NCBI GenBank assembly: GCA_002269645.1
Contig: NIVC01000246.1
Coordinates: 68,769 to 132,768 of the forward strand
Direction of reading: 5' to 3'
Length of the DNA stretch: 64,000 bases
DNA from: Macrostomum lignano
Lineage: Eukaryota
This document shows positions 1 to 64,000 of the stretch, one piece after another. Every line of letters begins with the position of its first letter. The first letter of the stretch is position 1. The notes beneath the pieces were generated by a model that saw nothing but the letters and a program-made list of their open reading frames with translations, made no database searches and was not told where the DNA came from. The position numbers and the translations under genes were made by a program.

Positions 1-61
1 ATTACAATTCGTACTTTATGGTAGTTTTTCAACTTATTTGTCTGTTCAGATTAATGAGTAG

Positions 62-490
62 TATTAGAGTAGATGCTGACAGTTTTTGTGTAGATGCTGA
101 CAATGTTTGAGTAGATGCTGACAATGTTTGAGTAGATGCTGAAAGTGTTTGAGTAGATGCTGACAGTGTTTGAGTTGATGCTGAAAGTGTTTGAGTAAAT
201 GCTGACAGTGTTTGAGTAGATGCTGAAAGTGTTTGAGTAGATGCTGACAATGTTTGAGTAGATGCTGAAAGTGTTTAAGTAGATGCTGACAATGTTTGAG
301 TAGATGCTGAAAGTGTTTAAGTAGATGCTGACAATGTTTGAGTAGATGCTGAAAGTGTTTGAGTAGATGCTGACAGTGTTTGAGTAGATGCTGAAAGTGT
401 TTGAGTAGATGCTGACAATGTTTGAGTAGATGCTGGCAATGTTTGAGTAGATGCTGACAGTGTTTGAGTAGGTGCTGACAGTGTTTGGGA
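62..490. repeat. 21-bp minisatellite (GTAGATGCTGACAGTGTTTGA), about 20 copies
   Basis: Tandem periodicity read directly; explains the 7-aa STQTLSA periodic ORFs. Confidence 0.95.
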
Positions 491-498
491 AGATGCTG

Positions 499-930
499 TA
501 GACCCTATGTGATACCCTGTGGGATACTTTGTGGGATACCCTGTGGGATACCCTGTGGGATACCCTTTGGGATACCCTGTGGGATACCCTGTGAGATACT
601 CTATGGGATACCCTGTGGGATACCCTGTGGGATACCCTGTGGGATACCCTGTGGGATACCCTGTGGGATACCCTGTGGGATACCCTGTGGGATACCCTGT
701 GGGATACCCTGTGGGATACCCTGTGGGATACCCTGTGGGATACCCTGTGGGATACCCTGTGGGATACCCTGTGGGATACCCTGTGGGATACCCTGTGGGA
801 TACCCTGTGGGATACCCTGTGGGATACGCTGTGGGATACCCTGTGGGATACGCTGTGGGATACCCTGTGGGATACCCTGTGGGATACCCTGTTGGATACC
901 CTGTTGGATACCCTGTGGGATACCCTGTGG
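499..930. repeat. 12-bp minisatellite (GGGATACCCTGT), about 35 copies
   Basis: Near-perfect tandem array; explains the GYPV/GIPC/SHRV ORFs. Confidence 0.95.
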
Positions 931-1020
931 AATTCTGTTGGCCCAAGGAGGCCAGAGCCAATCGGCGTGCACCAACACTCGGATAACAATGTAGTCTGCA
1001 TGCAAAAGACGCAGGCTCTG

Positions 1021-1034
1021 GTTGCTATAGCAAC
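1021..1034. promoter_or_regulatory. Palindromic RFX X-box-like motif GTTGCTATAGCAAC
   Basis: Perfect 14-bp palindrome matching the RFX consensus, in a unique island between two arrays and about 80 nt upstream of a GTGAGT donor at 1113. Confidence 0.45.
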
Positions 1035-1169
1035 ATGGAAGCTTATAAACGTTTAACTGGCGGCTTCCGCATCAACAGAAGAGTAATTGAATCTGTTTTT
1101 TAGAAAGGCTGGGTGAGTATCTTTTGTGTACATCCTTATATAGTACTTTGCCATTATTATGTTAAGTCA

Positions 1170-1862
1170 GCTCTTGTTCATAAAATCCCACTCCTGTTCA
1201 TAAAATCCCACTAAGTTGATAAAATCCCACTCCTCTTTATAAAATCCCACTCCTGTTTATGAAATCCCACTCCTGCTCATAAAATCTGTTCATGAAATCC
1301 CATTCTTGTACATAAAATCCCACTCCTGCTCATAAAATCTCACTCCTGTTCATAAAATCCCAATCCTGTTCATAAAGTCCCACTCCTGTTCATGAAATCC
1401 CACTTCTGTTCATGAAATCCCACTTCTGTTCATGAAATCCCACTTCTGTTCATGAAATCCCACTTCTGTTCATGAAATCCCACTTTTGTTCATGAAATCC
1501 CACTCCTGTTCATGAAATTCCACTTCTGTTCATGAAATCCCACTTCTGTTCATGAAATTCCACTCTTGTTCATGAAATTCCACTCCTGTTATAAAATCCC
1601 ACTCCTGTTCATGAAATTCCACTCCTGTTCATGAAATCCCACTCCTGTTCATGAAATCCCACTCCTGCTCATGAAATCTGTTCATGAAATCCCATTCTTG
1701 TACATAAAATCCCACTCCTGCTCATAAAATCTCACTCCTGTTCATAAAATCCCAATCCTGTTCATAAAGTCCCACTTTTGTTCATGAAATCTCACTTTTT
1801 TTCATGAAATCCCACTTCTGTTCATGAAATCCCACTTTTGTTCATGAAATCCCACCCCTGCT
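1170..1862. repeat. 20-bp minisatellite (CATGAAATCCCACTCCTGTT)
   Basis: Tandem array ending about 40 nt before the acceptor at 1904-1905. Confidence 0.92.
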
Positions 1863-1968
1863 CATGAAACTTGTTGTTCAATGAATCGAGCCGACTGTTT
1901 TTCAGTCCATCAACATTTTGCAAGTTCCGTGCCCAGCAAAAAGGAAGCTCCCCACCCTGAAGCCGTCG

Positions 1969-3680
1969 ATGTCGCTGACTCTGCTGACTCTGCTGACTCT
2001 GCTGTTGCTGCTCCACCTTGATGCCAGCCGGGCAGCCGACTTCCACCTGGTCCGGGGCTCGTTGTGCATCCGCGGGAGTTCGTAGTCGAGCTGGCCAACC
2101 CGATCGGGACTCCCCTGGCCTGCGCGTTTGAGTGCTCAGGGCTGCCTGACTGTCAGGCCTTCGAGCTGCCGGATGGCCGCGGCATCTGCCGACTGTTCGT
2201 CTTCGACATGTGCAGCAGGCCGCTGGCCGACTGCGGCGTCTGCAACCGCACCGGCGACGTTTTCGTGCGGCGCCGGCCGGGACTGACGGCTGGCCGACTC
2301 TGTCCGGATGCTTACGGTGACGCCAGGTGAGGACTGCGTTCAAGGTATTCGGGTGCGGGTTGTCAGGCATTCGGGTGCGGGACTTCAGGCATTCGGGTGC
2401 GGGACTTCAGGCATTCGGGTGCGGGACTTCAGGCATTCGGGTGCGGGACTTCAGGCATTCGGTGCGGGACTTCAGGCACTCGGGTGCTGGTCTTCAGGTG
2501 TTCGAGTGCGGGTCTTCAGGTGTTCGGGTGCGGGTCTTCAGGTGTTCGGGTGCGGGTCTTCAGGTGTTCGGGTGCGGGACTTCAGGTGTTCGGGTGCGGG
2601 TCTTCAGGAATTCGGGTGCGGGACTTCAGGTGTTCGGGTGCGGGTCTTCAGGAATTCGGGTGCGGGACTTCAGGAATTCGGGTGCGCGTCTTCAGGAATT
2701 CGGGTGCGGGACTTCAGGAATTCGGGTGCGGGTCTTCAGGAATTCGGGTGCGGGACTTCAGGCATTCGGGTGCGGGACTTCAGGCACTCGGGTGCGGGTC
2801 TTCAGGTGTTCGGGTGCGGGTCTTCAGGCATTCGGGTGCGGGTCTTCAGGCATTCGGGTGCGGGTCTTCAGGTATTTAGTATATAGGATTCTTACTGAAA
2901 AACTGTCGTGCAGTTCACACCCATGAAGGCAAACCCCGAAGACACGGAAGGGGTACATGGTACGTACATGCCTGACGATTAGAAAGTCAGGGTCGATGTA
3001 CACCTTGTGTGAGCTGTGTGTATGAGTTCGTGCCTGAGTACAGTATTGGCTCAAAATTACATAATATTGGATGAAGTCGCCCAAGGCTCTTCTGTGAATA
3101 TTTGTTTTATTTATACTCGTAGTCTTCATATACAGGTACATTGTAGCATAATTAGATACCTAATGCCTGCGTCATAACTGTTCAAAATGATGTTATTATT
3201 ATCAAAGTACATACAGTACGCTGGAAAGTTATTTACTCCGTCCCAGCAACAAGTCAAAAGCCCCCGCATTGGCTTCTCAGGTGCGGCCTTCGCTACCGCC
3301 TGGCAACCGGGGCGCACAGCTGGACAGCTTTCAAATCGATGGCCGAAGTCGAGCCGGGCGGCCTCGCGGGCTTCGCCGACGCCCTGACAGCCGACGAGCT
3401 GTCCTGGGTGCTGGCGCTCAGCGTCCGCCATTCTTCATCATTTTTCCTGTCCGGCGCCCAGCTGCCGGGCAGTCCGGAGCCGGCCGGCGGCTTCCGCTGG
3501 AGCCGCTGCAACCGGACAGTAAACCCCGGCTTCTTCTGGCCGGGCGATCCGGACAATCGGGCTGGCGAAGACTTTGTCGGGGTGTACTTCGCCGGCGGCG
3601 GCACCTCCAAGGGGCTGGTGGATGTGCCAGTGAACCCGTACTCGGCGGCGCTCTTCATGTGCGTGTCGCCCTTCGATTGA
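1969..3680 (+). CDS. Secreted PAN/Apple-like + C-type lectin domain protein (2 coding exons; 1-nt frameshift near 2054-2057)
   Basis: Exons 1969-2326 and 3281-3680 join in phase 2 (AG|G). Hydrophobic leader MSLTLLTLLTLLLLLHLDAS; PAN-like CAFECSGLPDCQAFEL..CRLF; CTLD-like CPDAYG..SW..FRWSRC..FWPGDPDN..GE..FMC. One extra G in GGGG 2054-2057 joins the leader to the PAN frame. Confidence 0.72.
2345..2876. repeat. 22-bp intronic minisatellite (TTCGGGTGCGGGACTTCAGGCA)
   Basis: Tandem array starting about 20 nt after the donor at 2327. Confidence 0.93.
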
Positions 3681-3719
3681 GCAGCTGGAGCGGGATTGGC
3701 AAACTGCTGTGGACACTAC

Positions 3720-4045
3720 TAAAGATACCCTAAAGACACCCTGAAGACGCCCTGAAGATGTCCTGAAGATGCTCTGAAGATACCCTGAGAATACCCTAGA
3801 GATTTCTGACGATAACCTGAAAAGGCGCCCCTGAAAAAACCTGAAGACACCCTGAAGATATATCTTGAATATGCCCTGAAGATACCCTGAAGACGCCCTG
3901 AAGACGACCTGAAGATACCCTGAAGACGACCTGAAGATACCCTGAGAATACCCTGAGAATACCCTGAAGATACCTTGATAATACCCTAAAGATATTCTGA
4001 AGATACCTGGTACCCTGAAGACACCCATGTAGAACCTGAACACAC
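3720..4045. repeat. Degenerate 11-12-bp tandem repeat (GATACCCTGAA)
   Basis: Repeated GATACCCTGA/GACGCCCTGA units just 3' of the lectin stop. Confidence 0.8.
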
Positions 4046-4437
4046 CCTTCAGCATCTTAGCTCTCATAATCTCAGTGTAAACACCGAACCCGGTCATACC
4101 AGAACGATGGCTAAAATAAAATAATTATTAAAAATGATTGACAAGTGCTGATCTCTACGGCAATTAAACTGTGAACAACAGGCCTAATATTATTTATTCT
4201 CCTCTGCTTTGTGCTTGGGTCCCCGCAGTCTGTTAGCTTTGGTTCCAAACCCCTTCACAAACACTTGCTCACCTGAAACTTAATCTCTCGCGGGCTAATT
4301 AGCACCTCGCCATCTTAATTAGAAGTTCCACAGCTGCTTTTGAGCTTCTACATGTAATGTCAATGTATGGTGTTTTACCTGGACAGATTGCACGGAATTT
4401 ACCACCTGTTGACCTGCATGGAGCATGGCCGGAGCAC

Positions 4438-4880
4438 GCTACCCTCCACAGCTACCCTCCACAGCTACCCACCATGGCTACCCTCCACAGCTACACTCCA
4501 CAGCTACCCACCATGGCTAACCTCCACAGCTACCCTCCACAGCTACCCTCCACAGCTACCCTCAACAGCTACCCTCCACAGATACCCTCCACAGCTACCC
4601 TCCACAGCTACCCTCCACAGCTACCCTCCACAGCTACCCTCCACAGCTATCCTCCACAGCTACCCTCCACAGCTACCCTCCACAGCTACCCTCCACAGCT
4701 ACCCTCCACAGCTACCCTCCACAGCTACCCTCCACAGCTACCCTCCACAGCTACCCTCCACAGCTACCCTCCACAGTTACCCTCCACAGCTACCCTCCAC
4801 AGCTACCCTCCACAGCTACCCTCCACAGCTACCCTCCACTGCTACCCTCCACTGCTACCCTCCACTGCTACCCTCCTACA
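4438..4880 (+). repeat. 13-bp minisatellite (AGCTACCCTCCAC)
   Basis: Tandem array, about 33 copies. Confidence 0.93.
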
Positions 4881-5499
4881 GTAAAATAAAATGAAAATTA
4901 TATAATCAAACGCATAAAGATCTACATGTAGGAGCATAGAAACCAGAGGGTGGAGCGCCCATCCGACATTGTCATGTGGCAGGGTCACTCCAGGTCACTC
5001 CAGCTCTGATGAAGCGCAGCCATTCAGGCGTTACAGCACAAGCAGCTGCACACAATCAACTTCCTTCCCAAAAGTCGTCTGTCGTCCGGGCCTCGCGCCT
5101 GGCAATTCCATATTTTGATTTCATTTCTTGACGAAGAAAGATTGGCATGAATTATGAATGCTGTAGCAACATCAAGCAGCTAACGTGGCAGCTAAGTCTT
5201 GCTTCCACAACTGACGGACAAAGTCGTTAGAAGTTTGTCACCTCCCTTGGCATGTTTTAGCAACTCAATCGTGTGGGAGGACCGGCCCATACCGCTGCTG
5301 CCGCGGCTGTTGTGTGTCACTCTTATATAAATTGATTGATTTTTGCGATACTTAACAATATTTCATTAACAATCAAAATTGAAGAGTAAATTACCATTGG
5401 GACCGGTATTTTTCCTGGTGTATGGATTGCTCAAATTTGAAACATGAGTTAGCAAGTGCCTCCTGAAGAATCGGAACTAAGAGTGGAATAGTTGAAGGA

Positions 5500-5775
5500 A
5501 TGGTAGCTGTAGAGCGTAGCTGTGGAGGGTAGCTGTGGAGGGTAGCTGTGGAGCGTAGCTGTGGAGGGTAGCTGTGGAGGGTAGCTGTGAAGGGTAGCTG
5601 TGGAGCGTAGCTGTGGAGGGTAGCTGTGGAGGGTAGCTGTGGAGGGTAGCTGTGGAGGGTAGCTGTGGAGGGTAGCTGTGGAGGGTAGCCATGGTGGGTA
5701 GCTGTGGAGGGTAGCTGTTGAGGGTAGCCATGGTGGGTAGCTGTGGAGGGTAGCCATGGAGGGTAGCTGTGGAGG
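5500..5775 (-). repeat. Same 13-bp minisatellite, inverted orientation
   Basis: GTGGAGGGTAGCT units are the reverse complement of the 4438-4880 unit. Confidence 0.93.
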
Positions 5776-5789
5776 TTAAGGAGAATTGA

Positions 5790-7728
5790 AGCAGCTCGCA
5801 GCAGTCAGAAGAGACCAGAAGCCACAGAGGCCGCAGAGACCGAAGCAGCACGTATCTTGCGATCGCTGCGGCAGGCCATGGCAACCCACGTGCACCGCAG
5901 CGCAGGGCAAGAGCTGCAGAAAGTGCGGGAAGCCTTTGAGCAGCTGAAGCGCAGCATCGCGGAGCCGACAACGCTGGCTTTTTACGACAAGCGGCTACAC
6001 ACGCAGCTGATCGTGGACGCGGGGCCGACCGGACTGGGCGCCATCCTGGCGCAGGTGCAGCGCGACGGCAACTCAAGGCCGGTTGCATACGCCAGCCGGA
6101 CCCTCTCCGATGTCGAGCGGCGATATTCGCAGACCGAGAAGGAGGCACTCACCATGAAGTTCGGCTGCCTGAAGTTTGAGTACTACCTGCATGGATCGCG
6201 CGAGTTCACAGTGGTCTCCGATCACAAGCCGCTGACGGCCATGTTCGCGCCTGGGTCGCGGCCGCCTCCACGAGTCGAGCGAATGGCGCTGAGGATCCAG
6301 CACCTAGTGTTCAAGGTCTAGTACCAGCCGGGAGCCTCCAATGCTGCAGATGTACTCAGCAGGCAGCCCCTAAGCGCACAAGGCAGAAGTTTTGGCGAGC
6401 AGCTGAGGGAGGCCTACATCAACGAGGTGGCGCAGGCGGCTGTGCCGATGGCGCTGACGCTCCAGGACATCCGCAAGAGCTCTGCCAGCGACCCAGTCAT
6501 CCGGGCAGCGATAGCGGCGAAGCAAGGCGGCCGCTGGGATCGCTCCAACCCCGAGATACGCTCGCTCCACGCGCTGCGAGAGGAGCTGTCTGCGGTTGAC
6601 GGGGTCCTCCTTCGGCACCACCGAATCGTCGTGCCAGCTGATCTGCTGCAGCAGATGCTCGAATTAGCGCATGAAGGGCACCATGCAGTGCTCGCAGAAG
6701 ACGATCGCCAGACTCTGCACGAAGGTCTGGTGGCCGAGGATGGCAACTCAAGCGGAGGAATTCGTCAGTCGATGTCGCAGCTGCGCCGTCACGTCGCACA
6801 CGCCAGCCGTCCGGGCCACGCCTCTGCAGCCGGCGCCGATCCCCGCAGGCGCCTGGCTGTCGATCGGCGCCGATTTCGTGGGACCCATCAGCAACAACAT
6901 GCTGCTGGTGTGCGTGGACCGCTACTCAAGGTTTCCGGAGGTGCAGCTCACGCAGGCGACGACGGCCGAGGCACTGTTCGCCCGCTTCGGATCCCGCAGG
7001 AGCTCTTGAAAGATAATGAACCGCCCTTCTCGTCCAAGGAGTTCGGCCGGTTCCTGGCGAGCTACGGGATCAAGCACCGCCTCATCACGCCCTACTACCC
7101 AGCGGCCAACGGCATGACAGAGCGACTGAACCGCTCCATCAACAAAGTCGTGCGAGCAGCCATCGAGGAGCGGCGGGACTGGAGGACCGCTCTGGACGAG
7201 TGGCTGCTGGCCTACAGGAACACGCCGCACACGGCCACCGGGCGCGCACCAGCCGAGCTGCTGATGGGCCGGCGGCTAAACGACGTCATCCCCGCCGCCC
7301 GGCCATCCCAGCGAGTCCGCATCAACGAGCAGCGGCTGAGAGACGCCGACGCCGGCGCCAAGGCGGCGATGAAGCAGCACGCTGACGCAAGGAGGCGACC
7401 ACGGCGGCACGACGTCCAGGTCGGCGACTCGGTGCTACGACGGCGGGTCAGTGCCAGCAAGACGCAGACGCCATTCGAGAGCGGTGCCTGGACGGTCCAG
7501 CGGGTGGCCGGCAACTCGCTGCTGCTACGCCGGGACGGCACGACCTGCTGGCGGCACTGCACGGCGGTCAAAGTCGTCAGCCCCGACTTGGCCGACGCCG
7601 GCGTCCATACGCAGAACGCTACACCGAGAGCTGCTGGCGAGGCGGCCCGAGATCCACCCGCCTCCCCGGTGGCGCTGCGCCCGCACCCCCGCGCTGCTCG
7701 GGCTGGCGTGAAAATCTACAAGGACTGA
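5790..7728 (+). mobile_element. Decayed Ty3/Gypsy LTR-retrotransposon pol fragment (RT connection, RNase H, integrase); no LTRs seen
   Basis: RNase H motifs LIVDAGPTGLGAIL, VAYASRTL, YSQTEKEAL, SDHKPL; in-frame TAG at 6319-6321 followed by YQPGASNAADVLSR; HHCC finger HEGH..KVWWP..CRSC; integrase ADF..KDN..TERLNRSI split by frameshifts. Confidence 0.92.
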
Positions 7729-7814
7729 ATTTGGAATCCTGCAGTGACTGAAATTAACCCAGCGAGATTGTACAAGAGTTTGGCTACACAGTAAACACGG
7801 CCTCTGACTCAGTT

Positions 7815-8045
7815 ACAACTCTGTGGAGGGTAGCTGTGGAGGGTAGCTGTGGAGGGTAGCTGTGGAGGGTAGCTGTGGAGGGTATAGCTGTGGAGCTGGG
7901 TAGCTGTGAAGGGTAGCTGTGGAGGGTAACTGTGGAGGGTAGCTGTGGAGGGTAGCTGTGGAGGGTAGCTGTGGAGGGTAGCTGTGGAGGGTAGCTGTGG
8001 AGGGTAGCTGTGGAGGGTAGCTGTGGAGGATAGTTGTGGAGGGTA
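7815..8045 (-). repeat. Third block of the 13-bp minisatellite
   Basis: GTGGAGGGTAGCT tandem units. Confidence 0.92.
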
Positions 8046-8622
8046 GAAGAAAGTGTTCAACCAACCTCCACTCTGGCTCAAGGCGTTAATTTTATTGTCT
8101 ATGGCAGCGGAGGTTACTTAGTGAGAATCTCCGGTAGCAAAGCACTAGCGACATAGACAAGGCGTACAGGCAAAGTGGGATACATGTTGAGAGTCAATTC
8201 TCTTTCTCGCTGCCACCCTTACAATGTGCGAATGCCCGTCCTCCCGCCCTTCCTTCCTCGCGCGTACACCCACGTTGCGAGCGCAGAAAAAGCAACGACC
8301 CGCTCTTCAGCCATACATGTAGAGCTACATATCTTGCATTTGAAGGCTGAAGGACACAGAAATGCCATACTTCTCTTTTTATTCCCCTTTTAGATTGGCG
8401 CTGCCGAAATTGAGTGCAAAACGGTGTAGCAGTTAAAATCATTAACAGTAGTGAACCATCACAAGTACTTAATTTAGATTATAATTAATGTCTATGTTTG
8501 TAAATGTATACAAGAATCAATTTCAATGAAATACACATGCACATATACTCGTTAAGCGTTTTGAAGCACCTTATAAGCTAGCAGCCACGCGCCATTGTCC
8601 AGAAATATAGCGCAGTCGCGGC

Positions 8623-9453
8623 ATGCAGAACAATTGCGCCGATGAAGCTGAAGGCAGCAGCAGTGACAATGGCAGCAAACTAGCCAAGCCTGCGAAAGCC
8701 GGCCAACAAGCCGGCGGCGGGTCAGGTCGCAACCGTCGGCGAAGCCGCAGCAGCACTCGTCGCCGACGCAACGGCAGTCGACGCCGTCGCCGTCGTAGCG
8801 GCAGCGGCGGTGCAGAAGGCCAAACAGCGGATAGCGACGAGAACGCGGAATATGATTATGAGTATTCTGACGATGATGATGAGGCTGATGGCGGCGGAGG
8901 CGAACAAGATGGCAAGGATGGTCAAGATGGAAGTGCCGGGGGAGGCCGCGGTGGCGCCGGTGGACGCGGCGGCGGAGGTCGCGGAGGTGCTGGGGGTCTC
9001 GGAGGTCGTGGAGGCGGCGGCGGCGGTGGACAAGACGGAAAGGATGGTCAAGACGGAGCTGCCGGAGGTCGCGGAGGTGCCGGAGGTCGCGGAGGCGCCG
9101 GAGGTCGTGGAGGCGGCGGCGGTGGTGGACAAGACGGTCGCGGAGGCGGCGGTGGTGGACAAGATGGAGAGGATGGTCAAGACGGAGCTGCCGGAGGTCG
9201 CGGAGGTGCCGGAGGCCGAGGCGCAGGCGGGGCCAGGGGAGGTCGCGGAGGCGCCGGAGGTCGCGGAGGCGGCGGCGGTGGACAAGACGGAGAGGATGGC
9301 CAAGACGGAGGTGCCGGAGGTCGCGGAGGTGCCGGAGGCCGAGGCGCAGGCGGGGCCAGGGGAGGTCGCGGAGGCGCAGCTGGTCAAGATGGAGAAGCCG
9401 GTCAGACTGGAGCGGCCGCAGGATTTCGCAGCGCCAAAGGAATTGGCAGATAG
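8623..9453 (+). CDS. 276-aa low-complexity protein: Arg/Ser-rich basic segment, acidic patch, RGG/Gly-rich repeats
   Basis: ATG after an in-frame upstream TAG (8608-8610); GC-rich like other exons in the window; RNRRRSRSSTRRRRNGSRRRRRRS, then YDYEYSDDDDE, then GGRGG and QDGKDGQDG repeats. No domain recognised. Confidence 0.5.
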   Translation: MQNNCADEAEGSSSDNGSKLAKPAKAGQQAGGGSGRNRRRSRSSTRRRRNGSRRRRRRSGSGGAEGQTADSDENAEYDYEYSDDDDEADGGGGEQDGKDGQDGSAGGGRGGAGGRGGGGRGGAGGLGGRGGGGGGGQDGKDGQDGAAGGRGGAGGRGGAGGRGGGGGGGQDGRGGGGGGQDGEDGQDGAAGGRGGAGGRGAGGARGGRGGAGGRGGGGGGQDGEDGQDGGAGGRGGAGGRGAGGARGGRGGAAGQDGEAGQTGAAAGFRSAKGIGR

Positions 9454-10156
9454 CTGTCGCTCACTCTGGCACTTAATTATATCAAGGATGTCGCGGTTTT
9501 GCCATGCCTTTAAGGCAGCCTCGCAATGTCTGTGAAAACAGAAACTTTCTAATTTCCTAATAAAGGCAGAAAAATTATATGCCAGCAGCGTGTCCCGCCG
9601 ATTATTCCGTTATTTTTGTTTTAATTGATTTTTGTTTTAATATTTTTCTTTCATTTGTTTTTATGTGCATGTTTTTATGACATAAATCAGTCGCACAATT
9701 TAATCATGCTTATGATTAAAACTAAAATGAAAATAAATTTGTAGATGTACGAATGTACTAGTATGTACGACATCGGATGATTTTAGGGAGGGCGCTACAT
9801 TCCCGCCCCGAATTTGCTAAAAGCTAACTTTTAGAGATGGCAAATTAAAAAGTAATTGATATTTTTATCGTAAATATTAGTGATGTGCTTGATGGAATGT
9901 TACTTAATAATATCCAAGCGTAGCCATTAATTTGTAAGAGCAGAATTTGATGGCTGTCGCTAAAAGGGCCGTTTTGATCATATTTGATCATGCATGGGCC
10001 GCATTGAACAAGCCCTAAATCAATCTTAGGTCGTTAGGAACGAGTTATATTATTAAATAACTATAAATAGGACCTAGTCATTTGCCTGCTCAGCTTGATA
10101 CAACATACGTATACGTAATATAGCCATGGGACTGCGTGGCATCGTTTAGATGTGGT

Positions 10157-10172
10157 GGCCCTGAAAAGGGCC
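10157..10172 (-). promoter_or_regulatory. Histone 3'-UTR stem-loop (GGCCCTTTTCAGGGCC)
   Basis: Minus strand AAAAC-GGCCCTTTTCAGGGCC-ACCACA, about 125 nt downstream of the H4 stop; matches the SLBP-binding consensus. Confidence 0.92.
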
Positions 10173-10295
10173 GTTTTAACGTTCATGAAAAGAAAGAGAT
10201 AGGTAGAGCTATCAACCCAATAACAGCGCACAAGCTCGTAGAACTATCTGATCTAGAAGTAGAAAACCACTTTCGCATGGGAACGCAGACTTTGC

Positions 10296-10622
<327 letters not shown>

Positions 10623-10693
10623 TCAGAATAGAATTGGCAGGCACAAGTGTAAAGGTGAGATTTGATGTAGAAAATTCCATGAGGGTAAGTACC

Positions 10694-10731
10694 ATATATA
10701 AGCCCAGTTTTCCTCGCTGCCCTCTCATTGG
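10694..10731 (-). promoter_or_regulatory. H4 promoter: TATA (10694-10700) and CCAAT (10727-10731)
   Basis: Minus strand CCAAT then TATATAT, about 90-120 nt upstream of the ATG. Confidence 0.6.
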
Positions 10732-11119
10732 CTGAAACAAGCAAACGAAATTATCGATTAGTTAAATATTTCTCCACGCTTCACGGAAGAAGCGTCAATT
10801 TTGCCCCATTTGCCCCAATATTCGAAATAGGCACAGATTCTAGCTCGACATTGCCACTTGCCAGTGAAATATGTAAATCTGTTAACTGTATAGGGGCCTA
10901 ATAGCGCAGACCCATACACTTTAGTCTTAATGCTTAAAACATTTCTTACGGACAGCGGTTTTGCAACTGAAGCGACGCACTTACTAGTTTTTATTTTTAG
11001 GCATTTTAATACACTGCCATACATAGAAATTTACACTTTTGTTCCAGGAATTCCAGCCATCTAGTGTTGTGTCCAGCCATCTTCCGTTTCTGTTACAATG
11101 GTTTAGCAACGATGTTCAC

Positions 11120-11281
11120 CAGGGGCGTAGCCAAGGGGGGTCATGGGGGTCATGACCCCCCAGCCGGCTGATCCAGGCCATATTTTCAGGCCTAGCACCC
11201 CCTGCCCCCGGTTGCCGCTGTGAGCCTGTGACTGACTGTGACCCCCCTCCCCCCCAGAAGGAAATCCTGGCTACGCCACTG
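11120..11281. mobile_element. MITE with TIRs CAGGGGCGTAGCCA / TGGCTACGCCACTG (hAT-like)
   Basis: 14-bp TIRs with 1 mismatch; flanking 8-mers ATGTTCAC and ATGTTTTT match at 5/8, a possible decayed TSD. Confidence 0.7.
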
Positions 11282-11470
11282 ATGTTTTTTATGCCATGCT
11301 ATTTCCGATTAAGAAGTAACTCAACTCGATTTCCTAAATCAATAATCGATATAATTATTGGCGTAACTGTTCTTACATAGTTTTTTAGTTCTCAAACTAT
11401 CTACTATAACGGCGTTTTTTCATGAGAATAACTTTTAGGTTTGTTTGGCAACAAACTTAACTGAAAGGTA

Positions 11471-11494
11471 AAACGGCCCTTTTAAGGGCTACCC
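11471..11494 (+). promoter_or_regulatory. Orphan histone-type stem-loop (AAAC-GGCCCTTTTAAGGGCT-ACCC)
   Basis: Consensus stem-loop with consensus flanks, but no histone CDS visible upstream on the + strand. Confidence 0.6.
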
Positions 11495-12029
11495 TTGGAA
11501 ATTCAACGGTTAGAGAAAACCAGAAAACACAATTTACACAGCTATTTGAAGGAATCATACACAAAGTTTTTATGCTTGGAATTTTAGAGTCAGTGAGTTT
11601 AGGAAAATTCTCAAACCACATGATATCTTTGATTTAAAGGCCTACTTACATGAATAAAAACGAGTAAACAGCAACTTGATAAAGTATAAATCAAATAATA
11701 CGAGTAGAACCCATAGAAAACTGTAGGAAAAGTTTACGAGCACACCAGAGACCACTTTTGATGACTTGAATTGACTTCCGCCCTCAAGAGTCATACTCAG
11801 GCCATTAAATTTAAAATTTGAATTTTACTAAGATGCAAGAAATAAATGTTTTAATTTTTAGCACAACGCGCATAACATTTTCTTGCTCTGCTACTCGTGA
11901 ATTTTCACTAAGTAGAAAGGATCGAAAATCATTGGAAAATTATATTGTTGAGATAAAAAACTTAAAACTCTCGAGTCTCGAATAAATGAAAATACATGTA
12001 GCTTAAAAATTAAATATGACCATATAGTT

Positions 12030-12794
12030 TTAGTCCAGTACTGGGCTGCACTCCCCAGGAATGGGGTTCGGGCAGTTGTCGTCCCAAAAGCAATTGGCCA
12101 GGCACAAGTTCCACTCCGTGATGCCGTTGCAGCAGACCGGCTTGTACGCAATTGGGCATTTCTTCAGGCCGCAGTCTACATGTATTTCGGGCCAGTTGTC
12201 AATGTCAACATTTGGCTCCTCCGGGATCTCGGGCTCATCCGGGATCTCGGGCTCCTCCGTGGGCAGCGGCTCTTCATCCAAATCTATTGGTTCAAGGATA
12301 TTGTCGAGATTGTAGGTTATTTCAGCAACTACATCCACGTCGGAAGTTGTCTCACCTATGGGAGCTGGCGTAGTTTCGGTCTCAGGAATAGTAGTTTCCG
12401 TCTCCGGAATTGGAGTAGTTTCCGTCTCCGAAATTGGAGTAGTTTCCGTCTCCGGAATTTGAGTAGTTTCCGTCTCCGAAATTGGAGTAGTTTCCGTCTC
12501 CGAAATTGGAGTAGTTTCCGTCTCCGAAATTGGAGTAGTTTCCGTCTCCGAAATTGGAGTAGTTTCCGTCTCCGAAATTGGAGTAGTTTCCGTCTCCGGA
12601 ATTGGAGTAGTTTCCGCGTTCTTCAGATCCGTAGTTTGAATCTCTTCAGGTACGGGAGTAGTTTCCTTAATCAAGGGCAAGCGAGTGACTTGCTGCTCAG
12701 AAGTGACGGCAGTGATGTTGGGAACCTCTTGAGAGCAGCAGAGCGCTACGATCAAAGGTAGCAATGAAAGAAGCATAAAATATCTCAAAGCCAT
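12030..12794 (-). CDS. Secreted mucin-like (ETETTPIS repeats) protein with C-terminal Kazal-like domain
   Basis: Signal peptide MALRYFMLLSLLPLIVALCCS; 24-bp coding repeat at about 12370-12620; CGLKKCPIAYKPVCCNGITEWNLCLANC..C..C Kazal-type Cys pattern; single exon; TATATA about 75 nt upstream. Confidence 0.82.
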   Translation of the reverse strand: MALRYFMLLSLLPLIVALCCSQEVPNITAVTSEQQVTRLPLIKETTPVPEEIQTTDLKNAETTPIPETETTPISETETTPISETETTPISETETTPISETETTPISETETTQIPETETTPISETETTPIPETETTIPETETTPAPIGETTSDVDVVAEITYNLDNILEPIDLDEEPLPTEEPEIPDEPEIPEEPNVDIDNWPEIHVDCGLKKCPIAYKPVCCNGITEWNLCLANCFWDDNCPNPIPGECSPVLD

Positions 12795-13292
12795 ATTGTG
12801 AACTTGTGTGAATTGTTGAATTTCTACGGTTAGTTTATGCTATTTTGTTGGATATATTTTCAGTCGAAATATATACACTTCACAATAAGAGGGCGTAATA
12901 AGTCAGTCCAGCGTGCAGTACGTCATTCCGATAATATGCTCGAGTTGCAACGTGCGTGTTGCCATGCCATACTAAAATTGTCGTCGTGCGTTCGAATCTG
13001 CTGCAATCAAGTTTGTATTAAAAAATTACACGTGCATTAAATACTCGTATACGGCCACGCAATTAAATAATAATGAATCATACATTTAATGGCTAAAACT
13101 AATGAGAACTCAACAATTATAAGACCTGATCGTGATGCGCTGACGGAATTGACGGAAAAAATAGACCTTGCATCACTGCATTCATGCTTGCAGGCTGTAG
13201 CTGTAGATTTAAAATTATACTTTTGATTGTTTAATTATAAACTGTTTAATCGTTATGATTGTGGCTTTTTATGAATCAGTCATGAACATAAA

Positions 13293-13356
13293 AAAGAATC
13301 GCCTGATACGAGGAGATGAGCCATAGACAGTATCTCCTCGTATCAGGCGATTCTTT
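13293..13356. repeat. Perfect 25-bp inverted repeat with 14-nt loop
   Basis: AAAGAATCGCCTGATACGAGGAGAT (13293-13317) and its exact reverse complement (13332-13356). Confidence 0.9.
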
Positions 13357-13504
13357 GTATATAAAATACGATTGCTTATTTAATCGTTAAAAAATTGTAC
13401 TATTCTGAGCCGGGAATGTGTTGTCTGTGGTAATTTTTAACAAAAACTAGGATATTATATCATATAATCTCCTCGAAATCAGGAGCAATCGAATTTAATA
13501 TATG

Positions 13505-13649
13505 ATAAACGCCGTTTAATTCATCATAGTCTATGGTTAGAATATCCTCGGCTGCAATCAATGGTCCTCGGCTCGCTACGCTCGCCTCGAGACCATTAAA
13601 CGCAGCCTCAGACATTCTAACCACAGAATGTGAATTAAACGGCGTTTAT
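13505..13649. mobile_element. Short palindromic non-autonomous element
   Basis: Ends ATAAACGCCGTTTAATTCA / TGAATTAAACGGCGTTTAT; imperfect symmetry continues to a central CTCGCTACGCTCG. Confidence 0.55.
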
Positions 13650-14589
13650 TATTTACGTAATCCGCGGTATGTAACCTGAATACGAGTATAACGTCGTATC
13701 TCCGCCGGAGATAATGAGTTATCTCCGCTATCTATGTCTATCCATCTCGTTGGTTTGTCTATGGTAGCAGAGTTACGCTATTACGCACAGGCAAAGTGGA
13801 TTACATAATCTTAAACCACTTTAGAGCTCACTTTCAGGGAGGTTATTGACATAGATTTTATTTTGCGGGATTTAATCGATCTCTTTCCCGGACATATTAC
13901 AAGAATTATTGTATGTATCTAAATAAGCGAGCAGCTTCTCTGATCTTCTCTTCCTTCGTGACTCGAGAAATTTCTTAATGAAATTTTGTCTATGGTAAGA
14001 ATGTGGGGACTTCGCCCCCACACCCCCATCCCGAACTTCAACCATAGACGAGCCATAGACATAGGTATGGCTCCGGGATTTATCTGAATACATCCCGCAA
14101 AATTAAAGTAGTTTAAATGGCTCTCGGGATTTAATCACATACCGACCTCAAACCCATAGAATATCTTACACATGACTATACGTATGCATACATGCACCTC
14201 CCAGCTTTCCGACACTGAGAGGGGATGTGTGGTACCACTTAATCCCTGACACTATTTTTTCACTGATACATGTAATTACTACCCTCTCAGACACTTCAAT
14301 TAGAAATGCATGTACATGCGTATATGCATGCAGTCTAAATTTACATGTACATTTACATCCTGGATGTTGATGATTTATTGCATGTGCAGCATCTCAGGTG
14401 CATGTATATTTTGAGCGATTGAATATAACATTTACATGTACATGTAGATAAATTGAGTTTAATTAATAACTAAATCTGATCAGTAACCAATACATTTATG
14501 TCAACCAAAAATATATTTTTAATTAGTCTGCAACTACTCGGGCTACTCGGCCTGGCTTTGTGCGGAATATACATATGTATGCAGTATGG

Positions 14590-17240
14590 TCATTACACAT
14601 ATTAAGACGCAGAGGGGAGGCCCCTCGCGCGCACGCGCTCGCAGAACAGGCGGGAGGGGCAGGCAGCAGCAGCCTGAGGGTTCAGCTCAAGCGCCTGCAA
14701 GTCAGCGATGAGGCAGTCCGTTAGAGTGACAGTGCGGGCCTGGCCGTGGCGCAATTGCTCGGTCGGCCGGTGCAGCATGGCCAGGGCCAGAGGGACCGGC
14801 GCACCGCGACCCAGGGTCCGTAGGCAGTGGCCCAGCAGCATCTGGCGGCGCCGGCGCAGGGTAGCGCTCAGGGGCGGCGTTCCGGCGTGGGCCATCAGAG
14901 CGTTGGTCGGCAGGCGCTCCGGGTAGTGCACGCCCAGCGCGTAGCGCAGCAGCGATCGGTAGAGCGCGTCCAAGGCCCGCTCTCGCTCCTCGGTCAGCGG
15001 CACAGCCTCCATGCCGTACAGAAGGCCGCGCGGAACAGGCGCACCTTCAGGTCGTCTCTGGCAGCTGAATGAAAAAGTTCCTGAGGAACTGCGCGGCGCG
15101 CCAGGCCTGGTTCCTCCTGTCGGAGACAATCGCCCAGCGAGCGTCCACCAGCAGCCCAACACGGGCACCCTCATTGCAAAGCCATGTGAGAGCGCGCTGG
15201 GCAGCAGCTGGATCGCGGCAGAGCAGCGCGATGTTGTCAGCAGACACAAGAGCGGGAAGCGAAACAGCAGGGTGTCTGGAGCTTCGGCGTGGGACCAGCA
15301 AGTAGCTGTCATCCTCGCGGAGGGACCGACGAAGCACGTAGTCCACAACTACGAGGAAGAGCAGAAGAGCCAGCGTGTCGCCATGAAGGACGCCTGAGCT
15401 GGTGCCGAACTCTTCTGTGGGGCCGTCGCTCGACATGACAAAGTCCTGGAGTCGCGGTAGAGGTCCATCACCGCGCTCAGCAGCGCAGCAGGTACGCCAG
15501 AGTGAGCTAGAAGCCACGCGATCGCAGGCCTGGACACCGAGTCAAACGCCTTGTGAAAGTCGGCGAAGATAATTGACACGGAGCGCTGGCGGGTCTTGCA
15601 GGCCTCGATGACACCTGTCCGAGATATACGGCCCTGTATATAGTGGAGATATAGTGGACCTGTCCGAGCGGAAGCCGCTTTGGAGGCTCAGCAGCAGCAG
15701 GAATTGAAGACCGGGCAGGAGGCGGTTGCTCAGAATCGCGTTCAGCAGCTTCGTCGTTGTGAATTCCAGCGCGATGCCTCGCTGGTTGTTCAGGCTGGTG
15801 GAGGCGCATTTTTTAGGGATGGAGACAATCTTGGAGGTGCGCGATTGCTGAGGAGCTGAGGCGGCCTCGTTGCCTCCAAGGCTGCAGTACTTGTTCAGCA
15901 GGTTGGTGATGATTTGGGTGAGCTCGGGCAGCTTTAGGACCCTGGGAGGGATGGTTCGCATGGTCCTCGATCAGTGCTTGGTCAACCTGGCCTGCAGTGA
16001 TGGGGCCGGTGTTGAAGGCGCCTGCTGGGCTGGAGCGAAGTCTGGGATTGGCAGAAGAGGCCAGTTGGAGCAGTTGGAGCGCGTTGAGCACCTCGCGGTA
16101 GTGGGTGGCCAGCAGGGCCTTGCGGTGCTCGGTGGAATCAGCGCCGACGATGGTGTTGGGCCTGGGCTTCTTGCCAGTCAGCTTGATGGCCCTTCAGACA
16201 GCACTATGGCGGCAGTTGTCAGTAGCGATTTGGATTTCGCTCACAGCCTCTTCGATGAAGGCTTCAGTCCGCTGGGCGTAGATGCGCTGCAGCTCGTCCC
16301 TGGCAGCACTGGCCTGGTCGCTGTCATGGCTGTGGAGTGCAGCAGTGCTCTGCACATGCCGCTTTGCCTGGGAGATCATGAGATCGCGGTCCCACAGGGC
16401 CTTTGGATGGTTTGCCTGTCTCCGTGGGAGAAGCGCTGCAGCATCCTCGACGACGTAATGGAAGACTCGAAGGACTTGGCTGGAGCAGGAGTAGCGCGGC
16501 AAGCATGCAGCTTGCGTGCGTGTCCAGGTTTCTCAGGTCGCCGGCCAGAGAGGGTGAGATGGCGCAGGCCGGAGCTTTTACCAGTGCAGATCAAATTCGC
16601 ATGCCACCAGGCGGGTGATCAGATTGAACGCAGTCGGGGCGGATGTTGACGACTCTGCGCACCCTGGACCTCAGGGCATTTGGGCAGAGAATCCAGTGAA
16701 AAATAAAAAAAGGTGAAAAGTGGAAAGGTGAATTGGCATTGGGGATGCCACAGCTGTTCTTAACTATGCAGGCGGCCGTCAGCTGGCAATGGTGAGTTGA
16801 AGTCACCAGCAACAACGACAGAGTTACGATTGCAGGGATGGAATCAAGCATGCAGCCCAGAGTGTCGTAAGGGCTTCTGTCTCAAATGGATCTTCGCAGG
16901 TCCGGGGCCGTTTGGAGCATATAGACGCAGATGATGTGAAGCCGCCTGTCTTTTTTGGCAAAGAAGGCGTGTCCGAGGCGCTCAGATGGGAACTTGATGT
17001 CCAGCAGCGCTCTGGGTGCGGTGGGCGATAGCAGGAAGCCGATCCTCCTGCAGTTCCCTTGGGAGTGGCTGCACTGGGGCAGCCTTGAATTGCCAGCTTA
17101 GACCCAGATCCACAGTCTGCCGCCGATGTTCTTGAACTGCCAGCAGGATGGAGATGTATAGTTCGCGGCCGCCAGCCTTGTCAACTCCTGCAGTCTCCAT
17201 GTCTGACTGAGAGTGCGCGGGCATTGAAGGCATGGCGCGA
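14590..17240 (-). mobile_element. Decayed non-LTR retrotransposon (APE endonuclease + RT; RTE-like)
   Basis: APE motifs VVVAGDFNS (about 16800) and SDH (about 16620); RT motifs IVSIPKK..RGIAL, QSGFRSDRST, FADFHKAFDSV, GVLHGDTLA; catalytic YADD decayed to SADN; C-terminal LYGMEAVPLT..RRRRQMLLGHCLR; many frameshifts. Confidence 0.88.
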
Positions 17241-17424
17241 CCCGAATCTGGTTTTGAAGATGCGGCCGACTTGTCTCATTCTTGGATCTGCTTTTGCGTG
17301 CATTGCGGTGGGCCGAGTTGGGTGAAATGATTGGCCCTCGAGGCTCCGGCTTGGCAGGCTGCGAGTCCTGTGGGTCCGTCCGATGAGCATTGGCGCAGAA
17401 CTCTTCGCACCGGGAGCCCGAGAA

Positions 17425-17941
17425 ATGCCCGCAGACGAATTGTCCGCCGAGATTTGCCCGCCGAGCTTTTCCCGCGGAGATTTGCCCGCAGTGCATTTTG
17501 CCCGTGAGCGAATTGCCCGTGGAGATTTGCCCGCCGAGAATTGCCCGCCGAGATTTGCCCGCAGTGCAATTTGCCCGCGAGCGAGTTGCCCGCCGAGTTT
17601 TTTCCCGCCGAGGTTTGCCCGCAATGATTTTTTCCTGCAGCGCATTTGGCAGCTAGATTCTGTCTGCATTGCCCCCCCCCCCAAAAAAATATGCATTTGA
17701 TATGCAGTTACTATCAAAACGTTTTGATCGTGTAAATCTCTTTATTGAGATTAACACGTACTAAGCATTGGGAAGGCAATGCAGACAAAATCTGCCGCGT
17801 CGCTAAATGCGCTGCAGGAAAAAAGCACTGCGGGCAAACCTCGGCGGGAAAAAACTCGGCGGGCAACTCGCTCGCGGGCAAATTGCACTGCGGGCAAATC
17901 TCGGCGGGCAATTCTCGGCGGGCAAATCTCCACGGGCAATT
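17425..17941. mobile_element. Foldback element: about 165-bp inverted arms built of TTTGCCCGC subrepeats
   Basis: 17511-17673 is a near-exact reverse complement of 17775-17941 with an AT-rich spacer of about 100 bp; extra subrepeats at 17425-17510. No TSD identified. Confidence 0.75.
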
Positions 17942-18300
17942 TTAAATGTTATACATTTAAAGTTATAACAGAGGCCTCAGCCGATTCAGGCATATATGAA
18001 TCTGGTGCATGTTGAATGAAAAGTTCTCGTCAGTGACGATATTTTAAAAGAAACATGAACTAAATTACGAGTACACTTTTCCCAGCCGCTTTTTTTATTT
18101 ACTATTTATACTAGCGAACAAAGATAAAACGAGTTGCAGTTGTTAATTTAGCTTTGCTTTTGAGTTTTGCTCTGCTGATGCTGACTAATTGACTTTTTCT
18201 GAATCACCATCTCTTATTATACCACTGAAGTTAAATTATCAGGGCCAAATTTCTGTAATATTGTTTCGTTCAACATTATTACCAGAATCTTAATCTCAGA

Positions 18301-21300
18301 ATGACCAGCTCTTTGACTGGAACCAAGAAAAGAGTTTGCTATTATTACGATGGTAAGTCTAAGTATGCTTGTAAGAAAGGGAATGTTATAAATTCTAATA
18401 ATACTAACATTAAACATATATTTCTATACATATAACATATCTGACTACTACATGTATGCCCAGCCCTAGGCCTGGTCATACTCAGACTCATAGCATAGGC
18501 CTACAAGTCTGAAGTGTATAGGATTTTTCAATGCAAGCAAAAGTATTGATTTTTCTTAGTGCACAAGACCTCATTGGAATAAATTCTAAAAATTGCCAAG
18601 CATATGCTGTGCTGAGAGTTCAGAAAAAAATTCCAAGGGTAGCCTAATTTTCCAAGGTTCTATTAGGCCTATATCATTACTTTTAGGCCTAAGTCTTGTA
18701 TGATATTTTTTACATATCTAGAATATTTAATAGAACCAAGTTGAGTTATTAAGAGCCATGAAAATTATATACATGCATGAACTTATAGTCATACATAGTA
18801 ATAGGAAAAAAAGTTTCTTAATGCTTAGCATATATAAAGCTAAAAAAATCTAACAAAAATAGTTCTGCCAAAGGTTTACTTATTATTGTTCTATAGTCTA
18901 TAAATACTTTGCTTTGTTGCTAGAAAAATATCACTAGCACTTAAGGCCTGCAAGTATTCCAGGGCTTCTATGCTAACATAAGCATTTCTTGCTGTTGCTA
19001 TTAAAATTTTATTTATTATTAAGAATTGGTACATGGTCCAATTGACATTGTGGCACAATTTAACTGTTTGGAGGGCATAGGCTAAAATAATAAAGCAGGG
19101 GAAGCTAAAGAATTATGCTATAAAGTTAGTTAGTGACAATGATAAAATTTAATTCCCTATTTGAAAATCAGTCAGAACTTTTGAAAAGCTTTGCTATGAA
19201 AATGTAAAACTAATAGAAGAGGAATATGCACATGTATATTTTATTACTGTTATAATCTATTATGTGAATATAAAGCCTACAAAACAATAATCACATAGAT
19301 GTATTGGTTTCCCGACAGACATTCAGACAGACATTCAGAAATCGTTCATTAAATGTTTAACAAAATTGTCTATTTATTACGCAAGATACTGTGAATTTAT
19401 AGAAACTTTTACGCATGTCTCTGCTTTAAAAAGACACCTCAGACACACACAAAGACGCTTCACAAGCTGAGATATTCCCTAACAACTGTTGTTACGACGT
19501 TTCCCAATATACCGAATACTGTATATAGTAGTTTTTTGAGAAGCCGCTACATCGTCCCACTTTGGTCTTTCTGCATGAAATTTGCACAGCTGTTTTACGC
19601 ATGTCTCTGCTTTAAAAAGACACCTCAGACACACACAAAGACGCTTCACAAGCTGAGATATTCCCTAGCAACTGTTGTTATGACGTTTCCCAATATACCG
19701 AATACTGTATATAGTAGTTTTTTGAGAAGCCGCTACATCGTCCCACTTTGGTCTTTCTGCATGAAATTTGCACAGCTGTTTTACGCATGTCTCTGCTTTA
19801 AAAAGACACCTCAGACACACACAAAGACGCTTCACAAGCTGAGATATTCCCTAACAACTGTTGTTACGACGTTTCCCAATATACCGAATACTGTATATAG
19901 TAGTTTTTTGAGAAGCCGCTACATCGTCCCACTTTGGTCTTTCTGCATGAAATTTGCACAGCTGTTTTACGCATGTCTCTGCTTTAAAAAGACACCTCAG
20001 ACACACACAAAGACGCTTCACAAGCTGAGATATTCCCTAGCAACTGTTGTTACGACGTTTCCCAATATACCGAATACTGTATATAGTAGTTTTTTGAGAA
20101 GCCGCTACATCGTCCCACTTTGGTCTTTCTGCATGAAATTTGCACAGCTGTTTTACGCATGTCTATGCTTTAAAAAGACACCTCAGACACACACAAAGAC
20201 GCTTCACAAGCTGAGATATTCCCTAGCAAATGTTTTTACGACATTTTGATGAGGACGCACTTTTTCCCAAATCCCGCGCTGGCACATGGGCTCTAAACTT
20301 ACTAGCCTACTGACAGCAGGCTAAGGGCATTTTTATTCTCTTTTATCTTTTATCGAGATAGCAAATTTGTCGAACGACTACCAGAATAAAGTAAGACCTG
20401 ACTCTCAAAATGGCAAAGAAAGTTTGCGACTAAATTATGACTGGAGAGTATCAGGTATCACTTTAAGAAATTGATCTGCCTACCGCAGAAGCAAATGAGT
20501 CTCAAACCGATTCGCAATTGACAACTCCGACAAGGGTAAGCGAAATCGCCCACCGAACAACTGCAGAACGTGCAAACGCCAAAGACAGGCGCCAAACGTC
20601 GGAAAAGTGATCACTTTGCTAAACAGTGCACATTAGTAAAATCGAACAGAATTAATGTTATCGACTCAGACGATGGGGTAATCCCGTCAGCAACTGAGAA
20701 TCAAACTACAGAAAATAAGCATCAAAACATTTCGTGCAACGAAACATAAAACACCCCATAAATATCACGTCAGACTTGATCCGCGATAACTGCATTGTCC
20801 CTTTCTTTATTCAACATCATCATTCAATAATACTGCTAGTAGTCTAAGACTCCAATTCAATCTGAAGTGTGAAGTGAACTAAGGAGAAGGTTAAATCTAA
20901 CAGTTATCTTTGTCGGTATTATTTCTTTGTTCGCCGATGGCTCAGATGAGTAGCTAAGCTAGTAGGCACTTATCAAGAAACAAATTGCGGCCAAATAAGC
21001 AGGTCAGAACGCCACATGAAAACGTATCTTTTTGCTGGGTGCACATTCTTACTACACTTCTAAACTTTCTACCACTAAGGTGCTCCATCTGCTCAGGGAG
21101 AAACGTAGAAGCAGCTGAAGAAGCAAGGAGCTCACTAAAATTAGAAAATGGCACGTAAGTTCAGTTAATATGCCTTGCAAATTTCAAAGCCCCCCTTCTC
21201 GTGTACATTTTACCTACTTCAATTTGGCAGTATAGTTCAATGCCAGTTGCTTTCTTCTGTCACTCCGACGTATGGAGTCCAGATAGTGCACTGTGAGATC

Positions 21301-24300
21301 GTCGAAGAACACAGCCAAAAGCCAAAAATGGCTTTGCGTAAGCATCGGGACCAGAATTTTCTTCACTGTCTAAAATTTTTTATAATTAATTCTTCAATAG
21401 GCCTCTTGCGTAATGTACATGGCAAAATGACAACGAATGTACATAAAGAAAAACTGCCTCCTGTACAGTGTTAATATTGCTGATAGATCTGCCTAAAGTA
21501 AAGTGCTTCAGATCGGAAGAAGGCAAATACAAGTATAACGTACATTCCATGCCGGTGTCCAAATGCAAGTTAGATATGAGCATGCCTTCAGGCAACCGTT
21601 GCTAGGGAATATCTCAGCTTGTGAAGCGTCTTTGTGTGTGTCTGAGGTGTCTTTTTAAAGCAGAGACATGCGTAAAACAGCTGTGCAAATTTCATGCAGA
21701 AAGACCAAAGTGGGACGATGTAGCGGCTTCTCAAAAAACTACTATATACAGTATTCGGTATATTGGGAAACGTCGTAACAACAGTTGTTAGGGAATATCT
21801 CAGCTTGTGAAGCGTCTTTGTGTGTGTCTGAGGTGTCTTTTTAAAGCATAGACATGCGTAAAACAGCTGTGCAAATTTCATGCAGAAAGACCAAAGTGGG
21901 ACGATGTAGCGGCTTCTCAAAAAACTACTATATACAGTATTCGGTATATTGGGAAACGTCATAACAACAGTTGCTAGGGAATATCTCAGCTTGTGAAGCG
22001 TCTTTGTGTGTGTCTGAGGTGTCTTTTTAAAGCATAGACATGCGTAAAACAGCTGTGCAAATTTCATGCAGAAAGACCAAAGTGGGACGATGTAGCGGCT
22101 TCTCAAAAAACTACTATATACAGTATTCGGTATATTGGGAAACGTCGTAACAACAGTTGTTAGGGAATATCTCAGCTTGTGAAGCGTCTTTGTGTGTGTC
22201 TGAGGTGTCTTTTTAAAGCAGAGACATGCGTAAAAGTTTCTATAAATTCACAGTATCTTGCGTAATAAATAGACAATTTTGTTAAACATTTAATGAACGA
22301 TTTCTGAATGTCTGTCTGAATGTCTGTCGGGAAACCAATACATATCACATAGTATAAAATAATAGTTATTGAGTGTTTTTAGCATTCACAGTCACACTCA
22401 CAAAAGGCAAACCCTGTGTCAACCAATATGCTCTGATCTCTATAATTTTCCCCGACCCTAGTCACCCTATTAACCCCATTTGTATAAAGATTTAATATAG
22501 CATATAACAGCTTCCATTGACTTGCCCAGGCGACATCGGCAACTACTACTATGGCCAGGGCCACCCCATGAAGCCGCACCGCATCAGGATGACGCACAAC
22601 CTGCTGCTCAACTATGGCCTGTACCGCAAGATGGAGATCTACCGGCCGCACAAGGCCACAGCCGAAGAGATGACGCGTTTCCATAGCGACGACTACATCA
22701 AGTTCCTGCGCTCCATCCGGCCGGACAACATGCACGAGTTCAACAAGCAGATGCAGCGTTTCAACGTCGGCGAGGACTGCCCCGTGTTCGACGGCCTGTA
22801 CGAGTTCTGCCAGCTCAGCACGGGCGGCTCCATCGCCGGCGCCGTCAAGCTGAACAAGGGCGCCACCGACATTGCCATCAACTGGGGCGGCGGCCTTCAC
22901 CACGCCAAGAAGTCCGAGGCGTCCGGCTTCTGCTACGTCAACGACATCGTGCTGGCCATCCTGGAGCTGCTCAAGTACCACCAGCGGGTTCTGTACGTCG
23001 ACATCGACATCCACCACGGAGACGGCGTCGAGGAGGCCTTCTACACCACCGACCGCGTCATGACCGTCTCGTTTCACAAGTACGGCGAGTACTTTCCCGG
23101 CACCGGCGACCTCAAGGACATCGGGGCCGGCCGGGGCAAGCACTACGCTGTGAACTTTCCGCTGAGGGACGGCATTGACGATGAGGCATTTGAGCAGATC
23201 TTTGCCCCCGTCATCACCAAGGTCATGGAGCACTACAGGCCCTCCGCCACCGTTCTGCAGTGCGGTGCCGACTCTCTGGCTGGGGACCGCCTTGGCTGCT
23301 TCAACCTGTCGCTGAAGGGCCACGGCCGCTGCGTCCAGTTCATGAAGAAGTTCGACACCCCCCTGCTGTTGCTGGGTGGCGGCGGCTACACCATCAGGTG
23401 AGCTGGTTGCCTCATCTGGGATGCTGGGTGCCTCATCTGGGATGCTGGAGCCTCATCTGGGATGCTGGGGGGGGGCTTATCTAGGATTCTGGGTGCTTAT
23501 TTAGGATTCTGGGTGCTTCATCTGCTATTCTGCATCCTTAATCTGGGATTCTGGGTGTTTCATGAGGGTGCCTCATCTGGGAATCTGGAATGCTTCTTGA
23601 TGATTAATATGGGACGCTGGTTGCCGTGACCAGCTGATCCCAAAATTGCCCCCAATTCCTAGAAACGTCACCAGCTAATCCCAAAATCTTCCCCAATTCC
23701 TAGAAACGTGACCAGCTGATTCCAAAATCTTCCCCAATTCCTAGAAACGTGACCAGCTGATCCCAAAATCCCTCCAATTCTTAGAAACGTCACCAGCTGA
23801 TCCCCAAATCGCCCCCAATTCCTAGAAACGTGACCAGCTGATCCCAAAATCCCTCCAATTCTTAGAAACGTGACTAGCTGATCCCCAAATCGCCCCCAAT
23901 TCCTAGAAACGTGACCAGCTGATTCCAAAATCTTCCCCAATTTCTAGAAACGTGACCAGCTGATCCCAAAATCGCCCCCAATTCCTAGAAACGTGACCAG
24001 CTGATCCCAAAATCGCCCCCAATTCCTAGAAACGTGACCAGCTGATCCCAAAATCATTCCCAATTCCTAGAAACGTGGCCCGCTGCTGGACCTACGAGAC
24101 GGCCATCGCCCTGGGCCAGGAGATTCCAAACGAGCTGCCCTACAATGACTACTTTGAGTACTTCGGGCCGGACTTCAAGCTGCACATTCAGCCGTCGAAC
24201 ATGTCCAACCAGAACACGCCCGAGTACCTGGAGAAGATCAAAACTCGGCTGCTGGAGAATCTGCGAATGCTGCCGAACTCGCCTGGGGTGCAGATGCAGG

Positions 24301-25032
24301 GTGCGTGTCTGGCGCTGCCTGCGGTTCTTTGCTAATGGCTTTTTAATTTGGGATGGGGGTGCATAAAGAAGATAAACTCTTGATTTGATATACACTGTGA
24401 ATTAAGTAGAATCCCCTGCCATAAAATCCCAGCCATTGGAATCTCCATCAGTAGAATTCCATATGGGGTTATAGTGAAAGGAATGCCAGCTATCCCTGTG
24501 GTTGATTTCTCCTGTTTTTACTTTAGAGTTGCATATTGCTACTAACGAGTAGCAAGTATGAGATTTGTTGCACTAAAATCCTATTGATATTTTAAATTTT
24601 ACTTTGAATAATTTCATATTGCTACTAATAAGTAGCAAGTTGAGCATTTGCAATCAGTAGTTTCCATTCCCCAACGCCGCCAGACATCCCGAAGACGGCA
24701 TGGCGGTTGACGAGGACGTCGCCCAGGAGGAGGCGGAGCAGGACCGCGGCAAGCGGGACGAGCAGCGGGTGAGCATCCGCTCCTCAGACAAGCGCGTCTC
24801 CGGCGACAACGAGCTCAGCGACAGCGAAGACGAGGCCGGCGACGGCAGGCGCGACTCGAGGTCGCACAAGCGGCAGAAGCGGGACAGCCGGGGCGAGACG
24901 GCCGCCGCCTCTGCCGCTGGCAAGGCCTCCGAGAACGGAGACGGCACAGCGGCCAAGACCGACACCGGGGCCGCCATCGCCACCGCCGCCGCGGCAGACA
25001 GCAAAACGGAAGGCGAAGCCAATGCTGATTAA
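18301..25032 (+). CDS. HDAC1/2: Class I histone deacetylase HDAC1/2 (RPD3) orthologue, 4 exons
   Basis: Exons 18301-18352 ([18 protein letters not shown]), 22530-23397, 24071-24300, 24684-25032, all GT-AG. Motifs [32 protein letters not shown] and C-terminal SDSEDE. CDS totals 1499 nt; one extra C at 24688-24690 gives VQMQDIPED. Confidence 0.96.
20361..20749 (+). pseudogene. 3' fragment of a spliced ORF inside the MULE core (34-nt and 31-nt introns)
   Basis: Removing 20455-20488 and 20536-20566 (both GT..AG) gives an open frame ..[21 protein letters not shown]; 5' start not found. Confidence 0.45.
20954..21369 (-). pseudogene. Ulp1/C48 SUMO-protease catalytic core carried by the MULE (5'-truncated)
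   Basis: Exon 21369-21218 ([30 protein letters not shown]) joins in phase 2 across an 83-nt GT-AG intron (21217-21135) to 21134-20954 ([12 protein letters not shown]), giving His-Asp-Gln-Cys in C48 order. Confidence 0.75.
23400..23600. repeat. Degenerate 20-bp repeat (GGGTGCCTCATCTGGGATGCT-like) after the HDAC exon 2 donor
   Basis: Starts about 10 nt after the GT at 23398. Confidence 0.7.
23627..24080 (+). repeat. 41-bp minisatellite containing the exon 3 acceptor junction
   Basis: Unit GTGACCAGCTGATCCCAAAATCGCCCCCAATTCCTAGAAAC, about 11 copies; the last copy runs into HDAC exon 3. Confidence 0.92.
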
Positions 25033-25449
25033 TGGTATAACTGATATACGAGCTAATCTAGATGAAGAAATAGCGTCAGCTGTTTAAATAGCTAGTAAAC
25101 TAATTTTTTAAAATTTATCATTGAAAAAGTTATCAAAGACAAACTAGCTTCAAATGTTTTTAAGTGGGGTTATAATTTTTTTTAAATAACAGTTTTTATT
25201 GCTTAATAGCACAGATACTGGAATTGCTAGATATGTCGCTCGCAATTAAAGTTTTTAAAAAAGCATAGCGTCTACTCTTTTATAAGTAGTTGTCTGCGCA
25301 TTGTTACCAATATTTAATGTGTCAGCTAAAATTTCCTTTCCTTTCTCAGGGTTTGCGGCCTCAGGAGCATATGGGTTTAAGAAAGAACAAGCAGTTAACT
25401 CGATGTGCACAAGTGAACGCAAGATAGATTAAACTCAGCTTAGGAGGCG

Positions 25450-25645
25450 GAGGCCCAATCTGGCTCAGTCAATGAGAGAGCAGTAAGGAGAGAGATCAAA
25501 GCATGAAACTCGACCTTGGGGCCAGGCGCAATCTGGCTCAGCCAATGAGAGAGCAGTAAGGAGAGAGATCAAAGGACGAAACTCGGCCTTGGGGCCAGGC
25601 CCAATCTGGCTCAGCCAATGAGAGCGCAGTAAGGAGAGAGGTCAA
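25450..25645. repeat. 73-bp tandem repeat, about 2.7 copies
   Basis: CAATCTGGCTCAG recurs at 25456, 25529 and 25602. Confidence 0.8.
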
Positions 25646-26144
25646 AGTCAGACACACACGGGCAAGAGGAAAGCTAAACTGTTTATCGGCCTGGCTCGTG
25701 GCTGGGACCTAGGGTGACCTTTTTCTCTCTTGCTCGCTATGCACACGCACTGGATTTGGTTTTTCAAGTTATTCTGCAATCTTCAGTACTAAGTACTTAA
25801 TTTCGAGCCCTGAGGCAGTCTGGAGTCGGTAAAACAGGATGAAGATGTTAATTTAATAGGTCTTCTACAGCGATTGCTGCAGTTTTAAGAACTTTAAAAA
25901 ATATTGTAAAATCTAACTAGTTACTTGTAGTTAAGTGTCCGTCTGGCTTTTTAAATGTCTAATGTATAATGCAATTCGTTGTTTTTAAATTATTTCTTCG
26001 TATTAGTTAAATAATAATCCTGCAGTGCAATGACTGCAACTTGCTAAACCAAAAACTGCACCAGTGTTTTTCTATCTTGTTTTAGTACTTTTAATCGGGG
26101 AAATCAGCCTTGATTTGCCTGGATAATATTAAATGATACCGAAT

Positions 26145-27700
26145 GACCTACTGAGGCTAGCTCTATGACCCACGGAGGATAGCTCTATTACCCACGGAGG
26201 ATAGCTCTATGACCCACGGAGGATAGCTCTATGACCCACGGAGGATAGCTCTATGACCCACGGGGGATAGCTCTATGACCTAATGAGGCTAGCTCTATGA
26301 CCCACGGAGGATAGCTCTATGACCTACGGAGGATAGCTCTATGACCCACGGAGGATAGCTCTATGACCCACGGAGGATAGCTCTATGACCCACGGAGGAT
26401 AGCTCTATGACCCACGGAGGATAGCTCTATGACCCACGGAGGATAGCTCTATGACCCACGGAAGATAGCTCTATGACCCACGGAGGATAGCTCTATGACC
26501 CACGGAAGATAGCTCTATGACCTACTGAGGCTAGCTCTATGACCCACGGAGGATAGCTCTATGACCCACGGAGGATAGCTCTATGACCCAAGGAAGATAG
26601 CTCTATGACCCACGGAGGATAGCTCTATGACCCACGGAGGATAGCTCTATGACCCACGGAGGATAGCTCTATGACCTACGGAGGATAGCTCTATGACCCA
26701 CGGAGGATAGCTCTATGACCCACGGAGGATAGCTCTATGACCTACGGAGGATAGCTCTATGACCTACGGAGGATAGCTCTATGACCCACGGAGGATAGCT
26801 CTATGACCCACGGAGGATAGCTCTATGACCCACGGAGGATAGCTCTATGACCCACGGAGGATAGCTCTATGACCCACGGAAGATAGCTCTATGACCCACG
26901 GAGGATAGCTCTATGACCCACGGAAGATAGCTCTATGACCTACTGAGGCTAGCTCTATGACCCACGGAGGATAGCTCTATGACCCACGGAGGATAGCTCT
27001 ATGACCCAAGGAAGATAGCTCTATGACCCACGGAGGATAGCTCTATGACCCACGGAGGATAGCTCTATGACCCACGGAGGATAGCTCTATGACCTACGGA
27101 GGATAGCTCTATGACCCACGGAGGATAGCTCTATGACCCACGGAGGATAGCTCTATGACCCACGGAGGATAGCTCTATGACCTACGGAGGATAGCTCTAT
27201 GACCCACGGAGGATAGCTCTATGACCCACGGAGGATAGCTCTATGACCCACGGAGGATAGCTCTATGACCCACGGAGGATAGCTCTATGACCCACGGAAG
27301 ATAGCTCTATGACCCACGGAGGATAGCTCTATGACCTACTGAGGCTAGCTCTATGACCCACGGAGGATAGCTCTATGACCCACGGAGGATAGCTCTATGA
27401 CCCACGGAAGATAGCTCTATGACCCACGGAGGATAGCTCTATGACCCACGGAGGATAGCTCTATGACCTACGGAGGATAGCTCTATGACCCACGGAGGAT
27501 AGCTCTATGACCCACGGAGGATAGCTCTAAGACCCACGGAGGATAGCTCTATGACCCACGGAGGATAGCTCTATGACCCACGGAGGATAGCTCTATGACC
27601 CACGGAGGATAGCTCTATGACCCACGGAGGATAGCTCTATGACCCACGGAGGATAGCTCTATGACCCACGGAGAATAGCTTTATGACCAACTGAGGATAG
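26145..27700. repeat. 22-bp minisatellite (CTCTATGACCCACGGAGGATAG), about 70 copies
   Basis: Tandem array with recurring variant units. Confidence 0.95.
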
Positions 27701-28211
27701 CAGAATGGACTGTGGACTGGGTGTCTGTTAGGCTATGGCTTTAATTGCAAGCTGTGACGCTTGGAAATCAGGCAGGTTGCGGCTCAGATGAAGCAGCAGT
27801 TTGTACTCCTGTTGGAACGGCAAATCTGTCACTCATCAGCAGGTACCTGGTCACCTACGTGGTTTTCTCTGTACATCGTGGTGAAAGTAACGGAGGGAAA
27901 AATGACACAGAATACTTTGAGTTATAGCAAATTTCCAAGTTTAAAAAATTTCCCGGGAAACTCAACAGTCAGTGTGTTGTATTGTACTTTATTCATCCGA
28001 TGCATAACATTTTCACGGTCAGTTGTTGAAATAACAAATATTACCGGGTGTATATACATTTACGCATATAAGATAAATAGAAAATTCTTTAAAGGAAAAC
28101 AAATGTATGGTCATATGCGAATATACTATAGCAGAAACTTATAAGCTTGGTCGAATAGTTCGGAATGCATCATGTTTAAACATGTGCAAATAAATAATTT
28201 GAGCTCTAGCG

Positions 28212-32939
<4,728 letters not shown>

Positions 32940-33119
32940 ATCAGATTTGAGTCCCGGATATCAAGATAGAATTTCAGATTTCCCAACTACGAGTAGAATA
33001 GCAAATTCCCGACAGAGCTATATATTAGACTCCCGCCTGCACCGACCCGCCTATCCCCTGTTCTTTTCTCACAAATCCCCCCACCCCACTGCCTCCCTCC
33101 CGTCAAGAGCTGTCGGTCG

Positions 33120-33133
33120 GTTGTCATGGCAAC
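33120..33133. promoter_or_regulatory. RFX X-box-like motif GTTGTCATGGCAAC
   Basis: 14-bp consensus-type X-box about 180 nt upstream of the CAP-gene ATG. Confidence 0.5.
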
Positions 33134-34029
33134 AAAAATGCACACACACAGAGAGCCTTAGTCCAGTCTATAGTTGAACAGTTGGGACAGACGGAGCGTC
33201 TCGGGGAAATTCTCGCCAAGCCGTGGACTACTAGATGAAGCATCTGGAACTGGAAACTGACTGGGAGGCGGGGCTCGACCATATGGACAAAGTAGATTTC
33301 ATCGTAGACTGTAATCTTAAATCTTGTAGATTGAACTTAAAAGTGTTTTTCACCGAAAATTTTACACTTAACTATAATTCGTAACTTAGAATCAGTGTTG
33401 TCAGCGCTCATTTTAGCGTCGCAGATACTCATTTTTGGCGCCGCAGGCGCTATATTTTGTCACCCTTGAAGCAAAATTATTGATTTCCATAACAGGTCAC
33501 AAGATAGGGTGGGGCGGGGGACAAAGCATTGACATTATTAGAGACTGGTTAGTACGCTCGTAGTAGACTACTGCTGTACATATTAAAAGTTCAATCTAAA
33601 TAGAAGCCAGCCAAGCTTCCAATCCAGATGCGCTGTCCAGTAATCCATGGTCAGCCAACCCCCTCCACAATGGGAGGCGAAGCAAACAAACTGCTGGCTT
33701 GGTTTTAGCCAAGAGCTATAGCAGGGGAAGGGAGGGGCGAGGAGAACGAATCAAGCGCCGCTGTCACACCGTGTCTGTACTGGGGTTGCCGCAGGGCTGC
33801 CGGTCTGTCAATTCTGCAGCTGCTGACGAGTTGATGAAGCCACGCTGACGGACAAGTGGTCCACGAGAGGTAGCTAAGCACTCACACCTGACTCTTAATT
33901 AGTTAATTAGCGGCTTGCCTGTTTCAGCTTGGGTTCTGTCTGCAGTCTTTTGCTAACTTCTAGCAAGACTTCATTTTTTAACCGCAGCAATTTCATTCAC
34001 CAACTTGCAACAGTTGATGACTCTTTAGC

Positions 34030-34770
34030 GGTCACTCACTCTGATCAGCTGCATTCACCAATCACTCACTCACTCTGATCAGCTGCATTCACCAATCACT
34101 CACTCTGATCAGCTGCATTCACCAATCACTCACTCTGATCAGCTGCATTCACTAATCACTCACTCACTCTGATCAGCTGCATTCACCAATCACTCACTCA
34201 CTCTGATCAGCCGCATTCACCAATCACTCACTCACTCTGATCAGCCGCATTCACCAATCACTCACTCTGATCAGCTGCATTCACCAATCACTCACTCACT
34301 CTGATCAGCTGCATTCCATAATCACTCACTCACTCTGATCAGCCGCATTCACCAATCACTCACTCTGATCAGCTGCATTCACCAATCACTCACTCACTCT
34401 GATCAGCTGCATTCACCAATCACTCACTCACTCTGATCAGCTGCATTCACCAATCACTCACTCTGATCAGCTGCATTCACCAATCACTCACTCACTCTGA
34501 TCAGCCGCATTCACCAATCACTCACTCTGATCAGCCACATTCACCAATCACTCACTCTGATCAGCCGCATTCACCAATCACTTCACTCTGATCAGCCGCA
34601 TTCACCAATCAATCACTCTGATCAGCCGCATTCACCAATCACTCACTCTGATCAGCCGCATTCACCAATCACTTCACTCTGATCAGCCGCATTCACCAAT
34701 CAATCACTCTGATCAGCCGCATTCACCAATCACTCACTCACTTTAATCTGATCAGTCACATTCACCAATG
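34030..34770. repeat. 25-29-bp repeat (CTCACTCTGATCAGCTGCATTCACCAATCA)
   Basis: Tandem array with variable ACTC copy number. Confidence 0.92.
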
Positions 34771-35499
34771 ACACACTATAGTTACTCAACCGCTTAACAA
34801 AAAGCGAAAACAAAGACACGAGACTTATTTGACTGATAGAAGACAGTATAAAATAAAAGTAAAGCTGAAGTTACACAGCATACATTATATTATTTAGATT
34901 AGTCGCAAATCAGGAACGACTATTAACATGACTGAGCTATTATATATAATAGATGGCAGATTAGTTAATATTGGCAGAGCCTGACATAGCAAACCGTATC
35001 ACATACAAGCATAGCGAATGTAAAAGCAATCGCAGTTAAAGAAATTTACATATTTATTAAGCCGTCCACCAAGAACTAAAATACTGCATATCAAAATAAC
35101 CTGTCTATGAAGCAAGAGGAGGAGGTTATGAAAAGAGTCTGTATGCACGCAAGCTAGCAGGACTAGCAGGTAGGCTTAGAAAAAATAGCTTGATTTCAAG
35201 GCCAAGCTATAAGTTTGCTCTACAGTACCTTGAGCAATAAAGTTTTGCCCCAAAATCAAATAGAATTGGTAATGCAAGCGATACTAAAAAAATAGCATTA
35301 GCATCCACTCTATAATTTCGCAGTTGAATTTTACAAGTTATTAGTGAAAAAATTGAGGTCAAGTTAGCACAATTAACAGATTAGGAAGAAAGCAGATAAT
35401 CGGCACCAATCAGAAGATAATGATGCATAACAGTGATAATTCTGTACTACTACTGCGGCTCATAGCGTACAGAAAGACCTGCACAGGTCGAAATCAGAA

Positions 35500-36385
35500 G
35501 CTGGCGCCACCGACACACATAACGGCACAATTGACTCATACCGGCACAGCCGACACTTACACCCGCGCCACCGACACTCATACCGGAACTACCGACACTC
35601 ATACCAGCGCAACCGACACTTATACCCGCGCCACCGACACTCATACCGGAACTACCGACACTCATACCAGCGCAACCGACACTCACACCCACGCCACCGA
35701 CACTCATACCGGAGCCGCCGACACTCATACCGGAACTACCGACACTTATACCGGAGCCGCCGACAGTCATACCGGAGCCACCGACACTTATACCGGCGCT
35801 AATGACACTCATACCGGAGCCACCGACACTCATACCGGCGCTAATGACACTCATACCGGAGCCACCGACACTTATACCGGCGCTAATGACACTCATACCG
35901 GAGCCACCGACACTTATACCGGTGCTAATGACACTCATACCGGAGCCACCGACACTCATACCGGCGCTAATGACACTCATACCGGAGCCACCGACACTCA
36001 TACCGGAGCCACCGACACTCATACCGGAGCCGCCGACAGTCATACCGGAGCCACCGACACTTATACCGGCGCTAATGACACTCATACCGGAGCCACCGAC
36101 ACTTATACCGGCGCTACTGACACTCATACCGGAGCCACCGACACTCATACCGGAGCCACCGACACTTATACCGGAGCCGCTGACACTCATACCGGAACCA
36201 CCGACACTCATACCGGAGCCACCGACACTTATACCGGCGCTACTGACACTCATACCGGAGCCACCGACACTTATACCGGCGCTACTGACACTCATACCGG
36301 CGCCACCGACACTTACACCGGCGCCACCGACAGTCACGGGCGCCACCGGCGCCACCGACAGTCACCGGCGCCACCGACACTCGCG
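35500..36385. repeat. 21-bp repeat (CCACCGACACTCATACCGGAG)
   Basis: Tandem array; explains the GATDTHT ORF. Confidence 0.92.
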
Positions 36386-36656
36386 CCCCTATACAAGTAC
36401 AAAAAGTTTTACCTCAAACATCTAGTTAATAATTAATAGTCAATCAAGCCGAGGTCTAATGTACTGCAATTCAATAAACAGTATAATGCCGAAAAATTAA
36501 GCGCAATGCATTGCACGTAAATATGAAGCTAACAGAAGTATAGTGAATCCGCCATGCAGTACAATATAGTATTGTTTTGGAGTTCCTGACTTGCGATAAC
36601 AAGAGGTAGCGACTCGTAGGAATGTCGACTACGGCTTTGAAAGAATTGGATGGACT

Positions 36657-36992
36657 AGCGGCACTGAAGGAATGGGGGTTGCGGCACTGAAGGAATGGGG
36701 GTTGCGGCACTGAAGGAATGGGGGTTGCGGCACTGAAGGAATGGGGGTTGCGGCACTGAAGGAATGGGGGTTGCGGCACTGAAGGAATGGGGGTTGCGGC
36801 ACTGAAGGAATGGGGGTTGCGGCACTGAAGGAATGGGGGTTGCGGCACTGAAGGAATGGGGGTTGCGGCACTGAAGGAATGGGGGTTGCGGCACTGAAGG
36901 AATGGGGGTTGCGGCACTGAAAGAATGGGGGTTGCGGCACTGAAGGAATGGGGGTTGCGGCACTGAAGGAATGGGGGTTGCGGCACTGAAGG
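36657..36992. repeat. 23-bp repeat (GCGGCACTGAAGGAATGGGGGTT)
   Basis: Tandem array about 50 nt 3' of the ENT stop. Confidence 0.93.
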
Positions 36993-37038
36993 AAAGATAA
37001 CTCAGAACACGCCACAGGACACAGCCACAGTACTCCAG

Positions 37039-40000
37039 TCACAGCAGCGTGGTGAACACAAACGAAGCCGCAGATCCCGTTCCCAGTCCCAGGGTCAGAA
37101 AGAAGCTCATCAACGCGCCGTACAATTCGGCATTCTGAATCTCGGCTGCGGCGGCGCCTCGAGTCATGCTCAGAGCGCCCAGGTAACCGTTGCTAAGGCC
37201 GAACAGGCTGACAAGGATGGGCAGAGCGGCGTCAGAAGTGAACGCTGGCGGGATCGCCCACTGCCGCCTGGGCTGGTAGTTGCAGGCCAGGAATAGGGGA
37301 ACAAAGACCAGCCTGAGCAGGGCCAGGCCGGCAAGCAGGCGATTTGAGCTGGGCAATGAGAAGCTGACAAAACACCTGCCCAGCAGGTCGGCAGCGTTGA
37401 ATGCCAGGAAGCAGGCCAGCGGGACAAAATAGAGCGAGTCAGGCCTGGCAACTGAGCTGACCGAGCTGAGCAGGGCCGGGTAGAGGCTGAGCGACACCGC
37501 GAACACCATGAATACGGACAGGGCCGGCCAGGCCAAGTCGGACAGCGCCCGGCGCCAGGTGGCCGGCTGGCCGGACAGTGACAGGCTGCTACCGGCAGAT
37601 GGCAGGCTGGAGTCGTAGGAGATGCCTGCGGTGCAATGTGGGTTTGGAGACATTCTTAAGCATTCTTGAAGACATTCTCCTCATCCATTGAGAGAATGGC
37701 AGTGACCCAGCTTTATGATCTGGTGTTGGCGGCCTAGCAACTGAGGATCCTGGGGTGTTGGCCTAGCAACTGAGGATCTCGGGGGGTGTTGGCCTAGCAA
37801 CTGAGGATCTTGGTGGGTGTCGGCCTAGCAACTGAGGATCTTGGCGGGTGTCAGCCTAGCAACTGAGGATCTTGGCGGGTGTCAGCCTAGCAACTGAGGA
37901 TCTTGGCGGGTGTCGGCCTAGCAACTGAGGATCTTGGCAGGTGTCGCCCTAGCAACTGAGAATCTGGGGGTGTCGGCCTAGCAACTGAGGATCTTGGCAG
38001 GTGTTGGCCTAGCAACTGAGGATCTTGGCGAGTGTCGGCCTAGCAACTGAGGATCTTGGCGAGTGTCGGCCTAGCAACTGAGGATCCGGGGGTGTCGGCC
38101 TAGCAACTGAGGATCCGGGGGTGTTGGCCTAGCAACTGAGGATCTTGGCGAGTGTCGGCCTAGCAACTGAGGATCCGGGGGTATCGGCCTAGCAACTGAG
38201 GATCCGGGGGTGTTGGCCTAGCAACTGAGGATCCGGGGAGGGTGTCAGCCTAGCAGATAGGGATCCGGGAGGGCGACAGCGACCCAGAGTGAGGATCTGG
38301 AACTGAATCATTTACGCAGTAGTAGTGCCGAGTGCATAAACCACAATAATGCATGTTAGCCAACAAAAACTCGATAAGATTAGATTTTCACGAGGCCCTG
38401 GGCCGCGACAATATTAGAAGAATGCAACAGTGGTGAGCAGTTAGCAAACGATTTGTTATCGCTACTGAAAAACAACGTTGAAATTTGAAAATCTGAAACA
38501 AATGTTAAACTAGCAGTCAGCAATTACGTGTCGGCCTGGTTGCCCTGATGGTCCTGAGCCGAATTGGTCTATCTGTATAAGACAAATAATAAGCGAACAG
38601 ATTTACTAAACATTTCAGAATGCGAGTATATACTCGTAGATAGCTTTCTATGGCTGGTGAATGGTGAGAACGATTTTGATATCGATAAAAACAATTAGGA
38701 TCGAGCTTTGTACTCATTGACGCACTCACTTTGCGATCTGTTCACCTGCTCTCGAACGAATGGCAGCCTACGCAGCGCCAGGTAGGCCAGCAGGCACAGT
38801 AGAAGTACGCAGGTGGCTGATACAAAGTACACGAGGCCCGCTGATAGAGCGCCAGAGCCAAGGCTTAGGCTGGCTATGTACACCAGGGCGGCTGTGACAC
38901 CACCGCTGGCCTGGCCCTGCGGGTGGTTTGTAGGGTGACCTGAGTGGGGGGGGACACTGGAGTGTCAGTGGGGGCACTGGAGTGTCAGTAGGGACACTGG
39001 AGTGTCAGTGGGGGGGCACTGGAGTGTCACTGGGGGACACTGGAGTGTCAGTGGGGACACTGGAGTGTCAGTGGGGACACTGGAGTGTCAGTGGGGACAC
39101 TGGAGTGTCAGTGGGGACACTGGAGTGTCAGTGGGGGCACTGGAGTGTCAGTGGGGGACACTGGAGTGTCAGTGGGGGACACTGGAGTGTCAGTGGGGGA
39201 AACAGGAGTGTCAGTGGGGCACACTAGAGTGTCAGTGGGGGGCACTGGAGTGTCAGCTCACCTGCATCAGCGCGGTAACATATTTATGAGTAAACATGGC
39301 AGCCAGACCGAATAGCGAGCCCTGCACGAGGGCGGCTCCGATGTTTACTGCCATCACGGAGGCCATGGTGCACCAGAAGAAAGCGGTTTGGTCTGTGGGC
39401 AGCAAAAGATTAAAATGGGAAATCAAACAATGATGAATGATGACCTCTCATTTATAAAGAGAACTTCATGGTTTAACCATATACCGGTGTTTGTAGATAC
39501 TAACAGGAAACCGAAATTTGAGCGATTTTAAAGTGACTCATAGCGTTTTAAAGTCACTAATACTGCGAAGCTACTACTACTACTTGCTACTACTACTACT
39601 GCTGCTTGCTACTACTACATCTACTACTGCTACAACTACTGCTGCTACTACTACTATTACTAATAATAATAATACTAAAACCCAGCCTCACAGTCGTCGG
39701 TGTCAACACAGACGAACGCAGCGGTGGCGGCAAACACGGCAATCATCAAACAGAGGCCGGCCAGCAGGCGGGTGGCCTGCCCAATCCGCTTGGTAACAGC
39801 AGCGTTGGCCAGGGTGAAGACTATATTAGGCAGATTTGAGAACACGGCCAAGTAGTTCTCAAATGTCAATTGCAGGTAAGTTGTACCGCCACCATCCTCG
39901 GTGCTATCGGCGCTGACATTTCTCAGCTTGAAGTTAAAGTAGCCTTTTGCGGTTGTGAAAAAATTCCAAGGCAGCAGCGAGCCGATGCCTAGGAAGAAGA

Positions 40001-40247
40001 ATAGAAACAGAGCGGCGTTGAATGAGTCCTGACTGCCGCGGCCGCCGCCAGCGCATCCGCTGTAGTACAGATGCACACTCTCGCTGCCGGCTCCATTCAG
40101 CAGCGGGGTGGTGACGCTGTTGTCACTCGCGTCTACATTGTTGTCAGTGTTGCCGATCGCCTCGTCTGAATCCAGCTGCTCGGAGTCGTCCACCTCGTCG
40201 CAGTTCACCGGCAGCGGCTGCTCGGGCTGATGACGGCGTTTCAGCAT
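37039..40247 (-). CDS. SLC29: Equilibrative nucleoside transporter (SLC29/ENT family), 4 exons, 486 aa
   Basis: Exons 40247-39692, 39392-39262, 38916-38730, 37625-37039 total 1461 nt with consistent phases. Motifs [57 protein letters not shown]. Confidence 0.92.
37725..38260. repeat. 29-31-bp repeat (GGCCTAGCAACTGAGGATCTTGGCGGGTGTC), about 17 copies
   Basis: Tandem array in ENT intron 3. Confidence 0.9.
38945..39256. repeat. 19-21-bp repeat (ACACTGGAGTGTCAGTGGGG)
   Basis: Occupies about 90% of ENT intron 2 (38917-39261), starting right after the donor GTGAG. Confidence 0.92.
39570..39675. repeat. Degenerate (CTA)n/(TAA)n microsatellite in ENT intron 1
   Basis: Trinucleotide run read directly. 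Confidence 0.8.
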
Positions 40248-40299
40248 CGCGCACGGCCCCGGCCTGCAGCGAGCATGTCGGGAACTGCTTTGTGTCGCT

Positions 40300-40800
40300 A
40301 TCCTCCCACCTGTGTGTCTTGCTGTCCTCCCACCTGTGTGTCTTGCTGTCCTCCCACCTGTGTGTCTTGCTGTCCTCCCACCTGTGTGTCTTGCTGTCCT
40401 CCCACCTGTGTGTCTTGCTGTCCTCCCACCTGTGTGTCTTGCTGTCCTCCCACCTGTGTCTCTTGCACTGTCTTGCTGTCCCCCCCAACCTGTGTCTCTT
40501 GCACTGTCCTACTGTGTCCCCCAACCTGTGTCTCTTGCACTGTCCTGCTATGCCCCCCCAACCTGTGTCTCTTGCACTGTCTTGCTATGCCCCCCCAACC
40601 TGTGTCTCTTGCACTGTCTTGCTGTGTCCCCCCAACTTGTGTCTCTTGCACTGTCTTGCTGTGTCCCCCCAACTTGTGTCTCTTGCACTGTCGTGCTGTG
40701 TCCCCCCAACCTGTGTCTCTTGCACTGTCCTGCTGTGGCCTCCCTCCACCTGTGTCTCTTGCACTGTCCTGCTGTGTCCTCCCTCCACCTGTGTGTGTCC
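40300..40800. repeat. 24-bp repeat grading into 36-37-bp repeat upstream of ENT
   Basis: CCTCCCACCTGTGTGTCTTGCTGT units, then longer units adding CTTGCACTGT. Confidence 0.88.
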
Positions 40801-41504
40801 TGCACTCTGCCTTGCATCTTTCCTTTCTACTTCTTAACTGTCCCTTTTCATTTCACTTCTAATACTAATATAACATGGGATGCATGAAAATAAATATGTA
40901 ACTAACAGTAGGCATGCTGCAACAGGGTAGTATTGAAATTAATTATTATTAAAAATGATTACAGCACACAAGCAGCTTTCAGTCAAGATGCACTTTTTAA
41001 ACAGCGTAATGAATTTATAGCAGTATAAAATTAATGAAATACTTAAGAAAATTAAAATGTTGCCTCAAAGTTATAAGAAAGATAAACGTCTAATTGTGAG
41101 GACTGCAGAGTTAAATCACAATGGATAGAAAAAAAGCAAGAGAAAATTGATGACATCGGGAAGACAGCAACAGCAGCGTTTAAAGTACAAAAGGCAGAGA
41201 GGAAAAGTTTGGATAGTGCAATTTGACAGATTAAAGCATTATTAAATTTGTTATTTGTTTCAAGGGTTAAACAATCGAAGTTATGCAACATCTGACCTTG
41301 ACAGCCAATTAAACCAGGGGTCGGTAGATCTGTTTTACTTCAAAGGCCAGAAAGCCAATGTAGCTCATGGCTAGAGAGGAAAGGATAGGGAATAAAAGAG
41401 ATGACACAAACCTTGAGCAGGTCATATCGCTATTGTACTCGTAAAGTTTCAAAATGCCTTAGGGCCGGATAGAGTCTTTGGTAAGAGGAAACAATGGTCT
41501 AAAG

Positions 41505-41699
41505 CAGGGGTCCGCGTGCCACATGCGGCCAGGCAAGCCTCTTCATCCAGCCCATGCTCTAATCTTCTCAGCTAGTCTCAGCTCTCCTCTCCAATCGTCT
41601 CTCCTCTCTCTTTCTATCTTCTCTCTCCCGCTCTCTGACCCGCAGTCATGCGCTAGATTCTTCATCGGGCCCTTGAGGTTAAAGGTTTGCCAACCCCTG
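41505..41699. mobile_element. hAT/Charlie-type MITE relic
   Basis: CAGGGGT..GCGGCC..TTTGCCAACCCCTG ends; flanking 8-mers GTCTAAAG and GTGTAATG match at 6/8; a second CAGGGGTCGG end at 41315. Confidence 0.55.
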
Positions 41700-42085
41700 G
41701 TGTAATGCATCTATACAGAAAGGTGTAAAAAATGATAAGAATAGAGCCGAAACAAGAGAGTCGCGCGAATGAACGGTAAAAGGTATCCGCTAAATAAAAG
41801 TACATAAATTAAGATTAGAACTACAAGTACTCAGGGGGTACTTACCAACTAACCGGATTGGACCCCGAATTTTAAAGTCAATATACAATTTATAATACTT
41901 CCAAATAAGTCTAATTAAATTCGCGATTTTCGTATCCCTTTTTCGCGAAAAGTAAGAATCATAAAATGAAAATATAACACAATAGATGAGTGCAGAATCT
42001 AATCGGTGAAAACTGTATTTATTAATAATGACAAGTTATAACTTAACGCCTACACAAAAGAACAGTTGGGAGAGGAGTGTGTTTT

Positions 42086-44126
42086 TCACTTCTCGGCTGC
42101 GGCGGTGTTGGCCGCAGGCGGCACCACCAGCACCGGCCGGTGAGTATGGTGCAGCACGTAGTCGCTAACTGAGCCTAAAAAGGTACGCCTAAGCAGGCCC
42201 TGGCCGCGCGAGCCCATGATAATGAGTTCCACATTCTCCTCTTCGGCCAGATCCACAATGGACTGGCCGGGACTGCGGGCGATGCGTTCAAGAAAGCGGA
42301 CGTGCTCGGCGCCCAGGCCGCGGCAAAGTTCTTTGATGTCTACGGCCAGCTGCTTGGCTTGAGCGACCTGGCGGGTGAACAGGGGTGCCGGGTTTCAGCA
42401 ACAGGTGAACAGGGGTGACGGGTTTCAGCAACAGGTGAACAGGGGTGACGGGTGTCAGCGACAGGTGAACAGGGGTGACAAGTGTCAGCGACAGGTGAAC
42501 AGGGGTGCCGGGTATCAGCGATAAGTGAACAGGATTGCCGGGTGTCAACGAAAGGTGAACAGGGGTGGCGGGTTCAGCAACAGGTGAACAGGGGTACCGG
42601 GTGTCAGCAACAGGTGAACAGGGGTGCCGGGTTTCAGCAACAGGTGAACAGGGGTGACGGGTGTCAGCGACAGGTGAACAGGGGTGCCGGGTGTCAGCGA
42701 TAAGTAAACAGGGGTTCCAGGTGTCAGCGACAGGTGAACAGGGGTGGCGGATCCTAAAATTCGCAAGGTGAAACCAGTTGGCGGTGCCAAAAAATAATGT
42801 AAAACACTGTAGAGATGTCTATGCCGTTTCTACAAGACGGTCTTAGAGCGATTTTACAAGATAGTCTAGAGTGTTTCTACAAGATGGCCTAGGGTGATAA
42901 ATTGCTTCGACTTCACCAGCATCTCTAGGGACACTTCGGACTGGGCTATGCTGGCCAAGGCCCAGGCGTAAGTCTGAAAGCTGGCGTCAACATTAATTAT
43001 TCAGAGCGAAGATTTTATCGCAGGAAATTTTACTATCGGCTGGCTGTGCAACTAAGCCGGGTTGCAAATAAGTGCTTACTGGGCTCCCACGGGTCGCATG
43101 CAGAGTGCACAGGGACAGTCTCGCCAGCGCTGTTCCAGTGCTAATTTGGAATTTTAACAGTAAGGGAAATTCTTACTTGATATGAGCTATGAGGTAAGGA
43201 AGGCCGATTCTTTGCGTAGTTAGACACTAGGGAGCGATTCTAGATTGAGTAGATAGCGTAGGGTAGATAACCAACAATTCTAGGGTAGATAGACAACAGT
43301 TCTAGGGTAGATGGACAACGGTTCTAAGGTAGATGGACAACGGTTCTATGGTAGATAGACCACAGTTCTGATGTAGATAGACAACGGTTCTAGGGTAGAT
43401 AGACAATTCTGAGGTGGATAGACAACGATTCTAGGGTAGATAGACAACGGTTCTAGGGTAGATGGACAACGGTTCTAGGGTAGATAGACCACAGTTCTGA
43501 GGTAGATAGACAACGGTTCTAGGGTAGATAGACAATTCTGAGGTGGATAGACAACGATTCTAGGGTAGATAGACAACGGTTCTATGGTAGATAGACCACA
43601 GTTCTGAGGTAGATAGACAACGGTTCTAGGGTAGATAGACAATTCTGAGGTGGATAGACAACGATTTTAGGGTAGATAGACTACGGTTCTAATGTAAATA
43701 GACAACGACTCTAGGGTAGGATAACTCTAAATGTAATGTAATTAGGAGAATTTTTATAAAGTGCTTTTTTGAAGCTAAATCTGGCTAAGGCTGGTTATCT
43801 GGCTATAGTGAATATCAGGCAGTTAGGCAACTATCAGTAGGGTTGGGTTTCCAAATTGATTTGCAACAAATGGCGCACAATGGAAGCCGCAGACTCACAG
43901 TCTCATCCAGAGCTTTAGAATAGACTTCGGCCACGGCCGGTCCGGCCATGCCGAAGCCCAGAGCAACTTCCGGCGGCTCGGACACGTTCACAAACACCAG
44001 CTGGTCGGATGGCCGGTGCAGCTTGCTCAAATACCAGCGGATGGCCCTCTCGCTGTGCTCGCTGCGATCAACAGCGATCAGGACGCGACGAATGTCGCCA
44101 ACATCTCCAATTGCTTCTGTTGACAT
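42086..44126 (-). CDS. Universal stress protein (UspA domain), 2 exons, 169 aa
   Basis: Exons 44126-43899 and 42367-42086, phase 0. RRVLIAVDRSEHSERA..; ATP-binding G-2x-G-9x-GS motif GSRGQGLLRRTFLGSVSDYVLHH; PVLVV. Confidence 0.93.
42372..42750. repeat. 30-bp repeat (CAGGTGAACAGGGGTGCCGGGTGTCAGCGA) abutting the USP acceptor
   Basis: Tandem array ending at the acceptor (42368-42369). Confidence 0.9.
43255..43710. repeat. About 21-bp degenerate repeat (TTCTAGGGTAGATAGACAACGG)
   Basis: Tandem array in the USP intron; a short related copy at about 45550-45600. Confidence 0.85.
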
Positions 44127-44362
44127 TTTTAGTAAGCATGAAAGTCCAATTAAAATGGTTGATTTACTCCAGACTTGGGTGAAATTTGCTCAAAAGAATT
44201 GTCATTTTCATCCAAATTTTTAGGCAAAGATACCAAGCTTTCATTATTTAGATAATAATAGCAACAATCAGCTATTGCGCGGCGCATCTGAAGGCTGCAT
44301 ACGGCTGTTCAGTCCAAGGACTGGGGGGGTCGCCACACACACCCTCAATTACCCCAGTTAAT

Positions 44363-44433
44363 GCTGGCACCCATTTTACAGCTGGGTGAACTGAAGCAAT
44401 GGAAAGAGTTCAGTGTCTTGCTCAAGGACACAT
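44363..44433. mobile_element. CORE-SINE-like fragment
   Basis: CCCATTTTACAGCTGGGTGAACTGAAGCA..GTGTCTTGCTCAAGGACAC resembles the MIR/CORE domain (recognised by eye, not aligned). Confidence 0.55.
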
Positions 44434-44569
44434 CCAGAGGCAAATTACAATGACAAAATATAAGGAGGACATCAGCATGAAGCTTTGAGCTTTCTTTGAG
44501 CTAAAATAATTGACTGAAATGCCATCTTTTGTCGCCTGAACTGGGGAACAAAGTGTCTCCACAAGCTCA

Positions 44570-44760
44570 GGAGGCCATAGCCTAGTGGTCTAGCGCAGCG
44601 CTCTGATGTGCCAGTGGCCCAGGCTTGATTCCAAGTGCAGTCACATTAACTTGCAGCTAAATTGGAATCTCGGCTTGGCTCTGCTTGTGCAATTAATGCC
44701 CAGCTTGAGGGCCAACCCCCTAGCACCCCCTAGGAAGTGTACATGCTTAATGATAAATAA
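44570..44760 (+). mobile_element. tRNA-derived SINE relic
   Basis: A-box TAGCCTAGTGG and degenerate B-box GCTTGATTCC, ending in an AATAAA-like tail; no clean cloverleaf. Confidence 0.4.
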
Positions 44761-46813
44761 AGTCAGGGCCACTGTACACTCCTATGTAAGTGTGTGCCTG
44801 TGCATATGACTGCGTATGTATCTTAGAATATTAAACTGCCAAAATTTTCAAAAAAGAGCATATAGTCTATAAATGATAGCAAATTTCAAATTTGTCTTTT
44901 CTTAGACCTAGTCTTAGTAAATATGGCTATCTAAAAACTTAATATCTAACTAAGAAAGGCTATAAATTAAGGATGACATTTTTTACTTTTAATAATTTCT
45001 AATGGCAATTTTCATGCTATTTTAGACTTAAAATAATCATGTAATTCATTTATAAGTTTTTAATATTAAATACAAAATGATTTCTATTAGGATCAATGCC
45101 AATATTAACTAACATCATATAAAATAAAAAATATAGATTTTTATCTATTATTAGGTCCTATTAAAGCACATCTAAAAAACATTATAGACAACTTATATAT
45201 ATTTAAATCATTGCTTACCTAATGGCCAGGTTTGGCAAAGCTATTAGGGAAGGGGGTAGGGTAGGCAATTGCCTATCCAATAATTATGTTTGAAAGGCAT
45301 TGCCTTCTTAATACTTTAATGAGATCAATAATTATATTATAGCAAAATATACTAATGTATAAGAAAGACTTCTTTATCTGAAAATAACAGGATTTTACTC
45401 TTGTGTTGCCTTCTTCATATTAAATAAAATTTCAATTTGAATCTAAACTTCTTTTTAGATTATATGGATTTTAAGCATGCTCAAATATAATTATTAGACG
45501 ATTTGCTTAAACCTTTTTGCTAAAAGTAATTGGCCAAAAGTCAATTTGGCAAAGCTAGATAAACAATTCTGGGATAGATAGGCAACAATTCTAGGGTAAA
45601 AAAACAAACTGTATTCATTTTTGTTTTATTGGCAAGAATATCACTTTATTATTGCATATCTACACTTTTTGATATAATTTTGACATATTTTGTTATAAAG
45701 TTTTTGTGTATAATTACATATTTAGCTTCATTGCAAAATGTATTGCATTTTTGGCAATTTTTCAATCCTAGGTTAGTTTCTATCACTATCAGCTTACAAA
45801 TAAACAATGTATGCAGGGCGATCTATATTTCTACAGTTCAATACTTTTAAACTTGTGCCAAAAACTAAGCAAACAATCTGTTATAATGTATATATTTTCC
45901 AAAATATTTTTGTGAATTAATTTTTGTTTTAATCTATGAGTAAAAATGGTATAAATAGAAGTGATTTTGGCGGAAGGAGAACCAACCTCCCGCATTGCAG
46001 TTCACTAATAAAATAGTTATAGCGAAGAATAAGAGTTCCGAGAAAATAAGAATTGAAGAAGTGTTTTCTGTGTTAATTCCTTTTAAGAAATAAGAGCGAA
46101 GTAGACCAAAGTGTATACAGAATATACTATTGAGAAGCAGCAGTATTGAGATTGAGTCTTAAGAGAATATGAGGTAGATCTGAAGTGATACGCGTAAGAA
46201 TAACTGGAGGCTGTGACCCTCTGATCTCAGTAATGCCCAAGGACTTGCAAAGTACATGAAATACATATACCAGTATAGCCAATAGACCATTCAGGCCAAA
46301 AGTACAATAAACGCTACCAGAATAATAGAGGAATAATATTTATAAGGGCTAATAGTAATCTAAGAATAAATACTCAGACTGAATATTCAGACTAAATACT
46401 CAGAGTCAGACTGAATACTTAGACTAAATACTAAGATATATACTCAGATCAATTCTAAGAAACATTTCGGGGATTATTCTAAGATTGATAAACTTATAAT
46501 TTATTAATAGGATAATCCTGGTGGCAGCTACCAACTTAACAAGAAAACTTAAAGATTAGTATAGGAAGTTAGCCCTAGAACAACTTTGGTGGCAGCATAA
46601 GGACTAGGCAGAGGCTCAGAATTAGGACTTTATAGGACAGAGCCAAGAGGCCTAGCACAGCTTAGTGACATAACAGTGGGATAATTTCAGTAAGAGGAAA
46701 CACGCCTGTAACAGCTTGGTGTCAGTGGTTGAGATTTCTAGAGAGAGCTGAAAGGCCTATAACAGCTTGGTGGCAATTAGTGGGATAGTTGGAGGACAGA
46801 AGAAACCCCTGTA

Positions 46814-47040
46814 ACAAATGCTCGACCACATGTTGCACCACTCTTGGGTTTTCCTGTAATAGAGCATGCTATCACCATGATTTGGTAGAGCCCCTAGGCC
46901 CTATAGTCCTAATCCAAACCTGTGACCAATTTCTATTCCTCTGGCTAAAGAATGTACTTTGGGATAGGCCTATAAACTTTAATAGCTTTCAAGAAGTTGA
47001 AGATGCCTTGTTGCAGGTATTATAGAGTATTTCCAAAAGT
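46814..47040 (+). mobile_element. Tc1/mariner transposase C-terminal relic
   Basis: NARPHVA (46817), PYSPNPN (46899) and CDQFLFLWLKNVL..FNSFQEVEDA, in three different frames. Confidence 0.65.
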
Positions 47041-50000
47041 ATGAATAGGCTAGGCCTAACTTTAGCCATTAACTTTTCTGTCAACAATCCTGTTTAGGGA
47101 CCTACTTTTTTGTCAATTATTCCATTCCAATTATTCTATTTACATTTCTATCAGTTATTCTATCAAATTATCCATTAACAATTCTATCAATTTTTGCATC
47201 AACTTTTCCATCAACTATTCTGTCAACTTTTGTATCAACTTTTCTATCAAATTTCAGCAATTGGTATTGTCAGCACTCATTATGGCACTGCAGACACTAT
47301 GTTTTGTTGCCCTAAAGCAAAATTATTAATTACCATAATGGTTCACATATCATAAAAATACTAATGATGCAGTTAAGTCATTTTCATAGACATAAACATG
47401 TGAATAGTATAAAGAATGATGGAAAAGTTGACACAAAAGTTGATAGAAAAGTTGACAGAAATGTTTCTTTCATTCATTTAACCATCAAATAAATGTCTAT
47501 CAAAAGCAAGTAATTTAGCAATTGAAATTTCTATTTCGAAATCAGTCACCTAGCCTACTCAGCTAACATGAACAAGTTACGTGCTTTGGTACAATGTGGT
47601 GAATCTAGAAAGACTCCCAATTACCAATTAGTGACTTATTAAGGCCTCGTCGTCTATGGTTCTAAGAATTATGTAATACAAATTTAACGGATGCACGCAA
47701 ATTCGGCGATAAACAAATTCGGCAACAGAAATTTAACACGGACAATTATTCGGCGAAAGCAAATACGGCGACAAGTATTTTTAAGTCTGATTTATCGATC
47801 GTAACCAAGGTAATCATTGCTTGCGAGCTTGTCTGACATCAGCCACCTGCGCCTCACTCAGTATTGAGGCTGGCGTCAGATAGTCTGAGTGGATGCGGGC
47901 GGTTAGCAATTGTTTCTTATCATTTTTGACAGGCCATCAGATTTTTTAGGTCAGTCCTATTGTTCGTGTTCACTCAAGCGTGTGACAACTTTGACAGCTA
48001 TGCTTTTTACCCCTAAAAGTACTTTGGGATTAGAGCTAGATTATCGATTTCTCTTCACCATCTTCACTTTCTACTTAATAAGATCTTTTTAATGTATATT
48101 TTTTCTTTAATTTTTGTAATTTCTACGTATGTCATGGTCATAAATCAAAATGTAGCGATTTTGAGTGATTATGACCGCACCTGGCGTATTTTTATGGCCC
48201 CGAGGAAACTGATAGGATCTTTTGGTAACGTGAGTTTGGGTGGCAACAAGCGCAGCCAATCAGAAAATTCGATGTCAGTTTATAACAAATCGGCTCAGCC
48301 AATCAGTGTCGAGGTGTTAGATTTTATCAATTAAATTGCGGTCCAGTTGGCGGCTATATAAACCGATGTTTTTGGCCCGCTCGGACTCAACCGCGGACAA
48401 ACGCGGACAAACCTCTGGCTCGGCGGACCTTGGCCTAACCGGGCACCGCCCTTACCTCGTTCTAACCGACACCTGACCGTCGTCCCTTGATCCCCGGATT
48501 GCAACACCCCCTTCATCATCAAGGGCGAATCCCCCGGTCAGCTGCATCAATCATCGAGGTAAAGATCATCACCTGCTAGCTATCAGTAAAGACTATGACA
48601 TCATCATCCCGGGCCTACAGCTGCGAAGCACTAAGCCGATTCGGTCACTGTGGATTACCTGGCCTCCGGCTGTCGAGTTTCCGATTGTTGGGTGAGAGGC
48701 TACCTAGAATTGCTTGATTGGGTGATTCCTTGTCTGTCCCCTATTTCAGTAGCTGGATTAGGCGCACATTTTTGTTCATTTTGTTCAGTAGTGCTGTTAC
48801 TGAGGCAGAAATCAGTCAATAATACTGATAGTAGTCTGATTACTCCATTTCAATCTGAAAGTGAAGTTATTTAGTGAGAAGGTTAAATCTGACAGTTATA
48901 TTTATCGGTATTATTTCTTTGTTCGCCGATGGCTCAGATGAGTATAGCTAAGCTAGTAGGCGCCGGCACAGTGAACCAATGGCGAGGCAGTTCTATCAAA
49001 TCAGTTAGCGAACTTGCCAATAGTGCAAAATCGGCGCCAGAGATGTGCTCCCGTGCACTCTAGGTTCGCCAAGCGGCTCGGGTGGTGAATCATGCGGTCT
49101 CTGGGTTCGGGTTAGTCTATCATCAGCGCTACGAGAGGCTGGTTGGCGCGTTGAAGGCCAAAAGTACATACCCTCTTATTTAGCAATGTAATAGTACATG
49201 TAGCTACCCCATAGTCTCGCCACTGCAAGAATCCCCTGCACAAGTTCTCTCTGTACCTGCATGGCCAATGCGATCTAGTCCCATCAGTGTCCCTTATGAT
49301 CGGCTATGACTTCGAGATTGACAGCAAAAAGACACTAAGTTGGCAGGTAAGTGCTGAAGCCCCTTCTAGTCGAAAGCCTGATTTCGAAAGTTCCGGTTTG
49401 GTAAGCCAGAACGCACGGGCTGGTGGTAGTGGGTTAGTTAATCCGCTGATTAGCTGATCTCTACCTTCAAAATTCTCCTTGCTTGTCTCTCGCTGTCCCT
49501 CTCTTAGCTATAGGACCTACCGAAATTCGAATTTGCCAACAAAGCAATTTTTATAGAGGCCATGCCCCCTCTTAACTATAGGTATTATTGCATTCGTAAA
49601 TAAACAAAAGTACATTGGCTACTTTTAAGAGTTCGATATTTTCAAGGCTCAAGCTAATGTACATTTGTAGCATATCAGCAGCGAAATTTTGATAGATATA
49701 CCATGACAAATGCCTGCACATGTTGCAGAGTTACGCAGTAATTGCATGTTCGTACATGTACATGTGCATCTATTAGGAAATCCTTTCAAATCGAGAAACA
49801 CTGGATTTCGTCGTAGCGTTTGGTTCAAAAGAAACGATTTCTACTCGGACAAATATTTATACTGTGGACTACAGGTAGTTTAAAAGAACCATTACTCGAT
49901 GAATTTTTGATGTAGTAGGCACGTACGCCCTGGGCCTCCCCACTAACTTTTGCGCACCCTCGTTTCCCTCCTTTGTGATACTTGGGCCCCGTAATGACTC

Positions 50001-51475
50001 ATTCCGGCCGGGATGAGTCATCACGATGACTCAAATGCTTATCATCCAACCCCACTCCCCCCGCGCACCAACTGCACCTCTTTTCTGTTGTTAGAAATAA
50101 TTCATGCGTGTGACAGTTTTATGACCACTTATCTCCCCAAGTGGTTACGTAATCCCATAATTAAATCCCATCAAATCCCACTTCTCTATCATAAAAAAAT
50201 TCTTCACCGTGCGCCCCACCCCAATTTCTCGTCCAGTCGCAGCGTGGCTAGCCAGTGACGTCATCAGGGTTGCTTGGTAATGGAGGTCAGGGACAAGTAA
50301 CGACTCACGTGATCACATGACGAGTGATCTCAGCAGGGCTATACACGTAAATAGGAACCCGTTTTGAGCCCTCAGACACAACACCTCGATCGGGACCTGT
50401 ACTCGTTTCACTAGTTTCCGTCCCTTGTGTTGTTTTCACGCGAGACCGAACCTTCCCCGGTAAACTCAGTACCGGAACCGCCGATCTCCCCCTATAGGAC
50501 CAAGTTTAGTTTCCCCTAAATACTTTGCATGATTGCTCCTAGATCTTCAGGATCCTCCCCAATAGGCACCCGCTAAATGTCCTCTCCTCCCCGTCTTTGC
50601 GACCTCCCCTGACACCTGTCTCGTTAGTGGGAGTTTTTACCGGGTGTACTCCCGCACAGGGATCTCGGTCGCAAGCGCCAGCTACCGCACCATCCAGAGG
50701 TGGACAAAGTCTGGGGGGCCGGGGGGGCGAGGCCTGGCGGCTGTATACTCTCTTCAGCGCCAGAGAGCCCAGGGGTTTGCGCAGGTATTCTCATGCCTAG
50801 TAGCATAGTAGCTAATTAGATGCTTATGATGCAATTAGTAAGTCTTTCCGTTACGTTACTGTTCGATTATTCGGCTAAACACGATTACATGTAGCAAGTT
50901 GTTGATCCTGAAAGTTTCAATTTAGAGTTCAGTTTCTAGTTAATCTACTTCCTCCTGAATAAAAGTCAAATGTGGATTGATTTGCATGTACATATATACC
51001 AGCCATATAATAGGGATAAGTATATAATCAAAATCTATCTAATGGTACATAATAATTGCTACAGAAAGCAGAATCGTTTCTTATCTTGTCTCACCTCTCT
51101 CCCTCTCTTTAGCTCTCTCTTCTCTTTCTCAACTTGCGTACATCTGCTGCCAATGGCAACGGCTAAAGCTAGAGTTGAGCTCAGCAGAGGGCTCTATAGG
51201 CTCTGGCTGTAATTACGTTCACAAAAACCTGCCAGTAGCGCAACCCCACGAGTGCACTCAGCCGCAGGGGCATTGCTATTTGTTGCACAGCGAGTGCAGC
51301 AGGCTAAAGCAAATAGAAAATGAAGCAATTCAAACTGCTACGCTGGGTGACAGACTGGCATACTTTCGAGTACACAGTTACTCAATAAAGCTTGACGCTC
51401 ACTCCTTGGCGACCGCGTTCGCACTCCTACTACTCTCGCCCCCAGTGACTCGCCAAATACAGCACTGCTGCAGCC

Positions 51476-51625
51476 ATGTCTGAGTCTGACTATGTAAGTA
51501 TCAAGTTATGGATTATCAAGAATGATTAAAATATGAGAAGTAATCCACTGCGTCATCACTGCAGATACCGCAGGAGCGCATTGACGAAGCTGTGGAGTGC
51601 GGATTCACCGAGGACGAGGCCAGAG
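51476..51625 (+). CDS. First two coding exons of a gene with a possible N-terminal UBA-like motif; remainder outside the window
   Basis: ATG 51476-51493|GTAAGT, then CTGCAG|51565-51625|GTGGGT; product MSESDYIPQERIDEAVECGFTEDEARG resembles UBA helix-MGF-helix. Confidence 0.5.
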
Positions 51626-51744
51626 GTGGGTGGAAAACCAAAGAGGCTTCCAACGAATTGTTTTGCTTGTAAAATTCTATGAAATGGAAATAAATATTTC
51701 CATAAATATTTTCACAAATTTCATTATTAACAAAGCATGTGCCT

Positions 51745-54700
51745 CACAACCACGTCCTTGACACCACAACCACATCCGTAGAAGCCATCACAAAGTCCTC
51801 TGACACCACAACCACATCCGTAGACGCCGTCACAACCACGTCCTCTGACACCACAACCACATCCGTAGAAGCCATCACAACCACGTCCTCTGACACCACA
51901 ACCACATCCGTAGAAGCCATCACAACCACGTCCTCTGACACCACAACCACATCCGTAGAAGCCATCACAACCACATCCCTTAGAAGCCATCCATCCTAGA
52001 CATCACAACCACATCCGTAGAAGCCATCACAACCACATCCCTTAGAAGCCATCACAACCACATCCGTAGAAGCCATCACAACCACACCACAACCACATCC
52101 GTAGAAGCCATCACAACCACTTAGAAGCCATCCTCCGTAGAAGCCATCACAACCACACCACAACCACATCCGTAGAAGCCATCACAACCACATCCCTTAG
52201 AAGCCATCACAACCACATCCGTAGAAGCCATCACAACACATAGAAGCCATCACAACCCTTAGAAGCCATCACAACCACATATCCTTAGAAGCCATCACAA
52301 CCACATCCCTTAGAAGCCATCACAACCACATCCGTAGAAGCCATCACAACCACATCCCTTAGAAGCCATCACAAACCACATCCGTAGAAGCCATCACAAC
52401 CACATCCGTAGAAGCCATCACAACCACATCCCTTAGAAGCCATCACAACCACATCCGTAGAAGCCATCACAACCACATCCCTTAGAAGCCATCACAAACA
52501 CATCCGTAGAAGCCATCACAACCACATCCCTTAGAAGCCATCACAAACACATCCGTAGAAGCCATCACAACCACATCCGTAGAAGCCATCACAACCACAT
52601 CCCTTAGAAGCCATCACAACCACATCCTTAGAAGCCATCACAACCACATCCTTAGAAGCCATCACAACACATCCGTAGAAGCCATCACAACCACATCCTT
52701 AGAAGCCATCACAAACACATCCGTAGAAGCCATCACAACCACATCCTTAGAAGCCATCACAACCACATCCCTTAGAAGCCATCACAACCACATCCGTAGA
52801 AGCCATCACAACCACATCCCTTAGAAGCCATCACAACCACATCCTTAGAAGCCATCACAACCACATCCTTAGAAGCCATCACAACCACATCCCTTAGAAG
52901 CCATCACAACCACATCCTTAGAAGCCATCACAACCACATCCCTTAGAAGCCATCACAACCACATCCTTAGAAGCCATCACAACCACATCCCTTAGAAGCC
53001 ATCACAACCACATCCTTAGAAGCCATCACAACCACATCCTTAGAAGCCATCACAACCACATCCTTAGAAGCCATCACAACCACATCCCTTAGAAGCCATC
53101 ACAACCACATCCCTTAGAAGCCATCACAACCACATCCTTAGAAGCCATCACAACCACATCCTTAGAAGCCATCACAACATATCCTTAGAAGCCATCACAA
53201 CCATATCCCTTAGAAGCCATCACAACCATATCCTTAGAAGCCATCACAACCACATCCCTTAGAAGCCATCACAACCATATCCTTAGAAGCCATCACAACC
53301 ACATCCCTTAGAAGCCATCACAACCATATCCTTAGAAGCCATCACAACCACATCCCTTAGAAGCCATCACAACCATATCCTTAGAAGCCATCACAACCAC
53401 ATCCTTAGAAGCCATCACAACCATATCCTTAGAAGCCATCACAACCACATCCCTTAGAAGCCATCACAACCATATCCTTAGAAGCCATCACAACCACATC
53501 CTTAGAAGCCATCACAACCATATCCTTAGAAGCCATCACAACCACATCCCTTAGAAGCCATCACAACCATATCCTTAGAAGCCATCACAACCACATCCTT
53601 AGAAGCCATCACAACCATATCCTTAGAAGCCATCACAACCACATCCTTAGAAGCCATCACAACCATATCCTTAGAAGCCATCACAACCACGTCCTTAGAA
53701 GCCATCACAACCACATCCCTTAGAAGCCATCACAACCACATCCTTAGAAGCCATCACAACCATATCCTTAGAAGCCATCACAACCATATCCCTTAGAAGC
53801 CATCACAACCACATCCCTTAGAAGCCATCACAACCACATCCCTTAGAAGCCATCACAACCATATCCTTAGAAGCCATCACAACCATATCCTTAGAAGCCA
53901 TCACAACCATATCCCTTAGAAGCCATCACAACCATATCCTTAGAAGCCATCACAACCATATCCTTAGAAGCCATCACAACCATATCCTTAGAAGCCATCA
54001 CAACCATATCCTTAGAAGCCATCACAACCACATCCTTAGAAGCCATCACAACCATATCCTTAGAAGCCATCACAACCACATCCTTAGAAGCCATCACAAC
54101 CATATCCTTAGAAGCCATCACAACCACATCCTTAGAAGCCATCACAACCATATCCTTAGAAGCCATCACAACCATATCCTTAGAAGCCATCACAACCATA
54201 TCCTTAGAAGCCATCACAACCATCCTTAGAAGCCATCACAACCATATCCTTAGAAGCCATCACAACCACATCCTTAGAAGCCATCACAACCATATCCTTA
54301 GAAGCCATCACAACCACATCCTTAGAAGCCATCACAACCATATCCTTAGAAGCCATCACAACCATATCCTTAGAAGCCATCACAACCACATCCTTAGAAG
54401 CCATCACAACCACATCCTTAGAAGCCATCACAACCATATCCTTAGAAGCCATCACAACCATATCCCTTAGAAGCCATCACAACCATATCCTTAGAAGCCA
54501 TCACAACCATATCCTTAGAAGCCATCACAACCATATCCTTAGAAGCCATCACAACCATATCCCTTAGAAGCCATCACAACCATATCCTTAGAAGCCATCA
54601 CAACCATATCCTTAGAAGCCATCACAACCATATCCTTAGAAGCCATCACAACCATATCCTTAGAAGCCATCACAACCATATCCTTAGAAGCCATCACAAC

Positions 54701-57700
54701 CATATCCTTAGAAGCCATCACAACCATATCCTTAGAAGCCATCACAACCACATCCTTAGAAGCCATCACAACCACATCCTTAGAAGCCATCACAACCATA
54801 TCCTTAGAAGCCATCACAACCACATCCTTAGAAGCCATCACAACCACATCCTTAGAAGCCATCACAACCACATCCTTAGAAGCCATCACAACCACATCCC
54901 TTAGAAGCCATCACAACCACATCCGTAGAAGCCATCACAACCATATCCCTTAGAAGCCATCACAACCACATCCCTTAGAAGCCATCACAACCATATCCTT
55001 AGAAGCCATCACAACCATATCCTTAGAAGCCATCACAACCACATCCCTTAGAAGCCATCACAACCATATCCTTAGAAGCCATCACAACCATATCCTTAGA
55101 AGCCATCACAACCATATCCTTAGAAGCCATCACAACCATATCCTTAGAAGCCATCACAACCATATCCTTAGAAGCCATCACAACCATATCCCTTAGAAGC
55201 CATCACAACCATATCCCTTAGAAGCCATCACAACCATATCCTTAGAAGCCATCACAACCATATCCTTAGAAGCCATCACAACCATATCCTTAGAAGCCAT
55301 CACAACCACATCCCTTAGAAGCCATCACAACCATATCCTTAGAAGCCATCACAACCACATCCCTTAGAAGCCATCACAACCATATCCTTAGAAGCCATCA
55401 CAACCACGTCCTTAGAAGCCATCACAACCATATCCTTAGAAGCCATCACAACCATATCCCTTAGAAGCCATCACAACCATATCCTTAGAAGCCATCACAA
55501 CCATATCCTTAGAAGCCATCACAACCACATCCCTTAGAAGCCATCACAACCATATCCTTAGAAGCCATCACAACCACATCCCTTAGAAGCCATCACAACC
55601 ATATCCTTAGAAGCCATCACAACCACATCCCTTAGAAGCCATCACAACCATATCCCTTAGAAGCCATCACAACCACATCCGTAGAAGCCATCACAACCAT
55701 ATCCTTAGAAGCCATCACAACCACATCCTTAGAAGCCATCACAACCATATCCTTAGAAGCCATCACAACCACGTCCTTAGAAGCCATCACAACCACATCC
55801 TTAGAAGCCATCACAACCACATCCTTAGAAGCCATCACAACCACATCCTTAGAAGCCATCACAACCACATCCTTAGAAGCCATCACAACCACATCCTTAG
55901 AAGCCATCACAACCACATCCCTTAGAAGCCATCACAACCATATCCTTAGAAGCCATCACAACCACGTCCTTAGAAGCCATCACAACCATATCCTTAGAAG
56001 CCATCACAACCATATCCCTTAGAAGCCATCACAACCATATCCTTAGAAGCCATCACAACCACGTCCTTAGAAGCCATCACAACCATATCCTTAGAAGCCA
56101 TCACAACCATATCCTTAGAAGCCATCACAACCACATCCTTAGAAGCCATCACAACCATATCCTTAGAAGCCATCACAACCACATCCTTAGAAGCCATCAC
56201 AACCATATCCTTAGAAGCCATCACAACCACATCCTTAGAAGCCATCACAACCATATCCTTAGAAGCCATCACAACCACATCCTTAGAAGCCATCACAACC
56301 ATATCCTTAGAAGCCATCACAACCATCCTTAGAAGCCATCACAACCATATCCTTAGAAGCCATCACAACCACATCCTTAGAAGCCATCACAACCATATCC
56401 TTAGAAGCCATCACAACCACATCCCTTAGAAGCCATCACAACCACATCCTTAGAAGCCATCACAACCATATCCTTAGAAGCCATCACAACCACATCCTTA
56501 GAAGCCATCACAACCATATCCTTAGAAGCCATCACAACCACATCCTTAGAAGCCATCACAACCATATCCTTAGAAGCCATCACAACCATATCCTTAGAAG
56601 CCATCACAACCATATCCTTAGAAGCCATCACAACCATATCCTTAGAAGCCATCACAACCATATCCTTAGAAGCCATCACAACCATATCCTTAGAAGCCAT
56701 CACAACCATATCCTTAGAAGCCATCACAACCACATCCTTAGAAGCCATCACAACCATATCCTTAGAAGCCATCACAACCACATCCTTAGAAGCCATCACA
56801 ACCATATCCTTAGAAGCCATCACAACCACATCCTTAGAAGCCATCACAACCACATCCTTAGAAGCCATCACAACCACATCCTTAGAAGCCATCACAACCA
56901 TATCCTTAGAAGCCATCACAACCACATCCTTAGAAGCCATCACAACCACATCCTTAGAAGCCATCACAACCACATCCCTTAGAAGCCATCACAACCATAT
57001 CCTTAGAAGCCATCACAACCATATCCTTAGAAGCCATCACAACCACATCCTTAGAAGCCATCACAACCATATCCTTAGAAGCCATCACAACCACATCCTT
57101 AGAAGCCATCACAACCATCCTTAGAAGCCATCACAACCACATCCTTAGAAGCCATCACAACCATATCCTTAGAAGCCATCACAACCATATCCTTAGAAGC
57201 CATCACAACCATATCCTTAGAAGCCATCACAACCATATCCTTAGAAGCCATCACAACCATATCCTTAGAAGCCATCACAACCACATCCTTAGAAGCCATC
57301 ACAACCATATCCTTAGAAGCCATCACAACCACATCCTTAGAAGCCATCACAACCATATCCTTAGAAGCCATCACAACCACATCCTTAGAAGCCATCACAA
57401 CCATATCCTTAGAAGCCATCACAACCACATCCTTAGAAGCCATCACAACCATATCCTTAGAAGCCATCACAACCATCCTTAGAAGCCATCACAACCATAT
57501 CCCTTAGAAGCCATCACAACCACATCCTTAGAAGCCATCACAACCATATCCTTAGAAGCCATCACAACCACATCCCTTAGAAGCCATCACAACCATATCC
57601 TTAGAAGCCATCACAACCATATCCTTAGAAGCCATCACAACCACATCCTTAGAAGCCATCACAACCACATCCTTAGAAGCCATCACAACCATATCCTTAG

Positions 57701-60700
57701 AAGCCATCACAACCATATCCTTAGAAGCCATCACAACCATATCCTTAGAAGCCATCACAACCATATCCTTAGAAGCCATCACAACCATATCCTTAGAAGC
57801 CATCACAACCATATCCCTTAGAAGCCATCACAACCATATCCTTAGAAGCCATCACAACCATATCCTTAGAAGCCATCACAACCATCCTTAGAAGCCATCA
57901 CAACCATATCCTTAGAAGCCATCACAACCACATCCCTTAGAAGCCATCACAACCATATCCTTAGAAGCCATCACAACCATATCCTTAGAAGCCATCACAA
58001 CCACATCCTTAGAAGCCATCACAACCATATCCTTAGAAGCCATCACAACCATATCCTTAGAAGCCATCACAACCACATCCTTAGAAGCCATCACAACCAT
58101 ATCCTTAGAAGCCATCACAACCACATCCTTAGAAGCCATCACAACCACATCCCTTAGAAGCCATCACAACCATATCCTTAGAAGCCATCACAACCATATC
58201 CTTAGAAGCCATCACAACCACATCCCTTAGAAGCCATCACAACCATATCCTTAGAAGCCATCACAACCATATCCTTAGAAGCCATCACAACCACATCCTT
58301 AGAAGCCATCACAACCATATCCCTTAGAAGCCATCACAACCATATCCTTAGAAGCCATCACAACCATATCCTTAGAAGCCATCACAACCACATCCCTTAG
58401 AAGCCATCACAACCATATCCTTAGAAGCCATCACAACCATATCCCTTAGAAGCCATCACAACCATCCCTTAGAAGCCATCACAACCATATCCTTAGAAGC
58501 CATCACAACCATCCTTAGAAGCCATCACAACCATATCCTTAGAAGCCATCACAACCATATCCTTAGAAGCCATCACAACCATATCCTTAGAAGCCATCAC
58601 AACCACATCCCTTAGAAGCCATCACAACATATCCTTAGAAGCCATCACAACCACGTCCTTAGAAGCCATCACAACCACATCCTTAGAAGCCATCACAACC
58701 ATATCCCTTAGAAGCCATCACAACCATATCCTTAGAAGCCATCACAACCACTTAGAAGCCATCACAACCACATCCTTAGAAGCCATCACAACCACATCCT
58801 TAGAAGCCATCACAACCACATCCTTAGAAGCCATCACAACCATCCTTAGAAGCCATCACAACCACATCCCTTAGAAGCCATCACAACCATATCCTTAGAA
58901 GCCATCACAACCATATCCTTAGAAGCCATCACAACCACATCCTTAGAAGCCATCACAACCACATCCCTTAGAAGCCATCACAACCACATCCTTAGAAGCC
59001 ATCACAACCACGTCCTTAGAAGCCATCACAACCACATCCCTTAGAAGCCATCACAACCACGTCCTTAGAAGCCATCACAACCATATCCTTAGAAGCCATC
59101 ACAACCATATCCCTTAGAAGCCATCACAACCACATCCCTTAGAAGCCATCACAACCACATCCTTAGAAGCCATCACAACCACATCCTTAGAAGCCATCAC
59201 AACCACGTCCTTAGAAGCCATCACAACCACATCCTTAGAAGCCATCACAACCATATCCTTAGAAGCCATCACAACCATATCCTTAGAAGCCATCACAACC
59301 ACGTCCTTAGAAGCCATCACAACCATATCCTTAGAAGCCATCACAACCATATCCTTAGAAGCCATCACAACCATATCCTTAGAAGCCATCACAACCATAT
59401 CCTTAGAAGCCATCACAACCACATCCTTAGAAGCCATCACAACCATATCCTTAGAAGCCATCACAACCACATCCTTAGAAGCCATCACAACCACATCCTT
59501 AGAAGCCATCACAACCACATCCTTAGAAGCCATCACAACCATATCCTTAGAAGCCATCACAACCATATCCTTAGAAGCCATCACAACCATATCCTTAGAA
59601 GCCATCACAACCACATCCCTTAGAAGCCATCACAACCATATCCTTAGAAGCCATCACAACCACATCCCTTAGAAGCCATCACAACCACATCCCTTAGAAG
59701 CCATCACAACCATATCCTTAGAAGCCATCACAACCACATCCGTAGAAGCCATCATAACCACGTCCGTAGAAGCCATCACAACCACATCCCTTAGAAGCCA
59801 TCACAACCATATCCTTAGAAGCCATCACAACCATATCCTTAGAAGCCATCACAACCACGTCCTTAGAAGCCATCACAACCATATCCTTAGAAGCCATCAC
59901 AACCATATCCTTAGAAGCCATCACAACCATATCCTTAGAAGCCATCACAACCATATCCTTAGAAGCCATCACAACCATATCCTTAGAAGCCATCACAACC
60001 ATATCCTTAGAAGCCATCACAACCATATCCTTAGAAGCCATCACAACCATATCCTTAGAAGCCATCACAACCATATCCTTAGAAGCCATCACAACCATAT
60101 CCTTAGAAGCCATCACAACCATATCCTTAGAAGCCATCACAACCATATCCTTAGAAGCCATCACAACCACATCCCTTAGAAGCCATCACAACCATATCCT
60201 TAGAAGCCATCACAACCACATCCCTTAGAAGCCATCACAACCATATCCCTTAGAAGCCATCACAACCATATCCTTAGAAGCCATCACAACCATATCCTTA
60301 GAAGCCATCACAACCACATCCCTTAGAAGCCATCACAACCATATCCTTAGAAGCCATCACAACCATATCCTTAGAAGCCATCACAACCACATCCTTAGAA
60401 GCCATCACAACCATATCCCTTAGAAGCCATCACAACCATATCCTTAGAAGCCATCACAACCATATCCTTAGAAGCCATCACAACCATATCCTTAGAAGCC
60501 ATCACAACCACGTCCTTAGAAGCCATCACAACCATATCCTTAGAAGCCATCACAACCATATCCCTTAGAAGCCATCACAACCATATCCTTAGAAGCCATC
60601 ACAACCATATCCTTAGAAGCCATCACAACCATATCCTTAGAAGCCATCACAACCATATCCTTAGAAGCCATCACAACCACATCCTTAGAAGCCATCACAA

Positions 60701-63700
60701 CCACATCCTTAGAAGCCATCACAACCATATCCTTAGAAGCCATCACAACCATATCCCTTAGAAGCCATCACAACCATATCCTTAGAAGCCATCACAACCA
60801 TATCCTTAGAAGCCATCACAACCATATCCTTAGAAGCCATCACAACCATATCCTTAGAAGCCATCACAACCACATCCTTAGAAGCCATCACAACCATATC
60901 CTTAGAAGCCATCACAACCATATCCTTAGAAGCCATCACAACCACATCCTTAGAAGCCATCACAACCATATCCTTAGAAGCCATCACAACCATATCCTTA
61001 GAAGCCATCACAACCATATCCTTAGAAGCCATCACAACCACATCCCTTAGAAGCCATCACAACCATATCCTTAGAAGCCATCACAACCACATCCTTAGAA
61101 GCCATCACAACCATATCCTTAGAAGCCATCACAACCATATCCTTAGAAGCCATCACAACCATATCCCTTAGAAGCCATCACAACCATATCCTTAGAAGCC
61201 ATCACAACCACGTCCTTAGAAGCCATCACAACCATATCCTTAGAAGCCATCACAACCATATCCTTAGAAGCCATCACAACCATATCCTTAGAAGCCATCA
61301 CAACCATATCCTTAGAAGCCATCACAACCACATCCTTAGAAGCCATCACAACCATATCCTTAGAAGCCATCACAACCATATCCTTAGAAGCCATCACAAC
61401 CACATCCCTTAGAAGCCATCACAACCATATCCTTAGAAGCCATCACAACCATATCCCTTAGAAGCCATCACAACCACATCCTTAGAAGCCATCACAACCA
61501 CATCCTTAGAAGCCATCACAACCACGTCCTTAGAAGCCATCACAACCATATCCTTAGAAGCCATCACAACCATATCCCTTAGAAGCCATCACAACCATAT
61601 CCTTAGAAGCCATCACAACCACGTCCTTAGAAGCCATCACAACCATATCCTTAGAAGCCATCACAACCATATCCTTAGAAGCCATCACAACCACATCCTT
61701 AGAAGCCATCACAACCACATCCTTAGAAGCCATCACAACCACATCCTTAGAAGCCATCACAACCATATCCTTAGAAGCCATCACAACCACATCCTTAGAA
61801 GCCATCACAACCACATCCGTAGAAGCCATCACAACCATATCCGTAGAAGCCATCACAACCACATCCTTAGAAGCCATCACAACCACGTCCTTAGAAGCCA
61901 TCACAACCATATCCTTAGAAGCCATCACAACCACATCCTTAGAAGCCATCACAACCATATCCTTAGAAGCCATCACAACCATATCCTTAGAAGCCATCAC
62001 AACCACATCCGTAGAAGCCATCACAACCACATCCGTAGAAGCCATCACAACCACATCCGTAGAAGCCATCATAACCACATCCCTTAGAAGCCATCACAAC
62101 CATATCCCTTAGAAGCCATCACAACCATATCCTTAGAAGCCATCACAACCACGTCCTTAGAAGCCATCACAACCATATCCTTAGAAGCCATCACAACCAT
62201 ATCCCTTAGAAGCCATCACAACCATATCCTTAGAAGCCATCACAACCACATCCCTTAGAAGCCATCACAACCACATCCGTAGAAGCCATCACAACCACAT
62301 CCGTAGAAGCCATCACAACCACATCCGTAGAAGCCATCACAACCACATCCGTAGAAGCCATCATAACCACGTCCGTAGAAGCCATCACAACCACATCCCT
62401 TAGAAGCCATCACAACCATATCCCTTAGAAGCCATCACAACCATATCCTTAGAAGCCATCACAACCACGTCCTTAGAAGCCATCACAACCATATCCTTAG
62501 AAGCCATCACAACCATATCCCTTAGAAGCCATCACAACCATATCCTTAGAAGCCATCACAACCATATCCTTAGAAGCCATCACAACCACGTCCTTAGAAG
62601 CCATCACAACCATATCCTTAGAAGCCATCACAACCACATCCCTTAGAAGCCATCACAACCATATCCTTAGAAGCCATCACAACCATATCCTTAGAAGCCA
62701 TCACAACCATATCCTTAGAAGCCATCACAACCATATCCTTAGAAGCCATCACAACCATATCCTTAGAAGCCATCACAACCACATCCCTTAGAAGCCATCA
62801 CAACCATATCCTTAGAAGCCATCACAACCACATCCCTTAGAAGCCATCACAACCATATCCCTTAGAAGCCATCACAACCATATCCTTAGAAGCCATCACA
62901 ACCATATCCCTTAGAAGCCATCACAACCACATCCCTTAGAAGCCATCACAACCATATCCTTAGAAGCCATCACAACCATATCCTTAGAAGCCATCACAAC
63001 CACATCCCTTAGAAGCCATCACAACCATATCCTTAGAAGCCATCACAACCATATCCTTAGAAGCCATCACAACCATATCCCTTAGAAGCCATCACAACCA
63101 TATCCCTTAGAAGCCATCACAACCATATCCTTAGAAGCCATCACAACCATATCCCTTAGAAGCCATCACAACCATATCCCTTAGAAGCCATCACAACCAT
63201 ATCCTTAGAAGCCATCACAACCATATCCTTAGAAGCCATCACAACCATATCCTTAGAAGCCATCACAACCACATCCCTTAGAAGCCATCACAACCACATC
63301 CGTAGAAGCCATCACAACCACATCCCTTAGAAGCCATCACAAACACATCCGTAGAAGCCATCACAACCACATCCGTAGAAGCCATCACAAACACATCCGT
63401 AGAAGCCATCACAACCACATCCCTTAGAAGCCATCACAACCATATCCTTAGAAGCCATCACAACCATATCCTTAGAAGCCATCACAACCACATCCCTTAG
63501 AAGCCATCACAACCACATCTGTAGAAGCCATCACAACCACATCCGTAGAAGCCATCATAACCACGTCCGTAGAAGCCATCACAACCACATCCCTTAGAAG
63601 CCATCACAACCATATCCTTAGAAGCCATCACAACCACGTCCTTAGAAGCCATCACAACCATATCCTTAGAAGCCATCACAACCATATCCCTTAGAAGCCA

Positions 63701-64000
63701 TCACAACCATATCCTTAGAAGCCATCACAACCACGTCCTTAGAAGCCATCACAACCATATCCTTAGAAGCCATCACAACCATATCCTAAAGCCATCACAA
63801 CAATCTTAGAGCATCACAACCATATCTTAGAAGCCATCACAACCACATCCCTTAGAAGCCATCACAACCATATCCCTTATAAGCCATCACAACCACATCC
63901 GAGACCGGTCACAACCACATCCGTAGAAGCCATCAACAACCACATTCTATCCAAAGCCATCACAACCACATCCGTAGAAGCCATAACACCAATCCTTAGA
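51745..64000. repeat. 24/25-bp satellite (ATATCCTTAGAAGCCATCACAACC), roughly 500 copies, running past the window end
   Basis: Continuous array; C/T and CC/CCC variants; explains all MVVMASKD ORFs. Confidence 0.98.

What the first reader, a model, noticed from the sequence alone, without database searches (positions are those of the whole stretch)
19299..22343. Foldback Mutator-like element with 186-bp tandem TIR arrays and two convergent cargo genes, inside HDAC1/2 intron 1
Seen: exact 9-bp TSD (ATCACATAG), identical about 112-bp outer TIRs, inverted arrays of a 186-bp unit (about 4.5 vs 3.4 copies), and a 1.35-kb core with spliced ORF pieces on both strands pointing toward each other. Established: 9-bp TSDs and long TIRs typify MULEs, and MuDR has two convergent genes. 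Inference: this is a fairly recent deletion derivative of a possibly undescribed foldback MULE family. The arms could pair into a stem of about 750 bp in HDAC pre-mRNA, and the unit length is close to a nucleosome repeat length.
Basis: partly seen in the sequence, partly recalled or inferred. Interest (0 to 1): 0.8.

Follow-up and report, generated by a model that had tools for sequence, protein, structure and literature searches.

The report
Foldback transposon in flatworm HDAC intron
A 3-kb non-autonomous "foldback" DNA transposon, with long inverted arms built from 186-bp repeats and a decayed protease gene in the middle, sits harmlessly in the first intron of a histone deacetylase gene of the flatworm Macrostomum lignano. 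It is a new example of a known kind of mobile element.

Summary
The structure is real. An exact 9-bp direct repeat flanks a 3045-bp element (19299-22343). Each arm has a 108-bp outer segment plus 186-bp repeats (4.5 and 3.5 copies). The arms pair over 751 nt with 3 mismatches, around a 1346-bp core. The element lies in intron 1 of an HDAC1/2 gene, and the organism is Macrostomum lignano.

A second copy of the locus in public assembly GCA_002269645.1 has the same insertion at the same junctions. It differs in three ways: 6.5 and 7.5 repeat units, a 5.9-kb LINE nested in the core, and a mirrored substitution in both arms. So the arrays change in length, and the arms homogenise against each other. 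Arm identity therefore does not date the insertion.

The "two convergent cargo genes" are not supported. The minus strand holds a broken Ulp1 (Peptidase_C48) domain that keeps its His, Asp, Gln and Cys catalytic residues. The plus strand shows nothing recognisable. No transposase is present.

The 9-bp duplication, the foldback arms with subterminal repeats and the Ulp1 remnant fit Mutator-like elements of the Rehavkus/Phantom/FB type. The superfamily stays unproven, because no other copy or autonomous relative could be searched for.

Verdict: an ordinary, well-preserved new member of a known kind.

The parts
19290..19298 (.). Left target-site duplication ATCACATAG
   Evidence: Identical to 22344-22352. 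The same left flank is present in L001.
19299..19406 (+). Left outer, non-repeated TIR segment (108 bp). It begins 5'-ATGTATTGGTTTCCC and contains a 12-bp GACAGACATTCA x2.2 repeat at 19314-19339.
   Evidence: Exact reverse complement of 22236-22343.
19407..20246 (+). Left subterminal array, 4.5 copies of a 186-bp unit
   Evidence: TRF score 1631, 98% matches. Unit variants are listed. L001 has 6.5 copies here.
20247..21592 (.). Unique core (1346 bp) with no transposase
   Evidence: A six-frame Pfam scan finds only Peptidase_C48 on the minus strand. The core differs from L001 at 2 positions, 20876 and 20918.
20957..21595 (-). Decayed Ulp1/SENP-type cysteine protease domain (Peptidase_C48). It is split over two reading frames with in-frame stops (pieces 21217-21369 and 20957-21160). 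It abuts the inner edge of the right arm.
   Evidence: Pfam PF02902 E=9.7e-7, 29.3 bits against a cut-off of 20.7. The only PDB hit is yeast Ulp1 1EUV, with the catalytic His (SHF), Asp (LDS), Gln (QQ) and Cys (SCG) aligned.
20819..20968 (.). 150-bp segment of the core that also occurs at 48811-48961 (88% identity)
   Evidence: It shows that at least this module is dispersed in the genome.
21140..21152 (.). Site ATTAGAAAATGGC, which is duplicated around a 5.9-kb LINE in the other copy of the locus (L001). The window holds the pre-insertion state.
   Evidence: EN, RT and RNase H domains.
21593..22235 (-). Right subterminal array, 3.5 copies of the 186-bp unit, inverted
   Evidence: TRF score 1244. 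L001 has 7.5 copies. Unit variants mirror the left arm.
22236..22343 (-). Right outer TIR segment (108 bp)
22344..22352 (.). Right target-site duplication ATCACATAG (GTCACATAG in L001)
18301..18352 (+). HDAC1/2 exon 1 ([18 protein letters not shown]), donor G|GTAAGT
18353..22529 (+). HDAC1/2 intron 1 (4177 nt, phase 1). The element plus one TSD makes up 73% of it, and the element's right end lies 186 nt upstream of the acceptor.
22530..23398 (+). HDAC1/2 exon 2, 100% identical to M. lignano A0A1I8HLF6

Best explanation
This is a non-autonomous, foldback-type cut-and-paste DNA transposon in Macrostomum lignano. It inserted into intron 1 of an HDAC1/2 gene and duplicated 9 bp of target.

Shown:
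- Each end has a 108-bp terminal segment followed by an array of 186-bp units.
- The middle retains only a decayed Ulp1-type (C48) protease domain. This domain is cut off at the inner edge of the right arm, as expected if an internal deletion removed the rest of the element's gene.
- The arrays change length between copies of the locus: 4.5/3.5 units against 6.5/7.5.
- The two arms are kept alike by arm-to-arm conversion.
- Annotated mRNAs splice the element out with the intron.

Inferred:
- It most likely belongs to the Mutator-like superfamily (Rehavkus/Phantom/FB-type foldback MULEs).
- In pre-mRNA the arms would fold into a duplex of about 750 bp. No function is implied by this.
For: Transposon anatomy:
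- Exact 9-bp TSD, with TIRs that end exactly at the TSD.
- 751-nt arms with 3 mismatches.
- 186-bp arrays in both arms.
- Patterns far beyond chance.

Reality of the structure and its dynamics:
- The same insertion, with the same junctions, is in NIVC01001554.1. That copy has different unit numbers and a nested LINE with a 13-bp TSD.
- Outer-TIR position 51 is T in both window arms and G in both L001 arms. Unit variants 76A and 89T are mirrored between the window arms and absent from L001.

Coding content:
- Peptidase_C48 remnant with the catalytic H, D, Q and C residues aligned.
- No transposase in any frame.

Fit to Mutator-like foldback elements (literature):
- 9-bp TSD with FB-like composite TIRs in Tm1, which has a Phantom MULE transposase (PMC3169594).
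- Ulp1 domains occur in Mutator transposases of hydra, lancelet and plants (PMC2836005).
- Subterminal repeats raise transposase binding and excision in Muta1 (PMC5499845).

Tolerated in the host gene: the annotated 495- and 499-aa HDAC proteins join exon 1 to exon 2 across the element.
Against: - No transposase, and no second copy of the TIR or the 186-bp unit, could be found. There was nothing in the window, in about 125 kb of fetched loci, or in the metagenome, prokaryote and viral collections. The M. lignano genome itself could not be searched by DNA.
- The TSD length rests on one insertion event. In L001 the repeat is 8/9, so an 8-bp TSD cannot be strictly excluded.
- The terminal sequence 5'-ATGTATTGG does not resemble MULE termini I could compare with, such as Muta1 GGGTCTACCC.
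- Ulp1 domains also occur in Ginger1 (PMC2836005).
- The protein searches with the Ulp1 remnant and with the array ORF found no informative relatives.
Confidence: 0.6

Rival explanations
1. It is a foldback-type non-autonomous element of another superfamily that makes 8-9-bp duplications (Merlin, hAT, a P/Galileo-like family, Zisupton), not a MULE. Foldback architecture has arisen in several superfamilies.
For: FB-like structure is not evidence of common descent: Galileo is a P-superfamily element (PMC3169594 discussion; PMC3573991). Merlin makes 8-9-bp TSDs, has TIRs up to 462 bp, occurs in flatworms and can carry internal tandem repeats (PMC8101967). In L001 the perfect direct repeat is only 8 bp. 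No MULE domain was found.
Against: Merlin TIRs carry a conserved terminal 5'-GG, and this element starts 5'-AT. The TIRs end exactly at a 9-bp repeat in the window. Within the papers read, the Ulp1 association was reported for Mutator and Ginger1 only. Ginger1 makes 4-bp CCGG/CCGT duplications. Galileo-type elements make 7-bp TSDs (my recollection, not checked here).
Confidence: 0.27
2. The intronic inverted repeat has been co-opted. The 750-bp pre-mRNA hairpin would feed RNAi, piRNA or ADAR pathways and tune HDAC1/2 expression or splicing.
For: The MFE fold of the element as RNA pairs 748 arm-arm positions. The element is retained in both copies of the locus, and the arms stay near-identical.
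Against: Retention over about 0.15-1% divergence is expected for a neutral intronic insertion. Arm identity is explained by DNA-level conversion, as in other foldback elements (PMC12581902). Three paralogous HDAC loci have intron 1 at the same position without any related sequence. No expression, small-RNA or editing data were available.
Confidence: 0.05
3. It is not a transposon. It is an assembly artefact (a palindrome from missed long-read adapters) or a local inverted duplication.
For: M. lignano assemblies are long-read based and hard to assemble (PMC5730564). The arm unit numbers differ between the two records, which could partly reflect collapse.
Against: There is a unique, non-palindromic 1.35-kb core, and the TIRs end precisely at a 9-bp target duplication. 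The same junctions occur in a second, independently diverged record that also carries a LINE insertion with its own TSD inside the core.
Confidence: 0.03
4. It is a MuDR-like element with two functional convergent genes.
For: Short ORFs exist on both strands of the core.
Against: Only one domain is detectable, and it is broken by frame changes and stops. The plus-strand ORFs are at most 99 aa with no family match. No homologues exist in 5.8 billion proteins.
Confidence: 0.02

Closest known systems
Rehavkus elements (Mutator-related; Tribolium and other arthropods, annelids)
   Same: 9-bp TSD. [quoted passage not shown] The repeats evolve in concert and their number changes between copies (PMC6446971, PMC12581902).
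   Different: The Rehavkus transposase carries a PHD finger, and no transposase or PHD finger is present here. Rehavkus is reported from arthropods and annelids, not flatworms. There was no sequence similarity that could be tested.
Tm1 (Meloidogyne) and Drosophila FB: Phantom/Mutator foldback elements
   Same: Composite FB-like TIRs: a terminal motif plus tandem repeats of variable number. Mostly 9-bp TSDs. Many non-autonomous derivatives (PMC3169594).
   Different: Their repeat units are 13-15 bp (Tm1), against 186 bp here. The Tm1-A transposase has FLYWCH plus MULE domains, whereas the only coding remnant here is Ulp1.
Tetris (Drosophila virilis foldback element)
   Same: Non-autonomous foldback element whose TIRs contain long (about 220-bp) tandem repeats of satellite-like size (PMC4079207).
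   Different: The Tetris superfamily is unknown, and I did not compare its TSD or core. Tetris repeats have expanded into kb-scale satellite arrays, which could not be tested here.
Muta1 (Aedes aegypti MULE)
   Same: 8-9-bp TSD and a type-2 foldback TIR with subterminal repeats. The non-autonomous derivative has unequal repeat numbers at its two ends (3 and 7). This is the experimentally supported mechanism that I infer here (PMC5499845).
   Different: 12-bp repeats in a 145-bp TIR. The terminal palindrome is GGGTCTACCC. Muta1 is autonomous and encodes a DDE transposase.
Ulp1-carrying Mutator elements (hydra, lancelet; plant KI-MULEs) and Ginger1
   Same: A Peptidase_C48 domain encoded inside a DNA transposon (PMC2836005).
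   Different: Ginger1 makes 4-bp CCGG TSDs, so it is excluded here. For the Mutator examples, neither sequences nor TIR structures were available for comparison.

Membership tests
Foldback-type TIR element (structural class) | Long inverted arms made of an outer terminal domain plus subterminal tandem repeats, around a middle domain | tested here: met
   108-bp outer segments, 186-bp arrays of 4.5 and 3.5 copies, 1346-bp core.
Foldback-type TIR element (structural class) | Flanked by a target-site duplication, showing insertion by transposition | tested here: met
   ATCACATAG on both sides. The same junctions are in L001.
Mutator-like (MULE) superfamily, including Rehavkus/Phantom/FB | TSD of 9 bp (range 8-11) | tested here: met
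   9/9 in the window and 8/9 in L001. This rests on a single insertion event.
Mutator-like (MULE) superfamily, including Rehavkus/Phantom/FB | A MULE DDE transposase (PF10551 or relatives), encoded by the element or by an autonomous relative with the same termini | not testable with these tools
   This copy has none (six-frame Pfam scan), as expected for a non-autonomous derivative. No DNA search of the M. lignano genome was possible. The protein searches gave nothing.
Mutator-like (MULE) superfamily, including Rehavkus/Phantom/FB | Long TIRs (tens to hundreds of bp) | tested here: met
   751-nt arms at 99.6% identity.
Rehavkus | [quoted passage not shown] | tested here: met
   4.5/3.5 units in the window against 6.5/7.5 at the same locus in L001.
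Rehavkus | A transposase with a PHD finger | not testable with these tools
   No transposase is present in this copy.
MuDR-type organisation | Two convergent genes (mudrA and mudrB-like) | tested here: not met
   Only one broken domain, on the minus strand. The plus strand gave no family match.
Merlin | TIRs with a conserved terminal 5'-GG, and an 8-9-bp TSD | tested here: not met
   The termini are 5'-ATGTATTGG. The TSD length is compatible. The criterion comes from PMC8101967.
Ginger1 | A 4-bp CCGG/CCGT TSD, TGTNR termini and a Gypsy-like integrase (often with C-terminal Ulp1) | tested here: not met
   The TSD is 9 bp (ATCACATAG), the termini are ATGTA, and there is no rve domain. Only the Ulp1 feature is shared (PMC2836005).
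Ulp1/SENP cysteine protease (Peptidase_C48) domain | A match to PF02902 above the gathering score, with the catalytic His-Asp-Gln-Cys residues in order | tested here: met
   29.3 bits against a cut-off of 20.7. The H, D, Q and C residues align to yeast Ulp1 1EUV. The reading frame is interrupted, so it is a remnant and not an intact gene.

The most novel reading that the evidence does not exclude
This copy may be the first sign of an undescribed flatworm family of Ulp1-bearing, Mutator-related foldback transposons. Their 186-bp subterminal repeats would seed satellite-like arrays in the unusually tandem-repeat-rich M. lignano genome. At this locus, the resulting 750-bp intronic hairpin would make HDAC1/2 pre-mRNA a substrate for dsRNA pathways.
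Probability: 0.1. Interest if true: 0.5.

Novelty: new member of a known kind. Interest (0 to 1): 0.27.

Why it matters
The element is a clean, dated example of how foldback transposons behave. Two copies of one locus show three processes at once: array length change, arm-to-arm homogenisation (a mirrored substitution) and a nested LINE insertion. This warns against dating such elements from TIR identity. For M. lignano, a transgenesis and regeneration model whose genome is over half repeats and 15% simple and tandem repeats (PMC5730564), finding the family's autonomous partner would add an endogenous cut-and-paste system. It could also show one route by which tandem repeats spread. It has no evident consequence for HDAC function.

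Tried and rejected
1. Protein search (5.8 billion sequences) with the 202-aa Ulp1 concatenate found no hit at E<=0.01.

2. The same search with the 237-aa ORF that runs through the left array, meant to find other copies, found no hit. An open frame is unremarkable here because 186 is divisible by 3.

3. An exhaustive HMMER search of 1.84 billion representatives with the 68-aa Cys-motif piece gave a single hit, P0129. It is an ORF through a 683-bp tandem repeat in GCA_012552325.1, and it repeats a QQRDGFSCGVL motif six times. It has no Peptidase_C48 Pfam match and no nucleotide or tblastx similarity to the element. I rejected it as uninformative.

4. Exact-pattern scans for the terminal 22-mer (metagenome, prokaryotic genome and viral collections) and for a 33-mer of the unit (metagenomes) gave 0 hits. 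These collections are not expected to hold flatworm DNA.

5. Empty-site test in the three paralogous HDAC loci (L002-L004). Intron 1 is at the same position, but its sequence cannot be aligned, so no test was possible.

6. Exact look-up of a neighbouring single-exon ORF to find the source contig found nothing on record. The HDAC cluster members worked instead.

7. Search for shared motifs between the 108-bp outer segment and the 186-bp unit, as possible common transposase-binding sites. Only 7-mers were shared, and the best local score (19) lay within the shuffle range (mean 17, max 25). No evidence.

8. A CCHC zinc-knuckle-like or Cys-rich stretch around 20460-20640 gave no Pfam support on either strand.

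9. I first read L001's extra 5.9 kb as a possible full-length autonomous copy. I rejected this: it is a LINE (EN, RT, RNase H) with its own 13-bp TSD.


Full report
**Observation**

- The direct repeat ATCACATAG lies at 19290-19298 and 22344-22352. It brackets a 3045-bp element, 19299-22343.
It begins 5'-ATGTATTGGTTTCCC and contains a 12-bp motif repeated 2.2 times.
- Inside these lie arrays of a 186-bp unit: 4.5 copies at 19407-20246 and 3.5 copies, inverted, at 21593-22235. Both show 98% matches.
- In the outer register the arms are complementary over 751 nt with three mismatches.
- The core, 20247-21592, is 1346 bp.
- The terminal 32-mer and a 40-mer of the unit occur only here in the window. 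Shuffles gave zero expected matches.

**Host gene and organism**

A TBLASTN with a remembered human HDAC1 sequence mapped four exons. Exon 2 is 100% identical to Macrostomum lignano A0A1I8HLF6.
- Exon 1 is 18301-18352 ([18 protein letters not shown], donor G|GTAAGT).
- Intron 1 is 18353-22529 (4177 nt, phase 1).
- Exon 2 starts at 22530.
- The element makes up 73% of intron 1. Its right end is 186 nt upstream of the acceptor.
- The annotated 495- and 499-aa proteins join exon 1 to exon 2, so the element is spliced out with the intron.

**A second copy of the locus**

Cluster members of the HDAC protein led to four M. lignano loci in GCA_002269645.1.

L001 (NIVC01001554.1) is collinear with the window at roughly 99% identity. 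It carries the same element at the same junctions. The left flank is identical up to ...aataatcacatag|ATGTATTGG, and the right junction reads CCAATACAT|gtcacatag. The other three loci are paralogues whose intron 1 cannot be aligned, so they give no empty-site test.

L001 differs from the window in three informative ways.
1. Its arrays have 6.5 and 7.5 units instead of 4.5 and 3.5. The inner partial units are the same.
2. Its core carries a 5.9-kb non-LTR retrotransposon (endonuclease, RT, RNase H). A 13-bp duplication of ATTAGAAAATGGC flanks it. The window has that sequence once, at 21140-21152, which is the pre-insertion state.
3. Position 51 of the outer segment is T in both arms of the window and G in both arms of L001. 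Unit variants 76A and 89T sit in mirrored units of the two window arms and are absent from L001.

A change present in both arms of one copy but in neither arm of the other is the signature of arm-to-arm conversion. The core differs at only 2 of 1346 positions between the copies.

Three conclusions follow.
- The structure is not an assembly artefact.
- The insertion predates the split of these two locus copies.
- The near-identity of the arms cannot be used to date the insertion.

One caveat applies: part of the difference in unit number could reflect assembly collapse.

**Coding content**

Six-frame translation and Pfam scans of the core detect one domain only. It is Peptidase_C48 (Ulp1 catalytic domain) on the minus strand.
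- The joined pieces score E=9.7e-7 and 29.3 bits, against a gathering score of 20.7. A single frame scores E=0.008.
- The only PDB sequence hit is yeast Ulp1 (1EUV). The catalytic His (SHF), Asp (LDS), Gln (QQ) and Cys (SCG) are aligned in order.
- The domain is spread over two frames with in-frame stops. Its N-terminal part runs straight into the inner edge of the right arm.
- It is therefore a truncated, decayed remnant. This pattern is consistent with an internal deletion that removed the upstream part of the element's gene (inference).

The plus strand has short ORFs (at most 99 aa) with no family match. The 'two convergent cargo genes' reading, and with it the MuDR analogy, is not supported.

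Ulp1 domains in DNA transposons are normally part of the element's own proteins. They are reported in Mutator elements of hydra, lancelet and plants, and in Ginger1 (PMC2836005).

A 150-bp stretch of the core (20819-20968) recurs at 48811-48961 with 88% identity. At least that module is dispersed in the genome.

**Which superfamily**

Nothing in this copy encodes a transposase, and I could not search the M. lignano genome by DNA.
- Protein searches with the Ulp1 remnant and with the array ORF gave no informative relatives.
- Pattern scans of the metagenome, prokaryote and viral collections were empty.
- The assignment therefore rests on anatomy.

Features that fit Mutator-like foldback elements:
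- A 9-bp TSD with TIRs that end exactly at it.
- Very long TIRs built from a terminal domain plus subterminal tandem repeats whose number varies.
- A Ulp1 remnant.

Comparable known elements:
- Tm1 and FB (Phantom clade): 9-bp TSD and composite TIRs (PMC3169594).
- Muta1: 8-9-bp TSD and unequal repeat numbers at the two ends of a natural non-autonomous copy (PMC5499845).

Alternatives:
- Ginger1 is excluded by its 4-bp CCGG duplication.
- Merlin is disfavoured because its TIRs start with a conserved GG (PMC8101967), and this element starts with AT.
- Foldback architecture is known to be polyphyletic: Galileo is a P-superfamily element.
- The TSD length rests on a single event, which is 8/9 in L001.

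I put about 0.6 on a Mutator-like origin. I put about 0.9 on the broader statement that this is a non-autonomous foldback DNA transposon.

**Mechanism**

The anatomy, the target duplication, array turnover, arm homogenisation and removal by splicing are shown directly.

The mode of movement is inferred from Muta1. There, the transposase binds the terminal motif, additional subterminal repeats strengthen binding, and they raise excision frequency (PMC5499845). This element would be mobilised only in trans by a family transposase, if one still exists.

I looked for motifs shared between the outer segment and the 186-bp unit. None exceeded chance.

Folded as RNA, the element forms 748 arm-arm pairs in the outer register, with an MFE of -1769 kcal/mol. 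Whether it is edited or diced is untested. The idea that 186 bp reflects nucleosome spacing is speculation I could not address.

**Novelty**

Literature searches found no description of foldback or Mutator elements in Macrostomum. Repbase and Dfam could not be queried. The element is best called a new member of a known kind. The most instructive part is the two-copy comparison, which catches array length change, arm conversion and a nested LINE insertion at one locus.

Noticed in passing
window 52159-64000 (runs off the window end): A 24-bp satellite (CACAACCATATCCTTAGAAGCCAT), about 490 copies at 94% matches, with extreme strand asymmetry (GC skew about -0.6). Variant 35- and 45-bp periodicities occur at its left edge, 51740-52192.
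   Followed up: no
L001 13162-19066 (equivalent to window 21140-21152): A presence/absence polymorphism of a 5.9-kb LINE between the two copies of the locus. The LINE has an ORF1 of 520 aa plus APE endonuclease, RT and RNase H domains, with long open ORFs. It has a 13-bp TSD, ATTAGAAAATGGC. This points to a recently active non-LTR retrotransposon in M. lignano.
   Followed up: partly
window 47177-47466: A second, small foldback-like structure. Arrays of a 12-bp motif (CAACTTTTCTAT-like) lie in inverted orientation about 170 bp apart, which recalls the Muta1-type 12-bp subterminal repeats. The ends and any TSD are not evident.
   Followed up: partly
window 48811-48961: A 150-bp segment 88% identical to core positions 20819-20968 of the element. 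It is isolated in otherwise unrelated sequence. It could be a fragment of a related element or an independent short dispersed repeat.
   Followed up: partly
L005 9637-13732 (GCA_012552325.1, JAACNO010001672.1; organism not identified): Six tandem 683-bp units are annotated as one 825-aa protein. Each unit encodes QQRDGFSCGVL, which resembles a Ulp1 catalytic-Cys motif. This may be a protease-gene fragment amplified as a tandem repeat.
   Followed up: partly
window, whole length: Very high density of minisatellites: 43 TRF rows with score >=200, with periods of 11-186 bp. Many lie inside introns and between genes, for example 26143-27701 (22 bp x 71) and 23625-24085 (41 bp x 11, in HDAC intron 2). 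An (AGT)85 tract lies at 31330-31585. This agrees with the published 15% simple and tandem repeat content of M. lignano.
   Followed up: no
window 5857-7728 (+) and 14602-16649: An LTR-retrotransposon fragment with RT-RNase H and integrase domains (Pfam). Also RT-like ORFs by eye at 14602-15961 with no Pfam hit. The window has about 2 kb between 15717 and 17999 that L001 lacks, which is another structural difference between the two locus copies.
   Followed up: partly
window 37042-40247 (-): An equilibrative nucleoside transporter gene (PF01733, E=6e-36 for the 3' exon) lies downstream of the HDAC gene. It has minisatellites in and around its introns.
   Followed up: no
L002, L003, L004: There are three further M. 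lignano HDAC1/2 loci (Mlig018496 g1-g3) with different neighbours (PDZ and RRM genes). Intron 1 is at the same position but is 1.6-2.8 kb long and cannot be aligned. This is consistent with the known duplication-rich genome.
   Followed up: partly
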